From a virus, in the IMG/VR virus record IMGVR_UViG_3300047094_002183, positions 2,286 to 66,285 of that record: DNA of 64,000 bases. One strand, written 5' to 3'. Within the stretch, counting starts at the first letter, position 1, and each line of letters starts with the position of its first letter. Below the pieces are notes generated by a model that was not told the DNA's origin, did not search any database, and saw only the letters and a list, made by a program, of their open reading frames with translations. The translations under genes were made by a program, and so were the position numbers. This document shows, piece after piece, positions 1 to 64,000 of the stretch.

Positions 1-38
1 GCGCAGACCAGCTCTTTGATATCTTTATCGAGTGCCAT
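1..38 (-). CDS. 5' end of a gene running off the window (MALDKDIKELVCA...), possibly the AAA ATPase that usually accompanies DUF1257/DUF2997
   Basis: ATG at 38-36, 14 nt after the DUF2997-like stop, with the frame open to the window edge. The product is inferred from neighbourhood only. Confidence 0.4.
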   Translation of the reverse strand, partial: MALDKDIKELVC

Positions 39-52
39 TTGTTCCCTTCAGG

Positions 53-244
53 TTAGTTCTGGATTTCGTTCGTCTGGTCGTTGGTCGCGGTGTAATACTC
101 ACCGGTAAACGTCTCGCTCGTCGTGGCGCCCAGCGCGGCTTCAAGCGCACGGGTGGCGTCTTGGCACGAACTGCCGGAGAAGCCGCTGGTTTCAATCTTC
201 GTCTCGCCCTTGGGGCTGATGGTGATCTGGATAGTCTTTGACAT
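53..244 (-). CDS. DUF2997-family small protein
   Basis: MSKTIQITISPKGETKIETSGFSGSSCQDATRALEAALG...TGEYY matches the family pattern recalled from Planctomycetes and cyanobacteria; adjacent to a DUF1257-like gene. Confidence 0.75.
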   Translation of the reverse strand: MSKTIQITISPKGETKIETSGFSGSSCQDATRALEAALGATTSETFTGEYYTATNDQTNEIQN

Positions 245-246
245 GT

Positions 247-612
247 TTAGAAACCCTCCACGCTGATGTTGAGCTTGATCGAACCGTCGTCCAGCGTCTC
301 CTCGTACACCGAGTAGCCGCCCTTCTGGGCCTCATAGATGGCCTTCTCGACCGCGTACGCCTGCAGGAACCGGTCCAGTTCTTCCTGCTTGCCCCACGAG
401 CCGTTGTAGTTGTCGTAATCCAGTGCGCCGGTAGCGAGATTGACAACGACTGGATAATTCCAGTCCTTCAGCTTGACACCAAGCCCTGTGCGCTGAACGC
501 CAAACACGTTGAACGTGCCGGTCGTGGCAGCCTCAATCCCCAGCCGGCGGCAAGCGGCCTGCACGGCGTCGGCATCTTTCACTTCAGTCTTGATCTGGAC
601 AATGTGCGACAT
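247..612 (-). CDS. DUF1257 (Ycf35-like) protein
   Basis: MSHIVQIKTEVKD..AACRRLG, WNYPVV, YDNYNGSWG and LQAYAVEKA..EA...GY are typical of the planctomycete-type DUF1257 family. Confidence 0.8.
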   Translation of the reverse strand: MSHIVQIKTEVKDADAVQAACRRLGIEAATTGTFNVFGVQRTGLGVKLKDWNYPVVVNLATGALDYDNYNGSWGKQEELDRFLQAYAVEKAIYEAQKGGYSVYEETLDDGSIKLNISVEGF

Positions 613-614
613 TG

Positions 615-923
615 TTACTTTCTTTTTGTTCTAAAGGGGTCTTGAAGCGCAAAAACGATGGTGCATTCAAACTGTTCTGGCTCGATGTAATCGTTTTTGG
701 CGAAACACTGCAGAACATCCACAGCTGTTGCGCGGTTATAAGCGACTTTAAATTGTTTCGGTCCGGCAGGTGTGTCCAACCGATACTCTGTAATATCGTG
801 GAGCGTAACTACCTCCGGGATAGCAATAATGTCTTTGTACTCTTCGCTCAACTTCTTCAGCTTGTCGAGCGCGGTCAAGATGCGTTCTTTGTCTAATTCG
901 TGTTCTGCGTCGGTGTAACTCAT
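615..923 (-). CDS. hypothetical protein
   Basis: 102-aa ATG ORF tightly packed between neighbours, with an ATGA overlap with the upstream gene. Confidence 0.65.
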   Translation of the reverse strand: MSYTDAEHELDKERILTALDKLKKLSEEYKDIIAIPEVVTLHDITEYRLDTPAGPKQFKVAYNRATAVDVLQCFAKNDYIEPEQFECTIVFALQDPFRTKRK

Positions 924-1204
924 GCGTGGCCTATCACTAGTGCAGTTGTTTCAACCCAGACATGGGCGCCGCAACTCAGCGGTTTGTCTGGCGAATAAAA
1001 AACCGTTGACGGCCCACGAATCTCAACTTTGGCGCATCGATACGATTTGTTTCGCCACTGAATAGTTGTGACGGCTGCTTTGTCGCCAGTCTTTTTGTTG
1101 CGGCGAATGATGTGCTGGTTAACGTGAATTCGTTTGATGGTGCCAGCGGGAAAAACGCGGTCACACGTCTCTGCCGGCTCGGTGGGGCATACGGCTGTAG
1201 CCAT
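920..1204 (-). CDS. conserved phage hypothetical protein (IHVNQH...KPLSCGAHVWVET)
   Basis: Start re-called at ATG 1204 (94 aa). The motif resembles a small uncharacterised family seen in large phages. Confidence 0.65.
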   Translation of the reverse strand: MATAVCPTEPAETCDRVFPAGTIKRIHVNQHIIRRNKKTGDKAAVTTIQWRNKSYRCAKVEIRGPSTVFYSPDKPLSCGAHVWVETTALVIGHA

Positions 1205-1362
1205 AAGAACTCCTAAGCGATTCAAGCGTGAATCGCGATGCGGCGGACAGAAGATCCGCGCGATAAAGATATCTAGCCCGCCGCCGCCTTTGGGGTATGC
1301 TGGCCGCTTTATCAGTGCGGGGCAGGCCAAAGGCGGCTGAGCGGGTAGACAGGGAGATGAGC

Positions 1363-2211
1363 TTAGCGGCTCACAGCGTAAACACTGCCCAGCTGCTTGT
1401 GGGTCGACAGAATCTCTTCTGCCGTCTCGTAGCAGCCGTCGCACGCGGCCAGAAACGCACCGGCAGCCGTCAGCTGCGCCATCGGCAGCGTGGTCGACTT
1501 TCCGCCAGTCACGACGGGCCGCTTGGGCGTGGCTCGCGGCGGCTCGGCCGCGGGCTGGCGCTTCGCCTTTCCGGCAATCCGGCTCTTTTCTTCGACGCCG
1601 GCGGCAACCTTCTTGCCGCGCGGAGCGCCGCCCAGACCAGCCTTCTTCAAAAGCTGGCTAACTTGCGCCGGGCTGACTTCAATCTTGCGCTTGGCCAGCG
1701 CCGCCACAATGTCAACGCCGCGCATCGAATCACCAGCGCGCTTACGCTTTTCAATTTCATCACGGATGTGATCAGCACCACTTTTCTTCTCGGACATAAC
1801 TACCTTCCTGTTTTTGGCTCCGGTTGTAGCCGGCGCATCTTCTTCGTCGTCGTCCACGGTGGCGGCGACTTCATTTTCCGTTTCTGCGACGGTGTCGTCA
1901 TCCGAGTCGGACTCTTCATCTTCCTCGTCAAACTCTTCGTCGTCATCGTCATTGCCGGACTCGTCGCTTTCGGCCAAAGCCTCTTCGGCAACAAGTTCGG
2001 CGTCGTCTTCGTCGGTAACGGTCACTTCTTCAGTGTCGTCGCCGTCTTCCAACTCATCATCGACGTCCGAGTCGACAGCATCATCATCTTCGGTCTGCAT
2101 CCGTGTGACCTTTTTCTTTTTGTCGTCAGTTGCTTGCCGCACTGACGACGCGAGTGGCTTTCCCCACATGTTTTCTGACATTGTGAAAGCTTCAGCGCTT
2201 TTCTTTGGCAT
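1363..2211 (-). CDS. protein with a long acidic N-terminal tract and a basic, nucleoid-associated-like C-terminal domain
   Basis: GGAGA Shine-Dalgarno before ATG 2211. A D/E-rich stretch is followed by KSGADHIRD...DIVAALAKRKIEVSPAQVSQL and a K/R/A/P-rich tail. Confidence 0.65.
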   Translation of the reverse strand: MPKKSAEAFTMSENMWGKPLASSVRQATDDKKKKVTRMQTEDDDAVDSDVDDELEDGDDTEEVTVTDEDDAELVAEEALAESDESGNDDDDEEFDEEDEESDSDDDTVAETENEVAATVDDDEEDAPATTGAKNRKVVMSEKKSGADHIRDEIEKRKRAGDSMRGVDIVAALAKRKIEVSPAQVSQLLKKAGLGGAPRGKKVAAGVEEKSRIAGKAKRQPAAEPPRATPKRPVVTGGKSTTLPMAQLTAAGAFLAACDGCYETAEEILSTHKQLGSVYAVSR

Positions 2212-2336
2212 TTTTATCTCCAGTCGTACCGCGCCCAAAACTTTTCGGGCATCCATGCGGCTAAATACACAATACGCCGCAAAAATCAAAAATCAACACC
2301 CCGATAGAATTTACGTAAACTGCCCGTAAATCAGGG

Positions 2337-2753
2337 TTATTGGTTGCCGACAACTTTGTCGCGCGGCGCATCTATTGGGGCGCTAGTTGTCAGCACAACA
2401 TCGTTGTCAGGAATCTGACAGTTGGGTCCGCGCAGGCGGCCTGTGTTGAGTTCGGGCCATTTTTCTAACGAGTGTATGGCACCCAGAATATTCCACGCGG
2501 CGTGACCCAGATGGTCTTCGTCTTGGTTGCCCGCTAAAAATTTGTACACGTGGGCAATAGCATGATTTAGCAGGTCGCTCACTGGCATGCCGTTTTCCCA
2601 ATTGTGGGCGCCGAATTTTTCAGCTCCCTCGGCGTACGTTTTGGCCAGCGCGTGCAGCCCAATTGGCGAAATCAGATCGTATCGAACGGTATCGCAATCT
2701 GCGCTGCGGACAGCGCCGCTGGCGTATTCATGCCGCTCTTCTGTCATCATCAA
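2337..2753 (-). CDS. dATP/dGTP diphosphohydrolase-domain protein (DUF5664 family)
   Basis: SGAVRS, RYDLISP, EGAEKFGAHNWENGMP and EDHLGHAAWN motifs. Confidence 0.85.
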   Translation of the reverse strand: MMMTEERHEYASGAVRSADCDTVRYDLISPIGLHALAKTYAEGAEKFGAHNWENGMPVSDLLNHAIAHVYKFLAGNQDEDHLGHAAWNILGAIHSLEKWPELNTGRLRGPNCQIPDNDVVLTTSAPIDAPRDKVVGNQ

Positions 2754-3097
2754 TCCTTTACGGGTTGAAATGCAAAATAAAATCTCGGCGCAGCAACGAA
2801 GAGCACAGTGCCGCGTACGGCGTCTGCTTTTCGTATAACGTGGACATACGGCGGCTCAAAATGCGAGATTTCAAAAATATCTAGCAGTTGTTCGCTGGTC
2901 CACACATTTTGGTCATTGGTCTGCGGGGCATTTGGGTACGCGGCTTCTAATATTGCGCGCACTTCGCCCGCATCCATATTGGCGAAACGATTATCTAACA
3001 AGTGCGTTAGCGCGGCGCTGGCATCAGCGGCAACGTCGATATTTGTTGTCCGCGGTTTTGTCCGGCTAGGCTGGGTCATTGGTTTGGGTTGTTGCAA
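2750..3097 (-). CDS. hypothetical protein
   Basis: Packed ORF with a C-terminal WTSEQL..F....F.PPYV.V.RK.D..RGT..F...PRFYF motif typical of a small phage family; start uncertain. Confidence 0.6.
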   Translation of the reverse strand: MQQPKPMTQPSRTKPRTTNIDVAADASAALTHLLDNRFANMDAGEVRAILEAAYPNAPQTNDQNVWTSEQLLDIFEISHFEPPYVHVIRKADAVRGTVLFVAAPRFYFAFQPVKD

Positions 3098-3455
3098 TTT
3101 TGTTCAATTCTTCAGTGTGTTCTTGAATCTTGGTGTGCAGTTCAACAGCGTAATGCTGGAAGAATTTCAGCTGCCCGACGAGATCTTTATGGACTTCGCC
3201 GCTAAAATTGGCTAACTGCCCCAAAAGAGTGATGAGGCTGACGTAATAGGGCGGCTGTGTATTGCGTAATTGCAGCAGACCGGCCGGCATTTTTTCTGGT
3301 TTGTTTTCCCACACAGGAATAATAGCAATTCCGTGGAGTTCTGGAATTGTGCGCAGGACGTCAACGCAGAACTCTTCAGTTTTTTTGATGAATTCTGCGT
3401 CGAACGGCAAACGGCTGACGGGAATTTCGGTCTGAGGCTGGGCTTGGGCGTCCAT
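3066..3455 (-). CDS. hypothetical protein
   Basis: 129-aa ATG ORF with an AGGA Shine-Dalgarno-like sequence and a coiled-coil-like C-terminus. Confidence 0.65.
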   Translation of the reverse strand: MDAQAQPQTEIPVSRLPFDAEFIKKTEEFCVDVLRTIPELHGIAIIPVWENKPEKMPAGLLQLRNTQPPYYVSLITLLGQLANFSGEVHKDLVGQLKFFQHYAVELHTKIQEHTEELNKIATTQTNDPA

Positions 3456-3466
3456 GCTTGTCCTTG

Positions 3467-3811
3467 TTATTGGGTATATCGCATTCGTTCTGGGAGCAGG
3501 CCGTCAATGATATTGCCGAGCCGCGTTGCCGCAAGACCGTAGATCACGAGTTTTATCGCGCCGCCCAGAATACCGCCTACCCAGTTCCCTGCCAAGAGCA
3601 GCAAAAACAGGTAGATAGGTATGTGATATGACTTGCAAAATGGACATCCAATCCATTCGAGCACGTAGCCTTTAAGCGTGTTGTGCGGCGTGACGTCCTG
3701 CAATGCTTGAGTGTAGGCGCGCATCAACGCAAAAATTGAACCCTTATGCCACACCTCGATGACCGCGCCAGCTGCAAATACAACAGCAAAAAAGTCAAAG
3801 TATGAAATCAT
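3467..3811 (-). CDS. membrane protein with a CxxC motif (DUF1360-like)
   Basis: Start re-called at ATG 3811 (ATGA overlap with the upstream stop). Hydrophobic segments flank WIGCPFCKSYH. Confidence 0.6.
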   Translation of the reverse strand: MISYFDFFAVVFAAGAVIEVWHKGSIFALMRAYTQALQDVTPHNTLKGYVLEWIGCPFCKSYHIPIYLFLLLLAGNWVGGILGGAIKLVIYGLAATRLGNIIDGLLPERMRYTQ

Positions 3812-4035
3812 GGCAGCTCTTTTCTTTTCCTTCTGCGGGCTTGTTTGAGTTTTTGTGCGGCTTCTTGTTCGCCTTGCCGAAACCCGGACATAGCAGCAGA
3901 CATACAATAGATCACAAAACCGACAACAATAAAGCCGCTGATGCCCATAGCGCGATAATTAACGGCAGCGCTAACTAATAACGCAGCGGCAATACTCATG
4001 AAAACAGTATGCGTTACGTTGAATTCGGGAGACAT
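3808..4035 (-). CDS. small membrane protein
   Basis: Two hydrophobic helices and a basic C-terminal tail. Confidence 0.6.
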   Translation of the reverse strand: MSPEFNVTHTVFMSIAAALLVSAAVNYRAMGISGFIVVGFVIYCMSAAMSGFRQGEQEAAQKLKQARRRKRKELP

Positions 4036-4041
4036 TAAATG

Positions 4042-4269
4042 TCATTCTGCGTACTGATCGCCAAATGGCCATACGCGCGTTCTACCCGTATCTGCCGGTG
4101 TGCAGCTTTGTTGTGTAGTTTGCGCGTCGGCGTACGGCGGTTCGAGGTTTAAATGGTTAACTGCGTTATCCGGTAGATAAACGCGGGGACCCGGACCACG
4201 CAATGTGCTCTGGAAAATTGGTTGTCGGCGTTCTTGATACAGTTTTGCTGATCGGCCAATCTGTGGCAT
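4042..4269 (-). CDS. hypothetical protein
   Basis: AAGGAG Shine-Dalgarno before ATG 4269; 75 aa. Confidence 0.55.
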   Translation of the reverse strand: MPQIGRSAKLYQERRQPIFQSTLRGPGPRVYLPDNAVNHLNLEPPYADAQTTQQSCTPADTGRTRVWPFGDQYAE

Positions 4270-4333
4270 AATTTGCTCCTTAAACTGCAGCGGCTCACCG
4301 TCTAGTATACCGTTGCAGTTGCGTGGGTTGTAG

Positions 4334-4660
4334 TTACTGTGGCGGCAACGCCTTCACAGTGATATACGGCAGCCGCTTTTGCTTCGCGCGAATTGCGGTG
4401 CGGGGCTGCGGGGGCAACACAAATACCGTAATCTGTTGCGGTATTTCTTTGGGCCGTTGTTTTGTTTTGTTGAACAAAGTGACAACCCCCACACACGCAA
4501 GCCAAAGACTGTAGGCGATTTCACACAGGCCGCATACAATCATTTGGACGTACAGCACCGCAAATTGGCCTAGAATGCCGCAGCTATCTTCCACCCATTG
4601 CAGTTCCGGCTCATTGGCTTCTGAATATACGCGATTTCTCGCGTGTCTATATTTACGCAT
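4334..4660 (-). CDS. hypothetical membrane-associated protein
   Basis: ATG at 4660-4658 (MRKYRHAR..., 108 aa) with a central hydrophobic stretch; abuts the terminase ATG (CATATG). Confidence 0.45.
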   Translation of the reverse strand: MRKYRHARNRVYSEANEPELQWVEDSCGILGQFAVLYVQMIVCGLCEIAYSLWLACVGVVTLFNKTKQRPKEIPQQITVFVLPPQPRTAIRAKQKRLPYITVKALPPQ

Positions 4661-6592
4661 ATGGCACCAAAAATAGTGCGAGGTAAGTCCTCGCTGGATA
4701 AAAAGCAGGCGCTTGATATACCGACAGCCGGTATTCAAGCTCTTATCGACGATCTTCTGTCAATCGACGCGACTGATCAAGCGTCTGTACACGCTAAAGC
4801 AGCCGTCATGCGGGAGTTGGCGGGGCGGCACGCGTTCCCGTCCCTTGAACCATTACTTCCGCTTGTACTGAATCTTAATGGTCGCCCGTACACTATTAAG
4901 GACCATTTCGCTTTTTCGCCTTTATTCCGCGTCTTGACACCGAAAAACCAAGTGTGGTGCACCGGGCGTCAGGTATCAAAATCGACATCGCTCGCGGCGC
5001 ATGGCGTAGTGTTCGCCAACTCTGTGCCGTTTTTCAAAACATTGTATATCACTCCTCGGTTTGAGCAGGTGCGAAGGTTTAGTAACAACTACGTACGTCC
5101 GTTTATTGACCTGTCTCCGATTAAATCGCAGTGGAGCGGTACAAGTACGGAGAATTCTGTATTGCAGCGTTCGTTCAAGAACAACTCAATGATGTTGTTC
5201 AGTTTCGCGCTGCTCGATGCCGATAGAGTCCGCGGTGTGTCTGCTGACCGCGTGTGCATCGACGAGGTTCAGGACATGGACCCAGACCATGTACCTATCA
5301 TTCAAGAAACAATGTCGTATAGTCGCTGGGGCACTAGTTATTACACGGGCACGCCGAAGACCCTCGACAACTTAATTTACGGATTATACAAGCGCTCATC
5401 GCAAGCCGAATGGTTTATACCTTGTGATTCATGCAAGCACTGGAACATCCCAGCGCTTGAGCATGATCTTGACGCCATGATCGGCGACTACAGCATTCAT
5501 ATCAGCGAGAAGCACCCGGGCACTGTCTGCGCGAAATGCCGCAAGCCGATCAACCCGCGGCACGGGCGATGGGTGCATAGATACCCCGAGCGCCGCTGGC
5601 AGTTTGCTGGCTACCACGTTCCGCAGATTATTCTGCCGTTGCACTTTGCCGACCCGGAAAAGTGGTCGACTTTGTTATTAAAACGGGAGGGGTATGGCAA
5701 CATGACCCAAGCCCAGTTCTACAACGAAGTCATGGGCGAAAGCGTTGACACCGGGCAGAAGCTCATCAGCGAAACGGATTTGAAGGCTGCGTGTGTGCTG
5801 GACTGGGAAAACAAGAAAGAACCCGATCCCAAGTGCTACAAAAACTTGGCAGACTACAAGCACCGCATTCTAGCCATTGACTGGGGCGGCGGCGGCGAAG
5901 CTGGTATTAGCTTCACTGTGCTCACCGCAATGGGTTTCCGCCCAGACGGCACAATCGACGTGCTGTGGTCCAAGCGGCTACTTATCGGCGGCGATCACTT
6001 GGCCGAAGCCGTGGAGTGCATGAAGTGGTCGAACTTCTTCAAGTGCGACTTCGTGACGCATGACTACACAGGCGCCGGCACTGTCCGTGAGACAGTAATG
6101 GTTCAAGCCGGGTTTAATCTTGACCGCGTCATGGCAATGCGGCTTGTTCGGTCGGCGGCGCAGGATCTGCTGGTGTACAAACCGCCGACCGAGATTAATC
6201 ACCGCGCCCATTACAGTATCGACAAGACTAGATCGCTGCTGTACACCTGCCAAGCTATCAAACTGAAACAAGTCCGGTTTTTTCAGTACGACTGGGCGTC
6301 GCAGGATATGCCGGGTTTAATCTCTGACTTCTTGGCGCTTGTCGAAAACAAAGCGGACTCCCGAACCAGTAGTGATATTTATACCATTACCCGGAACACG
6401 CTTCTCACCGACGACTTTGCACAGGCCGTGAATCTTGGCTGCGCTGCGCTCTGGCACATCAATGACGCGTGGCCCAACTTTGCCGCTATTGCCGGCGTAG
6501 CGCGGATTACGCCACGACAGGCTGCCGCGGAGCGCATCGACGATGACGACTGGGCCGATGACGCAATTAGCGGCCGGTATATGGGCTACTAG
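4661..6592 (+). CDS. terL: terminase large subunit (GpA-like)
   Basis: Walker A-like GRQVSKST, Walker B VCIDEVQD, coupling motif GTPK, CxxC...CxxC zinc module and RNase H-like LAIDWGG...DDFAQA. Start at ATG 4661 preferred over GTG 4643. Confidence 0.9.
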   Translation: MAPKIVRGKSSLDKKQALDIPTAGIQALIDDLLSIDATDQASVHAKAAVMRELAGRHAFPSLEPLLPLVLNLNGRPYTIKDHFAFSPLFRVLTPKNQVWCTGRQVSKSTSLAAHGVVFANSVPFFKTLYITPRFEQVRRFSNNYVRPFIDLSPIKSQWSGTSTENSVLQRSFKNNSMMLFSFALLDADRVRGVSADRVCIDEVQDMDPDHVPIIQETMSYSRWGTSYYTGTPKTLDNLIYGLYKRSSQAEWFIPCDSCKHWNIPALEHDLDAMIGDYSIHISEKHPGTVCAKCRKPINPRHGRWVHRYPERRWQFAGYHVPQIILPLHFADPEKWSTLLLKREGYGNMTQAQFYNEVMGESVDTGQKLISETDLKAACVLDWENKKEPDPKCYKNLADYKHRILAIDWGGGGEAGISFTVLTAMGFRPDGTIDVLWSKRLLIGGDHLAEAVECMKWSNFFKCDFVTHDYTGAGTVRETVMVQAGFNLDRVMAMRLVRSAAQDLLVYKPPTEINHRAHYSIDKTRSLLYTCQAIKLKQVRFFQYDWASQDMPGLISDFLALVENKADSRTSSDIYTITRNTLLTDDFAQAVNLGCAALWHINDAWPNFAAIAGVARITPRQAAAERIDDDDWADDAISGRYMGY

Positions 6593-6915
6593 TAGATCCG
6601 CCAGCAGTAGTTGCGCAGATATTCTTTTACTATCGCAATGTCGCGAATTGGCGTGGCTTCGATATTCCGCACCACGACTAACGCAGCGTCGTGCATGGCA
6701 TTTGCAGCTTCTGTGCAATCCATACTACTGGTGTATAGATCCCAGCCAGCGCCTGTTCTCGGAATTGCTGGGCCTTTACCGTGTACGGCGGCATCCAGCA
6801 AGCTTTGAAATACGCCATCTGGTTCTGTGTCATTTGCGCCGAACGAACGATACTTGCTTTGGATTTGCTCAAACTCTTTAATCCACGCTTTAATCGCCTC
6901 CAGCGGTACCACCAT
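6589..6915 (-). CDS. hypothetical protein
   Basis: Start re-called at ATG 6915 (108 aa); its stop shares CTAG with the terminase stop. Confidence 0.55.
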   Translation of the reverse strand: MVVPLEAIKAWIKEFEQIQSKYRSFGANDTEPDGVFQSLLDAAVHGKGPAIPRTGAGWDLYTSSMDCTEAANAMHDAALVVVRNIEATPIRDIAIVKEYLRNYCWRIY

Positions 6916-7333
6916 CTCTGCCGATTTCGTCGAGGAGTTTTCCAAGATTTTTGCCCTTTTCTGTGATCGAGAACGCAAATGCGCCCTTATCGATGTCGAA
7001 TTCAGCGTCAAGCAAACCGCGCTTTACGCCGGCGTGCAGTACATTTGACATAATGCGCTCGCCAAGCGCGTGCATCATTTTCAGCATCTTCTGTTTGTAC
7101 TCAGTTTCGGTGTCGGCGCCGATTCCGAATTCATGCTCTGTAACAATATTACAGTGCTCTTTGATGATGTTAATTGTTTCTTGCGTAGATAAAAACTCTT
7201 TCATGTGCTCGGTCATTTGCGGCAGTTTTTCCTCGCACATTTTTTCAAGAAATCGGTGAAAGCCGTGCAGTGCCAGATTTCGGACTTCTTCTACGCCTGT
7301 ATGCGTGTGGTGCGTGTCATTGTCGTCAAGCAT
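6890..7333 (-). CDS. hypothetical protein
   Basis: 147-aa ORF with an AGGAG Shine-Dalgarno; the C-terminus is winged-helix-like (GLLDAEF...FSITEKGK). Confidence 0.65.
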   Translation of the reverse strand: MLDDNDTHHTHTGVEEVRNLALHGFHRFLEKMCEEKLPQMTEHMKEFLSTQETINIIKEHCNIVTEHEFGIGADTETEYKQKMLKMMHALGERIMSNVLHAGVKRGLLDAEFDIDKGAFAFSITEKGKNLGKLLDEIGRDGGTAGGD

Positions 7334-7640
7334 TGATGTTCTCCTGCAAACGGGCGGCAGCGACAGCAGCGTCGTAGCGACCCTTGGCCAGAATACGGTC
7401 GCGGGCGGCGTGCCGCAACTTGGTGAGGTGCGCGGCGTAGCTATCGTCGGTGTGGACCAGCGCTTCGGCGCTGGAAAAGCTGTGCGGCTTCCCGGTCAGC
7501 TTGTTGTCGCCGCTGCCCATGATGTACTCGATGGCGTTCAGCTTGACGACGTGCCGGTTGTCTTCCAGCTCCATTTCGTGGACGACGGCGTCGGCCAGTG
7601 TGACAGCGGCTTGTTCGATCTTGTTTGCGTAATTACTCAT
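7326..7640 (-). CDS. hypothetical helical protein
   Basis: 104-aa ATG ORF coupled by overlaps to both neighbours. Confidence 0.65.
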   Translation of the reverse strand: MSNYANKIEQAAVTLADAVVHEMELEDNRHVVKLNAIEYIMGSGDNKLTGKPHSFSSAEALVHTDDSYAAHLTKLRHAARDRILAKGRYDAAVAAARLQENINA

Positions 7641-7924
7641 TGGTCTTCTTCCTTATCGTATTTGTTAGCTAGTGCTTCAACAACTTGTTCTATATCGGAA
7701 ATCGCCGTGTCAAAGCGGCGGATTACTTCATCGGGATTGGCGGACTCGTCTGCCGCTTCAAATAACAAAAAAGCGAACAGCGTGTCACCACAATCGAGAA
7801 TGCCTTCGCGCCCACCCATGCGTTCTTTGTAGGCGGCAAACGTTTCGTTTTCTTCTGGCGGAAACAGTGCCAATAGGTCCGACCCGGGATACGCGTCATA
7901 GATATCTTTAGGCGTGACGGTCAT
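7637..7924 (-). CDS. small hypothetical protein, paralogous to the N-terminus of 8727-10361
   Basis: IYDAYPGSDLL...ETFAAYKERMGG...GDTLFAFLLFE aligns by eye with the N-terminal ~95 aa of the cadherin-like protein. Confidence 0.7.
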   Translation of the reverse strand: MTVTPKDIYDAYPGSDLLALFPPEENETFAAYKERMGGREGILDCGDTLFAFLLFEAADESANPDEVIRRFDTAISDIEQVVEALANKYDKEEDQ

Positions 7925-8652
7925 TCAGCGCATACTCCTCCCACGAGCCATTGTTCGCCGTGGTCAACTGTCTTTGTAGCGTAGAGCTTCTCTGCGAGCT
8001 TTTCGTCTAAAGTCCGCAACTTCTGTGCCGCTATGTCCGCGGCAGCTCGCAGCCCGTGGCGCTGAAAGCCGCAAACCTTTAGCGACTTCAGCATCTCGTT
8101 TGTGATTCGCTCTTTTGTGGCGCCAATCACAGCCAGCGAATCGCGAAATGTGTTTTCTGCCGTACGCGCCGCGTCGTGTTTTGCGCGCCACGTGTCGTAG
8201 ACCTTGGCGAATCGTGCGCGTTGTGCCGGCGTGAGCTGGTCGGCAATAAGCATTCGGCGCGTGTAGTCTGGCGCAGCGAGTACGCTAATTGCGCAACGCA
8301 GGCCGTACGTACAATCAGACGCGTCGGTGATGATGACAGCGCAGTTGTATTCTTTGCTCGGCTTGCCTTGAAACGTCGGCTCTTTCGTCTTCTCTTCGCG
8401 GCGATCTTTGTACTTGACCGCGACCGCGTTGCCCCATTTCTCGCAGACACCGTCGAGATAGTCGTCTGCTTCGCGTTGTGTCTCAAACACGCGGTTACCG
8501 ACCGTGATTCCGTGCAGCGTTGAGAAGGTGCCGTTGTAGGCGTTGCTGCCGTATTCGTCGCGCAGTGACTCGACACGCGCGTTATATGCTTTCTCTAATT
8601 CTTTCGGTGTTAGCTTTCCGTCAAAAACTTCGGTGTGAAAACACGCGCCCAT
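7921..8652 (-). CDS. hypothetical protein
   Basis: 243 aa, GGAG Shine-Dalgarno; the N-terminal MGA....EYG...YNGT and terminal W.VGG.CAE motifs resemble a phage family. Confidence 0.7.
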   Translation of the reverse strand: MGACFHTEVFDGKLTPKELEKAYNARVESLRDEYGSNAYNGTFSTLHGITVGNRVFETQREADDYLDGVCEKWGNAVAVKYKDRREEKTKEPTFQGKPSKEYNCAVIITDASDCTYGLRCAISVLAAPDYTRRMLIADQLTPAQRARFAKVYDTWRAKHDAARTAENTFRDSLAVIGATKERITNEMLKSLKVCGFQRHGLRAAADIAAQKLRTLDEKLAEKLYATKTVDHGEQWLVGGVCAE

Positions 8653-8726
8653 TGTTACTCCGGGGTGGTGAGGTCATTATTGGCCTGTTGTTTTTTGCGC
8701 GGCGCGGTAGGCCGATCACGCATAGA

Positions 8727-10361
8727 TCACGGGGATAAATCAGGCGCCACGTCAATCGTGATCGTGTTCGCGGTGGCAGAAAGGTCTGCGCCGGTGCTCT
8801 CTGTGCCGCCGTCGTCTTGCACTCGGAACGTGAAATGCGAGTAATTCATAATGGTTTCGAGAGGCGTATAAATCAACCGCGCCAGATCGCCGGCTGGGAT
8901 TAGATCGCCGACGGCTACGGGCACGTTGTCCAGTGTAAGTGTCCCCGTTGCTGGCAACGCTGTAATTGTTACTGTGAGCGGATCTGTTAGCGCGCCGTTA
9001 TTGGGTAATTGGAACGTAAACCCGGCAAAATTTTCTGTTTCGTATTGCGCGTTGTACTTTAACGATGCAATTTCCGCTGCTAAAATTGTTTGATTGCTTA
9101 CGACGGGTACGTTGTTGTGCGTCAACAATCCTGTCGCGGGCAATGTTACAATTTTTACGGCTATAAAATTGTTTGGCGGACTGTCATTGCCGTCTGCAAA
9201 TTCGAAATCGGCGGCTGTAAAAGCATAATCCCGGGTTTTTGACACGGTTATTGTTCTATTCGCGCTGGTCGGCGCGTCGTTTACGCTGACTACATCCAAC
9301 GTCAGCGTGTTTACGGTAGGCGAAATACTTACGCCGTCGTTTTCCGTACCGCCGTCGTCTTGCACTCGAAACGTAAAATTTGCGTAATTCAATCCGTAAG
9401 CGTTTGCTGCCGGCACGAACACAAATTTATTAGCTACGATATCATTGGCCGTAATTATTTGCGGAACGACAATAGCGCTGTTGTCGAGTTTTAATTCGCC
9501 GCTGCCAGCAGTCGTCAAAATTGTTACGAGCAAAAGGTTGTTTGGCGGATTGTCGTTTACATCTGTTAACCCAAAATCGCTAATTTTAAACGTATAGCTG
9601 CTGTCTTCTAGCAGCGTAATAGTTTTATCTGTTCCTGTCGGCGCGTCATTTACTGGCGTTACGTCAAACGTTATTCTGTTTGGCGTGTCGTCGATGTCAC
9701 TTCCGCCGCGGGCTAAGACGTCGGGGTCTAGCCCCTGAAAACCGTCGTCTTGCACTTGGAACAGGAAGCTTGCGTAGTTTACGCCGTTTGCGTTTAAAGC
9801 CGGCCGGAATACCAATGAAGAAATACTGTTTGCCGGAATAAAATCGCCGGCAACAACGGCGACATTGTTGAAACGCAATGTACCTGCGGCAGGCAACGTT
9901 GTGATTTTTACAGCAAAAAATGTATTTGGCGGCGCGTCATCTGGGTCTGTGAAACCAAAGTCGCTGGCGCTGAATATGTAATCGCTGTCTTCTTGTATTG
10001 CGATAACCGCATTTGTTCCCGATGGCGGATGGTTGATTGGCGGGCAGATCGGTCCATTCGGGAATTTGCGTAGTAACTTGATACGCACCTGCGTTAGATT
10101 TCGCATTGCGCGATCGAGCAGGCGGACAGCTGTGCGGCCGTCGCCGCCGGCACTTGACAGTTTAAAGATCAAAAAAGCAAACAGTATGTCGCCATTGTGC
10201 AGAATGTTTTCGCCGCCTACACGGGCAATATAAGTTGCAAATTGTTCGTCGCCGACTGGCGCGGGCAATAAAATCGGATTTCCGCCGTCCGGCAGCAAGT
10301 CAAGACCCGCGACGTACCACGTATAAATTTCACCGACAGTAAACTGCTGGATAATAGGCAT
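8727..10361 (-). CDS. cadherin-like/Ig-like repeat protein with a distinct N-terminal domain
   Basis: About three repeats with EDS.Y.F...DF, ITTLPA.G.L, F.F.VQDDG and V..VNDAPT motifs. Confidence 0.8.
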   Translation of the reverse strand: MPIIQQFTVGEIYTWYVAGLDLLPDGGNPILLPAPVGDEQFATYIARVGGENILHNGDILFAFLIFKLSSAGGDGRTAVRLLDRAMRNLTQVRIKLLRKFPNGPICPPINHPPSGTNAVIAIQEDSDYIFSASDFGFTDPDDAPPNTFFAVKITTLPAAGTLRFNNVAVVAGDFIPANSISSLVFRPALNANGVNYASFLFQVQDDGFQGLDPDVLARGGSDIDDTPNRITFDVTPVNDAPTGTDKTITLLEDSSYTFKISDFGLTDVNDNPPNNLLLVTILTTAGSGELKLDNSAIVVPQIITANDIVANKFVFVPAANAYGLNYANFTFRVQDDGGTENDGVSISPTVNTLTLDVVSVNDAPTSANRTITVSKTRDYAFTAADFEFADGNDSPPNNFIAVKIVTLPATGLLTHNNVPVVSNQTILAAEIASLKYNAQYETENFAGFTFQLPNNGALTDPLTVTITALPATGTLTLDNVPVAVGDLIPAGDLARLIYTPLETIMNYSHFTFRVQDDGGTESTGADLSATANTITIDVAPDLSP

Positions 10362-10405
10362 TATGTATCACATACTCCACCGGCACATGTTTTTGCCGCG
10401 CCGGG

Positions 10406-10657
10406 TTATTCGCACTCTGTGTTATTAAAATCCTGATTGACCTGTTGTTCTTGCCGCGTTAGTTTGCGCTTGGGAAACTTGTCAGAGTGGCATACATAGC
10501 AGCGGCTCTGGCGGCAGCCCGAACAGCGCCACGTTTTACGGAAGCGGCCTACGTCTGGAACGAACTTGTCGTTCTGCGGGCCAAGATAGCCGCCGAGCTG
10601 TTTATACATCTTTACGCGATGTTCAATGATATGCTTTTCTTCGTGGTAACGCTGCAT
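10406..10657 (-). CDS. hypothetical Cys-rich basic protein
   Basis: 83 aa with CSGC...CYVCH, a possible zinc site. Confidence 0.6.
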   Translation of the reverse strand: MQRYHEEKHIIEHRVKMYKQLGGYLGPQNDKFVPDVGRFRKTWRCSGCRQSRCYVCHSDKFPKRKLTRQEQQVNQDFNNTECE

Positions 10658-11100
10658 TAGGTGACCTCACAAAGTAAGACGGTTTTACATCCGCATTGTT
10701 TGGCAATGTTTACGACATTCGTTGCGTAAACCGATACGGGGTTTTCGCGTTTTAGGGCGCCGGCGGTAATCAGCGCCTGTAGGCCCAGTCGCGCAAACCC
10801 ACGACTCCGCAGTTCTGGGTCGACAAAGCATTCTATGGTTTGTGCCGTAATTGTCTCGCCCTTGAATTTTTCGGGCCATGGGCGGGTGCCGACCCAGCCC
10901 GCGAGCATGCCGTTGCACCAGACAAGCGCGATGGCCATTTCGGGGTGCGGGCCCGGCGTGGGCGTGACGTAGCGTTTTTCCAGCTCTTTTTGAATCGAGC
11001 TGTCGCTTTTGGAGTCCGGCCACGACAGGCGCGTATAGATAGCCGAAACGTCGATGGTCCCGAGCTTATTGATATCTTTGACGATAATCCGAAAATCCAT
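10657..11100 (-). CDS. GNAT-family acetyltransferase-like protein
   Basis: Start re-called at ATG 11100 (GGAGG Shine-Dalgarno; the longer ORF would overlap the tRNA). Motif A: FVDPELRSRGFARL. Confidence 0.7.
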   Translation of the reverse strand: MDFRIIVKDINKLGTIDVSAIYTRLSWPDSKSDSSIQKELEKRYVTPTPGPHPEMAIALVWCNGMLAGWVGTRPWPEKFKGETITAQTIECFVDPELRSRGFARLGLQALITAGALKRENPVSVYATNVVNIAKQCGCKTVLLCEVT

Positions 11101-11136
11101 GGCAAGTCCTCCGCGACTTACCACAAATTTTAACAA

Positions 11137-11209
11137 AGCCAGTGGCCGGGAACGATCCGGCGACATTTTGTTTACAAAACAAACGCTCTACCAACTGAGC
11201 TACACTGGC
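11137..11209 (-). tRNA. tRNA-Thr(UGU), CCA not encoded
   Basis: Cloverleaf: GCCAGTG/CACTGGC acceptor, GCTC/GAGC D stem, TTTGT/ACAAA anticodon stem with loop TT-TGT-AA, and GCCGG/CCGGC T stem with loop ATCGTTC. Confidence 0.9.
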
Positions 11210-11216
11210 AGTCTTT

Positions 11217-11678
11217 TTACGTGAGCGCTGCAGCCTCCGGCCAATAGTATGGCAGATCTACAGGTTCTTGCCAGCCAAATTTTGAGTAGTACGCGTAGTC
11301 TTTACGCAGCAGGTTGCTTCTGTGCGATGCGTGAAATCTGCGGCTGCCGATCCACGGCGGATAGTGATTGTGTACCACGAGCGGTCGCAACCGCGCATAC
11401 GCTGCCATGAATTCCGGGTGCAGGTTGTCGTTGAAGCCGCGTGAAATCCACTCACGGCAAATGACGGCGGCGTATACGACTAACGCCAGCTCGTGCCCGG
11501 TCCACATTTTTACGGCCGGATGATTGCGCCAGCGAGATACGTAGGGCTCGTGTTGTCCGATGCCCACGCCAAGCGCTAATAAGATTTGTTTACATTCGAC
11601 TCGTTGTTTACCCAACCTTTTGTTATCAAGACAGCGCGCCGACTTGCGAAAGCTGGCGTGCGGTAAAAACGTTTGCAT
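11217..11678 (-). CDS. pyrimidine-dimer DNA glycosylase / MSMEG_6728-like protein
   Basis: MQTFLP, LDNKRLGKQRVEC.QIL, WRNHPAVKMW and FHASHRSNLLRKD motifs. Confidence 0.85.
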   Translation of the reverse strand: MQTFLPHASFRKSARCLDNKRLGKQRVECKQILLALGVGIGQHEPYVSRWRNHPAVKMWTGHELALVVYAAVICREWISRGFNDNLHPEFMAAYARLRPLVVHNHYPPWIGSRRFHASHRSNLLRKDYAYYSKFGWQEPVDLPYYWPEAAALT

Positions 11679-11686
11679 AGCTCCTT

Positions 11687-12001
11687 CTATTCGTCATCGG
11701 TGTACTCGTCGTCATCTGCGTCATAATCGTCTTCGTAAGCCGCGTCGTCATCATCGTCTAGTGCGTCATCGTCTTCGACATCGTCGACCCATTCTTCTGC
11801 TTCTTCAAACATTTCGTCGTCGTCGTCATCGATGTAGAAATTTACTTTTGGTTTAACCTCAGTAATATTGCTGTCATCATCATCGTCATTGTTGTCGTCA
11901 ACGAAATGCCACTCTTCTTCGATAAAATCATCATCGAGACCGTCGTCGTGACGACTGTGGACGTTTTTACACGTTAACGACAGAGCCGATGATTGATGCA
12001 T
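11687..12001 (-). CDS. highly acidic low-complexity protein
   Basis: 104-aa ORF dominated by D/E, filling the gap between two genes. Confidence 0.5.
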   Translation of the reverse strand: MHQSSALSLTCKNVHSRHDDGLDDDFIEEEWHFVDDNNDDDDDSNITEVKPKVNFYIDDDDDEMFEEAEEWVDDVEDDDALDDDDDAAYEDDYDADDDEYTDDE

Positions 12002-12002
12002 G

Positions 12003-14627
12003 TTAGCCTATCTCGCGCACAATGGAGTTAGTATTTCGCCAAAACTGATCACACCAAGCTGTATTTACAAGAATTCCGTTTGCACCGTGTATGACTTCTT
12101 CGCCGGCAAAGAGGCCGGCGGCGAGTAATAAGTCTACAATTATTAGCCAATTTGGGGCAGTGGTACGTTCGGTATAAAAATAACGGTCAATTGCGCGTTG
12201 GTTTAGCCACCAGTTATCTTTGCGCCGGAGCACGTAATTTTGAGGCTGATCTTTGCGTCTTGGCCGCGGCAAAACCGCCAATTTTTCGGCCTGTATTGCG
12301 GTATTTAGCTCGGTTAACAAGGCAACATGCGCCAGTTCTGGCGTGAGCAGCTGATTCTGGGCGCACGACAGCTGAAATGACGCTTCATATGTCTGCGTCA
12401 GCCACTCGTGCAGATCGCGAATAACGGCGCGCGTAAATGACTCGTCTTGGGCGGCGAGCCGCATTCTGTTGCGCAAAGACCGTTGGATGTACGCCGGTAG
12501 AATGTGCTGGAATACAGAGAAATCGGTGTTAGCCGGCGGCGCCGTGCCCTGAATGATCTGCCAGTTATATCCCGGCGCTACAGCAGCGGACATCGCCGTC
12601 AGGCGCGACAGCAGCGGGCGATTATGGCATTTCACGATAGATGAGTTGAACGTGGCGTCATTGAACTCGCTGGACGCAAACAGCGGCCAGTCTAACTCGT
12701 GTGTAGAATCAGTCAGTTGTTTGCTGACGTGGTTTTTTTGCATCATCGACAAGCGCAGGTGCCGGCAGCCAAGCGCCCCGCCAAGTTTGGCCGCGACAGC
12801 GAAATTTTCTCCGATAATACCTGTCGCAATGTTATCTTTACGCAATATGGGCGCCAGCAGATTTGTGGCCACGGCAGCGACCACATTCCAGACAAATGCG
12901 TTTTCGTAACTGGGCGTTAAAAACTGTCTGATAGCTGGAGGACCCACAAGGGTTGGTCGCGGAAAAATGATCCTATTTTTTCTCGTGACGCCAGCCGTTG
13001 TGTCTGTCGCGCAACCAAAACTGTCGATAGCGTAATCGGCAAATCTGAATACGGAGTTGCGGTCATCCCACCCCATGCGACTAGAGACAACCACCAGCTC
13101 TGGTTGATGCAGCTGTATAGCAAGCAAATGACTGCGACGATTCCATGCTCGGTCAAATACGATGAGTTTTCCGCTCGATGCAGCTGTCGCGGCGGCATAC
13201 GCTAGCAGGCCCATGTTTTCAATAGTTTGCGCGCTGTCTACGAAATCTATAGCAATGTCGTCGACGTATATTTTGCCGACATAGCTTCTGTCACCTGTAT
13301 CCGACTGCACAATTTTTTCAATAACAACACGCGCAGAACAGACTTGATGCCCGATGTGGTTCCACCAGCCATTTTCTTTTTCTATGACAATCCAGCGCCG
13401 GTGGGCTTTGGTTGGCGCCGCAGGCGTGACAGACACAGAGTTAAGTACGCGCGTCACAAAACCGGGTGAAAATTGCGTATCCGTTTTTTTAAAAAACAGG
13501 TTCAACTTTTCGTGCGGCACCAGCAACCGCGAGGCGAACGAATACGCGGCGACTTCGCTCATGCCGTGTAATGTGTGTTGTAAGCTCGTTTGCCACGTTT
13601 CCGCGTGTTTATGAATGTTGGCGAGTTGCTCTAAGATCGGGTTGGGGCTTTTTGTTTTATGCGTGAGAGGCGTAACGCAGACATACCCTTTGGCTGCGCA
13701 CGCGCGACTGATTAACTCTGGCGTAATTGCGCTGCCATGAAACAACCGCGGGATAACCGGAAACGCCTGCCAACTTGTGCCGTAACTGTTCGCCTCTGTG
13801 CCGTTATAGCTGGACATAATAGGCAGAAGGTTTAAGCCGCGCTTTAATTGTGTGCACTGCGCGCTGAGCGCCCAAAACGGGTCGTCAACAATGAATTGTG
13901 CGCCGCGGAGTGCTGTAGGGGCGGCACGCAACGCGCTATGCAGTAAAAAATAACCGGCGTCGGGGCGTTGCCGACGATATCCGGTTGTTGGCACAAACGT
14001 TGACTTGGACGTGAAATCATCGGCGTATTGCACAAGTAAGACGCCGGTAAGACGGCCGGGCAGATCGTAAAACGGGAATACAAGCGTTGCGCCGTTTTCT
14101 CGTAATTTTGTCGGTTTTGCCCTGCCCAGAGCTGCGCATAGTTTTACTACCTGATCTTTGTGCGCAACGCCGACAAGCCCGGACGCATTGATCTCGTGAT
14201 ATACGCCCAATTCGCGCAATCGGCACGCGATAACGTCGTCGCCGTGATTCCATATTTGTGCCTCGGCGTCGAACCAAAAGCTCTCGATGGCGTGCTGCCG
14301 ACTAAGCGTACGTTCGTAATCGCCGGCTAAATGGTCTTTTTCGCCTTGATTTACCAGTCCCAGCTCGGCAAATTTCTTTAACGTGCTGGGCAGGCTTGTA
14401 TTCCATATCGCCGCTCCAAACGTTATGATATCTCCATGGGCGGCGCACGCATTACAGTGCAGCCATATGCCGTCCGTAATGGTGTCGTCAAACAAATGTA
14501 ACGTGTTTTGTTGACATAACGGACAGGAAACCACCGCCGGGAAAGATGGATTTTCCGGTGCCACGCCTAAAGCCGACAAGGCGTTTATGTGGTGATGTCG
14601 GCGGACTAAACAGGTAGGCAATCCCAT
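12003..14627 (-). CDS. large primase-related protein (N-terminal zinc finger, degenerate catalytic motifs)
   Basis: CPLC...HCNAC zinc motif with GDIITF, and LVFPFYDLPGRLTG resembling the DnaG core; 874 aa. Confidence 0.55.
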   Translation of the reverse strand: MGLPTCLVRRHHHINALSALGVAPENPSFPAVVSCPLCQQNTLHLFDDTITDGIWLHCNACAAHGDIITFGAAIWNTSLPSTLKKFAELGLVNQGEKDHLAGDYERTLSRQHAIESFWFDAEAQIWNHGDDVIACRLRELGVYHEINASGLVGVAHKDQVVKLCAALGRAKPTKLRENGATLVFPFYDLPGRLTGVLLVQYADDFTSKSTFVPTTGYRRQRPDAGYFLLHSALRAAPTALRGAQFIVDDPFWALSAQCTQLKRGLNLLPIMSSYNGTEANSYGTSWQAFPVIPRLFHGSAITPELISRACAAKGYVCVTPLTHKTKSPNPILEQLANIHKHAETWQTSLQHTLHGMSEVAAYSFASRLLVPHEKLNLFFKKTDTQFSPGFVTRVLNSVSVTPAAPTKAHRRWIVIEKENGWWNHIGHQVCSARVVIEKIVQSDTGDRSYVGKIYVDDIAIDFVDSAQTIENMGLLAYAAATAASSGKLIVFDRAWNRRSHLLAIQLHQPELVVVSSRMGWDDRNSVFRFADYAIDSFGCATDTTAGVTRKNRIIFPRPTLVGPPAIRQFLTPSYENAFVWNVVAAVATNLLAPILRKDNIATGIIGENFAVAAKLGGALGCRHLRLSMMQKNHVSKQLTDSTHELDWPLFASSEFNDATFNSSIVKCHNRPLLSRLTAMSAAVAPGYNWQIIQGTAPPANTDFSVFQHILPAYIQRSLRNRMRLAAQDESFTRAVIRDLHEWLTQTYEASFQLSCAQNQLLTPELAHVALLTELNTAIQAEKLAVLPRPRRKDQPQNYVLRRKDNWWLNQRAIDRYFYTERTTAPNWLIIVDLLLAAGLFAGEEVIHGANGILVNTAWCDQFWRNTNSIVREIG

Positions 14628-15798
14628 GACAGATATCCCGCTCGATCAGGCACACGACGTCAGTGGTCGCGAGACACACCGGTTAACAACCCTGCACCCG
14701 AGCCCCGATTTCGTCAAGGCGGCATCGCAGGATCGGCTGCAAGGCGACGAAACCCTGCCGCGCCATCTGTACGCTGATCAGAACAATAAACTTTACCCGT
14801 GCCATACTGCGGCTGCAACATGGATGTCTGCGTTGTTTTTCAACGACAAGCAGGCCCAGTTTAACAAAGTTGCTTCGGAATACATTCGTACACGCATCCA
14901 GCTAGCCGCCGAGTATTTCGGTATTGCCGGGCTGGTGGGCGATCTGGAAGAGAAGATGGCAGCCGAAGTTGGTCAGACTTTAGACCAGCTGCCTGATTCT
15001 GAGTTTGCCATTGTCTGGGGTAGCGACACGGGCAAAGAACGCCACTGGCCCCTGCGCAACGCCAACGAGGTCAAGTTCGCCGCGGCTAGCTTTAAGCAGT
15101 ACCGGGACGAGTTTGTGTTTGACGACCGGCACACGATTGCGAACAAGATCCTCGAAAAAGCTGCGCAGTACGGCGCCGACGTGAGTGACGCCGGCGGCAC
15201 GCTGGAACTGGCCGCGGGCCAAGGTGCCTGCGCCGCCAAGGTTGCCAGCCAAATGCTCAAAGACCGCGTACGGCTTACCGCCCGCCAGCACGGCGATCTG
15301 GCGGCTGAGTTGTCCAAGTTGGCCGAGATTGTCGACCAGAACCCGGAAAAAGCCCGGGAGGTCGATACTCGACTGAAGTTGGCGAGCGCGGTCGATAATT
15401 TTGATAAGAATACCGGCCTGTATCGGCTGTACGACGCCGGCGGGCTGGCCCGGCCTGAAGAAGTCCTGTTCGCGATCACCGAGAAGGTGGCGCGTGACTT
15501 CCTTGATCAGAACGTTGAGACGACCACGGGTAACGTGTACGCGCTTGACGATCTGGAGAAGCTGGCCGTGGAAGACGTCCGCGAGTGGCTGGGCGACGAC
15601 TTTGCCGACGCTGTCAGCGCCGGCGGCGTTTACATGGACCGCGACAAGCTGGCCGAGATTGTGCCCACGCTTGATCGTGGCATGGCGTCCACGCTTGACC
15701 GACTTATGTCGGAGAAGACCGCCGGCGCTGTCGTGAAGTCGGCGTCGTTTGAAGGGCTGCTGCCGCTGGCCAAGCTCCATGAGCTGGCGAACGGTTAG
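14626..15798 (+). CDS. hypothetical protein with recurrent K-x-A motifs (candidate processed head/internal protein)
   Basis: 390-aa ORF with natural composition; 14 of 22 lysines are in K-x-A. Confidence 0.8.
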   Translation: MTDIPLDQAHDVSGRETHRLTTLHPSPDFVKAASQDRLQGDETLPRHLYADQNNKLYPCHTAAATWMSALFFNDKQAQFNKVASEYIRTRIQLAAEYFGIAGLVGDLEEKMAAEVGQTLDQLPDSEFAIVWGSDTGKERHWPLRNANEVKFAAASFKQYRDEFVFDDRHTIANKILEKAAQYGADVSDAGGTLELAAGQGACAAKVASQMLKDRVRLTARQHGDLAAELSKLAEIVDQNPEKAREVDTRLKLASAVDNFDKNTGLYRLYDAGGLARPEEVLFAITEKVARDFLDQNVETTTGNVYALDDLEKLAVEDVREWLGDDFADAVSAGGVYMDRDKLAEIVPTLDRGMASTLDRLMSEKTAGAVVKSASFEGLLPLAKLHELANG

Positions 15799-15980
15799 TC
15801 ATCATCGTCGCTGTCCGGGCCCATGTCTTTCAGGTCGTCGATGACCTGCCAGCCAAGTTCTACACTGCGGTCTTCAACATGCTTGCGGCTAGCGCCGGCA
15901 AGCTCTTCTGGCGTCCAGATAATAACTGCGTAACCGCGACTTCGCAGTTCCGCAACGACTTCTTTTTCTTCTGGCGTCAT
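15795..15980 (-). CDS. small hypothetical protein
   Basis: 61 aa, ATGA-coupled to the upstream gene; LR..GYAV..WTPEEL.G motif. Confidence 0.65.
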   Translation of the reverse strand: MTPEEKEVVAELRSRGYAVIIWTPEELAGASRKHVEDRSVELGWQVIDDLKDMGPDSDDDD

Positions 15981-16396
15981 TGCTTTGGCCCTCTAACAAA
16001 CTTCGCTAGACAACGTTCTAGCGTTTCGCGTATTACAGTTCCGCGCTCGGGTTCGTTTTCTGGCAACGTTACAAGAGCGCCCGGATCAATATTTTGAGAC
16101 GTCAGCGTTTGCCCCGTTTGCCCCGTCAAGGTTACAAAATCTTCCATGGCTTCTTTGATATAACTGTTCATCAGCGCGCGCAAATATTCGCGATCTTTGA
16201 GCGCAAAATTATTCTCGGCCATAACTGTCTCTGCCGCAATTGCGTACGCTACAACTTTTACAAGCCAGTTTTTAGCGTCAGATACAGCCGAACGATTGTC
16301 TTCGACATACTCTGCCCACGCGTCGTAATCGTCTCTGTCTTGCTGTGATTCATATGGAATATTCGGGTCTTCAGGGAGTCTGTCGTTCCACCCCAT
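15977..16396 (-). CDS. hypothetical protein
   Basis: 139-aa ATG ORF in a packed run. Confidence 0.6.
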   Translation of the reverse strand: MGWNDRLPEDPNIPYESQQDRDDYDAWAEYVEDNRSAVSDAKNWLVKVVAYAIAAETVMAENNFALKDREYLRALMNSYIKEAMEDFVTLTGQTGQTLTSQNIDPGALVTLPENEPERGTVIRETLERCLAKFVRGPKQ

Positions 16397-16571
16397 GCTT
16401 GCGTTGCTTTCTTTGTTCGGCGGCGACTACTTCACCGCGCAGGATTGATACGGCCTCCGGTGCCGTAAAGCCGAGCTTCACACGATCTCCGCAGATTTCG
16501 AGAACCCGCACTACGACAATCCGGTCGCCAATGATGATCTCTTCTTCCTTCTTCCGAGATAGCACCAACAC
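16371..16571 (-). CDS. csrA: carbon storage regulator CsrA/RsmA homolog
   Basis: MLVLSRK.EE.IIIGD.I...V....GDRVKLGF.AP..V.ILR.E; GTG start with a GAGG Shine-Dalgarno. Confidence 0.9.
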   Translation of the reverse strand: MLVLSRKKEEEIIIGDRIVVVRVLEICGDRVKLGFTAPEAVSILRGEVVAAEQRKQRKHGVERQTP

Positions 16572-16595
16572 GACAACCTCTTTTCAGCGTTACCG

Positions 16596-17264
16596 CTATT
16601 TGTGAACATTTTGCAGCATTTCAACGACATGCTGCGTGCTGCCATTTTTTAAATGCAGCGCGGCCATTTGCTCTGCTAACAACTTGGTCTTTATTCGAAT
16701 GGTGTTATTGATATCTTCTGTCTTGCCTGTTTCGAGGTCGTAGACAGCGTTAAACATTTCCGGGTCGTCCGAGAAGTCCGTGATGTTTTTCGATACGCGA
16801 TTTGTGCGCAGAGCAATCCGCAGGATATCGGGCGGATTAATAATGCCCTCGCTGTCCAGCACGGCACCGATGTACCCGCGGATCTCGTCTGTAAACGGTT
16901 CCGGGTCTTTTTCGTCCGGCGGTTCGATCAGCAGGGCCTCGGTAATACCCCATGCGATTTCTTCAGCGTCGGCCGGGTCCCACATATCCGGGCGGTATGT
17001 GTCATCGCCCAGCACGTTGCAGAACGAGATGAAGTCTGGCAGATTCTTGAAGAACCGGTCGGTGGTCAGGATCTGAATGCAGACGATAAGCTTATCTAGC
17101 GAACTCTGGCTCAGCTTGACGTTGAACTCTTCTTCGATCTCCAGCGCAATAGTCGCCGGGTCCCATTCCAGCCCCTCCATGCCGAAGCGGTCAAGAAACA
17201 ACGTCAGAAGCACGCTGCCAAATGTTTCCCGACTCGTCCACGCTATTTGCATTAGGTTTGACAT
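16596..17264 (-). CDS. conserved hypothetical phage protein
   Basis: 222-aa ORF with globular composition (EWDP.TI..EIEE.F motif). Confidence 0.75.
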   Translation of the reverse strand: MSNLMQIAWTSRETFGSVLLTLFLDRFGMEGLEWDPATIALEIEEEFNVKLSQSSLDKLIVCIQILTTDRFFKNLPDFISFCNVLGDDTYRPDMWDPADAEEIAWGITEALLIEPPDEKDPEPFTDEIRGYIGAVLDSEGIINPPDILRIALRTNRVSKNITDFSDDPEMFNAVYDLETGKTEDINNTIRIKTKLLAEQMAALHLKNGSTQHVVEMLQNVHK

Positions 17265-17712
17265 GCATCCCTGCTCTTTTCTCGATCTGCAGTACGCCCC
17301 GGCGGTACAGCTCTCCTAGATTATACGCAATCGTCTCCATGGGAGGATGCGGAAGTGTCGTAACCTGTTCGCCCGTTTGGAGATCGGTAAAACCCGTGTG
17401 GCCGGTCCACGTGCAATATCGGTTATCGGCAAACACAAGCTGCTTTAGGCACGTGTCGCAACTGCCGTCAAACAGCGGCGCGATGTTTGCGAGGATGAGT
17501 GCCCGCTGTTCCGGCTGCAGGAACCCCAGCCGATGCAGCATGTCCGCAGCGAGCAGGATAAAAATAACATTAACCGGCAGCGGGTCGGTTTCAGCCGGCA
17601 ACTCCGCGCTGAGAATGGTGTTAAAAATAGACCGGATTTGTAGCTTGCTTAACTCTACAACGCGCATTACCATATTCAGCGTAAGGCTCTTTTTTTCACC
17701 GGAGGTTTCCAT
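17191..17712 (-). CDS. hypothetical protein
   Basis: Start re-called at ATG 17712 (alternative 17721); the upstream extension is antisense to a + strand gene. Confidence 0.6.
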   Translation of the reverse strand: METSGEKKSLTLNMVMRVVELSKLQIRSIFNTILSAELPAETDPLPVNVIFILLAADMLHRLGFLQPEQRALILANIAPLFDGSCDTCLKQLVFADNRYCTWTGHTGFTDLQTGEQVTTLPHPPMETIAYNLGELYRRGVLQIEKRAGMHVKPNANSVDESGNIWQRASDVVS

Positions 17713-17986
17713 GGTTTCCATCGTCGACTCGCTTTCTAACGTCTCTACGGGCCGGGCTGAATTTGTGGTCAGCGGTAATGGTATCGAAGAACTCATGGCG
17801 GCTGCAACGTCAAATATGGTTCTGCAGAAGGCGGCCGAGCTTGGACTGAACCGACCCGGTGTTTCCAACGCTAGCGGTCCGTACCCTGTTGACGAGAACG
17901 GCAAGACTGACGATGAGCTTATGATGGGCAAGCGTGGGCCGGTCGCCGGTTATCAGCGCGACTTTGTCATTTTAGCGTCGCTCTAG
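17711..17986 (+). CDS. hypothetical protein (91 aa)
   Basis: GGAGG at 17701-17705, 5 nt before ATG 17711; MVSIVDSLS...YQRDFVILASL reads as a globular protein. Confidence 0.7.
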   Translation: MVSIVDSLSNVSTGRAEFVVSGNGIEELMAAATSNMVLQKAAELGLNRPGVSNASGPYPVDENGKTDDELMMGKRGPVAGYQRDFVILASL

Positions 17987-18310
17987 TCCGTAATGGTCGT
18001 CTTTGCGGTCGACCCAAAGAACGGCTACCGGTTTGCCTTTTTCGAACTGAACAACGGAAAAACAAACTGGTGTCGTGCAGTCGATTTCAAGTTTGGCAGT
18101 GACCGCCTGTCCGGCGCGAAGGCTCATTTTTTTCGCAACCTTGAACGCCTCTTCACGGTCAGCGAACAGTCCGACCGGTACGTCGTCCATGGTGTGCCGC
18201 CAGATAACGAGATAACCGGTCATGCCGGACTTAGGGGCCGCGCTGCGTTTTTTACGCGGCGCGGTTTTCTTTTTGATAACGGTCTTTTTGGTTTTAGTTT
18301 TCATCGGCAT
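17972..18310 (-). CDS. hypothetical protein with a Lys-rich N-terminus
   Basis: 112-aa ATG ORF; basic tail followed by a small beta/alpha domain. Confidence 0.6.
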   Translation of the reverse strand: MPMKTKTKKTVIKKKTAPRKKRSAAPKSGMTGYLVIWRHTMDDVPVGLFADREEAFKVAKKMSLRAGQAVTAKLEIDCTTPVCFSVVQFEKGKPVAVLWVDRKDDHYGLERR

Positions 18311-18471
18311 CGCTTTCTATTACGTCCGGGACTTCGGTTATTTTGGTAAACGCGGTTACTCTGACGCTTTCTGTGGGCTCAAGATCGAGCAGCTCTGCCC
18401 ACTTCCAATACTGCGGCGGATCAATGGCCCCGCTGCATATGATTTCTAACGTAATCGTTTGTTTTCGCATG

Positions 18472-18939
18472 CTATTCCTCTAGTCCAAATGTGTCGATGT
18501 GGGCGAGCCGGGCAGAATAGAACTCTGCAACATTTCCGGCAACGGCAGTAAAACGTTTCACGATTTCGGGCACAATCTTGGTTGTGAACACGGTCAAGAT
18601 TGTTTTCTGATACTTAGCTAGCGCCTCTGGCGTGTAATTAGCGCGCCGCACTTTTTCCGCGCCTTTTCTGATGTCGGGGTCGCTGTCCAGCATGAGTTGC
18701 ACAAACGCCGGGTTTATGAACTCGATGATGTGCCCGTAAACTTGTTTGACTTCATACGGGACGGGGACTTCAAACATACATGCGCCGGGCCACACGTCAT
18801 CAGGTTTGGAGTCTTTTGACGGATAGCGCAGCTTTCCAAGCGACCAACCAAACGCTGCGGCGTCGTCATTTGGCTCGGCCATGACGAACGGCGGCTTAGC
18901 CTTCTCTGGTTTTTTATCGAGTTTTAGTTTGCGTTTCAT
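18472..18939 (-). CDS. hypothetical protein
   Basis: 155-aa ATG ORF. Confidence 0.65.
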   Translation of the reverse strand: MKRKLKLDKKPEKAKPPFVMAEPNDDAAAFGWSLGKLRYPSKDSKPDDVWPGACMFEVPVPYEVKQVYGHIIEFINPAFVQLMLDSDPDIRKGAEKVRRANYTPEALAKYQKTILTVFTTKIVPEIVKRFTAVAGNVAEFYSARLAHIDTFGLEE

Positions 18940-18960
18940 TGATAGCTAAGGAAAATTGAA

Positions 18961-19041
18961 ATCACCGGCTGCACAACTGGGAATACACATTACCGTCGGG
19001 TTAGGACAGTAGATGTGTATCCCAGCTGCACAGCCAGTGAT
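18961..19041 (-). ncRNA. long intergenic RNA hairpin (putative cis-regulatory, processing or small RNA element)
   Basis: About 36-bp imperfect inverted repeat whose five substitution mismatches all become G-U pairs on the - strand. Confidence 0.6.
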
Positions 19042-19050
19042 ACGGATTGA

Positions 19051-19437
19051 TCAGTCGAGACTCGCAGTGCACGCCACGTAGGCATGATACTGCGCCCGCG
19101 CCTCAGCGTGGGGGTCAGCCGGCTTGAGGACTGTGTCCTCACCTTCAGAGGCAAGCATGCCCCTGAACATAGCCGCAGTGTACTCGTTGTACAGCCGCGA
19201 CATGTTTCCCCGCCGAGAAGTGGCGGTGATTTCCAGCACGCGCTCCCGAATGAACGCGGCCTTCGACCAAAACCCGTCGATGTTGTCGACGGCTTCGGCG
19301 TGTCCTTCCATTACGTACTCGAAAAGACGCACAGCCTTTTCGGGCACGATTTGAAACGACGGGGCGGCTTTGTAGAGCCGCTTGATCACATTGCCACGAA
19401 ACTTTTCAACGACCGGCGAAACAGCTGCAGCAACCAT
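19051..19437 (-). CDS. hypothetical protein
   Basis: Start re-called at ATG 19437 (GAGGGA upstream); 128 aa. Confidence 0.6.
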   Translation of the reverse strand: MVAAAVSPVVEKFRGNVIKRLYKAAPSFQIVPEKAVRLFEYVMEGHAEAVDNIDGFWSKAAFIRERVLEITATSRRGNMSRLYNEYTAAMFRGMLASEGEDTVLKPADPHAEARAQYHAYVACTASLD

Positions 19438-19561
19438 GACTTTAAATCCCTCGCGAGGCACGGATGTTGACCCACTGATACAACACAGTAGCGTCAACTA
19501 ATATGCCGCGATATCGCGAGAAATTTAGCGGTTTCCAGTTTCCAGAAAATGGAACGCGACG

Positions 19562-19861
19562 CTAAAACGTCAGCTGTACCACTTGGCCGCCAGCGTTGAC
19601 GTAAACAATCCGAACTTTTTCGGCGTCGATAAGCTGCTTGAATTCTTTTTTCTTTTCGCTGCTCATGCCAGCCAAGCATGTTTTGATCTTGGCCATCTCG
19701 CCGCGCTGGTGTTCTTGCCGTTTACGGGCGCACGCCCCGCAGCCAGATTTTGACGACGCAAAAATATCGCGCTTATTAATTAAGCACGGGATGCCTGCAA
19801 ACTTAGCGTCGTGCAACATCGAGAAGATGGTGCTATCCTCTATAACAACTAGCGCAGACAT
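19562..19861 (-). CDS. hypothetical protein with a CxxC motif
   Basis: 99 aa, GCGAC, GAGG Shine-Dalgarno. Confidence 0.7.
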   Translation of the reverse strand: MSALVVIEDSTIFSMLHDAKFAGIPCLINKRDIFASSKSGCGACARKRQEHQRGEMAKIKTCLAGMSSEKKKEFKQLIDAEKVRIVYVNAGGQVVQLTF

Positions 19862-19870
19862 AATACATCC

Positions 19871-20395
19871 TCACGGTGGTGGCGCTGATGGCGCGTCGCC
19901 AATCCAGATTTGGCCGCCGGGAAGTAATGTGTCTGTCAGATCCAGCGTGGCTTTTAAGCGTTGCACGTCTTCAGCAACGTCGCGGATGAATGCCTCTACC
20001 TCTGCACGCGAGCGTAAAAGAACGTCTACGAAGTCAAGGCGAAACCACTCTGGTCGCGTGTCCGGGATCGGCTCGTCTTCTGGATATTCTTCGAGATCAG
20101 TCGGCGAGCAGACATGATCAAACGCGCCGACGCGTTCCGATTCACCCGGCTTGAGCGGCAGCAGAAGGTACGCAAAAATTTTAATCGGCATCAGGAGCGC
20201 GTCGCTCGCCACGATGCGCACACGGATGCCGTCTGTTGCGTGATAGTTATACCGGCTTACTTGCCACGTCAGCCTGACCCGCCGGCCGCTGCTTGTGACG
20301 GCCATGGGCGCGATGCGCGGCGAATAAAAATCCATCCCGATCGTGTCAGGGATTTTGATTTCATCGTCCGGGTTTGGCGCGCGGCAATCTGACAT
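19871..20395 (-). CDS. hypothetical protein, possibly virion-associated
   Basis: 174 aa, packed at the end of the structural run. Confidence 0.7.
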   Translation of the reverse strand: MSDCRAPNPDDEIKIPDTIGMDFYSPRIAPMAVTSSGRRVRLTWQVSRYNYHATDGIRVRIVASDALLMPIKIFAYLLLPLKPGESERVGAFDHVCSPTDLEEYPEDEPIPDTRPEWFRLDFVDVLLRSRAEVEAFIRDVAEDVQRLKATLDLTDTLLPGGQIWIGDAPSAPPP

Positions 20396-20403
20396 TAGGG
20401 CCT

Positions 20404-20772
20404 CTACGGAAATAGATATCTTGTCGGCGTTGTTTCGTTCGGCTTGGCGTAGAATATTGTAACACCTGTCGACTCGATGTTATCTGTCTTTGCAACATAG
20501 CGCACAAACTGCTGCACCGTTTCGGGGTTTGTTTGCTTCGCGGCCTCAAGCGTTTCTAACAACTCCGATACGCAGCCGGCAATAAGCGTAGTATCTGCAC
20601 GGCAGCGGCAACCGGCGTTTTTTGCCGAGCTTTCAAACGCGGCGTTGCAGGCGTCCATCGTTTCTTTTAAGTGTTTTAACCCCGGATTGCGGTCAAAAAA
20701 CTCGGGCGTTTTACCCATTTGTAAAATATTGTCGCGATTCAATGACAGCATGCGGGTCATATTGCCGGCCAT
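20404..20772 (-). CDS. hypothetical protein
   Basis: 122 aa, GGAG Shine-Dalgarno, GCRC motif. Confidence 0.7.
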   Translation of the reverse strand: MAGNMTRMLSLNRDNILQMGKTPEFFDRNPGLKHLKETMDACNAAFESSAKNAGCRCRADTTLIAGCVSELLETLEAAKQTNPETVQQFVRYVAKTDNIESTGVTIFYAKPNETTPTRYLFP

Positions 20773-20847
20773 GGCTTTTCTCCGGGTTGGTTGTCACGTA
20801 TTTTAGCGGCGGATTATTTTTTGTGCAGCCATTTACGTGTAGCCGGC

Positions 20848-22296
20848 TCATGGGTTTGTTGCTGCCTCTTTAATCGCCGCGCGGAGCACGGCATTTGTTT
20901 GAATTGCTGCAACAAGCTGGCTAATTGTCAGTCCGCCATTTGGCCCCGTCGGCCCAGTCGCGCCAACTGGACCGAGCGGTCCGGTCGCGCCCGCCGGACC
21001 CAATACACCGGTAGCGCCCGTGGCTCCGCGATTGCCGTCGGCACCACGGGGTCCGCTTGGTCCCAGCGGACCTGTGGGGCCTGATGCGCCTGTAGGGCCA
21101 GCTACGCCTGTAGGGCCAGTGCTTCCGGCGGGACCGGTCGCGCCCGTCGCGCCTGTGGCCCCGCTAGGGCCGATAGCGCCGCTAGGGCCGCTGGGGCCGA
21201 CGGCCCCTGCCGGGCCGCTTGCGCCCGTTATACCGCGCTCTCCGGGGTTACCGCACGGCCCTGTAGCGCCAGTCATACCTACCGGCCCTGTCGCACCCGT
21301 AGCGCCTTCTTGGCCCGTAATACCGCCCGCACCCTGCGGGCCAGTTGCGCCCGTAGCGCCTGTCTCACTCGGCGCACCGCGCTGGCCGCGCTGGCCGCGC
21401 GGGCCGGCCGGGCCTAAATAACCGCGCGGACCGGTAGCGCCTGTTGGTCCTTGTCGTCCCTCCGGCCCTAGTAGCCCGGGAAAACCTTGTAATCCGGTGG
21501 GACCTCGCGGGCCATCGGCACCGACAGGGCCAACCGGGCCGGTTGCGCCGGTTGCACCGGGCACGCCATTTGTGCCGTCTCTGCCGGGCACACCTGTAAC
21601 GCCCGTGCTGCCTGTAAACCCGCGCGCGCCGGTAGAACCGACAGAGCCGCGGACACCGGTAGCGCCGCGCGGGCCGGTTGGGCCGGTTGCGCCTGTAAGC
21701 CCGCGCAGCCCGGTAGCACCTGTTGCGCCGCGCGCGCCGGTCGCGCCGGTAATACCGTTAATTCCGCGCAAGCCAGTAACGCCCGTAGCGCCGCGCGGGC
21801 CGACAAAACCCTGCGGGCCAGTTTGTCCAGTTGCGCCAGTTGCGCCCGTAGCGCCGCGAGCGCCTGCAGTACCAGTGGCCCCTTTGGCGCCTGTTACGCC
21901 AGTTGCACCTGTTATACCGGTAACGCCTGTTGCGCCGCGCGCGCCGGTCGCGCCGGTAATACCGGTGGCCCCAGTAGCGCCGGTAACGCCATCGGCGCCT
22001 GTTGCGCCGGTAACGCCTGTTGGGCCAGTTATGCCCTGCGGGCCGGTTACGCCGGTTGCGCCCTGAATGCCGGTTGCGCCAGTAGCGCCGACAGCGCCAG
22101 TAGCGCCGGTAACGCCAGTGGCGCCTGTTGCGCCGGTAACACCAGTAGCGCCGGGATCGCCTTGCGGTCCGGGTGGGCCGGGCGGGCCGACTGCAGCGCC
22201 GCAACCGGCAGATGTTAGCGGCAAAACCGGCGCATCGAAAGATTGCAGTACGATCTCTTCTTCTTCTGGCTGCGCATTGTCGTTGTTTTCGGTCAT
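20848..22296 (-). CDS. collagen-like triple-helix protein (fibre)
   Basis: About 420 aa of continuous Gly-X-Y (GAT/GPT/GVT) with short N- and C-terminal caps. Confidence 0.9.
21583..21633. repeat. 51-bp exact direct repeat, copy 1
   Basis: gccgggcacacctgtaacgcccgtgctgcctgtaaacccgcgcgcgccggt is identical to 24123-24173. Confidence 0.9.
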
Positions 22297-22301
22297 GATA
22301 T

Positions 22302-25300
22302 TTATTCCAGCAGCTCTAATATCAAGGCGCGAAACTTTGCTCGCAACGTCGGGTTAACTGGTTGTCCGTTTGTGTTCAAACCAAGTTGCGTAATTAACGC
22401 CGTGGTAAAATCAGCATCTGCCGCCAGATTTTTTGTGTTGAACTCTATTGTTGCGCCAATAACTGCGTTATCAACAATTGTAACATTACCCGACAGCACA
22501 GCCGGTCGCGACGAGATAAAATTATTGCCGACTAACGCAATTTGCGGTCCGGTCGCGCCCTGCGGCCCTGTAGCACCACGGGCGCCGACCGGCCCGGTAA
22601 TACCGCGCACACCAGTTGCCCCCTGCGCGCCTGTGGCACCTGTAACACCCTGATTGCCAGTTGGGCCTGTTGCACCACGGACACCGGTTGCGCCTATTTG
22701 CCCGTCATTTCCGCACGGACCCGTTGCGCCGCTAACGCCACTAGCGCCAGTAGCGCCTATTTCGCCGGCAACGCCCGTCGGGCCAGTGACACCGCGCGAG
22801 CCCTGAACGCCCGCCGGCCCAGCAGCCCCCGGCAGACCCGGAGCACCTCTTTCACCCTCTGGGCCTGTTTCTCCGGCGCAGCCTGTCGCACCAGTTGGAC
22901 CGATTTGACGCCCGTCGAGAATAGTATCGAACTTCTGCCAGCCCTTGATGTCGAGTTTTTCTTCCGCTCCGTCAACAATTACTGTTTTTTGGTACGGCGT
23001 CCATACGTACGCGAACAATGTCGGTTTTTCGATCCAAAAGTCACCATACGTCGGCGAGCGCTGCGGGCGAATCTGTGGTTTGGATTCGTCTCGCGGCGGG
23101 TTGTCGTACAAACGCAGCGGAAAATCTGTTGCGAGGCCCTTATAAAAAATTGGCAGTTGGTCGGGCGGTGTGCGATTTGTTCCGATAAACCAATCGCGCG
23201 TTGTCGGATACCGACGCGCTGGTGGTTCTGGCGGGTCTTCTGCCGATGGCGGGGGTGCAAGTGGGTCAGGATCGACATCTGGGCGGGCCATGTCCACGCT
23301 ATAGCGAAGTGTGTAGTATTCTTCGTAGCGCGCTCGAATTACGTCTTCCGGTACGTATTTCAAACATTCATCGGTGTTTGTAAGATTAATATCAATCGGC
23401 CCAATATTGATCCACCCGACGCGCGGCGGGTCTGGCAATAAACCGTCGTTCATCGTCCCGATTGTCGAAGTATCGTTGAACCATAAAAACGCGTCGCCGG
23501 CTTCGGCCGGGGGTTGCGCGCCCAATATGACATCTTCCATTGACACGCCGTCGTCGTCGTCGGCTGGTTCCGGGACTGGATTGAGTTGCCGCCGACCAGA
23601 GAGCGGGTCTGATCGGTAGCCTAGGCCTTCGTCCGTAACGACAATCACTGCCCCGCCAACGCTAAAAGGCCCGTAACGATATGTTAGCTCTACATTTTCA
23701 ACCGTCGGTACTTTTCTCGTGATGTTACCGACCGTGAGATCCGACAACAGCTCAACGTTTCCGAAAACTAAATAATCATTCCATGTGCCGCGCGTATACA
23801 ACGCAGCTGCATAGCCGGCGTCGATCCCGCGGTCGCCCTTGTTGCCCATTGCGCCAGTTGCCCCCCGCGCGCCCGTGGGCCCGATCGGACCAGTAGCGCC
23901 GGCGGTTCCTCGCGCGCCGCGAAGCCCCCGAGGGCCGGTTTGGCCCAGCGCGCCTTTTTCTCCGCGCGGACCTGTCGCTCCGGGCGATCCAGTCAGCCCT
24001 CTGTCGCCCTTATTGCCCTTATCGCCTTTGAGGCCACGCGGCCCAACTAAGCCCGTTACACCAGTTGCGCCCGTTGCGCCGGTAACGCCTGTGACGCCGC
24101 GTGGGCCAGCGGCGCCTGCTGCGCCGGGCACACCTGTAACGCCCGTGCTGCCTGTAAACCCGCGCGCGCCGGTCGCGCCGGTAATACCCTGATTGCCAGT
24201 TGCGCCTGTTGCGCCGCGCGCGCCAACGGCGCCTGTGGCGCCGGTTTGACCGCGCGGGCCTGTTGCACCCGACACGCCTTGGCGGCCTGTCGCTCCGCTT
24301 ATACCCGTTGCGCCAGTTGCGCCTGTAACGCCGGTAGCGCCTTGCGCGCCAGTGGCGCCTACGGCGCCGGTTTGACCAATCGGGCCGGTTTCACCAACGA
24401 CGCCGCTCGGCCCAGTTGCGCCGCTTATACCTGTTGCGCCAATTGCGCCTGTTGCGCCGGTAACGCCGCTTGGCCCTGTTGCGCCGGTAACTCCTGTTGC
24501 GCCTGTTACCCCGGTAGCGCCTGTAAGTCCTGTTGCGCCACTCGCCCCCATATCTCCTGTTGGACCAATACAACCTGTTGGGCCCGTTGCACCGCGCGGC
24601 CCCGCTGGACCCGCGGGCCCTTGCGGACCAGTTGCGCCGCGGGGGCCGGTCGGACCTGTCGGACCACTAGGTCCGCTTTCGCCCGTCTCGCCCTGCAGGC
24701 CTTGCGGGCCCATCATACCCATAGCGCCCGGCATACCCATTAAACCGCGCGGGCCGGTTGGGCCAGCGGGGCCAGTAGCGCCGGTCTTACCTTGCGGGCC
24801 GGTTGCGCCTCTTTCACCTTGATCGCCTTTGCTCCCACCGCCGCCGGTGCCGTCAGACGGACAATCAGTCGTATCTAATGTAACCGTGACATTGACGACG
24901 TTATTTTTTATATCTACATAACCGCCACCAATTTTTTGACTGCCGCCGGTAACAGTTACTGTGCCGCCTTGTAGCGTGTTTGTCGCGGTGAGTAATTTGA
25001 TGTCATAAAAACAGTCGCCGTTTTTATCGCCGCGTGGTGTGATTGATAAAGCACCGCCGGAAATTGGCGTGTATTCTCCACCGCCGGCATACTGTACTGG
25101 CGTCGGGTCAATTTTGTAGTCGCCGGCGCCGAAAATGGGGCACGCTGTAATCGCTTTGACGGAAACATACGGCGTGATTTCCCAACGACAAAGATCCGTT
25201 TGCGCCACATTAAGCGTTACGGTATTGTCGAGATCTTTACCGGAATAAAGTGTTCCAGTTTTACCAATAATAACTGGAATACACGGTTTGGGAATGCCGA

Positions 25301-28300
25301 GATTAATGACAACGTCTGTCGCGCAACTTTGCCCCGGAAAATATGCCGGCGTAATGCTCATGCTGCCGACTGGGTCTGCTGTCGGCGGTAGTGATGTCAC
25401 ATTGACGGCGCCAGTCCAGATTGTGCACGGCGGCGTCGGTATTTGGATGTCTAAATCCAGTACAACATCGAAGTTACATTGCGGCGGTTCGTTTACGCCG
25501 ATATTCAGCGTATGCGTTGGTAAAATTTCAAGCAGCACCGTCGATGCTGCGCCGTAACCGACACGCAAACTTTGATTTACAACATTGATAACCGGGCACG
25601 GCGGTCGCGGAAGCAGCGTGTCAATGTTGATATCAAAGTGATACAGACACTGTCCCGGGTCTCGACAACTTGGGCCGCTGGTGACCGGCGTGATTGCAAG
25701 AAAACTACCGGTGCGCAAAGGCGCAACGTCTTCGTAGCGCGTAAAAAACGTGCCGCTCGTCGACATAGTCGCGCATACCGGCGGCGGAACCGGCACAAAA
25801 AGATCTAACGCCAAATCAAACGCGCACGTGTCAGGCGTAGTGCACGCCGACGACGGAATTGTTCTTTTTGTGACTGTGAGCTTATTCTGTTTTCCGCTGA
25901 CGCACGCCGCACCGGCAAAACCGGTGGTCACTCGCACCTCGCCGCTTTTAATTTCAACGCAGGGCGGCTCAGGGATCGGGATAACAATCGCGAGATCAAG
26001 ATCAAATTCGCACTGCGGCGCACCGCAATCAACCGGTGTTTGCCGCGACACGACGCTAAACGAGCTGGACTTACCCGCAACGCACGCCGACCCGGCATAC
26101 CCACTCCGCACGTCCAAGCGACTAACATTAATTACTGGGCACGGCGGCGGCGGAATCGGAATGTTTAATTCCAGATCGACGTTGAATTCGCAGTTGTCGA
26201 CGCCGCACTCATCCGTAGTCGATGCGTTTATTATTTCAAATTTGCTTGCGCCGAGTCCTTTTGTGCACTGCGTGCTATAAAACACGTTTTGCGCGAAAGT
26301 GCGGCGACGAATTACCGGGCACGGCGGTTTTGGAATCGGAATAGCGAGTAATAGCTCGACGTCAAATTCGCACTTGCCGGGATCGTCGCAACCTTCCCCG
26401 AGTTTATGGTTTGGGGTTATTGCAAAGTAATTCGATTTACCCACCAATGACGAGCACGTTTCGTAGCCTGTCGTGACATCAAAAGCTGTAAGCCGCAGCT
26501 GCGGGCATGGCGCGCGCGGAATTGGAACGTTCAGCTCCAGTTCGACATTAAATTGGCATTGCCCGGGATCGTTGTGGCTGCTGCTCGGTATATGCTCTGG
26601 CGTAATGCGCAAAACGTTTTCGCCGTCTGCGCAAGTAACGCCGCCGCCGTCCGTAAACCCAACGGTCATTGAAACCGCTTGTACCGCAATAATAGGGCAG
26701 GGCGGCAGCGGGATCGGGACTGCGATTTTTAGGTCGATATCAAAATCGCACTGGTCGGGCGTATCGCAATTGCCCTGCGTGACGCGCGGTGTAACGGCGA
26801 GCCCGGACGTGAAATTCTCAAAAATGTTTTCAGGTGTTCCGCCGCTATCACCACCGCCACCACCGCCGCCATTATTGGTGACGCTGCCGCTTTGTATTTG
26901 ACAATTTGAATCTGAATAACACACGTTACCCATAGCCATGTTGTACTGCGCTGATCTGCACACAGCCATTGTCGCGTAGCGCCCAGCCGCTACCTCGCCG
27001 GCGCAGTATGTTTCAACTTGACGACATTCTGTCCCGTCGCCGCAGTCTTCGCATTCGGCGGGGCGGTATATTAAGACGTATTCGCCCGAACAAGTCGCGC
27101 TCTCGCTACTTGATACTTTACAATTTGAATCTGCATAACACACCCCGTCTGCAGAAAAACCGCTACTAGCGAGATGTATTCTGCATTGCTCCATTGTCCC
27201 GGGTACCACGACGCCATTTTCTATGCTGTCGAAGTAGCCGTTCGCCAACAAGGTAGCGCAGTGTTGGTCAATAGAAACACACGTGATCGACGCGGGGTCG
27301 CCAACCACGGTGTACCTTAATGCATACCCGCCGGGACAAAACTCGACGCCGGCGCTGTTGCTATTGGGATCCGTGAGCGAGAGCTTCGTGCCGCCGCTAC
27401 TATTACCACCACCGGCGGCAGTGAAAGAGAGCTTTGTGCTGCCGCCACTAGTGCCGCCGCTGCCACTGACGATGTATCCGCTGCGTACGTCAACATTTAT
27501 AACGTTGAGATTTGGGCACGGCTGTCGCGGGATTGGAACTTCTAAATCTAGCTCAACGTTAAAACGACACTCACCCGGATCATCACAGTCTGTGCCCGGC
27601 ACGTGTTCGGACGTAATGCTGAATTTATTTTTTCCTGTGAAGCACTTACTATCGGAATCGTTTCCGATAAAGCCAACAGTTAACCCAAAATTTTGCACGC
27701 TGATAACTGGGCACGGCGTGCGCGGAATTGGGACTGCGATAGCAAGATCGACATCGAAGTCGCACTGGTCCGGCGTATTGCAATTGCCGACAACAATTCT
27801 CGGCGTAATGGTGAATGCTGGCGTGACGCCATAGAGGCACGAATTTTTATCGTTAATATCTGCCGGTTGAAATCCGCTAACTACAGTGAAATTGTTAACA
27901 AAAATATTCGGGCACGGTTGTTTCGGAATTGGAATGGCGAGTTCCAGTTCAACATCAAATTGGCACTCATCTGGCGTGTCGCAGCCGCCCGGAATAATGG
28001 TCGGCGTAATGGCGAAGCGCGTGTTCTTGCCAAACAAGCACTTATTGTCTACGCCGATTTCGGCGTCGGCAGCTGCAAAACCGACAGACACGTCGAACGT
28101 TTTTGTATTAATTACGGGACACGGTGGGCGCGGAATAGGGATAGCCAGCGCTAGGTCTACTAAAAAATTGCACTGGTCGGGTTGATCGCATTCGCCCTGT
28201 ATGTGCTCTGTTGTGATTTCAAATTTTTGTTCGACGCCAGTAAAACAAATAGCGTCGTCATACGCCGTAACGACGTCGAAACTGTTGACATTAATAACTG

Positions 28301-29861
28301 GGCAAAATTGCCGCGGCAGCGGCAGAACGACCTGCAAATCAACGTCAAAATTACACTGATCTGGATTGTTGCAATCTCCGGGTACGATCGTTGGCGTGAT
28401 GCGAAATTTACTGTGTTTTTCTTCTGCGTCGCGAACTTCGCCAGTACAACTGTTGCCTATCGTTACGAGCGTGCCGTTGTAGGCTGTAATTTCTGGCGAG
28501 ACCGGCATCCACGGAACAACCTCCGCGCCGCTAAAATCACCGTCGGGCACCCACCAACCGCCAACACCCCACGGGTCGGGCGGCGGATAAACGATACCGG
28601 CGCCGATAGTTCCGGTTATTACGCCCGTGCCGGTTATCAAAGCATTCTGCGGGCCGGTATAGAAAGCGTATTGGGTTGTCGCTTGGTCGCAATCTGGCGG
28701 ATATAGCGGCAGACCTTCGTCGTCCAATAGCTCTGCGCACGGACAGCGCAAGCTAGCCGATCCGTTGAACGAGTTTAAAAGCAGATTTCCAGTGCAATAC
28801 CACAGGGTTCTTACGATGTAGCAACCGTCGTCGAACGGCACGCTAATTTTATTTACTGGCCCAACAAAACATTTAATATCTAGCGGGTAATTATTTTCGT
28901 CGTACTCGCGGCCCGTAAAACCGGCGTTGACTTTAAAATTACTGATATTAATGTCGGGGCAGGTTGGCGCTGGAATTGGAATAAGAATTTCCAACTCAAC
29001 ATCAAAACGACACTGGTCAGGCGTACTACAGCCGTCGCCAAAAATATGCACTGGCGTGATGCTGAAATTATTGGCGCCATTTTCAAGGCAGAGATCCTTG
29101 GAGTAGCCGCTTGTAACGTTAAACTTAGTAAGATTAATTGACGTACACAACGGTCGCGGGATCGGCACGACTATGCTTGCGTCGATATCAAAGTTGCATT
29201 TATCGGGTAGGTCGCAGCTGCCCACTTCGATGCGCGGCGTAACGGTAAAAAATGCTTTTTTATCTATGCAGCCCGGGTTGCCGTCGTACGGCGCATAGCC
29301 GGCGAGTACCTCGAACGAATTTACATTGATTCGCGGGCACTCCGGTGTCGGAATTGGGACGTTGATCTCTAGATCTAAACTAAAATCACATTCGTCTAGC
29401 GTAGAGCAGTCGCCAACCGTGACATTTTTTTGAACCAGAAAACGCGATGGCGGCAATGGGCATTTGTCGTACGCTACCGCAAAATTAAATGCGCCGATAG
29501 TTACATTGGGTGCGCACGGCGGTTTTGGAATCGGTATCGTGAGATCAAAGTCGAGGCTGTACGTACACGGGTCTATATCTTTTTTATCAAGTGTGATTAC
29601 CGCCGCAGCGGGGCCGATATTACACGGGTTCCCGTTGCCGCCATCCGCGTACCCAAGGTTTAGCGTCGCGGTGGCGAGAAATACGGGGCAAGTTGGGCCA
29701 ACGTCATCGGGCGGCTCGGGAGCGATGAACGGCGCAGTACAGCCGTAGATCGGTTTTGGCGCCGGCGGAATGTTGCACACGTCAAGCGCGATGAAATTGA
29801 AGTCGGCTTTTGGCACGGCCTCAATTGGACAATTAGAGTCTTTGAACAAGTTTTCTGTCAT
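22302..29861 (-). CDS. giant (2519 aa) Cys/Pro-repeat plus collagen fibre protein
   Basis: About 17-18 repeats with core C-x-F-x-V-x-L-x-(I/L)-x-(I/V)-P-I-P-x-P-x-C-P, followed by two Gly-X-Y blocks separated by a Pro/Asp-rich domain. Confidence 0.85.
24123..24173. repeat. 51-bp exact direct repeat, copy 2
   Basis: Identical to 21583-21633. Confidence 0.9.
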
Positions 29862-29868
29862 AGTCCGC

Positions 29869-30795
29869 TCACGCTGTGCAATTCGTTTGCGCGTTCAATT
29901 TTTTGGTGACGGTTATTTTATTGTTGTCGCCGTCCGTCGCAATTGTTACCCCGTTACCGCCAATAATATTTATGTTTTTACCGCCGACGCCGTTAATAGT
30001 GCTGATGACCTGTTTGCACGTAGGGCTGTTACTGTAGAGTTGCGTAACCGGATCAAACGGTTCGCCGACGTACAGTGGCACCTCGCTGCCGTGCGCGCAG
30101 AAATCGGCATCGACTGGCGCGCCGGCATTTTTAAGCGCGCTGATTGAAATCTCGTTAGATCTGGTTATCTGCGTAATTTGACAATTATAACCTTCTTTAA
30201 AAACGAGCGGCCCCTTTAAATTGCTGCTGGCCACTACGAGTGTTCGTTCGCCCGGGGCAATAGCTTCTGCGCCGCAATCCGGTACGCGCGGGCGGTCATA
30301 ATTAGCAAGTGTTACGGACCGCAAGTAAGCTTTGTGCAGATTTTGAATCCGTCCCGGCTCGATCTGATAGTTATTCTGCGCAAAAACAAGCGTCTGCCCG
30401 ACCGTCATTGTGGCGACAAGCGTTTCGATTTTTCCAATAACGATAAAACCCTCCCAGATTGGGTCTGCTGTTTCGGTCGACACGGGTACGGACTCGGCAA
30501 AAACGGTCACCCAGTCTGGTGCGTCGGCGGGGCACACAAATACAAGCGGCGCGGGTGACGCTGTGTAGTTTTTTTCTGCGTACCTGAGCGTGAAAACAAA
30601 TGTGGTCGCTTGCCGTTCGACAGCCGCGAGCCACACGGTGTAGTCCCCGACATTGGCGCTAAACGCGTCCAGCCCCAAAATAATTCCAGCGTCTACGATC
30701 ACATTTGTGGGTAGAAGCGGATCCGGCAAATTTGGTTTGAATACAAACGGGTATGCGCGGTATTCGTTGTCGTTATAAAATCCGGGACGCGGCAT
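29869..30795 (-). CDS. baseplate/fibre-associated paralog 5
   Basis: Start re-called at ATG 30795 ([17 protein letters not shown]); ISTINGV motif. Confidence 0.75.
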
Positions 30796-31565
30796 TAGAT
30801 TAAACTCCGTCCAGCGGTATCGATAACAAGCGTGCCGTTTTGCGGGTACACACGCAGCGCCGTGTCGGCGGCCAGTTCTCCTGTGGCCGTGATTGTGAAA
30901 TTGCCGAACGCATCTGGCGGGCAACCGTTGATCGTTTTTAAAAACCGTTTGCTCTGAAAACTACCGTACGGTTCGCACAAAAGGCGCTGATACAGCGGCA
31001 CGCCAATGACATCTACACGAATAATATTCGGCGGCTCGTGGCGTAAAACAACGCCGCGGTCGCCAATCAGCCATATGTCGCCGGTCAGTAACGGGCTGTT
31101 ATCCGCCAGTATTCCGCGTACGCCGGGCTCGTTAGCCGGTATAACAACGCTCGACACGAATTCGGTGGCTGTGACAGCAAACGCGTACGTCCCGATGTCG
31201 TTATCGGCTAGGTTCGCTAATTCAGTCGGACTCGACAGCAAAGAACCGACAGGTCGGCCATAAATATCAAAAAACGAAATTAGCCCGTTGCTCGGAATAG
31301 CGGATATCGCGTATTCGCCGATTGCTCGCGCAGGCGTGTCAGGGTCGCCAACAGTTATTGAAACTGTTTCCGCCCCGACTGCAACGCTAGAGATATACAG
31401 CCGCGAGCCACCGCCAATGATAAAAAATACGGCATCAATGAACGCCGTCGGGCGAATTACGAATTTCGCGTCTGTCGATTTAAGCGTAGCGGCGTCAGCA
31501 AACGGGTAGCGTGAATCTGACTGTTCGTCGCGAAACTGCGGGTATAGGATACGTGCGTCGGTCAT
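30795..31565 (-). CDS. baseplate/fibre-associated paralog 4
   Basis: QFRDEQSDSRYPF N-terminal motif; LKTINGCPPDAFGNF. Confidence 0.75.
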   Translation of the reverse strand: MTDARILYPQFRDEQSDSRYPFADAATLKSTDAKFVIRPTAFIDAVFFIIGGGSRLYISSVAVGAETVSITVGDPDTPARAIGEYAISAIPSNGLISFFDIYGRPVGSLLSSPTELANLADNDIGTYAFAVTATEFVSSVVIPANEPGVRGILADNSPLLTGDIWLIGDRGVVLRHEPPNIIRVDVIGVPLYQRLLCEPYGSFQSKRFLKTINGCPPDAFGNFTITATGELAADTALRVYPQNGTLVIDTAGRSLI

Positions 31566-31575
31566 GTATCACCCG

Positions 31576-33255
31576 CTATGTCACAGTGAAACGATTAAAT
31601 ACGGCGTACGAGCGATTTGCGAATATGCCGGCAAGACCTTGTCCAAATGTTGAAATGCTCATTGGCACCGTTCCGCTAATCCCAGCAGTGTTTTCGTCAA
31701 GTACTGTGACCGCGAAATTAAGATTGACTGTGGTAAATACATCATTTACCGGCGCGGCAAGTACCGGGTTTAGGCTGATGCGATACCACTTGGTAAGTTT
31801 TATGTCGAAATTGACGCGCGCTTCCTCTATAAATTGGCTGTTATTATACCGCAAAATACGAAATTGCGCCTGTGCCGCATCGAGCAGCGCGACAATATAG
31901 GTTGTCGTAACGACGCCCAGTACCAATTCTTGTTTGTAGTTCAAAATGAGGCCGGCGTTACGCGTTAAACCCGAGGCGCCAATTCGCGTCTCCACTGCGA
32001 TCGTGCGCTCGTATACCCAATCGGTCGGGCAATTTCTTAACACTGAGATGTTTAAATTTGCAACGCGGCCCGCTGCATAAACATTGTGATCCGTAAGGCT
32101 GTTTGTTGGCAGTTCCGGTGGTACGATAGGGTCGGGATTTGTATTCGGGTCGGCATCGGGATCTGGCGCAGGAATGCTGCACGGGCATATCTCTGGTGCG
32201 CGTGTTTGTGTGATAAAAAATCGACCGTCACGTGTTTCAAAGTACGGCGATATTGTGCACGCGCTAAAATCAATACACAGCGGCAAGTTTAAGCACGGGT
32301 AATCTGGCGCGACAATTGTTTCGTCTACGACGGTGTCAATTTGCGTGGTTGGATCTGGCCAACAGTATTCATTTTCGCCGTCAAACACGGGGCTGTCTGG
32401 ATTACAACAGTCATCGCTAAATTCCTGCGGTTTTGGCGGTTTATTGGCCGCGCAAATTTCTGCCAAACCCGTATCCGCAAGTACGTCTAATCCCCCGCAG
32501 GCCGTAAAATTGCGCGGCGTAAAACCAACAAAATCGAGGGCAATATTGCCGGCGCAATCTGGCTGTATGCCGTTGATCGACTCAATTGCCGGTTTTGGAC
32601 ATGTGCCGCTTTCAGGCCGCTGACCACACGGCCCGAGAAACTCTATGAGCGGATTGTAATTTGTAGTTATCTGTGTTGTATCTATCGCAAAGATTACGGC
32701 CGTTCGCGGTGTGCCGGCCGTGACCAGTCGCGTGTACTTAGCTGTAACAGGTGTCGTCGCCGCCAGCGTTATGACACCGCTAAGCTGATCTTCTAAATTG
32801 ATTTTGCCGAGTGTTGGGATTGGTAACGCGCGGTACGGCCGCGCGCAGCGTGGCTGTAAAAGCGTTTGAATTGGTTTAGAGTAACGGCCCACAAAGCTAG
32901 TATCAACGCCGGGACCAAACACAACCCAGCCAGAAATGCCGGGTATCAGTCCAGTAATCGGATAATTGACATACGGCGCGACGGGCTGCGGCACAGACAC
33001 CGTAGCGATAGTGTAGCCGACGTCCTGCGGGCTACCGTCGCTTGCGCCGAAAACGACCGTTACAAGACCGGCTGAAACCGTGATCGCCTGCACATATAAA
33101 CAACCACCAGCTGTCGACGGAAATTTGATATGGCAATCAACTAAAATATCATTACGGATAAACACGTTCGCGTCATCCTCGCCCGTACTCTTTTCGTCGA
33201 GCGGGTAGCTGCGCGTAGATTGTAGGTTGTACCAGTTTTGGTTTCTGATTGACAT
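31576..33255 (-). CDS. baseplate/fibre-associated paralog 3, with a C-terminal beta-sandwich
   Basis: NWYNLQSTRSYPL; IESINGIQPDCAGNI; Cys-rich linker. Confidence 0.75.
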   Translation of the reverse strand: MSIRNQNWYNLQSTRSYPLDEKSTGEDDANVFIRNDILVDCHIKFPSTAGGCLYVQAITVSAGLVTVVFGASDGSPQDVGYTIATVSVPQPVAPYVNYPITGLIPGISGWVVFGPGVDTSFVGRYSKPIQTLLQPRCARPYRALPIPTLGKINLEDQLSGVITLAATTPVTAKYTRLVTAGTPRTAVIFAIDTTQITTNYNPLIEFLGPCGQRPESGTCPKPAIESINGIQPDCAGNIALDFVGFTPRNFTACGGLDVLADTGLAEICAANKPPKPQEFSDDCCNPDSPVFDGENEYCWPDPTTQIDTVVDETIVAPDYPCLNLPLCIDFSACTISPYFETRDGRFFITQTRAPEICPCSIPAPDPDADPNTNPDPIVPPELPTNSLTDHNVYAAGRVANLNISVLRNCPTDWVYERTIAVETRIGASGLTRNAGLILNYKQELVLGVVTTTYIVALLDAAQAQFRILRYNNSQFIEEARVNFDIKLTKWYRISLNPVLAAPVNDVFTTVNLNFAVTVLDENTAGISGTVPMSISTFGQGLAGIFANRSYAVFNRFTVT

Positions 33256-33258
33256 AAA

Positions 33259-34821
33259 TTAGCACGCAACTGGTGTGTGACCGTTCTCATCGCAATTCAA
33301 CAGTTGCGACGTTTGCGACTCTGCGGCCAACTCGCTGTCCGCGGTAGAACAGTTGATTTTTAATGGTTTATTTGTGCTGTTAATAGTTGCGGTCAGTATG
33401 CCAGCTATTTCGTACGGGCTGCGGGCGCGCCTAAAGGGCGGCGTCTGTGTTACATCTGGCTCCAAAAATTTAAGTCTGAATTGCGCGTAAGCGGAGTCAC
33501 CGCCGCGAATTTCTGGAAACGGTATTGTGTAACCTATTTCGTCTACGAGCGGTATTAACGCTGGCGTGCTTACCGGCGCGCCAGTCGCGTAAAACGCGGA
33601 GTGGCCGCATTCTAACGCCATAGTAACGTCGGTGTCGATAGTTAACTTTAGTTTTAATGTGCTCGCTGGAATGCACGTATCGCACGGGTTGCATAACATC
33701 ACAACAACGTCTAAGTACGGACAACGTTGCGGTAAAAACAACAACTTTAACGGGCGCGCCAAACTGCATGCGCGCTGATCGTTCCAACGGCTGATGTTGT
33801 TTTCGTGGTACGCGCGAATGTTTTCGCTTCGCGCGCCAATAAGTTTGTAGCGCAGACTGGTATCGTTCATGTACTTTGCGGTGGCGGCGTAATCCGCACA
33901 ACTGCAGCACGGTAAACAATCGGCGCCAATTTGCTGCTGCGCGGTTGTGGCGGGCGCTACAATCAACGCGTTATTACTGTTTTGCTCGTGTGCAGTTGGT
34001 CGGCGAACCCACAAACAATCTTTACCCGACAACAAGAAGTCGCCGACATTGTCTGGGCCAATGCCGTTTATGCTCGTAATTGCCGCCGGGGCCGTAATTT
34101 CGCTGCAGTCTGTATACTTACCGCGGCCGGTGCCCGCTTCGGCGGTGAAGGTAACGGGCGTTTCATTTCTAAAATTACGCACTGCGGGCGCGGCGGGCGC
34201 AATCTCTACGTTATAACCGTTTACAAACAAAAACCGGCCGGTGTATTTTTGGCTTGTCGTCGCGCCGTTTTTAACCGCAACTGACAACACGCGTTTGGGC
34301 ATTTTATACACAGCGCGCTCGTCAATTATCGCGTTGGCCGGTTTGATGTACTTGTCATAATTTTTGGCAGCCGTATCGCCGCTGGGCCACGTGACATAAG
34401 CGACAAGCCGGCAAACCGCGTATGATTTTTTCCACTCATAAATAATGTAGTCATTTCCCCACGGCGCGCTGTTAAAAACAATGTCGCCAACTGTGGTGTC
34501 AAAAATCACGTTATTTGCAGCGTCGACAATTACGATGTCTGCATCATGCGCCGGCGCAGGAAAATCTGGATAAGCGCCAACGTTATCGTTGCAGCCAACG
34601 CCGTACAGGTACGCAATACGTAACGGATGCGCAGTTGGCGTCGTATTGTCGTAGACGTGCGGATCGTCGTACTCAAAGTACAGATCTGCCAATAAATAGC
34701 GGATATCGTCTTGCGCCTCGGTCGTCGGCGAGACTAGCGGATAATCCAAACCGCTTTGCGGCTGCACAACGCCAATGCCGCGGCGACCGTACGAAGATGT
34801 AACAAAATCGGGGCACGGCAT
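33259..34821 (-). CDS. baseplate/fibre-associated paralog 2
   Basis: QSGLDYPL; ITSINGIGPDNVGDF; CLPCCSC followed by a helical segment. Confidence 0.75.
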   Translation of the reverse strand: MPCPDFVTSSYGRRGIGVVQPQSGLDYPLVSPTTEAQDDIRYLLADLYFEYDDPHVYDNTTPTAHPLRIAYLYGVGCNDNVGAYPDFPAPAHDADIVIVDAANNVIFDTTVGDIVFNSAPWGNDYIIYEWKKSYAVCRLVAYVTWPSGDTAAKNYDKYIKPANAIIDERAVYKMPKRVLSVAVKNGATTSQKYTGRFLFVNGYNVEIAPAAPAVRNFRNETPVTFTAEAGTGRGKYTDCSEITAPAAITSINGIGPDNVGDFLLSGKDCLWVRRPTAHEQNSNNALIVAPATTAQQQIGADCLPCCSCADYAATAKYMNDTSLRYKLIGARSENIRAYHENNISRWNDQRACSLARPLKLLFLPQRCPYLDVVVMLCNPCDTCIPASTLKLKLTIDTDVTMALECGHSAFYATGAPVSTPALIPLVDEIGYTIPFPEIRGGDSAYAQFRLKFLEPDVTQTPPFRRARSPYEIAGILTATINSTNKPLKINCSTADSELAAESQTSQLLNCDENGHTPVAC

Positions 34822-34824
34822 ATG

Positions 34825-35766
34825 TCACCCCGTCTGGCAGCCTGAGTCGCCAAGCTTGCTGCTGAGCACAACCAAGCTCATTTGCGTGACCTCAGAACCG
34901 AGTCGCGTAACGAAATTTTGTAACGTTGTAACGCCGTCGCCGAAACGGTTAATTTGCTGTGTAATCGCGTCCAGTTCTGTACAGCCGCAGCACGGAGACG
35001 CGCATGTGTCAGCAAACGACAAGCCGTTGGTGATCGGTTGAATACTGATGCATTCGTCTTGCGCAAATGTAAACGTGCCGTCTGTGCTGCACACACCGTT
35101 GATGCACGTAATGCAGGCGCCCGTTTGCGGTACAGCGCACTGACAGCTTTGATTGAGATTCACGCCGGAAATAGCGTCAAATGTGATTTCGGTTGTGTTT
35201 GCCGACTGCGCAACGCTAAGCCGGACATTTGTGCCAGCAACAAGCACGACGTCGCCGTAAATTGGGGCACTAAGTTCATTATTGTTAAGCACACGCAGCC
35301 GAGACACGGCGCGAATCATTGGGCGTATGACGTCTGTTTCGAGCCCGCCGCCAGCCAAATTAAATGTGTATGCGCCGGCGGGCAGTTTATCAATTTCATC
35401 AAGTGCGCCGAGTACAATGCGCCCGACACAGTCGTCAAAGTTATTTATACCGCCCAGCGCATACGACTGATTAGCAACATAATTATTTCGTGCAATTACG
35501 GCAGTTGCTACATCTATCGTTACGTCGTCGGCGATGTAGGCGACCGTGATTGTGAAACCGGTCGGGGCGATAACAACCGTTCTGATAAAAAAATTGTTGG
35601 GCGTGAAGGCGATGCCGGAATGCACCGGTAAATACAGCCCGACAATAAAACTGTCCGGCAGCGTTATCGTTCCGGTGATATCTGTTTTTGTGGCTTGCTC
35701 TGTCAGCGGATAAGACCGCTGCGAATTGTGGTTAAGCCACTGTAGATTCCAATTTCCAATAGGCAT
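34825..35766 (-). CDS. baseplate/fibre-associated paralog 1
   Basis: QWLNHNSQRSYPL; ITCINGV; CASPCCGC followed by a coiled-coil-like end. Confidence 0.75.
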   Translation of the reverse strand: MPIGNWNLQWLNHNSQRSYPLTEQATKTDITGTITLPDSFIVGLYLPVHSGIAFTPNNFFIRTVVIAPTGFTITVAYIADDVTIDVATAVIARNNYVANQSYALGGINNFDDCVGRIVLGALDEIDKLPAGAYTFNLAGGGLETDVIRPMIRAVSRLRVLNNNELSAPIYGDVVLVAGTNVRLSVAQSANTTEITFDAISGVNLNQSCQCAVPQTGACITCINGVCSTDGTFTFAQDECISIQPITNGLSFADTCASPCCGCTELDAITQQINRFGDGVTTLQNFVTRLGSEVTQMSLVVLSSKLGDSGCQTG

Positions 35767-35781
35767 AGCAGCAACCCGGTA

Positions 35782-37938
35782 TCATGTTACGTTGTAAACA
35801 ATACCGTCAATGCGCAGCAGTCCAACTTCAGCGTACACGTCTGCGGGGTTGTTTGCTCGGAGCAGCGTGACCAGCACGGTATCGCCCGCTGCGACGTCAA
35901 ACGCCTCGCTGTCGCGCACGACCGCCGTGTCAGAAGGCAGCGTGACATTCGACGTAAAGCCAATCGCCGTGTCCGACACTGGTAGCGCGGTACCATTTGT
36001 GGCGGGGGCTTGGATTCTGCGATACGTCATAAGCAAGGAAGGCAATGTTGCCGCCTGTGTCGGCGTGCCGCCGCGGCCAAAAAAGTGCACGCGCACTTTC
36101 ATATTTAAGTTCGACCCCAAATTCGCGTGCGCTACATTGAATCGAACCCGAATCGCAGACGCCTGCCCGGACGGAAAACCAATGTACGGGATATCTAAAT
36201 ACAGGCGTTCGACCGTATCATCAAGCCGAATGATCTGTGGCGCGATTTCCCGCTCCACCAGATTATCGGTGTAGTCGATCTTGATTACGCCCTGCTGCAC
36301 GAGCACTTCTTGCGACAACGGAATGTTGAAGCCCGTTTTTTCGGCATTCGTTAACAGCCGAATTGTTTCTACAGTGTGCGGGCCGGCTTGCGGGCCAGTC
36401 GTAATTACAGCTGTTCCAGCCGGCGCGTCTGCCACGCAAAATGTGTTCGTCGTCAAACCTGCGCTTAACACGTAGTACGTTTTATTCGCGAGCACGCCGC
36501 CGGGCAGAATGCCTGCTGTTTTAAAACGCACTGGAGCGTTTGCGGTGAGCCCGTGATTAGCGGCAGTAAATACGCCGGGGTTTGCCAGCGTGATCGTTAC
36601 TGTGCGCGCGGATAAATTTCGCGAACCGGCGATCGACAGCTGATTTGACAGCGTAAATACGCCATCGGAAACCCAGCCACGCTTGAGCTTGCGGCCGGAA
36701 ACCAGCTCTTTAAATACCTGCCCGCCGATTGCTTCTTCCGGTACAACGGGCAGATTCAGGTTAAGCGCCAAATCGCCAGTCATAGCCGGCGCGCCCGCGC
36801 AATTAGTGACGGTGATCGGGCTGTCGGTATCCGGCTGCAGGCTTGTAACCACGCTGCGATCGTTGCCGACGAGCATGCGCAAAAACACTACCACGACGCG
36901 CATAGCTTCTACGCGGGGGCACTCGCCCGTCGTCGCGTCTGGCGGCGTTTGCGGGTTTGCTGTGTCGATCGTAGCCGGCCACGGCACATCGCCGTAGCAG
37001 TTGCTCATCCACCAGATGCCGTTGAGATCACATACGACAAGCCCCTCAACACCCTGCGGCACTTCTGTAGCGCCGACGCGGTTGACGCCTTTGTCCCACA
37101 GCAGCGCGACGGACTGGATTGGCACAGGCGGCCAAACATTAGCCAGAGCTGGATGCTGCGCGAGGTTGTAACCGAACCATGCGCCTACAGGCGCTTTGCC
37201 GTTAAAGCTTGCGTGGTTCGCGGGCAACCAGCCCGGGAGAGCCGGGTTAGGGCTCGTGATCTGATGGCGGTTGGTGTTTACGGCAGCGTCAGGGTCGTGC
37301 TGGCCGGCGGGAGCTGGAACCAGATCAAATCGGTAATGCGTGTGCTCGCTGATAAAGTCGCCTGTATGCGGCATTACGACAACGCGCGGTACGTCGCTGC
37401 AGTTGTCTTTCGGGCCCTGTACGTAGCACACGCTAACGGTTACGCCCGGCTTCTGCTGCACCAGCTTGCCCGGCTCAGCGGCGGATAAGTAGTAGCGGCC
37501 GGCGGGAATAGGGGCGTGAGTCACATTATCTTCGAGCAGCGGAGTTGTAACGGCATTTCCCAGCTCGGCGATCTCGACAACGCCGCGTAGCACAATATCG
37601 CCAAGCGTTTCAGATCGTTTACGCAAGCATAAACCAACGCAATCAGACGACGGCTGAATAGTCAGCAGCTGTGTGGTTGCGTCGATGGCTGCAGCGGCAA
37701 GCGCTTTTTCATATCTGTGCGATGTGTAGTTCCAGTACACAGGATGTCCGGGAAGCACATCGGGTGCAATTGTGGCGCCCGAGTCGAACAATGCCTGCCC
37801 GACGGAAGATGCGTCAAGGCGGTCTTTGAGATAATCCGTGCGATCCGCCAGTGCGCGATCGGGCCGGCCCACAATGCCAGCCTGTACAGGCTCGCCGGGG
37901 TTGACGTGTTTAATGTTGTGCAGCCAGTTCCCGGACAT
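35782..37938 (-). CDS. tail fibre / baseplate-attached protein
   Basis: N-terminal RPDRALADRTDYLK motif typical of fibre attachment regions; internal ITLANPGVFTAANHGL (FCCH-like beta module). Confidence 0.7.
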   Translation of the reverse strand: MSGNWLHNIKHVNPGEPVQAGIVGRPDRALADRTDYLKDRLDASSVGQALFDSGATIAPDVLPGHPVYWNYTSHRYEKALAAAAIDATTQLLTIQPSSDCVGLCLRKRSETLGDIVLRGVVEIAELGNAVTTPLLEDNVTHAPIPAGRYYLSAAEPGKLVQQKPGVTVSVCYVQGPKDNCSDVPRVVVMPHTGDFISEHTHYRFDLVPAPAGQHDPDAAVNTNRHQITSPNPALPGWLPANHASFNGKAPVGAWFGYNLAQHPALANVWPPVPIQSVALLWDKGVNRVGATEVPQGVEGLVVCDLNGIWWMSNCYGDVPWPATIDTANPQTPPDATTGECPRVEAMRVVVVFLRMLVGNDRSVVTSLQPDTDSPITVTNCAGAPAMTGDLALNLNLPVVPEEAIGGQVFKELVSGRKLKRGWVSDGVFTLSNQLSIAGSRNLSARTVTITLANPGVFTAANHGLTANAPVRFKTAGILPGGVLANKTYYVLSAGLTTNTFCVADAPAGTAVITTGPQAGPHTVETIRLLTNAEKTGFNIPLSQEVLVQQGVIKIDYTDNLVEREIAPQIIRLDDTVERLYLDIPYIGFPSGQASAIRVRFNVAHANLGSNLNMKVRVHFFGRGGTPTQAATLPSLLMTYRRIQAPATNGTALPVSDTAIGFTSNVTLPSDTAVVRDSEAFDVAAGDTVLVTLLRANNPADVYAEVGLLRIDGIVYNVT

Positions 37939-37964
37939 CCTTGTCCTCCGGCGGTTATAGACAA

Positions 37965-38591
37965 TTACTCAAACGCCACATCCCATGTAATACCGATCTG
38001 GGAGGACGGTTCTTTTGTGACTTGGTTTTCGGCCGTAAAGATCGTGCGCGCAAACACGACGTCTTTTGTCCTGTCGCTAAACACTGGGGCGGCAACCAGC
38101 GCGGCCGAGAACACTTTGCTGTTTACAAGGTGGCTGAATGTCTTGCCGTACACGCCAGCTGTGCCCGCAGTCTGCACGAAAAACGTTAGCTGATTGCCCT
38201 GCTGGGTGCTCGGCAGCTTTTCTACATAGCCAGCCGATACGGACAGCGCCGGCTCAATTGATAGCGGGATTCGCAAAAAGTCGCGCGAACTAGAGTCGAC
38301 CAGCGAGTTGTAGTAATTGATATCAATATCGCGGGCAAACGGAGCGGCGGAAATCGGCGTAGCCGGGTCGGCTTGGTTTTCAAACTCGATATACAGCGCA
38401 GAAATGCTGTAATCGAGCCTGTCTGCCTGCCGCTTATAGCCGAGCTGTTTGGCAGCGATATAGCCCCACGCATACTGAATTTGATTAGGCTGCGCCACAA
38501 CAGGCGTTTTTAAGCCTGTTTTATCGTCGACGCGCCAGAGCGTTACGTGGCCGCGCACGCCAGTATTCGGGCTAATTTTGTCGGTAGCCAT
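37965..38591 (-). CDS. baseplate-associated structural protein
   Basis: 208-aa beta-rich ORF ending FART.F....TK.....GITW.V.F, like fibre-attachment domains; synteny. Confidence 0.65.
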   Translation of the reverse strand: MATDKISPNTGVRGHVTLWRVDDKTGLKTPVVAQPNQIQYAWGYIAAKQLGYKRQADRLDYSISALYIEFENQADPATPISAAPFARDIDINYYNSLVDSSSRDFLRIPLSIEPALSVSAGYVEKLPSTQQGNQLTFFVQTAGTAGVYGKTFSHLVNSKVFSAALVAAPVFSDRTKDVVFARTIFTAENQVTKEPSSQIGITWDVAFE

Positions 38592-38600
38592 AGTGTTTCC

Positions 38601-40316
38601 TTACTGACACGTACCTGATACAACCCGCGCCGTCGCCTCAAAATCCCGCAGAAGTGTCGCGGGTACCGTATCCTGCCGCCGCGCCATACCTGTAAACGTA
38701 TCTAGCGTCTCCCGCACGTTATCTGCGCCATTTACGGTGTCCGTGCCCGGCGCCAGCTCAAATATAACGATCATGGCCGTTTGTGGCGGCAACAATTGGC
38801 GCAGGTGTCTAATATTGTACAGGCCGAGGCTATTTTGCCCCAATGCCGACACTAAAATTCTGACAACAAATACGTTATTTCTAAGCACATTTTCCACTAA
38901 AAACTGCAGCGGATTGATAGTGCGCGGTAAATGTGTTTCGTTCGGTTCGGTGGCGGGGTTTACGCGGCTATCTAGTAAGTGCGCAAGCGTACCGTGCCGT
39001 TTATGCGGTTGCGGGCAATCTGGTGGCGGCTCGGAAGCGGCCTGCACCCCGCGATAATGCAGCTCATCAAAAAACCGCTCTACGTCAGCCGGCAGACCAC
39101 CGAGGCCAAACCGCAGGTATGTATAACCGCTCGGGTGCTCGGTATCGACCTCCAGCGGGATTTGCTTATTTTCAAATATCAAATCGCTGTAGAAACAAGC
39201 CGACAGGAATCCGCCGTCCAGCGCCAGCGCAGCCAAGTCTTTTCGCGCGGCGCGGCATGGAAACAGATTCGGGTTAAGTATCAAGTCTTTGTCTGTTTCT
39301 GGCAGCAATGGTTTCCAGACGTTGTCGGACCATTTGCCGTCGCCGGGCGGGTAACAGATAACGGCGTCTTGCGCGTTTAATGTAGCGTACTGATTACCGA
39401 CAAAAAACTCGCTGATCTCTACGCCGCCGATAAGTTGCGTGCCGGCTGTAATAACCTGCCCAAGACCGACTCGGGGTTCTACTGTGTTGTTAAAACGGTA
39501 CACCGTCTTATCCGTAGCGATAAAAAAGCCGCGGTTGTCGTAATCCATAGTTTCAACGGTTTCGACAGGTTCGGCGCTTACGGGAATGCCGCAAATAGCC
39601 GCGAGCGCTATGTCTAACGTGGCGGCTGTCGCACCGCCATCAATAAGGCCGTCGATAATAGCGTTCGTCAGATCTTTGTAGCCTTGACTGCTCTGGAGCT
39701 TGACCCCCAGAGCATACGCGAACTGATTAAACACAAGCTCGTAATCGAACTTGCCGCAGAAGCCCCACAGCGTAATCTCTTCGTCGTTTTCGCTAACAGC
39801 ATGCCGCAAGAAAGCTTCGTTATCGAACGGGTCGCTGCTAAAAATAAGCGCGCCGGCAACAGGGTCCAATACGAAATCGATATTCCTGTCCAGCATAACA
39901 GTGGGGAACGTGATCTTATTGAAAAGCTGCTCGACGCCGGCAAGCTGACTTGGCGCCGGATACGCAAAAAACATTTTGTTTGTTAGCACGTCAAAAAAGG
40001 TGCCGTCGTCAAAATGCGCCAGCGTGGTGTCGAACTTGTCGCTGTTCGTCACAAATGTGTTGAGCTGCGCCTTTTTAATTGTGATGGGCACAAGCGTTTT
40101 TTCTTCAAATAGCGGCACGTCGTAGCGGCTCAGTGCGGCGACTACAGCCATCAGCTTTCGATGCGTCTCGGCGACGGTGTAGGCTGTGGCATTTATATAC
40201 GACGTAAGCTGGTCGCGGCCTGTGAACGTGCGCATCCAGAACGACCCCAACGCTGCCAGCATTGTGCGGCTACGGTCCAAGTCTGATCCCGGGTACGTAA
40301 ATACTTGTTGTTTCAT
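38601..40316 (-). CDS. baseplate wedge protein
   Basis: 571 aa, immediately downstream of the baseplate J-like gene; call from synteny. Confidence 0.6.
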   Translation of the reverse strand: MKQQVFTYPGSDLDRSRTMLAALGSFWMRTFTGRDQLTSYINATAYTVAETHRKLMAVVAALSRYDVPLFEEKTLVPITIKKAQLNTFVTNSDKFDTTLAHFDDGTFFDVLTNKMFFAYPAPSQLAGVEQLFNKITFPTVMLDRNIDFVLDPVAGALIFSSDPFDNEAFLRHAVSENDEEITLWGFCGKFDYELVFNQFAYALGVKLQSSQGYKDLTNAIIDGLIDGGATAATLDIALAAICGIPVSAEPVETVETMDYDNRGFFIATDKTVYRFNNTVEPRVGLGQVITAGTQLIGGVEISEFFVGNQYATLNAQDAVICYPPGDGKWSDNVWKPLLPETDKDLILNPNLFPCRAARKDLAALALDGGFLSACFYSDLIFENKQIPLEVDTEHPSGYTYLRFGLGGLPADVERFFDELHYRGVQAASEPPPDCPQPHKRHGTLAHLLDSRVNPATEPNETHLPRTINPLQFLVENVLRNNVFVVRILVSALGQNSLGLYNIRHLRQLLPPQTAMIVIFELAPGTDTVNGADNVRETLDTFTGMARRQDTVPATLLRDFEATARVVSGTCQ

Positions 40317-40326
40317 GCTGTTACCG

Positions 40327-41976
40327 TTAGCTCAAGAAGCCAGCGGCAACAGATGAAATCGAGATATCATCTGGGCCGACGAGGAAAGCCACCGTGCGCC
40401 CTGTGACAAGTCGTGCGGGATCATTAGGTACAGTTAAAACTGCGCTATCGCGAATGAACGCTACTGAACCGTCAGGCCGGCGAATTCGACCAAACATGTC
40501 AACTTCGCTAATAGCTTGCCTGCCGGTCAGAAAACTTTGCGCCGCGCCAGTGATTAGCGACGCATGCAGCTGACCTGAAAACCCGACTTTTGCTACCGCG
40601 GCCACAATAGCCGCTTTGATCGCTGAAATGGTCGTGTCGTCGAGCTGCGCGTTGACTTCAGTGCGCACCTGAAAAGCGATCTTTGTGAAGCACGGTACCG
40701 CTGCTTTTACGAGAACATCCGTTCCACGCGGGCGCACGGCGTGGTCTGTCATAACGTCGCTCATTTCACCAATAAGCGGCAGCCCCACCGTTGTTACAGC
40801 GTATTTGGCCGTCGACTCGTTTGGAACAAGTGGGCCGACTGGCGTGTCCGTGTCTTCAAACTGAATTACGGCCGTCTGGTAACGTGTGTAAGCGCTTTCA
40901 GGCAGCAGTTGGATATCCGGTACAAACGTACTCGACGCTAAATCGGCGCCGCGCACATCGTTAACAACAGCGTAACCGTTACTTGTAATGTCCGTCGGCT
41001 TTGACACGCGGCTGATTTCGTAAAAACCCGGCGCTGTATCGCGTGTAAGCGTAACTTGCCAGATTCCGCCATTCGGCGATTGCCGAATAAATACCGCATC
41101 TAATACGTGATCGGTGGTTTGCGCGTGGCTGTTTGTTTGCGCGTAGATATCTACCTTGCCGCCGCCAGAGATCGGAAAAAGGCTGTGCTGGTCGCGCTGC
41201 TGTTCCGCGTCGCCGCAACCGAGTATCGACAGATGGAGCGTATTTTTAAACGCGGTTTGATTGCGAATAAACGCTTCGTAGCTTTTACGGCTGCCAACAG
41301 TTTTAGCCGCTAACCCGGCAGACAGTTTGGTGATGTATTCCTCGTTTGTCAGCGGGTTACGCCCACTAATAAAATCGCTTGTCGCAAAGATACCCAGCAC
41401 GTTATTGGGCACAAAGTTCGGCAGCATCTTTGTGTAGCGCTTAATATTGCCCGCGGCGCCAACAGTTGTCGCGGTGACAGTAATGTTAGCGGTGTAAGTA
41501 CCGTCGCCAACCGGGACCATGACGCGGTCCGTGCTGCTTGACGGCGAAGACCCCGGCGGCAGTACAGTGAAATTGTCAGTCGCTACGAATGTAACGCTAT
41601 TTGCGGTGAATCCGCCGGCTGTCGTAATCGCCGTGCGTGTCGGCAGGTTAAATATGAGTGTAATGACACCTGTTGCGGGTGTGCCGTTGTCGCGGGCGAT
41701 GTTGTAGTTAGACAACACCTGATCCACAAGGTCTGTGTCTGCCAGCGTGGGATCTTGTGTGATGGCCAGCAGGCTTTTGCTTTGTAAAACGCGGTCTACG
41801 TTTTCCTGCACGGCTGTGTTTAGCAGTCCATTAAAATACAGCACCAAATCGTGGAATACACCGCGGGTGATCTCAATTTCCGGGTGCCGTTCCTGCACAA
41901 GTTGCGTAAGCGTCGTCACAACGCTTTCAATCTTAGCGGGATCAAGGCTTTTTAAATCAGTGATGGAAATCGGCAT
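40327..41976 (-). CDS. baseplate J/gp6-like wedge protein
   Basis: R..GTPATG.ITL.F, VTATTVGAAGNI and GRNPLTNEEY motifs of baseplate J. Confidence 0.8.
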   Translation of the reverse strand: MPISITDLKSLDPAKIESVVTTLTQLVQERHPEIEITRGVFHDLVLYFNGLLNTAVQENVDRVLQSKSLLAITQDPTLADTDLVDQVLSNYNIARDNGTPATGVITLIFNLPTRTAITTAGGFTANSVTFVATDNFTVLPPGSSPSSSTDRVMVPVGDGTYTANITVTATTVGAAGNIKRYTKMLPNFVPNNVLGIFATSDFISGRNPLTNEEYITKLSAGLAAKTVGSRKSYEAFIRNQTAFKNTLHLSILGCGDAEQQRDQHSLFPISGGGKVDIYAQTNSHAQTTDHVLDAVFIRQSPNGGIWQVTLTRDTAPGFYEISRVSKPTDITSNGYAVVNDVRGADLASSTFVPDIQLLPESAYTRYQTAVIQFEDTDTPVGPLVPNESTAKYAVTTVGLPLIGEMSDVMTDHAVRPRGTDVLVKAAVPCFTKIAFQVRTEVNAQLDDTTISAIKAAIVAAVAKVGFSGQLHASLITGAAQSFLTGRQAISEVDMFGRIRRPDGSVAFIRDSAVLTVPNDPARLVTGRTVAFLVGPDDISISSVAAGFLS

Positions 41977-41984
41977 GTGGCACC

Positions 41985-42452
41985 TTACAGAAGCGTGGCG
42001 ACCGGAATAATAACTTGTCTCGACGTACCCGCGACGCTGTTGATTTTAACATTTAACTGGAGAAACCCGGCCAGAATTGCCGTACTCAGCAATTCCACCG
42101 AGCCGAACTTTTCGTCATCGGGCATATCGGCGTATTCTTCGTTCTTCAAATTGCGCCTGATATCTAAATCCGCCGCAGAAAACGTGGTACGAACGTTCAG
42201 ATCTGTGCGCAACCGACCTTGCCGTACCGCGGTCATAAAATCGCAGCCGCGCGTTGGGTCAGCCAAAATGGAGCCTGTTTCTGTAAAAAACTCTAGCACC
42301 CAGCGCTGCGCCAATTTTTGCACACCGACGCAAATTTCTCCCGACGAGCTGGGCGTGAACAACTCCATGTCGAGCTTTACGTTTTTGACCGGATCGACAT
42401 TTCGAAACGCAAGGTAGTCGTATTTGCGTGTTGCGTAGTCTTGTAAGCTCAT
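41985..42452 (-). CDS. gp25/gp46-like baseplate wedge (sheath initiator) protein
   Basis: GVQKLAQRW...FFTETGS...P.RGCDF; located just upstream of baseplate J. Confidence 0.7.
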   Translation of the reverse strand: MSLQDYATRKYDYLAFRNVDPVKNVKLDMELFTPSSSGEICVGVQKLAQRWVLEFFTETGSILADPTRGCDFMTAVRQGRLRTDLNVRTTFSAADLDIRRNLKNEEYADMPDDEKFGSVELLSTAILAGFLQLNVKINSVAGTSRQVIIPVATLL

Positions 42453-42456
42453 GTAA

Positions 42457-42915
42457 TTACCCTGTTACGCCGCCAGCGTCGATCTGTGTTTGCACGCCGT
42501 CTTTCAAAAAAGAGAATATGCCTACGGATGCTTTGCCGTGGCCGTCAAATCGGCCGTGGGCCAGCGCGGCGCAGCGTACAAAACTGGCGTGCCGCGTACG
42601 AAATGCCCGTTCTTCTACGGCCATAAAATCAGCTTGCCACTTCATGCCGATCAGGTCACCGCATGTGCCGCCTTCTTTACCGGGACCGGCAAGAATTGTT
42701 TCTGAGTACAGCTGATTAATCGCGTTGCGCTCCCACGCCGGATTGTGCAAGCTCGGCACGTCTAACGGATCGCCAGTTTCTTTTGGCATGTGCCAAGGCC
42801 GCAAAGATCCCATAGTCTTGAAAGACTCGGAGATCTTTTGTGCTTTTTCTTCCAGATCGTCGATACGCTTTGTAAATTGCGGATCAACGATACCTTTTTT
42901 TATGCCGTGTGACAT
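42457..42915 (-). CDS. hypothetical structural-module protein
   Basis: 152-aa packed ORF. Confidence 0.7.
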   Translation of the reverse strand: MSHGIKKGIVDPQFTKRIDDLEEKAQKISESFKTMGSLRPWHMPKETGDPLDVPSLHNPAWERNAINQLYSETILAGPGKEGGTCGDLIGMKWQADFMAVEERAFRTRHASFVRCAALAHGRFDGHGKASVGIFSFLKDGVQTQIDAGGVTG

Positions 42916-42922
42916 AGCGCTC

Positions 42923-43732
42923 TCAGAAGTTATGTGTGTATCGTTTGTCTAACATGGTCTGGATCTTAGCCGCACGCTGACTGACCGCGCCCGGCGTAAT
43001 GTTCAACTTTTTTGCAATATCTTGTGTGCTTGCGCGCCGCCGACCATTACGACCAAGCGTCATGTCCATAACAAGCTTATCGGTTGGGCTCAGGTCGTCA
43101 TATACAAAATTCATCCACGCGTCGATATGCCTGTGGTCGCCCGGAAGATTACTGGCAGCCGCACCGGAGTTTTCGCCGTCGCCTGTGTCGATCGTTGTGG
43201 TGCCTTCCGCTAACGGCTGATTAAACGCCCTAATTTTATTAATGCGGCGCGATGACAGATTGGTATAGTCTGCCAGTTCGTCGTCAGTAGGTTCACGGTT
43301 GAGCTGGTCGGACAATTCTTGATGTGCCGCGTGAAGCCTTTGAAAATCTAAACCGACCTGCTCTGGGATAGAAATAATGTTTTGCTCTTGCGCAGACAGC
43401 CGCCGGAGTCCTTGCATCTGCGATAACAAGTGCGTGCGCACGTTACCGCGCTGCGGGTCATACGTATGCATTGCTTTTAGCGCCATCAGCCGGGCGCGCG
43501 AGCGTAGCGTTGGGCTGGGACTTGCGCCGCCATAGCTCGTAACCGCCGTGTCGATGACGGGCTGCAGTGTGGATAACAGGTGCGTATTTGTTTTTGGCGT
43601 TTTATCTACCTGCCAAGATGAAAACGCTGTGTCAAACTCAGGCGCAACACCTGTGGGACGTGTACCTGAAAATGGCGGTGTTACATCGCCAAGGATGGAC
43701 GGCGACTTTTGCGGTTTTGGTGTATTGTTCAT
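42923..43732 (-). CDS. sigma-70-family RNA polymerase sigma factor (FliA/SigF-like architecture)
   Basis: Region 2 KAMHTYDPQRG, region 3 LNREPTDDELAD and region 4 HTH STQDIAKKLNITPGAVSQ. Confidence 0.85.
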   Translation of the reverse strand: MNNTPKPQKSPSILGDVTPPFSGTRPTGVAPEFDTAFSSWQVDKTPKTNTHLLSTLQPVIDTAVTSYGGASPSPTLRSRARLMALKAMHTYDPQRGNVRTHLLSQMQGLRRLSAQEQNIISIPEQVGLDFQRLHAAHQELSDQLNREPTDDELADYTNLSSRRINKIRAFNQPLAEGTTTIDTGDGENSGAAASNLPGDHRHIDAWMNFVYDDLSPTDKLVMDMTLGRNGRRRASTQDIAKKLNITPGAVSQRAAKIQTMLDKRYTHNF

Positions 43733-43735
43733 ACG

Positions 43736-45367
43736 TCACTCTTGAATAGCTAGCGGTCCGCCGGTCCAACGTTCAGAATATAAAGGCGGCTCATTCGAAG
43801 TTAAATTGTCGTTTTTGTTTTCTTGTTCTGTGCGCAAATTAGCCAGCGTAAACGATGTGCCTGCTGTGTGCTGCTCTGCGTTAATCACGATAGACACCTG
43901 CACAACACTACCCAGCATGGGCATCTCGTCACCAATGGCGCTGTCTGGCGTCATGATTCTAACAACGCTGCCGGGCGCGATATCAAAGCGCAATTTGCCT
44001 GATAACTCGCCGTACCGCTGCGACAGAACTTCGCTCTGGTACCAATGCTTTGCAAAGCGGTTAAGGATGTTTGCTTCTTTGAAATTATGCTCGGATTCAG
44101 TCGGTCGCGGGGTGCCATCTGCGCCTGATTCCGATCCGGTGCCGGGCGCTGCGCCGTCACCAGCTTGTTTTCCAGTTGTACTCGTTGTTTCTGACGCGTA
44201 TATCGAGTGCGGTACAGGACTCGACAGCCACGCGGGCGGTTCTTTTATCAAAATCTGTCCGCGGAAATCTTGATTCTCTTCTGGGAATCGACCCCACGGG
44301 CGGTAATAAGACAGCGGCTGCGGCATTGTTCCGCCTGTCGAGTAACCAGAGCCGGCTTGCTGCGAGTAAAAAATATCAACAGACTCAATGAGCGCAGCGA
44401 CGCTAGCATTAAAATTTGCCGCGTTGTACTCATTGCCCTGAATCGTAATCCACGGCTGGCGCAAGCCCGGAAAAAACGGAATGACATTCGCGAATGTCAC
44501 GCCCGGCGATACAGCAAAAAGAAATGATGCGCCAAATTCACCGATCAGTTTGCCCCAAAAAGACGTATACGCCATCCCGTCTGTAGCCATACGGCTAATG
44601 CCCATATTAGCAGAATAGCCGATAAGTTTTTCATTGAGGCCTTTTAGGTTTAATTTCAGCAGGCCGGGCACAGGCGCGTCGCCGGGCATTTTAGCGAGCG
44701 CGTTTAACGCAGCGGCGTTATTGCCGTTTTTGTTCGGGTCGTTATTTGCCGCGTCGTCGTCGCGCAGCTTGGGGTGCGGAAAATCAGCCACTTCTTTGAA
44801 AATAGGTTTTATTACCTGATCCCAAAGATCTTCTTCCATGTTCGCTTTAGTAATGATTTTTCGCTGTCGATCAACAATCGGCACACTGTTCGCATACCCG
44901 CCACCACCACCTTGACTGGCCGCGTGCATGCTCGCAGCGGTGGCAAGATCATGCGGCACGCCGACAGCCCAATTGCCGTTGACCATAGATGACGAGTTCA
45001 GGTCGTCGAGCCAGTGAATTAAATGCAGCGTGTAACAAGAGTTTGTGCTACTGCGCTGATACCCGATACCAGCGTAGTAGCCTTCAAAAATGACATACTT
45101 TCCGGCGGGCATCTTGGACAGAAACCCGTCAGTTGTTGTTATGGTTAATGTCACTGTAGCGGGGTCGCGCGGTTTCATGCTGTATACCGCGTCGTGGATC
45201 GTCGCGGGTTTTCCCGTGCGGACTTCATACCCAGTTGCTACGATCAGTGACGCCGTGGGAATAGAATTCAAACCGAACGTCGACGAGTACGACACAACGT
45301 CTTTGAAGACGATGCCGCCGATTTTGGCTTCAATTTGAAATTCTGAACGAACGTACGGATCAGGCAT
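43736..45367 (-). CDS. baseplate hub-like protein (gp27/GpD-like)
   Basis: Start re-called at ATG 45367; C-terminal G.LRFDIAPGSVVRI...G.V.QV motif; synteny after the tape measure. Confidence 0.65.
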   Translation of the reverse strand: MPDPYVRSEFQIEAKIGGIVFKDVVSYSSTFGLNSIPTASLIVATGYEVRTGKPATIHDAVYSMKPRDPATVTLTITTTDGFLSKMPAGKYVIFEGYYAGIGYQRSSTNSCYTLHLIHWLDDLNSSSMVNGNWAVGVPHDLATAASMHAASQGGGGGYANSVPIVDRQRKIITKANMEEDLWDQVIKPIFKEVADFPHPKLRDDDAANNDPNKNGNNAAALNALAKMPGDAPVPGLLKLNLKGLNEKLIGYSANMGISRMATDGMAYTSFWGKLIGEFGASFLFAVSPGVTFANVIPFFPGLRQPWITIQGNEYNAANFNASVAALIESVDIFYSQQAGSGYSTGGTMPQPLSYYRPWGRFPEENQDFRGQILIKEPPAWLSSPVPHSIYASETTSTTGKQAGDGAAPGTGSESGADGTPRPTESEHNFKEANILNRFAKHWYQSEVLSQRYGELSGKLRFDIAPGSVVRIMTPDSAIGDEMPMLGSVVQVSIVINAEQHTAGTSFTLANLRTEQENKNDNLTSNEPPLYSERWTGGPLAIQE

Positions 45368-46295
45368 TAGTATTCTCGTAGATCTCGTTACAGCGGTAGA
45401 TAAACGCAAGCACGAAACCCGACAGCTTGTACGCGGGTAGTGGGTGGTCAAACCACAGATTTTTAAACGTCGTGTACGGCTCCGACGGCGCGGCACCAAA
45501 TAAAGCTAAAACGTTGGGCTCGCCGAGCAGTTCTAAAATTGGCAGAATAGTCGTAATGGCTGCCGGCGGGCGCGCGCGCACATCCAGCGACCACCGGGCC
45601 GCTGAAAACTGCGCCGGTTCGGCGCCGCCTCCGGCGCTTTCTAATGCAATTGCGGCTGTTGAATTGTAGTCTTCAACAACAATTATATCGCCAACTTCAG
45701 TGATAATAGCGGCGTCTGGCACCAGCGTACCGACACCAGTATTGGAAAAGCGTAACTTTAAGTTTGTCTGCGGCACGTCAATAGCCGGTGCTGTACTTAA
45801 GTCATTAAAAGTTGTTGTTACTGGAACTGACGGCGCCGTATTTAATTCTGTAATAGTCGTCGTAAAAAGCGTTGTATTGCCGGGCGCCAGTGTAACGGTG
45901 TATTGACGCGCCGCGCGACCGCTCGCGTTACTAACGTCAAACCGACCCGCTACTGCGATGCGCCGCGGCTGGCCGGCAGTTTGCGTAAGCGTGACCTGTT
46001 TCGTCGCCGTAAAATCTGTAGCGTCGTACTCGGGCCAATAAGTTACGCGTTTATCCAGCGCGTAGATATACTGCGCCAAGTCTGTTTCGTGGATGTAGCG
46101 CAGCAGCTCTCTAGCGCGAAAATTTAGAAAGTAATTGTCAGGCGTTGTGCCAAATAACGCAGCGCGGATCGCTGCCAACGGCCCGGATAACTGGAGCGGG
46201 TGAAATGCTGGCGGAATGTACTCGTAGCTAACGGCGTCACGCCGCGCTTTTTTAGCGGGCGTATTCAGCAACAGTGTGCGCGCGTGATTAATCAT
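45360..46295 (-). CDS. hypothetical tail/baseplate protein
   Basis: Start re-called at ATG 46295 (MINHARTLLLN). Confidence 0.65.
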   Translation of the reverse strand: MINHARTLLLNTPAKKARRDAVSYEYIPPAFHPLQLSGPLAAIRAALFGTTPDNYFLNFRARELLRYIHETDLAQYIYALDKRVTYWPEYDATDFTATKQVTLTQTAGQPRRIAVAGRFDVSNASGRAARQYTVTLAPGNTTLFTTTITELNTAPSVPVTTTFNDLSTAPAIDVPQTNLKLRFSNTGVGTLVPDAAIITEVGDIIVVEDYNSTAAIALESAGGGAEPAQFSAARWSLDVRARPPAAITTILPILELLGEPNVLALFGAAPSEPYTTFKNLWFDHPLPAYKLSGFVLAFIYRCNEIYENTNA

Positions 46296-46302
46296 GTTAA
46301 GC

Positions 46303-46776
46303 TCAGGTTTGCTGCGGAATGACGTCAAAGCGCAATGTCCAGTAACCGATTGTGCCCAGTGTGCCGTCATTTACATCGAGGCGCATGCCGGTCAAAAACC
46401 CGTGAAATGTTTTGATATCTTTGTCGTTGCCTATTGTGACTTTAAGCGCACGACCACCACGTTTTGAGGCGCGTTTTGCCATATAGTAGTCATAGAGCTT
46501 CATAATTGCGCCTTTATTGTCAGCGCCAGCGCATGGACGCACAAAGCCGATGCCACTCACGCTAAGCTGGCCAACGCGATCACCGAACGAGTAGAAGTAA
46601 ATAAAATCGTTGACCGTGTGCAAAAACTGATAGTTGCCGGACATTTCCAGCGTCATGCCGGTAATGATTGCGTCCAACTCAGCGCCGTCAACTTTAATAG
46701 CAAATACGTCCGCGCTTGTACAGCCCGGCCGCGCCACGGTCACAGCGCCACTACATGGTGAAAATGCGAGTGTCAT
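46303..46776 (-). CDS. tube-like baseplate/tail initiator protein
   Basis: 157-aa beta-rich ORF with YFYSFGDR.GQLSVSG resembling the tube's YYVGNRRQGQAQLS; follows the tape measure. Confidence 0.55.
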   Translation of the reverse strand: MTLAFSPCSGAVTVARPGCTSADVFAIKVDGAELDAIITGMTLEMSGNYQFLHTVNDFIYFYSFGDRVGQLSVSGIGFVRPCAGADNKGAIMKLYDYYMAKRASKRGGRALKVTIGNDKDIKTFHGFLTGMRLDVNDGTLGTIGYWTLRFDVIPQQT

Positions 46777-46778
46777 GC

Positions 46779-49700
46779 CTAGTCCTTTGGCGCAAAATTA
46801 TCAATTGGTGTGCGCGGCGGGTCCATAACAATTGGCGCGCCGCCACCTTCTGTGGCAATCGGCTGCGTTCCCCGCGCGGTGACAATAGCCTCGTTCAGGC
46901 CCTGCAGCGATAAGGTGCCGCTAATAGACAGCTTTTGCGTTTCTTTACTGCCTGTCATGCCCGGATCTACGTTACGCGAATTAATAGCAGTTGTTTGCGC
47001 AGCAGCTACGCCACTGCGGGCAGACGCTGTTTGCGATGCGTCGCCACCTTGTTTCGCGTCCGGCATGCTAATACCGAGCGCGCTATTTGCAACAGCCATA
47101 ACTTTTTTGGTGACGCTCGACCACAAGCTGTCGCCTGAAGATTTTGGCGTAGTTTGCGCTGTCTCTGTAGGTGCGGCTGAAGGCTTGGGAATATTTTGTT
47201 CCGGCGTCGGCGGCGTTGTGCCTGTGGGCTCTTCACCAGCCGCCGCAATGTCCTCTGGCGACATACCAGTAGATTGCTGCACAATTGCTTGATCATTTGC
47301 TGTTTTAACAGCAGCCGCTTGTTGTTCTGCCTGTTTTTTCTTCTCTTGCTCGATCTTCTCGTCAACCGCGATTATCTTTTGCGCTTCGGGGCTGTACGGA
47401 CTTTTACCTTCTCGCTTTGCGGCGTAATACTCTTGCTCTACTTCGTCTAAAACTTTTGGATCCAGCAGCTTGCCGCCTAAATAGCGGTCATCGGTATTTT
47501 TGACAATTACGCCATTTACTTGCGCAATTTCGCGGTCCCGCTGGTAGCCGCCGCGTACGGAGAGCCCCATTTTTTTAGCTGCACGCTGCGCGATAATTTC
47601 TTCTTCTTGCGTTTTTACATTTTTTTTATCTTTAACAGGTGTTTTTGAGTTTGGAAGATCGCGCTCGGCGGCGGCATGCTCCGCTTCGGTTCGCGCCATG
47701 TACGCATCGTCAGCCGTCATAGGTTCCTGAATAGCTTCGCGCTCTTTTTTCAGCGCGGCAACTTCGGGCGTATCTACTTCTCTGGTTGTCCCGCCGGGTG
47801 GCGCCAGCGCAGCGTCTTCTTTTTTCTCCTGCGTCGGGTCTATGCTGCCGGGCAGGCCCAGTAGCCACTCCCACGTGGTTTGTTTCTTTGCGGGCGCAGC
47901 GGATGCCGGCGCGGCAGCTCCGGCGGCGGGTGTATGCGCCGCGTCTGGCTTGTAGCGCTCGTTCGGCTGATGCGGCGGCGCTGTAAGTTGTTTGTCGGCT
48001 TCTGGCCGGAAACCAGCGGCATCAAGCATTAACTGTTTGCCGGCTTGCTGCGCCGTTAAGATAGCCGTGAAATCCTTCTTGTGCTGCTCTGACGCAAATC
48101 GCATTCCGCCAATCTCTTTTTGCAGCGCTTCTTTCGACGCTTCATCGTTGCCCATTACAAGCTTATGCAGTTTTTCGGATTGCGCTGCGTCAACACCCAG
48201 CGCGCCAAATTGCCGAATAGCCGCGTGGACACCAGCCTGTACTTTGTCTGGGTCTTCGCCCTTGAAGAAGCTCGCGCGAATCTTGTCGAGATCTTCTAAC
48301 CGCGCTTTGTCCGCCGGTGTTTTGGCTGTACCCGAGCTGACGTCTTTGGCTTTTTGCGTCGCGTCAGCCATGGTCATTTCGTTAGGCTTGAGCAGTTTGG
48401 AGTCCACTGCGCCTAAAAACTTTGAGTTAGTTTTCAGCTCTTTAAGCCGGTCTGCGTGCGTTAAGCTTTCGCCGCCGCCGATGTGGTCAGCGTACGCTTT
48501 TTTGACGGCTTCTGGCGTCATCGCGGCAATTTCGGTGTCGCGTTTTTCGGTCATCTTGGCGTCGCTGTAAATCGTGACGAAGTCTTTGTCGGCCGGGTCT
48601 GTTTTCATCCCGCCGAGTTCGCGCAATTTTTTGATGTCACCGCTTTTGGCAATAGCATCAATATCTTTGTTTGTATAAGACGCGTCACGTGTAGCATTCT
48701 GTAACGCTGTAAACCCGCCGGTCATTTCTTTTGCATACCGCTGGCGCAGTTCGCTATCTGGAATGCTTTTCAGCGTTGCTTGCATCGCGCCTTCGTAAGT
48801 GAAGTTTTCACCGCTTTGCGCAATTTCAAACAGATAGTCAGACATGCCTTGCAGCGGGCCAGCTTCTTGGCCGCCGAACTGTCCTTTACGTTTTGCAATA
48901 GCCTGACTTGTTTGAAACTGTTTGCTGATTTTGGCGCCACGGCCGTGCGCGTCAGTCTGCGCTAATGACGCCAGATTTTTGCCGCCGGTCTGGAACCCGT
49001 AAAACGCGTTGGCGCCAGCAATCATTTCTTGCAGCTCAGCGCGTTGTGTGTCCGAGTCAGCTCCGATCATTGCGGTCATGGCTTCTTTGGCAGCCGCGGC
49101 AGGATTCGCGTGCCCTCGTTTCGTAAATACATCCGTGAGCGACGCTTCCATGTTCTTCTGGATATGTGTGATCTGTTCGCCGCGCTCCATGTCTGACGTT
49201 GCAATAATTAAATCGGTAAGCGCGGCGCCCGCATCGTGCGACAGCTCGTTGCGGTCTTTTTTGCTCAGCTTTGCGAATTCGCTGCCAGCGTTTTTGCTGG
49301 CATATGTTGCTATGTTGCTATGGATAGCATTTGACGTTTCAGCGTTATTGATATCCCGCGCAACTTCGTACTTTTGTGTAGAAAACCCGAACCCAGCTTG
49401 CACATGCTGTTTTGTCGTCGGGTCATAGTACGTGGTAGAGAACTGCGACTGGGTGCCGCCAGCGCGTTCAAACATTTCACCGGCTGCTTGGATGCCACCT
49501 TTGCCAATGACTTCTTTAATATTTTTCTTTTCGCCGGTTTTGGGGTCTTCATAAGTGCCGTCAGAGTTTGGATCGCTATAGGCTTTAATAGCGGCTTCCA
49601 TTTCAGAACCGGCATACTTTCCGGGGCTGGCTTCGTACAGCGCTTTGAGCGTGGCCATACCCATCGCGTTGGTCGACGCGTTACCGCGCATTTCCCGCTC

Positions 49701-51368
49701 CGCGACGTTCTGCATCGCTTCTTCTTGGCTCATCGCACCATAGACAGGCTTTGCAAACGCGCCGGTGTCTCGCATGACCTTCGTCGCGGCGAGTACGTGC
49801 GCTGTACTTTGCATGGTGGTGCCTTTGGCGACGCCCAGCATGTCGCCCATCGCGCCCATGTTGGCAGACAACCCCGCCAGCTGCTCAAAACCAACGCCGC
49901 TTTCTTTTGCCAGCGTTTGCATCTGCCGCAACGCCGTCTCGACTTTGCCGCCGCTAACTTGGCTGCCCGCGCCCTGTGTTAACTGATCCAGTGCCGCAAG
50001 CAGTGCCGGCATCGGAGCGTTGGGATTGCCGTTGTCTCCAAAGATCTCGCGCACGGCGGCTACGGCGCCGGTCATTTCTTTAATAGCGCCGGCTGAGCGT
50101 TTGGCGTCAACGTTGCCGGCCATTAGGTCCATGCCAGCAAGCTGCTCAAGCTTATCTACAGATTTTGCGCCCGTGTCACCGCGCTGCGCTTTGTCTAATT
50201 CTTTAAACGTTTCGCCCAGTGTGTCTTTGAATGTGCCCAGCTTCGACTCAAGCTCTTTTTTCTGGCCTTCGGCTGTCTTGCCGCGGTACTCGGTGTCTTT
50301 CATCAGCTCGCGGTGGCCATAGTCGCGCGCCAGCTTGTCCATAGTTTCTTCGTCACGGCCAGAACTCTGGATGAGCTTCACGCGATCAGCCGCCGACATA
50401 GACCCGAGCGCCTGCGGTAACTTACCGCGTTGAAACATGTCTTCCGCAAGCTGGCCAATCTGCCCGGCCATAAACCCGTGCATGTCGTTCGTGGCCATCT
50501 TGTCGGCACGTTTCTTCAAGCCGCCGACTGTAATTTCGGTGTCTGACAGGACGCCGGCTTCATTCAACGCGCGGTCGAACTTTGTTAGTTCTTTTGCCTG
50601 TTCTTTAAGATCCGTCGCTTTGCCGCCGGAAACGTACTTCTTATACAGCTGGTCAACGCGGGTTTTAGAGTCGTCTAGCTCCATTAGCCGTGTGCTGGCC
50701 ATATCATCAGACACGATCTCTTTTTCTTCCGCGCGGGCGGCTTTTTTAAGCCGGCGCGCGCTGTCTGCGTTACCCTTGCGCGTTTCGTCGGCGAGCTGTT
50801 CGGTGTTGCCGTGCGGCTCGTACAGCTCGTTGTAAATGCCAGTGCTGTAGCTTTGCAGCCCCTGCGCGCTCATGCGCCCGCCGCCAGTAGGGTCTTGGCG
50901 AAAATAGCCGATTTTATTAACACTCTGCGCTAGCGCACCCACGTCGCCCTTGCTGCCGTGGAAGGCGGCCTCAAGGTTCTCTGGCCCAACAGCTGCGCCA
51001 AGTAAGGCTTTGGTCACGGGATTGTTTAACATCCCGGCCATGTTTTGCGCTTGTTCGTGATTGAGCTGTGTCGCCGGCGCGTTTGTGACAGCAGCCCGCA
51101 TACCCAGCAGGCGCGTGGCAAGATTGTCGTTGCCCGCGGCATTGGTGTTAAACGTGGCCACCCGCGTATCGTTCTGGTATGCCCGCATGGCGTGCTGGTC
51201 CATGACAGCCTGCGTCGGCATCAGGTGGGGCACGAAATTGCCCGGGCCCGCCATTGCGCCCATTAATGGCCCAGCAAACATGGCCATCAGCTGGCCCAGA
51301 TCGCCGCTGCCGGGCCCCATATTACCCGGATTATACGGCGTCGGGTGTAAAAATGGGTACTGCGGCAT
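46779..51368 (-). CDS. tail tape measure protein
   Basis: 1529 aa, A/G/K/M-rich and helical, downstream of the tube and chaperone genes. Confidence 0.75.
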   Translation of the reverse strand: MPQYPFLHPTPYNPGNMGPGSGDLGQLMAMFAGPLMGAMAGPGNFVPHLMPTQAVMDQHAMRAYQNDTRVATFNTNAAGNDNLATRLLGMRAAVTNAPATQLNHEQAQNMAGMLNNPVTKALLGAAVGPENLEAAFHGSKGDVGALAQSVNKIGYFRQDPTGGGRMSAQGLQSYSTGIYNELYEPHGNTEQLADETRKGNADSARRLKKAARAEEKEIVSDDMASTRLMELDDSKTRVDQLYKKYVSGGKATDLKEQAKELTKFDRALNEAGVLSDTEITVGGLKKRADKMATNDMHGFMAGQIGQLAEDMFQRGKLPQALGSMSAADRVKLIQSSGRDEETMDKLARDYGHRELMKDTEYRGKTAEGQKKELESKLGTFKDTLGETFKELDKAQRGDTGAKSVDKLEQLAGMDLMAGNVDAKRSAGAIKEMTGAVAAVREIFGDNGNPNAPMPALLAALDQLTQGAGSQVSGGKVETALRQMQTLAKESGVGFEQLAGLSANMGAMGDMLGVAKGTTMQSTAHVLAATKVMRDTGAFAKPVYGAMSQEEAMQNVAEREMRGNASTNAMGMATLKALYEASPGKYAGSEMEAAIKAYSDPNSDGTYEDPKTGEKKNIKEVIGKGGIQAAGEMFERAGGTQSQFSTTYYDPTTKQHVQAGFGFSTQKYEVARDINNAETSNAIHSNIATYASKNAGSEFAKLSKKDRNELSHDAGAALTDLIIATSDMERGEQITHIQKNMEASLTDVFTKRGHANPAAAAKEAMTAMIGADSDTQRAELQEMIAGANAFYGFQTGGKNLASLAQTDAHGRGAKISKQFQTSQAIAKRKGQFGGQEAGPLQGMSDYLFEIAQSGENFTYEGAMQATLKSIPDSELRQRYAKEMTGGFTALQNATRDASYTNKDIDAIAKSGDIKKLRELGGMKTDPADKDFVTIYSDAKMTEKRDTEIAAMTPEAVKKAYADHIGGGESLTHADRLKELKTNSKFLGAVDSKLLKPNEMTMADATQKAKDVSSGTAKTPADKARLEDLDKIRASFFKGEDPDKVQAGVHAAIRQFGALGVDAAQSEKLHKLVMGNDEASKEALQKEIGGMRFASEQHKKDFTAILTAQQAGKQLMLDAAGFRPEADKQLTAPPHQPNERYKPDAAHTPAAGAAAPASAAPAKKQTTWEWLLGLPGSIDPTQEKKEDAALAPPGGTTREVDTPEVAALKKEREAIQEPMTADDAYMARTEAEHAAAERDLPNSKTPVKDKKNVKTQEEEIIAQRAAKKMGLSVRGGYQRDREIAQVNGVIVKNTDDRYLGGKLLDPKVLDEVEQEYYAAKREGKSPYSPEAQKIIAVDEKIEQEKKKQAEQQAAAVKTANDQAIVQQSTGMSPEDIAAAGEEPTGTTPPTPEQNIPKPSAAPTETAQTTPKSSGDSLWSSVTKKVMAVANSALGISMPDAKQGGDASQTASARSGVAAAQTTAINSRNVDPGMTGSKETQKLSISGTLSLQGLNEAIVTARGTQPIATEGGGAPIVMDPPRTPIDNFAPKD

Positions 51369-51380
51369 TGGGCGACTCTG

Positions 51381-51767
51381 CTATTTATCGGCTGGTTTTT
51401 CGGCGCGCCAAACTTTGTACTTATTAACTAGGCGCTGCGTCTCGTCATCTATTGTACCTTTTTCGTCTTTATTCTCGGTTTTTACAGCCCACGGGAAAAC
51501 AAGGGCCTGTAATTCAGTCAAAGTGTCTGTCGCAGAGCCTTTGATATTTTTAAAACTGTCCTCGGTAAGCGACCCGTGAGCGACATAGGCGCACCAATGC
51601 CGGTGCAGGTGTTCTGTCAGGGATTGTTCTTCTCGGCGCTGTAGCTCGGTCAGCAGTAATCTGTGTTTTATCCGCCAGTTTATGTCTGTGGGATCGGCAC
51701 GGGAGTAGTCAACCGCTCCCGACGCGGCAGCGCGCACCATATACGCTGCTATTCGATCCCGTTCCAA
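51381..51767 (-). CDS. tail assembly chaperone, T-like part
   Basis: Directly upstream of the tape measure; overlaps the previous gene in the -1 frame (TTG 51767, or ATG 51740). Confidence 0.55.
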   Translation of the reverse strand: MERDRIAAYMVRAAASGAVDYSRADPTDINWRIKHRLLLTELQRREEQSLTEHLHRHWCAYVAHGSLTEDSFKNIKGSATDTLTELQALVFPWAVKTENKDEKGTIDDETQRLVNKYKVWRAEKPADK

Positions 51768-52759
51768 AAACTTGGTTCAAGCGCCATGGCTTCAAGAGCT
51801 TCAACCAGCCTTTGGAACTGCCGCAGGTGCGTTGCGACAAGGCGTCGTGTTACTTCTTGGGCCAAAATCTTCGTACTTACAAACTCTAACTGTTTTACAA
51901 GTGCTGTTTCCAGCGGCTGCTCTGGATTTCGCGTAAACGGCATCTCGCTCAGCTCTGGTACCACCGCGATAACCTTGCCCGCCTTGTCTTTGATATCTTC
52001 TAGCGAGCACGCCAGCCGATAATCCATCATCTGGACGAACCACTCAGCTTCTGTTGCAACTTTGTTCTCTTGCTGGTCTAGGACAAGCTGCCGATAGATC
52101 AGTTTGTTCTCGTCGGCCAGCAAACCCCTGAATGTCACGATAATTTTGCCGCCAAACAGCTCGTAGCTCTTCTTGAAGCGCGTACCACCAAGCAACGTGG
52201 CCAAAAAGTCTTCTTTATCGCGGTCTGTCGGCTGCACCTCGAACTTTTGTCGCATGTCCCAGCCGCAGCGCGGGCAAAAAGGCAGAATTACCGACTGTTC
52301 CGCCGGCGGATTGGCGATAACGGCAGGTTCTTGCGGTACGTCAACCTCGATAGTCGGTTTTTCCATCTCGGGCGCAGGCTCTTTGCTGATTTCAGCGCGA
52401 TCATCGACGATCTGCGGCGCTTCTGGTGGCTGCGCCTCACCTTTTACGATTTGCTCGTATACCGCACGGGCGCTGGCAGACAGGCCAGCTGTTTTTTGGT
52501 CAATTTCTGCTTGCTGTGTCTTATCCGCCGCGTACTTTTTGGCGGCTACCAGTAAGTTTTTAACTTCTTCAACGCTTTCGGGCGTCATTACAGCCAAATC
52601 GACTAAAACATCCGTACGTTGAGACGGCGGCAACGTTTCTTTAATGCGCAATAACGTGTCGCTGAGCGCTGTCGGCAGAGGATCGCCTTCGACCCAGCCA
52701 AACTGCGCCAGTGTTTTCTTTGTAAAGTCAGAAAAATACGGATTTTCTACCAATTCCAC
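51749..52759 (-). CDS. tail assembly chaperone, G-like part
   Basis: 336 aa, GTG start with AAGGAG Shine-Dalgarno, CPRC motif; call from synteny. Confidence 0.55.
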   Translation of the reverse strand: MELVENPYFSDFTKKTLAQFGWVEGDPLPTALSDTLLRIKETLPPSQRTDVLVDLAVMTPESVEEVKNLLVAAKKYAADKTQQAEIDQKTAGLSASARAVYEQIVKGEAQPPEAPQIVDDRAEISKEPAPEMEKPTIEVDVPQEPAVIANPPAEQSVILPFCPRCGWDMRQKFEVQPTDRDKEDFLATLLGGTRFKKSYELFGGKIIVTFRGLLADENKLIYRQLVLDQQENKVATEAEWFVQMMDYRLACSLEDIKDKAGKVIAVVPELSEMPFTRNPEQPLETALVKQLEFVSTKILAQEVTRRLVATHLRQFQRLVEALEAMALEPSFWNGIE

Positions 52760-52776
52760 AGCGCACTCCTTTGCGG

Positions 52777-55665
52777 TTACTTTCTCGGGATAATCGGGTA
52801 CGTACCGTCCAGTGTTTGCTTATTGTTATCTTTGAACTCGGGGTTTTTGTACTCGCCGGACAGGCTTGGCGCTGTACCACGAGCCTTATCAATGTACCCG
52901 CCGTTTTGCTGCACGATATTAAAGTCTTGCTCGACGTACGTCTGCTCGTCTTTCGTCCACTTTTTACCCGGGAACGGAAACGAGTCGGGCCCCGTTTTGA
53001 CTTTCACAGGCTTTTCTGTCCATTTTTCCGGGCTACCAGAGCCCAAGCGCGCCATCTGCTGCCAACGGTCTTCGTACAGCACAAAATCAGGGATGTTGTA
53101 GTCGGCGTCGGTGCGGAACGAAAACTCAGCGATATCCATAACGCGCGCATTGCCAGCTTTTTTATCTGCGTACCACAGCTGTTCTAGCAATTGGTTATCA
53201 ATCTGCGCGCCGATTTGCGGTATTTCGTCGTCAATAAGCTTGCGGATCTCGTCAATGGCTTTGTTAACCTGCGTTTGGCAGTCGCCGTCACAGGGCGCCA
53301 CGAAAATAGCGCCTTTTGCCGCGGCCTCTGTAACAATGTGGCCCTTTGCGACCAAGACGCTGGCTTTTGATAACAATCCACCGCCCGCAATGATGTGGCT
53401 TTCAGTGCCTAGCGGCCCAGTCAACAGCGTAAAGTTCTCTGAGAACATGTTCGCCTTCTGGTAGTCGTTCATGCCGAAGAACTGATAATGCCGACCTCCG
53501 CGCTGCAAGAACTCATAGAAGTTATTCGACTTAGTAACGATCTCTTTTTCACCCTTGCCGGCGTCGATGGTGATGTTGCCCGGCTTGATTGAACTGCCGC
53601 CGCCACCCGTGCGCAGGTAAATCTGGTGTGCCAAACTGACAACATTGGCGTTCGGCGCGCGCAGCACAATGCCGGCAAATTTAACGTTATCACCGCTTTG
53701 CTCGAAATCGTAGTTCGGCGTTTTCATGCGGCTTTCAAGCAAAATCCCGCCTTCTTTTTCGGACGAGTCGTTGCCGGCGAGCACCATCACGTTGGCCTCG
53801 GCCTTAATGCGCACATTCTTTTTCGTCGCAGAAATGTCGACCGACTTGTACGCTTTCTGGATTACATCGTTGCCCGCCCATGTTTGCACGTCACGGCCGC
53901 CCTTGAGCCATACGTCGCCGGGCGCGGAGATGAACACGCACCCGCCGGACATGCGAATCTCAGCGCCGTAACCGTCTCCGATAACTACACCCCCGTCTTC
54001 CAGCAACGACACGAACGATTCTGTCTCATAGAACTTCTGTTCGCCGGCCTTTTCATACCGATGGTCAATTTTGAATGTCTTCGGCTCTTCTTCCTTGAGG
54101 TACATCTTTGACGCAGCAAGGTCTTGAAATTTTGGAATCTTTTGATTGACCTGCGCGTACTCTAGCTCTTGCTGCTCCCACGTCTTGTAGTCTTTCGCGT
54201 GCCAGTAAAAAGGATGCAGCCCCGCGTAATTAAACAGATAGCCGTGCAAGTCGAGAACGGCAGCAGCGCGCTGTAAATTAGGGTAATCAGTGTCGGTAGC
54301 CTTGATCGTACCGGTAATCGAATGTTCTGGTCCTTCGCCGTATTTGCTCGCTGCCTTGTAGTTTTTTTCAGCGTCGTCGCCTTCCTTTTGATCTTCCGGG
54401 CGCTTAATCCGTTGCGGCATGGGCAACAGGATCCGCTTGGACAGCACAATACCTTTGGCCGACGCAAAGAATAAACGCCCGTCTTGCGCTGTGTTTTCTT
54501 CGCGCAAACCGTAAGCGGGTTTCGGGTTGTGATCTGTCAGTTTGTCGCCGCCGCCGCCGCAATCAGGCGCGCCACCCCCTTCAGTCTCAACGCGAGAGTC
54601 GTAAGGCGTTTCGCCGGGGCTGCCCTTTTTGCCGTCATACGTCCAGCGCTCTAGTCCGGGCGGCGGCGCATGAATAACATTACGGCTGCCTTGTCCTAAA
54701 TAGCCAAAGAACTGCTGGGTGCGATGGTACGGCTGCTGAAACTCGTGTTTATTTTCCCAGTGCGCATAATAGGGCTTTGCCGACGAGCACTGGTAATCTG
54801 CGGGCTGATACTCTTCAATCATTTCGCCCGGGATTAGCATGCCCATGGCTTCCCACGGATACGGCGAATAACCCTGCGTATCGTTGCACTCGGCTTGATC
54901 CATGAACGCCTCGCGCTCACTGCCGGCCGTCCACACCTGCATGTTATAACCGGCCACCCGCAAGAGGGAGTCGTGGTAGAAGCCGTACACGCCGCAAAAC
55001 TCGTTCATCGACACGCGGAACATGAAATCGTCCAGCGTGACGCCCGCGCCCGTACTGGTGATGGCGCCCCATTCACTGGCGAGCGTGGCGTCCCACGCCC
55101 GCCACGCGCTGTAATCGACCATTTGCCCGCTTTGGGGCTGCTTCAGGTACTTCTTGTGTACGTCGTCTACGCGCTTCCTAGAGGCCTGTGAGATATAGTC
55201 GTGGTAAGCGCGTTTACCGATATCCAATACGTTTGGCACGGCGCCAAGGATAAACCCTTTAAACTGCTTATCGTGCGCCATGACGATAACGCAGGTGCCG
55301 GGAGTGTATGTATTGATCTCCGTGGCGCCAAAAGCCACGCCACTGGTCCCAGAACAGGCCGTGGCAATAATGGGCGTAAAACCCTTTTCTAGATGCACGC
55401 GGTAGCAGTTCGCTATCGACGTGCCGTCCATGATCCAGCCCAAACATAGCCGGCCAGTATCTTGGAACCCCGTTTTAAAGCCCGTAAGATTGCAGTTAGG
55501 GTCGGCAACCGGGGTAGTGTGGGCACCATACGCTGTCGTCGTAGTCCGCCCGCCGTACTGCGTCTGGTTTTGCAGCCGGCGCGTGGCTAACGTCGGATCA
55601 TTGGCGTACGGCGGGCTCGACGCGGGCGTAGTGCCCACCCGATGAGCCGGGGGGTCGATGCTCAT
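52777..55665 (-). CDS. gp5/VgrG-like central spike/hub protein
   Basis: 962 aa; N-terminal OB-fold-like segment and beta-helix-like SFVSLLEDGGVVIGDGYGAEIRMSGG..FISAPGDV. Confidence 0.65.
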   Translation of the reverse strand: MSIDPPAHRVGTTPASSPPYANDPTLATRRLQNQTQYGGRTTTTAYGAHTTPVADPNCNLTGFKTGFQDTGRLCLGWIMDGTSIANCYRVHLEKGFTPIIATACSGTSGVAFGATEINTYTPGTCVIVMAHDKQFKGFILGAVPNVLDIGKRAYHDYISQASRKRVDDVHKKYLKQPQSGQMVDYSAWRAWDATLASEWGAITSTGAGVTLDDFMFRVSMNEFCGVYGFYHDSLLRVAGYNMQVWTAGSEREAFMDQAECNDTQGYSPYPWEAMGMLIPGEMIEEYQPADYQCSSAKPYYAHWENKHEFQQPYHRTQQFFGYLGQGSRNVIHAPPPGLERWTYDGKKGSPGETPYDSRVETEGGGAPDCGGGGDKLTDHNPKPAYGLREENTAQDGRLFFASAKGIVLSKRILLPMPQRIKRPEDQKEGDDAEKNYKAASKYGEGPEHSITGTIKATDTDYPNLQRAAAVLDLHGYLFNYAGLHPFYWHAKDYKTWEQQELEYAQVNQKIPKFQDLAASKMYLKEEEPKTFKIDHRYEKAGEQKFYETESFVSLLEDGGVVIGDGYGAEIRMSGGCVFISAPGDVWLKGGRDVQTWAGNDVIQKAYKSVDISATKKNVRIKAEANVMVLAGNDSSEKEGGILLESRMKTPNYDFEQSGDNVKFAGIVLRAPNANVVSLAHQIYLRTGGGGSSIKPGNITIDAGKGEKEIVTKSNNFYEFLQRGGRHYQFFGMNDYQKANMFSENFTLLTGPLGTESHIIAGGGLLSKASVLVAKGHIVTEAAAKGAIFVAPCDGDCQTQVNKAIDEIRKLIDDEIPQIGAQIDNQLLEQLWYADKKAGNARVMDIAEFSFRTDADYNIPDFVLYEDRWQQMARLGSGSPEKWTEKPVKVKTGPDSFPFPGKKWTKDEQTYVEQDFNIVQQNGGYIDKARGTAPSLSGEYKNPEFKDNNKQTLDGTYPIIPRK

Positions 55666-55728
55666 TGATTATCCACCAAAAATGGTGTGGTTACGGGTAT
55701 AAAACCCAAGGCGTTACCGCCTAATACC

Positions 55729-55765
55729 TTAAACGGCGGTTGCGTAAAACGCAACCGCCGTTTAA
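55729..55765. terminator. perfect 17-bp inverted repeat after the tube gene (terminator or stabilising hairpin)
   Basis: ttaaacggcggttgcgt-aaa-acgcaaccgccgtttaa; the U-tract is short. Confidence 0.65.
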
Positions 55766-55793
55766 TTACCGACATAAATAGCAAAACCGCAAA

Positions 55794-56237
55794 TCAGGCA
55801 TAGTCAATGTCTAAAAACATGAAACCAAGGTTTTCCGTGATCACGACATCTTGCGCCGTGACGCTGGCGCCCAGTTGCGTGAGCGTTGCCTTTTTCAGCG
55901 TATACGTTACGGAACCGCTAGTCCCGCCGCAGCCGCCGGCGGCTGTCAGTACGACGTCCTTGGGCGTGCACATATCGCCGTAGTCATTGACCAGAGTCTT
56001 AAAGTTAGCAGTGCCGCCCACAATGCGACTCAGCTGCGCTTGACCCTGACGCCGATTACCGACGTAATACACGTTTGACGAACCGATTTCATACAGCGTG
56101 TTAATCTGCCGCGTCAGCGTGAAATTAACTTGCTGTACGAGCGCACCCGGGCCGCCTGCTCCGCCAAATGTCATTGTCAGATCTTCAGCGCGAAACGAGC
56201 CATTGTGCGTTTGTTCTTTACCGAAAGGAGATGCCAT
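55794..56237 (-). CDS. tail tube protein
   Basis: 147 aa directly after the sheath; RQINTLYEIGS motif. Confidence 0.8.
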   Translation of the reverse strand: MASPFGKEQTHNGSFRAEDLTMTFGGAGGPGALVQQVNFTLTRQINTLYEIGSSNVYYVGNRRQGQAQLSRIVGGTANFKTLVNDYGDMCTPKDVVLTAAGGCGGTSGSVTYTLKKATLTQLGASVTAQDVVITENLGFMFLDIDYA

Positions 56238-56282
56238 AGTTCACCTAAGTGTTGTGAAGTTGACTGCTTAACTAATTTGAGA

Positions 56283-59200
56283 TCAGACCACCAAGTGCAG
56301 CTCAATGTTGTTGAGCGGCGCCGGGACAACAAGGTCAAGAACGATTTCAATACGATCCTTCAGCAGCGGATGAATCTGCAGCTTGCGGATACTACCGCTG
56401 ATGAGCTGCGACCCAAGCTCTTCTGTGTAACCGTTACTCGACAGGAAATCGATCACGGCTGTGACTTCGTATTTCAGCCGTGCGACCATACCCGGTTGCG
56501 CGTTGGTGCGGCCGATAAACGGACGCAGGCGGCGCAGGAACAGGTACGACATGCTATCCACGTTGCGGCGGATCATCTCTTCCCGACGATTCAGGTCGAG
56601 GTTGTCCGTCGTCAGCGCATGCCGCGTGAACGGCGTGCCGTCCTTGTCTTCAGTCACGATCCACGTTCCCGCCTCGGCAAGCCGATTAAGCTGCGTTTCG
56701 TTGAAGTACTTGTACGACCGGCTGTAGTCGTCAAAACCGGCGACTTCCACGTTCGTCAGCGGCTGGTGGGGCACAACACCCGACACCAAACCAGCCAGCG
56801 CGGCCGACAGGTAATAGCCGGGCTGAACTGTGCCAGCCTCGCCAACCTGATCGGGCCACACTGCGCACACGCGACGATTCGACAGCGAACCAGCCTGTTG
56901 CACAATGTCGTCAACGACTTCGTTGCGAGTACGGTTGTGATAGATCTCAACGCGCTGCGGCACGGTCACGGCGACGTCGCCGCCCGAGTACAACAGCAGT
57001 GTCGATTCCGAAACAACCGCGTCTACAACGTATTCTTCGTATTGCTCTTCACCGAAACCGTCAACAGTGTAGTTATACCGAACGACGTCGCCCGGACGCA
57101 CGTCGTTGGTGATGAAATAACCGTTGCCCGACGTGACCGTAAGCCGCGTGTACTGCGTGTTGGTCGCATTCGGATCATCCGACAATGTCGCCAGCACGGG
57201 GTCGACTACTTCTTCGCCAAGCACGCCTGCGATCAGCGCGCCCTGACCAGCAACCTTCGCTACCGGGTGCGCCTTCACGGCGAAGAACCCAGCCTTCCAG
57301 TTGTTGGCGATCTCGTTCGACTCGCCGCCGATGTGCGCCGCCCACAGGTTCTGCACCCTGCGGTCGAACGTCATCGGGACAAGGTTGTACATGTCGTCGC
57401 GACCCTTGATGCGCTCAAGCACTTGCGCCCATTTGGCGAGGTCCGGTCCGAGCGAGCGGCCTTCCTCGTCAAACAGTTCGGGATCGGCAACCGCGGTGTA
57501 CTTCACAACTGTACCATTGCTGTTAGAGAGCGCCTTGTACACGCCCCATTTCAGCGGGTTATCGGGGTCAAGCTGGCCCTTGATCTGGTCGAGGTTAGCC
57601 ACGTCGCTGATCGAGTTGACCTCGTCGGCCAGCTCAGCCAGCCACTCGCGGTACTCGACGTACACCTTGCCAGCCATGACGTTCAGCGGCTGCTCAGCGC
57701 CGGCGCTTGTCCACTCAGGGTGGTAAGCGACGATGCCTTCTTGCACGCAGATCTGGGTATCCTCGTACCAGAAGTTCGTCATCGGCGCGAAGCCAATGCG
57801 GTTCTTCGAGATCTGGATATCGTCCTTGATGAACAGCTTGAGGTCCATGTCCTCACCGCTGATCAACTGGCAGGTTGCCGTAGCTGTTACCGACCCGCCG
57901 CCGGCGGGCGGCGCCGCAATCGTAATAGTCGGGGCAACGGTGTAACCGGCGCCACGATTTGTTACGGTGATGCCAACAACCTTACCGGCGTTGTCGCCAG
58001 TACCGAGCACAGCCGTGCCAGTAGCTGTCGCAGCGCCAACAACACCTTCACCCGGAGCCGAGAACGTTACCGCGGGCACAGTGCCGTATCCGCCGCCGAC
58101 ATTCGTGATGCTGATCGGGCCCACCTTGTCGACCGGCACGTTGTCCTGCGTCAGCAGTGCAACCGGCAGGTCGTCGCGGAGGATAAGCTTGCGCACCGGG
58201 CCAGCCTGACTGGAATTCACGGTGATGTACCACTTGTCGCCCTTGCGCAGACCGGGCACAGCGTAATCGTCTTCTTGACCGTCGGTGAACGACTTAAACT
58301 TCACCTTCACGCCGTTCGTGCCGATGTTTACGCTGACCGCGTTGCCACCGACGCCGTCGCCAGCCACTTCAGTCGGGCCGGAGAAATCGAGGCCCTTGAC
58401 GGTGCGCACGGTGATCTCGGGGAGATCAGCCCACACGCCGCCCTTGGTGCACTCGATGACGTAAGTGTCGTTCTTGGCACCAGCGTAGGCACCCAGAATA
58501 TCAAGGTCGCCCATCACGCCGTTCACGGACTCACCAGTCGCGTTAACGCCGTCGGCGTCCGACACCGCTTTGACCTTTTCGTAGGTCTGCTTAACGTCAA
58601 ACTTCCACTTCTGGCCGACCACGAACTGGTCGAGGTTGACTGTCGTGAAACGTACCGACAGGCCGCGTGTGCCGATAAAGGTCACGCCATCAGCATCGTC
58701 GAAATCATTCGGCTGAATTTCAGCCACGTCGTCGGTGCCACTGGCAGACGTGACGCGCAGACGCGCGGCAGCGCAACCAGCCACCGAACTCTTAACAACT
58801 TCGACAACGTACTCTTCCTCGACGTAACCGGCGGCAAGGCCGTCATAATCGTTGGCGCCTTCGTCCTCAGCATCCAGCACGGTCACTGCCACGCTGTTGT
58901 CAACGCCATCAATTTGCGAAACTGTAACGTCAACGCCGTTAACGCTTAAGGCTGTATAACTGTCTTGGTTGTTTACGTCAGCCGTCGCCGGCAGAATGCG
59001 CGACGGCACGAGGTCGCTGGCAAAGCCAGTGACGTACGTGCTAAGCACAGTCTCTTCGCAGTCGTTGTCGGCGCTTACGCTCCGAAGCTGAACGACGTCG
59101 CCGAGCTGTACGTCACGATCAAAAAACACACCGGATCGCGGGTAGGCCGCGCCGTTCGACTTGAACGACAGCGTGCTGGACTGAATCCAGTTCATCTTGC

Positions 59201-59516
59201 CCGGGACGGCAGTGATAGTTGTATCACTCTCGCCGAGATTGTGCACGTAATATTGCAGCATGGCGTCGTCGATGTGAACCTTCACATACGGAAGGTCAAC
59301 AACCGAACCCGGCTGGCGCTGCGGCCACGGATAGCATGTGTCGTTCAGCCGGTCGTACGTGCCGAGCAGCGTGTGCTTCTTTTCATCCGTGTTGCTGTAA
59401 CGATGGAGAACGGCGTGAGGGCCGGCGATGTGAGCGCGCAGCGGCTCCGTGATCTCGGTCGGGACGATCTTGAATTCTTGGAAAACGAGAACTTGGGGTT
59501 TTACGTAGCTCGACAT
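56283..59516 (-). CDS. contractile tail sheath protein (1077 aa)
   Basis: N-terminal YVKPQVLVFQEF; C-terminal AALAGL......HQPLTN, LNRLAEAGTW, RHALTT and VPAPLNNIELHLVV sheath motifs; GGAGG Shine-Dalgarno. Confidence 0.9.
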   Translation of the reverse strand: MSSYVKPQVLVFQEFKIVPTEITEPLRAHIAGPHAVLHRYSNTDEKKHTLLGTYDRLNDTCYPWPQRQPGSVVDLPYVKVHIDDAMLQYYVHNLGESDTTITAVPGKMNWIQSSTLSFKSNGAAYPRSGVFFDRDVQLGDVVQLRSVSADNDCEETVLSTYVTGFASDLVPSRILPATADVNNQDSYTALSVNGVDVTVSQIDGVDNSVAVTVLDAEDEGANDYDGLAAGYVEEEYVVEVVKSSVAGCAAARLRVTSASGTDDVAEIQPNDFDDADGVTFIGTRGLSVRFTTVNLDQFVVGQKWKFDVKQTYEKVKAVSDADGVNATGESVNGVMGDLDILGAYAGAKNDTYVIECTKGGVWADLPEITVRTVKGLDFSGPTEVAGDGVGGNAVSVNIGTNGVKVKFKSFTDGQEDDYAVPGLRKGDKWYITVNSSQAGPVRKLILRDDLPVALLTQDNVPVDKVGPISITNVGGGYGTVPAVTFSAPGEGVVGAATATGTAVLGTGDNAGKVVGITVTNRGAGYTVAPTITIAAPPAGGGSVTATATCQLISGEDMDLKLFIKDDIQISKNRIGFAPMTNFWYEDTQICVQEGIVAYHPEWTSAGAEQPLNVMAGKVYVEYREWLAELADEVNSISDVANLDQIKGQLDPDNPLKWGVYKALSNSNGTVVKYTAVADPELFDEEGRSLGPDLAKWAQVLERIKGRDDMYNLVPMTFDRRVQNLWAAHIGGESNEIANNWKAGFFAVKAHPVAKVAGQGALIAGVLGEEVVDPVLATLSDDPNATNTQYTRLTVTSGNGYFITNDVRPGDVVRYNYTVDGFGEEQYEEYVVDAVVSESTLLLYSGGDVAVTVPQRVEIYHNRTRNEVVDDIVQQAGSLSNRRVCAVWPDQVGEAGTVQPGYYLSAALAGLVSGVVPHQPLTNVEVAGFDDYSRSYKYFNETQLNRLAEAGTWIVTEDKDGTPFTRHALTTDNLDLNRREEMIRRNVDSMSYLFLRRLRPFIGRTNAQPGMVARLKYEVTAVIDFLSSNGYTEELGSQLISGSIRKLQIHPLLKDRIEIVLDLVVPAPLNNIELHLVV

Positions 59517-59613
59517 GCGTCAGCCTCCGTGCCTAAATTTGTGTGCGGTATGGTGCTCAGCAGTAGTATACACAACCACGCGTTTCAAAAAAAAATACAC
59601 GACCGCAAAATTC

Positions 59614-60324
59614 TTAATAGGACAGTAAATCTGATGCCTTAAAGACAATCCGCTTTAAACGCGGTACGTACGGCTGGAGCGTCCAAGCTTCCTCGGCGAC
59701 ATACGAAACAGTGACAGGTACGGCATAACCCTGTACAACTTCTTGAATCTCTCCTATCCCACCAACCTCGGCCACAATAAACCGGTGAAGGTTCATTTGG
59801 TCGCGGATGAGGGGCGAAAAATTGATTAAAAACTTAACGACTTCCGTCGTTAAAAATTCGGTTTCAGCGCCGTTTGGAGACAGGCAATACAGTGTGTGAC
59901 TGCCCTCCCACACTCCGGCGTACGCATCAGCACCAGTATACTCATTTTTACTTGCCAAATCACCAATACCCTGCCGCAACCATTTCCAGCCGTTGCGTTT
60001 AATTAACACAGCCGGGCGTTTATCGGCAGTTTGGGGCAGCCAACGAGTAATACTTTCTATCAAAATGCCGCCGGCGTTCAAACCGTTATCTACCGGCTGC
60101 CACGCGCCAAGGTTCTGGATGTGCTTCCGTACGCGCGGCTCGTCAATATTGCTCGGGTCAGAGAAGTGCCCGATTAACAATTGCCGTAAAAGCCCGGTCA
60201 TAACGTGCGGGCGCATACCATAAGAACATAGCGTGCTGACCTTATCAACACGGTTCTCCGGCTCGCTGCCCGGCGGGAACTGGGCTTCAACCTCTGGCGG
60301 ATTTGAGTCGTCGTAGGTACTCAC
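59614..60324 (-). CDS. tail terminator / head-tail junction protein
   Basis: 236 aa upstream of the sheath; RPAVLIKR motif; synteny. Confidence 0.6.
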   Translation of the reverse strand: MSTYDDSNPPEVEAQFPPGSEPENRVDKVSTLCSYGMRPHVMTGLLRQLLIGHFSDPSNIDEPRVRKHIQNLGAWQPVDNGLNAGGILIESITRWLPQTADKRPAVLIKRNGWKWLRQGIGDLASKNEYTGADAYAGVWEGSHTLYCLSPNGAETEFLTTEVVKFLINFSPLIRDQMNLHRFIVAEVGGIGEIQEVVQGYAVPVTVSYVAEEAWTLQPYVPRLKRIVFKASDLLSY

Positions 60325-60478
60325 GCAACGGGTCCTTTTTTGGCTGTTCCAACATCTTTACGGGCGGCAACATTTTCGGCAGTTTTGACCCAAGCTTGAT
60401 TTTGGCTAGTTGCGGCACGTGCTTGGCCGCTTCTTTGGCAGCATTGGCTTCGGCTGTTTCGTCCGCATTTTCGCGCAT
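60287..60478 (-). CDS. possible small hypothetical protein
   Basis: ATG 2 nt after the neck gene stop; overlaps the next gene by 38 nt. Confidence 0.35.
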   Translation of the reverse strand: MRENADETAEANAAKEAAKHVPQLAKIKLGSKLPKMLPPVKMLEQPKKDPLREYLRRLKSARG

Positions 60479-60480
60479 AC

Positions 60481-61743
60481 TTAAATCGCCCAGAAGTCAT
60501 TTTTGTCCGCTTCTTTGGCCGGTTTTGTCTGCACAGGTATGTTACGCGACGCACTTGGCTTTAATACAGGTGCGACGTCGGCCGCGTTGCTCATAATAGC
60601 GGCCGGGGCTGTCACTGTGAGCGCCTGCACGTCTGGGCCGTAATCGCCGACACGTTCAAATAACAAAACGTAATTACCGGGATTGAGCTTTAAACCTGTG
60701 TCCCAACGCCCGCTTCCTGCCGTGTTTGCCCGCGCAATCGCGACATCACGGGCTGGAAAACTGGGTTGCGCCGCGGCATAGACGGCCGCTGGAAACACGT
60801 ATACTGTCGCCCCTTCAATTGGGCAGCCGGCGCCATTGTAATAAGCTAACGTATCGGGCCCGCCGTAGTTATGGTCTACAAGCACGCTCCCGGCGCCTAC
60901 AATTGGTCGCCTGTATACCGGTGTTTCTGCTGGCGCGCCGGTAACGTCTAACGCGTAAATTGGGTTGCTAAACGGCATTAAACCCAGCTGCACGTTATAC
61001 ACAATGGGTACGTTACGTAGCGCCGCAATGATCTGAATTGATTCCACCAGCCAGCGCTCATCACTGGCGGCGTTAACCCAGACGTCATTTTTATTTAGCG
61101 CCGGAAATCCGATTACGCGGGCTGTGATATATGGATTGTCGCGTGTTGTGCCTTTAAGCTGCTCGTCAACTTGTTCCGTAATCGTCGGCAGCGACAGGTC
61201 CCAGCACTGCAGTTCCAGCGGCGGATGATAGCCAACCCTAAACCCGGTACCTTGGCAGACGGGGCAGTCCGAGTCTGTGATTTCTTGAGTTAGCTGGTCA
61301 CGGCAGCGCGGACACGGCTCACCAAAACGCATTGGTTTGACTAAATAGCCGGGCGTCGCAACGAGCCTATTGCGCACTTGTTCTTTGCGAATAATCTCAC
61401 GCGACAGCGCCCAGTCGTGCTCGTTTAGTTCGCCGAAACAGCTGGCCGGTTGCGAGACGTATGTTTCCGCCGGTGTTGTGAGCGTGACGCGGTAATGGCT
61501 GAGTAAATCGTAGCCAGAGTCGTGCCAAGCCGGGTCATAGGCTACAAAGCCGTTGGTAACAGGCGGGCCAATGTTTACCCAGTCGTTGGCGTTGCGCAGC
61601 CCTGTTTTGCCGAACTGCAGCTGGAATACATACGGTCCCGGCTGCTTAAAATCTGTTTCAAGCTGCCACCAGACACGGGTAACGCCGCGGACCATATGAT
61701 CCACAGATACGCGGCGAAAAGGGAATATGCGCTGTTGCGACAT
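60481..61743 (-). CDS. neck / head-closure protein with a C-terminal Ig-like extension
   Basis: CPRC...CPVCQGTGF.VGY motif characteristic of large-phage neck proteins; synteny. Confidence 0.65.
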   Translation of the reverse strand: MSQQRIFPFRRVSVDHMVRGVTRVWWQLETDFKQPGPYVFQLQFGKTGLRNANDWVNIGPPVTNGFVAYDPAWHDSGYDLLSHYRVTLTTPAETYVSQPASCFGELNEHDWALSREIIRKEQVRNRLVATPGYLVKPMRFGEPCPRCRDQLTQEITDSDCPVCQGTGFRVGYHPPLELQCWDLSLPTITEQVDEQLKGTTRDNPYITARVIGFPALNKNDVWVNAASDERWLVESIQIIAALRNVPIVYNVQLGLMPFSNPIYALDVTGAPAETPVYRRPIVGAGSVLVDHNYGGPDTLAYYNGAGCPIEGATVYVFPAAVYAAAQPSFPARDVAIARANTAGSGRWDTGLKLNPGNYVLLFERVGDYGPDVQALTVTAPAAIMSNAADVAPVLKPSASRNIPVQTKPAKEADKNDFWAI

Positions 61744-61745
61744 GT

Positions 61746-62765
61746 CTAGTACCGAATACGAATAGCGTCACTGTAAGAGCTGTACTTGTACGTTGACGAA
61801 ACCTCGCTGTAACACCCCTCAAGATTAATGCTGGCTTTTGTCGCCCGCACCCAGTCTTTGTACGCCTGCCAGCGCGCTTGTGCCGCGCGTTCGTAATTCG
61901 CTTCTTTGTTCTGGTCGTCGACAGACATGCCGCCGGCTGTATAGCCCAGTTGATTGCGGCGAAATTGCTCCGCGACCATCATGAACAAGTTGGCGCAAAT
62001 CCCTTCGAGCCAATGATATCTAAACGGAAAATTCTGCGTTGTGTACACAGCGTCAATTGGCGGCGGGATCTCGTTCCAGTACATCACAGGGCGCGTAATA
62101 GCCAGCGCAATCTCGGCGTCGTCGAACATGAAGTTATCCAGCAAAAAGCTTTCGCTGGGGCTTGAGTCGCGCAAATGTAGCCGGATCTCAGCAATACTGG
62201 GCGGGCCGCCGTAGCCAGCTTGCTCGTTGCCAAACGTGCTGCGCGCAATAACCACAGAGAATGTGTTGGAAAAAATGACGCAGCGGGCTGTGCCGGCGTC
62301 GGCCGGCGCCGTAACAAGGGCCATTTCGCCGTAATAGATGCCCGGAATACCAACCATGTTGGCGCCAAGCTGTGCCGTTACTTGGCCCGTGGCGGCGTCT
62401 GTAACGGTCGCGGGCACTTCAACCGGCGCGTTTCCAACCCCCAGAGACAGCTGCTCCTTGATGCGAAATACGACGGCGTAGGGATTATTTGGCGGCGTAC
62501 TCGGACCAAAACCGGCGCCTGTCAGGTCAACCGGTGCGCCGGCATTGTCGTGCAGCTGCCACGTAATCGTCGCGCACTGCCCCTGCGTCAACGACACAGA
62601 TCGCATGCGCGACAGGTTTGGCTTGCCGTTGACCGTCGACACATTTGAGCTGATGACGTTCTGCCCGATTGCAGCAACCGGTGGCTGCGGCTCTTGCCCG
62701 GTGGTGTCTGTGTTATTGCAACATGTCACAATTGGGTGCGGCGCAGGCGTGGCAATAACTACCAT
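61746..62765 (-). CDS. head-tail adaptor (neck) protein with an N-terminal BppU-like domain
   Basis: PVDLTGA...DAATGQV N-terminal module; C-terminal IRLHLRD...WNEIPP...RRNQLGYTAGG.SVDD. Confidence 0.65.
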   Translation of the reverse strand: MVVIATPAPHPIVTCCNNTDTTGQEPQPPVAAIGQNVISSNVSTVNGKPNLSRMRSVSLTQGQCATITWQLHDNAGAPVDLTGAGFGPSTPPNNPYAVVFRIKEQLSLGVGNAPVEVPATVTDAATGQVTAQLGANMVGIPGIYYGEMALVTAPADAGTARCVIFSNTFSVVIARSTFGNEQAGYGGPPSIAEIRLHLRDSSPSESFLLDNFMFDDAEIALAITRPVMYWNEIPPPIDAVYTTQNFPFRYHWLEGICANLFMMVAEQFRRNQLGYTAGGMSVDDQNKEANYERAAQARWQAYKDWVRATKASINLEGCYSEVSSTYKYSSYSDAIRIRY

Positions 62766-62797
62766 AGTGCTGTTCTCCGGTTATCTCATCAGTATAC

Positions 62798-62833
62798 AAA
62801 TAGAAAGGGCTGGCCAGTAACGGCCAGCCCTTC
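62798..62833 (-). terminator. intrinsic terminator after the head gene cluster
   Basis: - strand AAGGGCTGGCC-GTTACT-GGCCAGCCCTT followed by TCTATTTG. Confidence 0.75.
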
Positions 62834-62859
62834 CGTGAAACGATTGCGCTTGCGTGAGA

Positions 62860-63213
62860 TCAGTCGTCGTTCTGGACGAAGTTCGGGTCTGCGCCTTGCG
62901 AGTACGACGGGTCAGTCGTACCAAGAACGCGGCCGGCCATCGCCAGTTCAGCCGTACCGACACCATCCTCGTCGAGGATGTACACAGACGGGGACTTAAT
63001 GATCTCAAGGTCGCCGTTCAGCAGGGCGCGTTCCAGCGCCTGAAAATTCCTCTGGCTACGCTGGGCGCCCAGCGCGCCGACAAGGTCACCGGGGACCGTG
63101 AACGTCGCATTGTTAGCCAGCCGCTTGCCGTGCTTGCTCAGAAAGCCGAACACCCGGTCCGCGCCGGACGTGTTCTTCACTGTTGTATACAGGTCAGTTG
63201 TCGTGTTGGGCAT
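62860..63213 (-). CDS. hypothetical head-associated protein
   Basis: 117 aa, GGAG Shine-Dalgarno, downstream of the capsid gene. Confidence 0.7.
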   Translation of the reverse strand: MPNTTTDLYTTVKNTSGADRVFGFLSKHGKRLANNATFTVPGDLVGALGAQRSQRNFQALERALLNGDLEIIKSPSVYILDEDGVGTAELAMAGRVLGTTDPSYSQGADPNFVQNDD

Positions 63214-63231
63214 TGTTCACTCCGTTATTCT

Positions 63232-63615
63232 TTAGGCGTTCTGCATGGCCGCAGCCGCGGCGGCTTGCAACGTTAAAACAGCCTGCGCAATTGCAGGCGT
63301 CGCGGCCGCTACGTCGGCAGCGCCGGCGTAAGCAGACGACTTCTCAGCGCGGCCGCCAAGGCCCGCGGCGGCAAGTACCTCGTCAAGCTGCTTGTTAGCA
63401 GCACTGAGCGAGGATACTTGCGCAGCCGCGGCCTTTTCCTGTTCAGCCGTGTAGAGCACATGCAGTTTGGACGCCGCCGACCACATTTCTGCGGCCTCGC
63501 TTTCCGAGCGCGGGGCAATCCCGTGCGCGGCAAGCTTTTCGAAGAAATGCGGCGCAGCAAGTTCCGTCACGATTGTGGCGTATGCCTGCTCAGCCGCTAC
63601 CTTAACATTGTCCAT
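63232..63615 (-). CDS. Ala-rich head-associated protein with K-x-A motifs
   Basis: 127 aa, AAGGAG Shine-Dalgarno; VKVAA, FFEKLAA and EKAAA. Confidence 0.7.
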   Translation of the reverse strand: MDNVKVAAEQAYATIVTELAAPHFFEKLAAHGIAPRSESEAAEMWSAASKLHVLYTAEQEKAAAAQVSSLSAANKQLDEVLAAAGLGGRAEKSSAYAGAADVAAATPAIAQAVLTLQAAAAAAMQNA

Positions 63616-63650
63616 AACTAGTGCTCCTTGTAATTAAAACGTACGCAATA

Positions 63651-64000
63651 TCACTTGAAGTCAACGCGAGCCAGACCGTTCGTGTGACCGAACGAGCCGC
63701 CTTGCGTCTGGTAGGCAAAGTACTCCAGCATGAACGCCTCACGACGGATGTACATCGTGGTGGGCTCAAGCTCGTAGTTCTTGCCGATGAACTTCGGCGA
63801 CGCGAACATGAACAACGAGTCGTCAGGCACAAGATCGCGCTTGATCGTAACAATCCAGCGAGTGTTGAGGAAGTTAGTCTCCGCCCAACCGTTCTTGATG
63901 ATGTCCTGCGAGAAGTCGCCGCCCATTTCGTCGCGGCCGAACTTCAGCAGTTCCTTGATGGTGATGTTGTTCACCAAGCAAGTCTCCACTTCGAAGTGCG
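63651..64000 (-). CDS. major capsid protein, C-terminal part (5'-truncated by the window)
   Basis: Frame open to the edge; ends FASPKFIGK...EYFAYQTQGGSFGHTNGLARVDFK, like HK97-fold capsid C-termini of large phages; upstream of the neck genes. Confidence 0.65.
   Translation of the reverse strand, partial: HFEVETCLVNNITIKELLKFGRDEMGGDFSQDIIKNGWAETNFLNTRWIVTIKRDLVPDDSLFMFASPKFIGKNYELEPTTMYIRREAFMLEYFAYQTQGGSFGHTNGLARVDFK

Follow-up and report, generated by a model that had tools for sequence, protein, structure and literature searches.

Zero-gap junctions and candidate embedded start signals of three reversed genes in a phage genome coded almost entirely on one strand

In the noncontiguous operons of Staphylococcus aureus, and in the ith-1/tha-1 locus of phage 80alpha, one or a few opposite-strand genes are nested in a co-directional array. 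According to their descriptions, the nested gene is transcribed from a promoter of its own, and the array transcript should cross it in antisense, with reciprocal control (PMC11087260, PMC11034616). Excludons are likewise described as divergent or convergent neighbours whose mRNAs overlap, with transcriptional interference or RNase III processing as possible outcomes (PMC12288877, PMC7154746). An mRNA may also begin at its AUG, without an SD, as reported for lambda cI when transcribed from P_RM (PMC10491246). Finally, prokaryotic genes may overlap by a few nucleotides (ATGA in co-directional pairs, 4 nt in convergent ones), CTAG, TTAG, TTAA and CATG being the minimal overlaps that codons permit. 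In cellular genomes, divergent overlaps are described as less frequent than any other class, and they are often put down to errors of annotation (PMC2174442, PMC2716372).

Here, a window of 64,000 nucleotides (positions 2,286 to 66,285 of IMG/VR record IMGVR_UViG_3300047094_002183), to which the coordinates below refer, is considered. The start signals of three conserved reversed genes, including the terminase, appear to lie within the coding sequence of their neighbours.

Layout of the opposite-strand genes

A crude gene call based on codon usage placed 67 of the 70 genes of the whole 66,285-bp contig on the - strand, including tail-fibre, baseplate and sheath-like genes. The only + genes in this call were those at 4661-6592, 14626-15798 and 17711-17986, which encode the terminase, a 390-aa protein and a 91-aa protein, and every one of their junctions has a gap of 0 or less. 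An earlier note had described these three genes as inserted with zero gap, and re-reading the six positions returned each junction sequence as given there; the observation is real, and it is conserved. Over the contig, with start calls from comparison with homologues, the gap was 0 nt or less at 6 of 6 opposite-strand junctions versus 15 of 63 same-strand ones, the remaining same-strand gaps being 1-20 nt (25) or above 20 nt (23). In G003, a complete relative of 203 kb with direct terminal repeats, 234 of the 243 genes called lie on the - strand; the only further convincing + gene, for a 109-aa thioredoxin-like protein, is set off by gaps of ordinary size, 124 and 763 nt.

All three head-to-head pairs persist in related metagenomic contigs and across deep divergence, among them relatives in which terminase identity is 52-61%. 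The tail-to-tail junctions are tight, yet the identity of the neighbour varies, and the convergent neighbours are poorly conserved. The terminase shares CTAG (6589-6592) with a 140-aa - strand gene (6589-7011; phrog_16722, E 7.1e-16) whose homologue abuts the terminase, with a gap of 0 or less, in 18 of 45 distinct loci. The 390-aa gene shares TTAG (15795-15798) with a 61-aa - strand gene (15795-15980), which has homologues at no more than 3 of the 41 distinct loci, each at -4. The third neighbour, a 112-aa - strand gene (17972-18310, starting at 18310, 18304 or 18223), overlaps the 91-aa gene by 15 nt (17972-17986). The palindromes pointed out at these junctions are present, but they do not amount to a separate feature, as they arise automatically where CAT/ATG and stop codons abut or are shared.

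Motifs embedded in the divergent partners

The terminase large subunit (643 aa; 4661-6592, + strand) has matches in Pfam (PF05876, 46.3 bits against a cut-off of 25.6) and in PHROG (phrog_675, E 6.2e-57). Its divergent partner is a small ORF of 108 aa (4334-4660, - strand; 49 to 80 or more aa in relatives) without a match in Pfam or PHROG. The two meet at CATATG (4658-4663, gap 0), and this head-to-head junction is kept, as CATATG or CATG, in 42 of 44 relatives. Both re-called starts hold up. In several relatives, an in-frame stop 1-4 codons upstream leaves the terminase ATG as the only possible start. The small ORF, with its start at 4660, is open in 44 of 44 sequences examined and carries the conserved motif E(P)E(L/F)QW(L/V)ED (here EPELQWVED), followed by a hydrophobic segment or tail.

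The hexamer TATATT (4648-4653, + strand), in codons 3-5 of the small ORF, lies 7 nt 5′ of the terminase ATG. When at least 4 of 6 matches with A2 and T6 are required, such a -10-like hexamer occupies -13 to -8 in 19 of 44 relatives and -11 to -6 in 10 of 44; any other position before the terminase gives only 0-5 of 44, and 15 of 44 have no such hexamer. In the CATATG group, no convincing -35 was found before the terminase. Tyr4 of the small ORF is encoded by TAT in 21 cases and by TAC in 4 (21/25), compared with 36-40% TAT genome-wide. Moreover, no SD core was found upstream of 42 of 43 terminase orthologues; for comparison, SDs occur at 14% of random positions and in 185 of the 243 genes called, the latter count being inflated by the caller. 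The lack of an SD and this placing of the -10-like box suggest a leaderless terminase mRNA, which would probably start at or beside the AUG. In the opposite direction, terminase codon 2 ends in A in all 27 sequences, though the residue that it encodes may be A, S, P or T. This codon forms part of the candidate SD of the small ORF, a motif lying within the first codons of the terminase.

Two hairpins are found at the start of the terminase gene. A conserved 17-pair hairpin (4704-4747, + strand) spans the codons for ALDIPTAGIQAL, about 45-85 nt into the terminase mRNA. In this hairpin, 79.7% of cells are paired versus 64.5% in shuffles (0 of 500 reach the observed value) and 29-41% when it is slid, and eleven pairs show compensatory change. 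G-U exceeds A-C (66 versus 25 cells), which favours the + strand RNA as the folded species. A short hairpin (4678-4694), flagged as terminator-like, covers terminase codons 6-11 and is followed on the - strand by ACTATTTTTGG. Its stems differ among lineages. Folded as - strand RNA, it ranks within the most stable tenth of the gene in 16 of 27 sequences, compared with 5 of 27 when folded as + strand RNA. As a terminator before the small ORF, this hairpin with its U tract is suggestive only; it could stop - strand read-through, which would speak against a continuous - operon at the small-ORF junction.

The 390-aa protein (14626-15798, + strand; mean column identity 69% over 34 homologues) has a weak match to PF20223 (DUF6582), at 23.4 bits and under the 27.3 cut-off, and 12 of 34 members of its family match this profile at E<=0.01. 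Its divergent partner encodes an 874-aa protein (12003-14627, - strand), called primase-like in the earlier note, for which no Pfam or PHROG match was found. In relatives, this protein aligns from residue 1 (M-G-x-P-T-C-L-x-x-R-x-H-H), with synonymous differences. The CATG shared by the two starts (14625-14628) is present in 41 of 41 distinct loci, those of relatives with a terminase 52-61% identical included. Codons 4-6 of the 874-aa gene contain an SD-like AGGTAGG for the 390-aa gene (14612-14618, + strand), which takes the form AGG(T/C)AGG across relatives. The Pro4 codon that is part of it is CCT in 29 of 29 sequences, versus 10% of Pro codons in G003. No promoter candidate was found within 110 nt of the 390-aa gene. 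In many relatives, this gene is followed by ordinary non-coding DNA that carries a terminator, canonical + terminators lying 53-85 nt past the stop in 8 of 41. In one relative, a + strand tRNA-Met lies 10 nt past the stop.

The 91-aa protein (17711-17986, + strand) has a mean column identity of 80% over 29 homologues and is conserved up to its final residue. It meets the 173-aa gene (176 aa from 17721; 17191-17721, - strand) at CATG (17710-17713), and the junction is gapless in 28 of 28 relatives. The re-called start of the 173-aa gene at 17712 is less secure, as relatives use either this ATG or a second one at 17721; with either choice no intergenic base is left. The SD of the 91-aa gene (17701-17705, + strand) is formed by T-S codons of the 173-aa gene and reads GGAGG in 25 of 28 sequences and GGAG in 3. 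A candidate promoter, TTGCTT-N17-TACCAT (17645-17673, + strand), lies inside the same coding sequence, and its -10-like hexamer is at -43 to -38 in 15 of 27 sequences and at -46 to -41 in 9. Within it, Val is encoded by GTA in 21 of 21 cases, versus 19% in the genome, and Ser AGC and Lys AAG are fixed (22 of 22 each); another lineage has TAGACT at this site, encoding a different peptide. Downstream, a strong + intrinsic terminator with a 15-pair stem and a T tract (18234-18278) is located within or just upstream of the 112-aa gene. With a hairpin of <= -18 kcal/mol and a T tract as the criterion, a + terminator follows the 91-aa stop within 400 nt in 22 of 24 distinct loci, about 200-330 nt past it and inside or after the convergent - gene. 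The background is 0.295 per kb, that is, about 0.12 expected per 400 nt.

At the level of sequence comparison, the junctions, their conservation and a nucleotide-level constraint on the embedded motifs are established; the argument from codon choice counts related sequences as if they were independent. Since the motifs fall on N-terminal residues that are themselves conserved (M-R-N-Y, M-V and S-K), their conservation is partly at the protein level. A generic sigma-70 scan of 3000-20000 gave 10 sites versus 12.5 +/- 2.7 in shuffles, and it flagged none of the proposed promoter candidates.

Transcription and competing readings

On balance, we lean towards a reading in which the source is a phage of about 200 kb, transcribed nearly all from one strand, and the terminase, 390-aa and 91-aa genes would be small autonomous units nested in reverse within its - gene array, with dual-coded signals and a noncontiguous-operon architecture. 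The noncontiguous operons described for phage 80alpha offer a precedent (PMC11087260). As no intergenic DNA is left, expression signals would be written into the coding sequences of the flanking - genes, and vice versa. The terminase would be transcribed from a -10-type box (xATAxT) in codons 3-5 of the small ORF, 5-7 nt before its ATG, to give the leaderless mRNA. The 390-aa gene would be translated through the SD lent by the 874-aa gene, while the 91-aa gene would use the promoter candidate and GGAGG within the 173-aa gene, along with its distal terminator. Conversely, codons 2-4 of the + genes would supply the - partners with SD-like GGTG/AGG motifs. With signals embedded in partner genes, + and - transcripts would overlap at their 5′ ends, and a sense/antisense overlap in the style of noncontiguous operons is very likely. 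In the 91-aa unit, and probably in all three, a - polycistronic RNA would read through the + gene, which fits the absence of an embedded - promoter block from the 91-aa gene and from 390-aa codons 1-75, and of a strong - terminator from the three + genes of G003. From these positions we infer the transcription start sites, the read-through and the regulatory effects, which may include transcriptional interference and double-stranded RNA processing.

The interpretation in the earlier note is thus partly supported. Its proposal that each 5′ UTR is antisense to the start of the partner fits the 390-aa, 91-aa and small-ORF genes, whose SDs lie inside the first codons of the partner, so that their mRNAs would be antisense to its start; it does not fit the terminase, which is probably leaderless. 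Within the proposed mutual-exclusion switch, the contrast of accessory or early genes with packaging or head genes finds no support, because the - strand also bears tail genes; nor was any function found that places the 390-aa or 91-aa gene with packaging or head.

The zero gaps might instead be a by-product of selection for a dense genome or of drift, with antisense overlap of no regulatory use and motifs that sit where signals had to go. Same-strand junctions are indeed tight too (20 nt or less in 40 of 63 in the contig and 145 of 225 in G003), tail-to-tail neighbours are swapped freely while still abutting at -4, -7 or 0, and the palindromes need no further cause. Nevertheless, we regard this as unlikely, if worth serious weight: the genome is not maximally compact, since 23 of the 63 same-strand gaps in the contig are longer than 20 nt, with a maximum of 427 nt, the thioredoxin-like + gene of G003 retains its gaps, and the three head-to-head pairs persist across deep divergence. 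In addition, divergent overlaps are strongly under-represented in the cellular genomes surveyed in PMC2174442 (331 versus 12,737 co-directional).

It is less probable still, and in our view rather doubtful, that - transcripts stop ahead of each + gene or at its end and resume from embedded - promoters, so that overlap is limited to a few SD nucleotides, without long antisense RNA. The short - strand hairpin and U-rich tract directly before the small ORF would suit such insulation, as would a candidate TATACT-type element in the 64-nt gap (4270-4333) before the next - gene. However, G003 has no strong - terminator (<= -18 kcal/mol) inside the three + genes, and the bias of the long terminase hairpin is towards the + strand. 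Nor was any block of fixed synonymous sites, of the kind expected at an embedded - promoter, found in the 91-aa gene, where synonymous sites are saturated, in 390-aa codons 1-75, or in terminase codons 1-70, save for the SD-forming codon 2 and isolated sites. Very improbable is that the true starts lie further in, or that the small ORF is not a gene, leaving ordinary promoter gaps. The crude caller did prefer inner starts for two - partners, 4594 and 14579, which homologue alignment overruled; residues 1 to 10-25 of the small ORF are poorly conserved, and two ATGs are candidates for the start of the 173-aa gene. Against this, the small ORF is open throughout with its motif conserved and, in the CATG group, has just 8-12 codons and no further start codon between the junction ATG and that motif. 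The 874-aa N-terminus is conserved from residue 1, and the other 173-aa starts all lie further inside the + gene and would only increase the overlap.

Relation to known systems

If the three genes are nested units with dual-coded signals, they would differ from noncontiguous operons in several ways. The nested genes here are taken as core morphogenesis and packaging genes of a lytic-type jumbo phage, whereas those of noncontiguous operons are accessory or immunity genes. Intergenic DNA is zero, with promoter, SD and terminator apparently dual-coded in neighbouring ORFs, and the arrangement is conserved clade-wide, its transcripts being predicted from sequence. Excludons are defined by transcriptome data and usually involve long UTRs over intergenic DNA, while the overlap here is deduced from motif positions and would fall entirely within coding sequence. 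At lambda P_RM/P_R, a promoter and a divergent gene also stand back-to-back, but in an operator region that is non-coding; by contrast, the candidate -10 box of the terminase is in codons 3-5 of its partner, and its start site is predicted. Finally, in contrast to the divergent overlaps often put down to annotation error, the three head-to-head pairs in these 14 kb are backed by homologue alignment.

Gene layout and gene products

Genes were called by simple codon usage over the whole source contig, a 66,285-bp virus record of which the window makes up 64 kb. This call places 67 of 70 genes on the minus strand, and the only plus-strand genes are the terminase large subunit (4661-6592, 643 aa), a 390-aa protein (14626-15798) and a 91-aa protein (17711-17986). 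Gaps between same-strand neighbours are zero or negative in 15 of 63 cases, 1-20 nt in 25 and more than 20 nt in 23, the longest being 427 nt; the genome is dense, yet its gaplessness is not uniform. The nesting by which a noncontiguous operon is recognised is present, with three plus genes amid 67 minus genes, and the order is kept in relatives and in G003, a complete relative of 203,206 bp with direct terminal repeats that was taken whole. In G003, 234 of 243 called genes lie on the minus strand, and the convincing plus genes are the same three and a 109-aa thioredoxin-like protein, while five further plus calls of 40-59 aa look spurious. The thioredoxin-like gene (134856-135185 of G003, plus strand; locus L104) has a CxxC motif and an N-terminus that resembles a signal peptide, is flanked by ordinary gaps of 124 and 763 nt and looks moron-like. 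G003 also carries a plus-strand tRNA-Met (CAT) at its positions 18399-18472, 10 nt past the stop of the 390-aa gene, on a plus strand that otherwise holds almost nothing. A terminase search recovered 72 loci on IMG/VR contigs of up to 205 kb, and 25 came from a search with the 91-aa protein; in every recovered locus, the terminase and the flanking homologues are on opposite strands. The distant locus L072 was excluded because its calls were in conflict.

The terminase is a GpA-type ATPase that scores above the curated cut-off for PF05876 (46.3 against 25.6 bits) and matches phrog_675 over residues 72-603 (E = 6.2e-57). For the 390-aa protein, DUF6582 is a lead only: the match of 23.4 bits is below the Pfam gathering score of 27.3, and 12 of 34 homologues match the family at E ≤ 0.01. 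Nothing usable for this protein came from PHROGs, a PDB profile search or the Atlas. The 91-aa protein is without a family, its Atlas matches being below chance level, and its mean identity over 29 homologues is 80%, up to the last residue.

Some features of the minus strand may be recorded here. A tRNA-Thr (TGT) at 11137-11209, found in six of nine relatives scanned, overlaps the 5′ end of a long ORF call (10657-11166) that probably begins further inside. The 874-aa gene is followed directly by an extremely acidic 104-aa ORF (11687-12001) made mostly of Asp/Glu runs. Finally, a 544-aa protein (8727-10361) with several internal repeats of about 100 aa and motifs such as NDAPT and FxFxVQDDG shows weak similarity to a virion structural protein in PHROGs.

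The six junctions and their conservation

All six junction sequences listed in the earlier note were re-read and agree. Head to head, the terminase meets a small ORF (4334-4660) at CATATG (4658-4663; junction A), the 390-aa gene meets the 874-aa gene (12003-14627) at CATG (14625-14628; C) and the 91-aa gene meets a 173-aa gene (17191-17721) at CATG (17710-17713; E). Tail to tail, the terminase shares CTAG (6589-6592; B) with a 140-aa gene (6589-7011), the 390-aa gene shares TTAG (15795-15798; D) with a 61-aa gene (15795-15980), and the 91-aa gene overlaps a 112-aa gene (17972-18310) by 15 nt (17972-17986; F). The palindromes need no special explanation, as abutting or sharing CAT/ATG and stop codons yields them automatically.

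Junction A was compared in the window and 43 loci, leaving out apparent duplicates, truncated loci, the two most distant and several further loci (e.g., L041, L052, L053, L061, L062, L067 and L069). In 42 of these 44 sequences the small ORF begins at CATATG or CATG, and gaps of 4 and 12 nt occur in the remaining two. Since this ORF is open in all 44 and encodes a hydrophobic tail as well as the conserved motif E(P)E(L/F)QW(L/V)ED, it is a real gene. In several loci the terminase ATG is the sole possible start, as it is preceded by an in-frame stop at a distance of 1-4 codons. Junction C is CATG in 41 of 41 distinct loci, reaching relatives at 52-61% terminase identity. At junction E, 28 distinct loci read CATG (18), TATG (9) or AATG (1); in each of the ten loci that lack CATG, a CAT occurs in frame 9-15 nt deeper in the plus gene, so the two genes overlap by 2 nt or by 11-17 nt, and no locus has a gap. 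In the window, a 9-nt unit is tandemly duplicated at 17704-17721 (minus strand ATGGAAACC twice), which provides two in-frame ATGs for the 173-aa gene (M-E-T-M-E-T) and the first codons of the plus gene.

The tail-to-tail junctions are less conserved than the head-to-head ones. The convergent partner seen in the window abuts, with a gap of zero or less, at B in 18 of 45 loci, at D in 3 of 41 and at F in 13 of 29; the remaining loci have another gene in this place, and its spacing is often again -4, -7 or 0. Divergent overlaps are the rarest class in the counts that one survey gives for cellular genomes of 58 species, with 331 against 12,737 co-directional and 1,890 convergent overlaps (PMC2174442). 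In the literature searched, which covered articles apart from their supplements, no description was found of phage genes in which head-to-head sharing of start codons is conserved. Gene callers that penalise divergent overlaps or require a Shine-Dalgarno (SD) sequence will mis-start these genes, and the codon-usage caller used here did so at two of the three head-to-head junctions.

Candidate expression signals within partner codons

Synonymous sites of the 91-aa gene are saturated among the loci (third-base entropy mostly 1-1.9 bits). Consequently, synonymous bases that are fixed elsewhere carry information, subject to the relatedness of the sequences. In front of the 390-aa gene, the plus strand reads AGGTAGG 7 nt before the ATG, within codons 4-6 of the 874-aa gene, and the Pro codon inside this SD is CCT in 29 of 29 sequences, a codon that makes up 10% of Pro codons in G003. 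No promoter candidate was found within 110 nt upstream of this gene. Two hairpins proposed upstream of it were dropped, as their pairing hardly exceeds that of shuffles (76.1% against 73.8%, with 2 of 500 shuffles reaching it) and shows little covariation.

The 91-aa gene is preceded, 6-7 nt before its ATG, by GGAGG (25 of 28 loci) or GGAG (3 of 28), which fall on T-S codons of the 173-aa gene. Upstream of this SD lies a candidate promoter, TTGCTT-N17-TACCAT (17645-17673), and -10-like hexamers concentrate at -43 to -38 (15 of 27 loci) and -46 to -41 (9 of 27). In the 22 loci that encode the peptide L-S-K-L-Q there, the Val codon is always GTA (21 of 21; 19% genome-wide), the Ser codon AGC and the Lys codon AAG (22 of 22 each). 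Another lineage, whose peptide differs here, reads TAGACT at that place. In the opposite direction, codon 2 of the terminase ends in A in 27 of 27 sequences even though its residue varies (A, S, P or T), and together with the Pro that follows, this A gives (A/T)GGTG on the minus strand, 4 nt before the small-ORF ATG. A generic promoter scan gave no enrichment. Separately, (T)GTATACT recurs in three minus-strand intergenic regions (4270-4333, 59517-59613 and 62766-62859), about 35-60 nt before start codons with good SDs, and may be a -10 element of promoters of this phage or its host.

The terminase start is of another kind. No SD core of at least 4 nt was found at -16 to -4 in 42 of 43 distinct upstream regions; for comparison, 185 of 243 called genes have one, a figure that the caller biases upward, as do 14% of random positions. 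A -10-like hexamer occupies -13 to -8 in 19 of 44 loci and -11 to -6 in 10 of 44, with scores of 0-5 of 44 everywhere else; in 29 of 44 loci the hexamer stops 5-7 nt short of the ATG, within codons 3-5 of the small ORF. There, Tyr4 is written TAT 21 times and TAC 4 times (TAT is 36-40% genome-wide), and the second position of codon 3 is A in 41 of 42 sequences. A -10 box placed 5-7 nt before an ATG that lacks an SD is the geometry of a leaderless mRNA, and the terminase mRNA is probably leaderless. On the minus strand, a TTGACA at the terminase "SID" codons was considered as a promoter and rejected, as it has no -10 partner in an alignment inspected by eye.

About 45-85 nt past the terminase ATG, a 17-pair hairpin (4704-4747, plus strand) spans the codons A-L-D-I-P-T-A-G-I-Q-A-L and is kept in 37 distinct sequences. 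Its positions are paired in 79.7% of cells, against 64.5% in shuffles, none of 500 of which reach this value, and in 29-41% with the partner slid. Compensatory change is seen at eleven pairs, among them third bases of Ile/Val and Gly codons. A reading of this structure as a minus-strand terminator was rejected, since G-U pairs outnumber A-C pairs (66 against 25) and the plus strand pairs better in 26 of 37 sequences; on these counts the hairpin belongs to the terminase mRNA. RNAalifold predicted no structure in the longer alignments A1 and A5. In staphylococcal phages, structured RNA from terminase genes is described as being sensed by a CBASS cyclase (PMC10686824), which is no more than a lead for the hairpin of the window.

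Transcript ends, read-through and possible regulation

Terminators were sought at -18 kcal/mol or below and set against a genome background, since a permissive finder at -9 kcal/mol returned far too many sites to be informative. A plus-strand hairpin of 15 pairs with a T tract lies at 18234-18278, and a hairpin that passes the threshold, with a T tract, is found within 400 nt past the 91-aa stop in 22 of 24 distinct loci, where the G003 background of 0.295 per kb corresponds to about 0.12 per 400 nt. The stems of this terminator vary between lineages. In the window, the first 29 residues of the 112-aa gene (18224-18310, minus strand), which are rich in Lys, coincide with the terminator and its T tracts; this gene may instead start at an internal ATG (18223), in which case the terminator would lie in a non-coding gap of 70 nt. 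Canonical terminators stand 53-85 nt past the 390-aa stop in 8 of 41 relatives, and no consistent plus-strand terminator follows the terminase among the relatives.

On the minus strand, none of the strong terminator-like sites of G003 falls within the three plus genes, and no embedded minus promoter, sought as a fixed synonymous block, was found in the 91-aa gene, codons 1-75 of the 390-aa gene or codons 1-70 of the terminase. These two observations hint that minus-strand transcription might read through the plus genes. Against this, just before the small ORF, the minus strand has a short hairpin and a U tract, with a stability in the top decile in 16 of 27 loci as minus-strand RNA and in 5 of 27 as plus-strand RNA, and this element could attenuate read-through at the junction with the terminase. 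From the SDs in partner codons and the plus terminator beyond the convergent gene, we infer that transcripts of opposite strands overlap.

Taken as sequence features, these signals fit an arrangement in which three autonomous plus units would be nested antisense within a genome-long minus array and in which promoter, SD and terminator would double as codons of the adjoining ORFs. The earlier note had read the zero-gap plus genes as a mutual-exclusion switch between early or accessory genes and packaging or head genes. The zero-gap junctions are confirmed, and the interpretation is supported in part: the minus strand is not "early/accessory", because tail-fibre, baseplate-wedge and sheath-like genes and the tRNA-Thr are encoded on it. 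A built-in timing device is conceivable, although we consider it rather unlikely. In such a device, minus transcription running antisense through the three plus genes would repress them, while firing of the embedded plus promoters would throttle the minus genes behind them, namely those of the small membrane protein, a large replication-type protein and the 173-aa protein; the terminase would be leaderless, with its hairpin as a further control point. If true, this would be a regulator-free, dual-coded switch kept across a whole jumbo-phage clade.

Should the predicted transcripts exist, the locus would offer an unusually clean natural case of superimposed regulatory and coding information, with a -10 box, SDs, a terminator and an mRNA hairpin all within ORFs and held over long evolution. 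The embedded motifs give specific, directly testable predictions of transcription starts and 3′ ends. Antisense nesting of predicted transcripts would extend beyond accessory genes to genes essential for packaging and morphogenesis in a large lytic-type phage. The proposed layout is that of the noncontiguous operon as described in PMC11087260, here pushed to zero intergenic DNA, and the terminase mRNA is probably leaderless.
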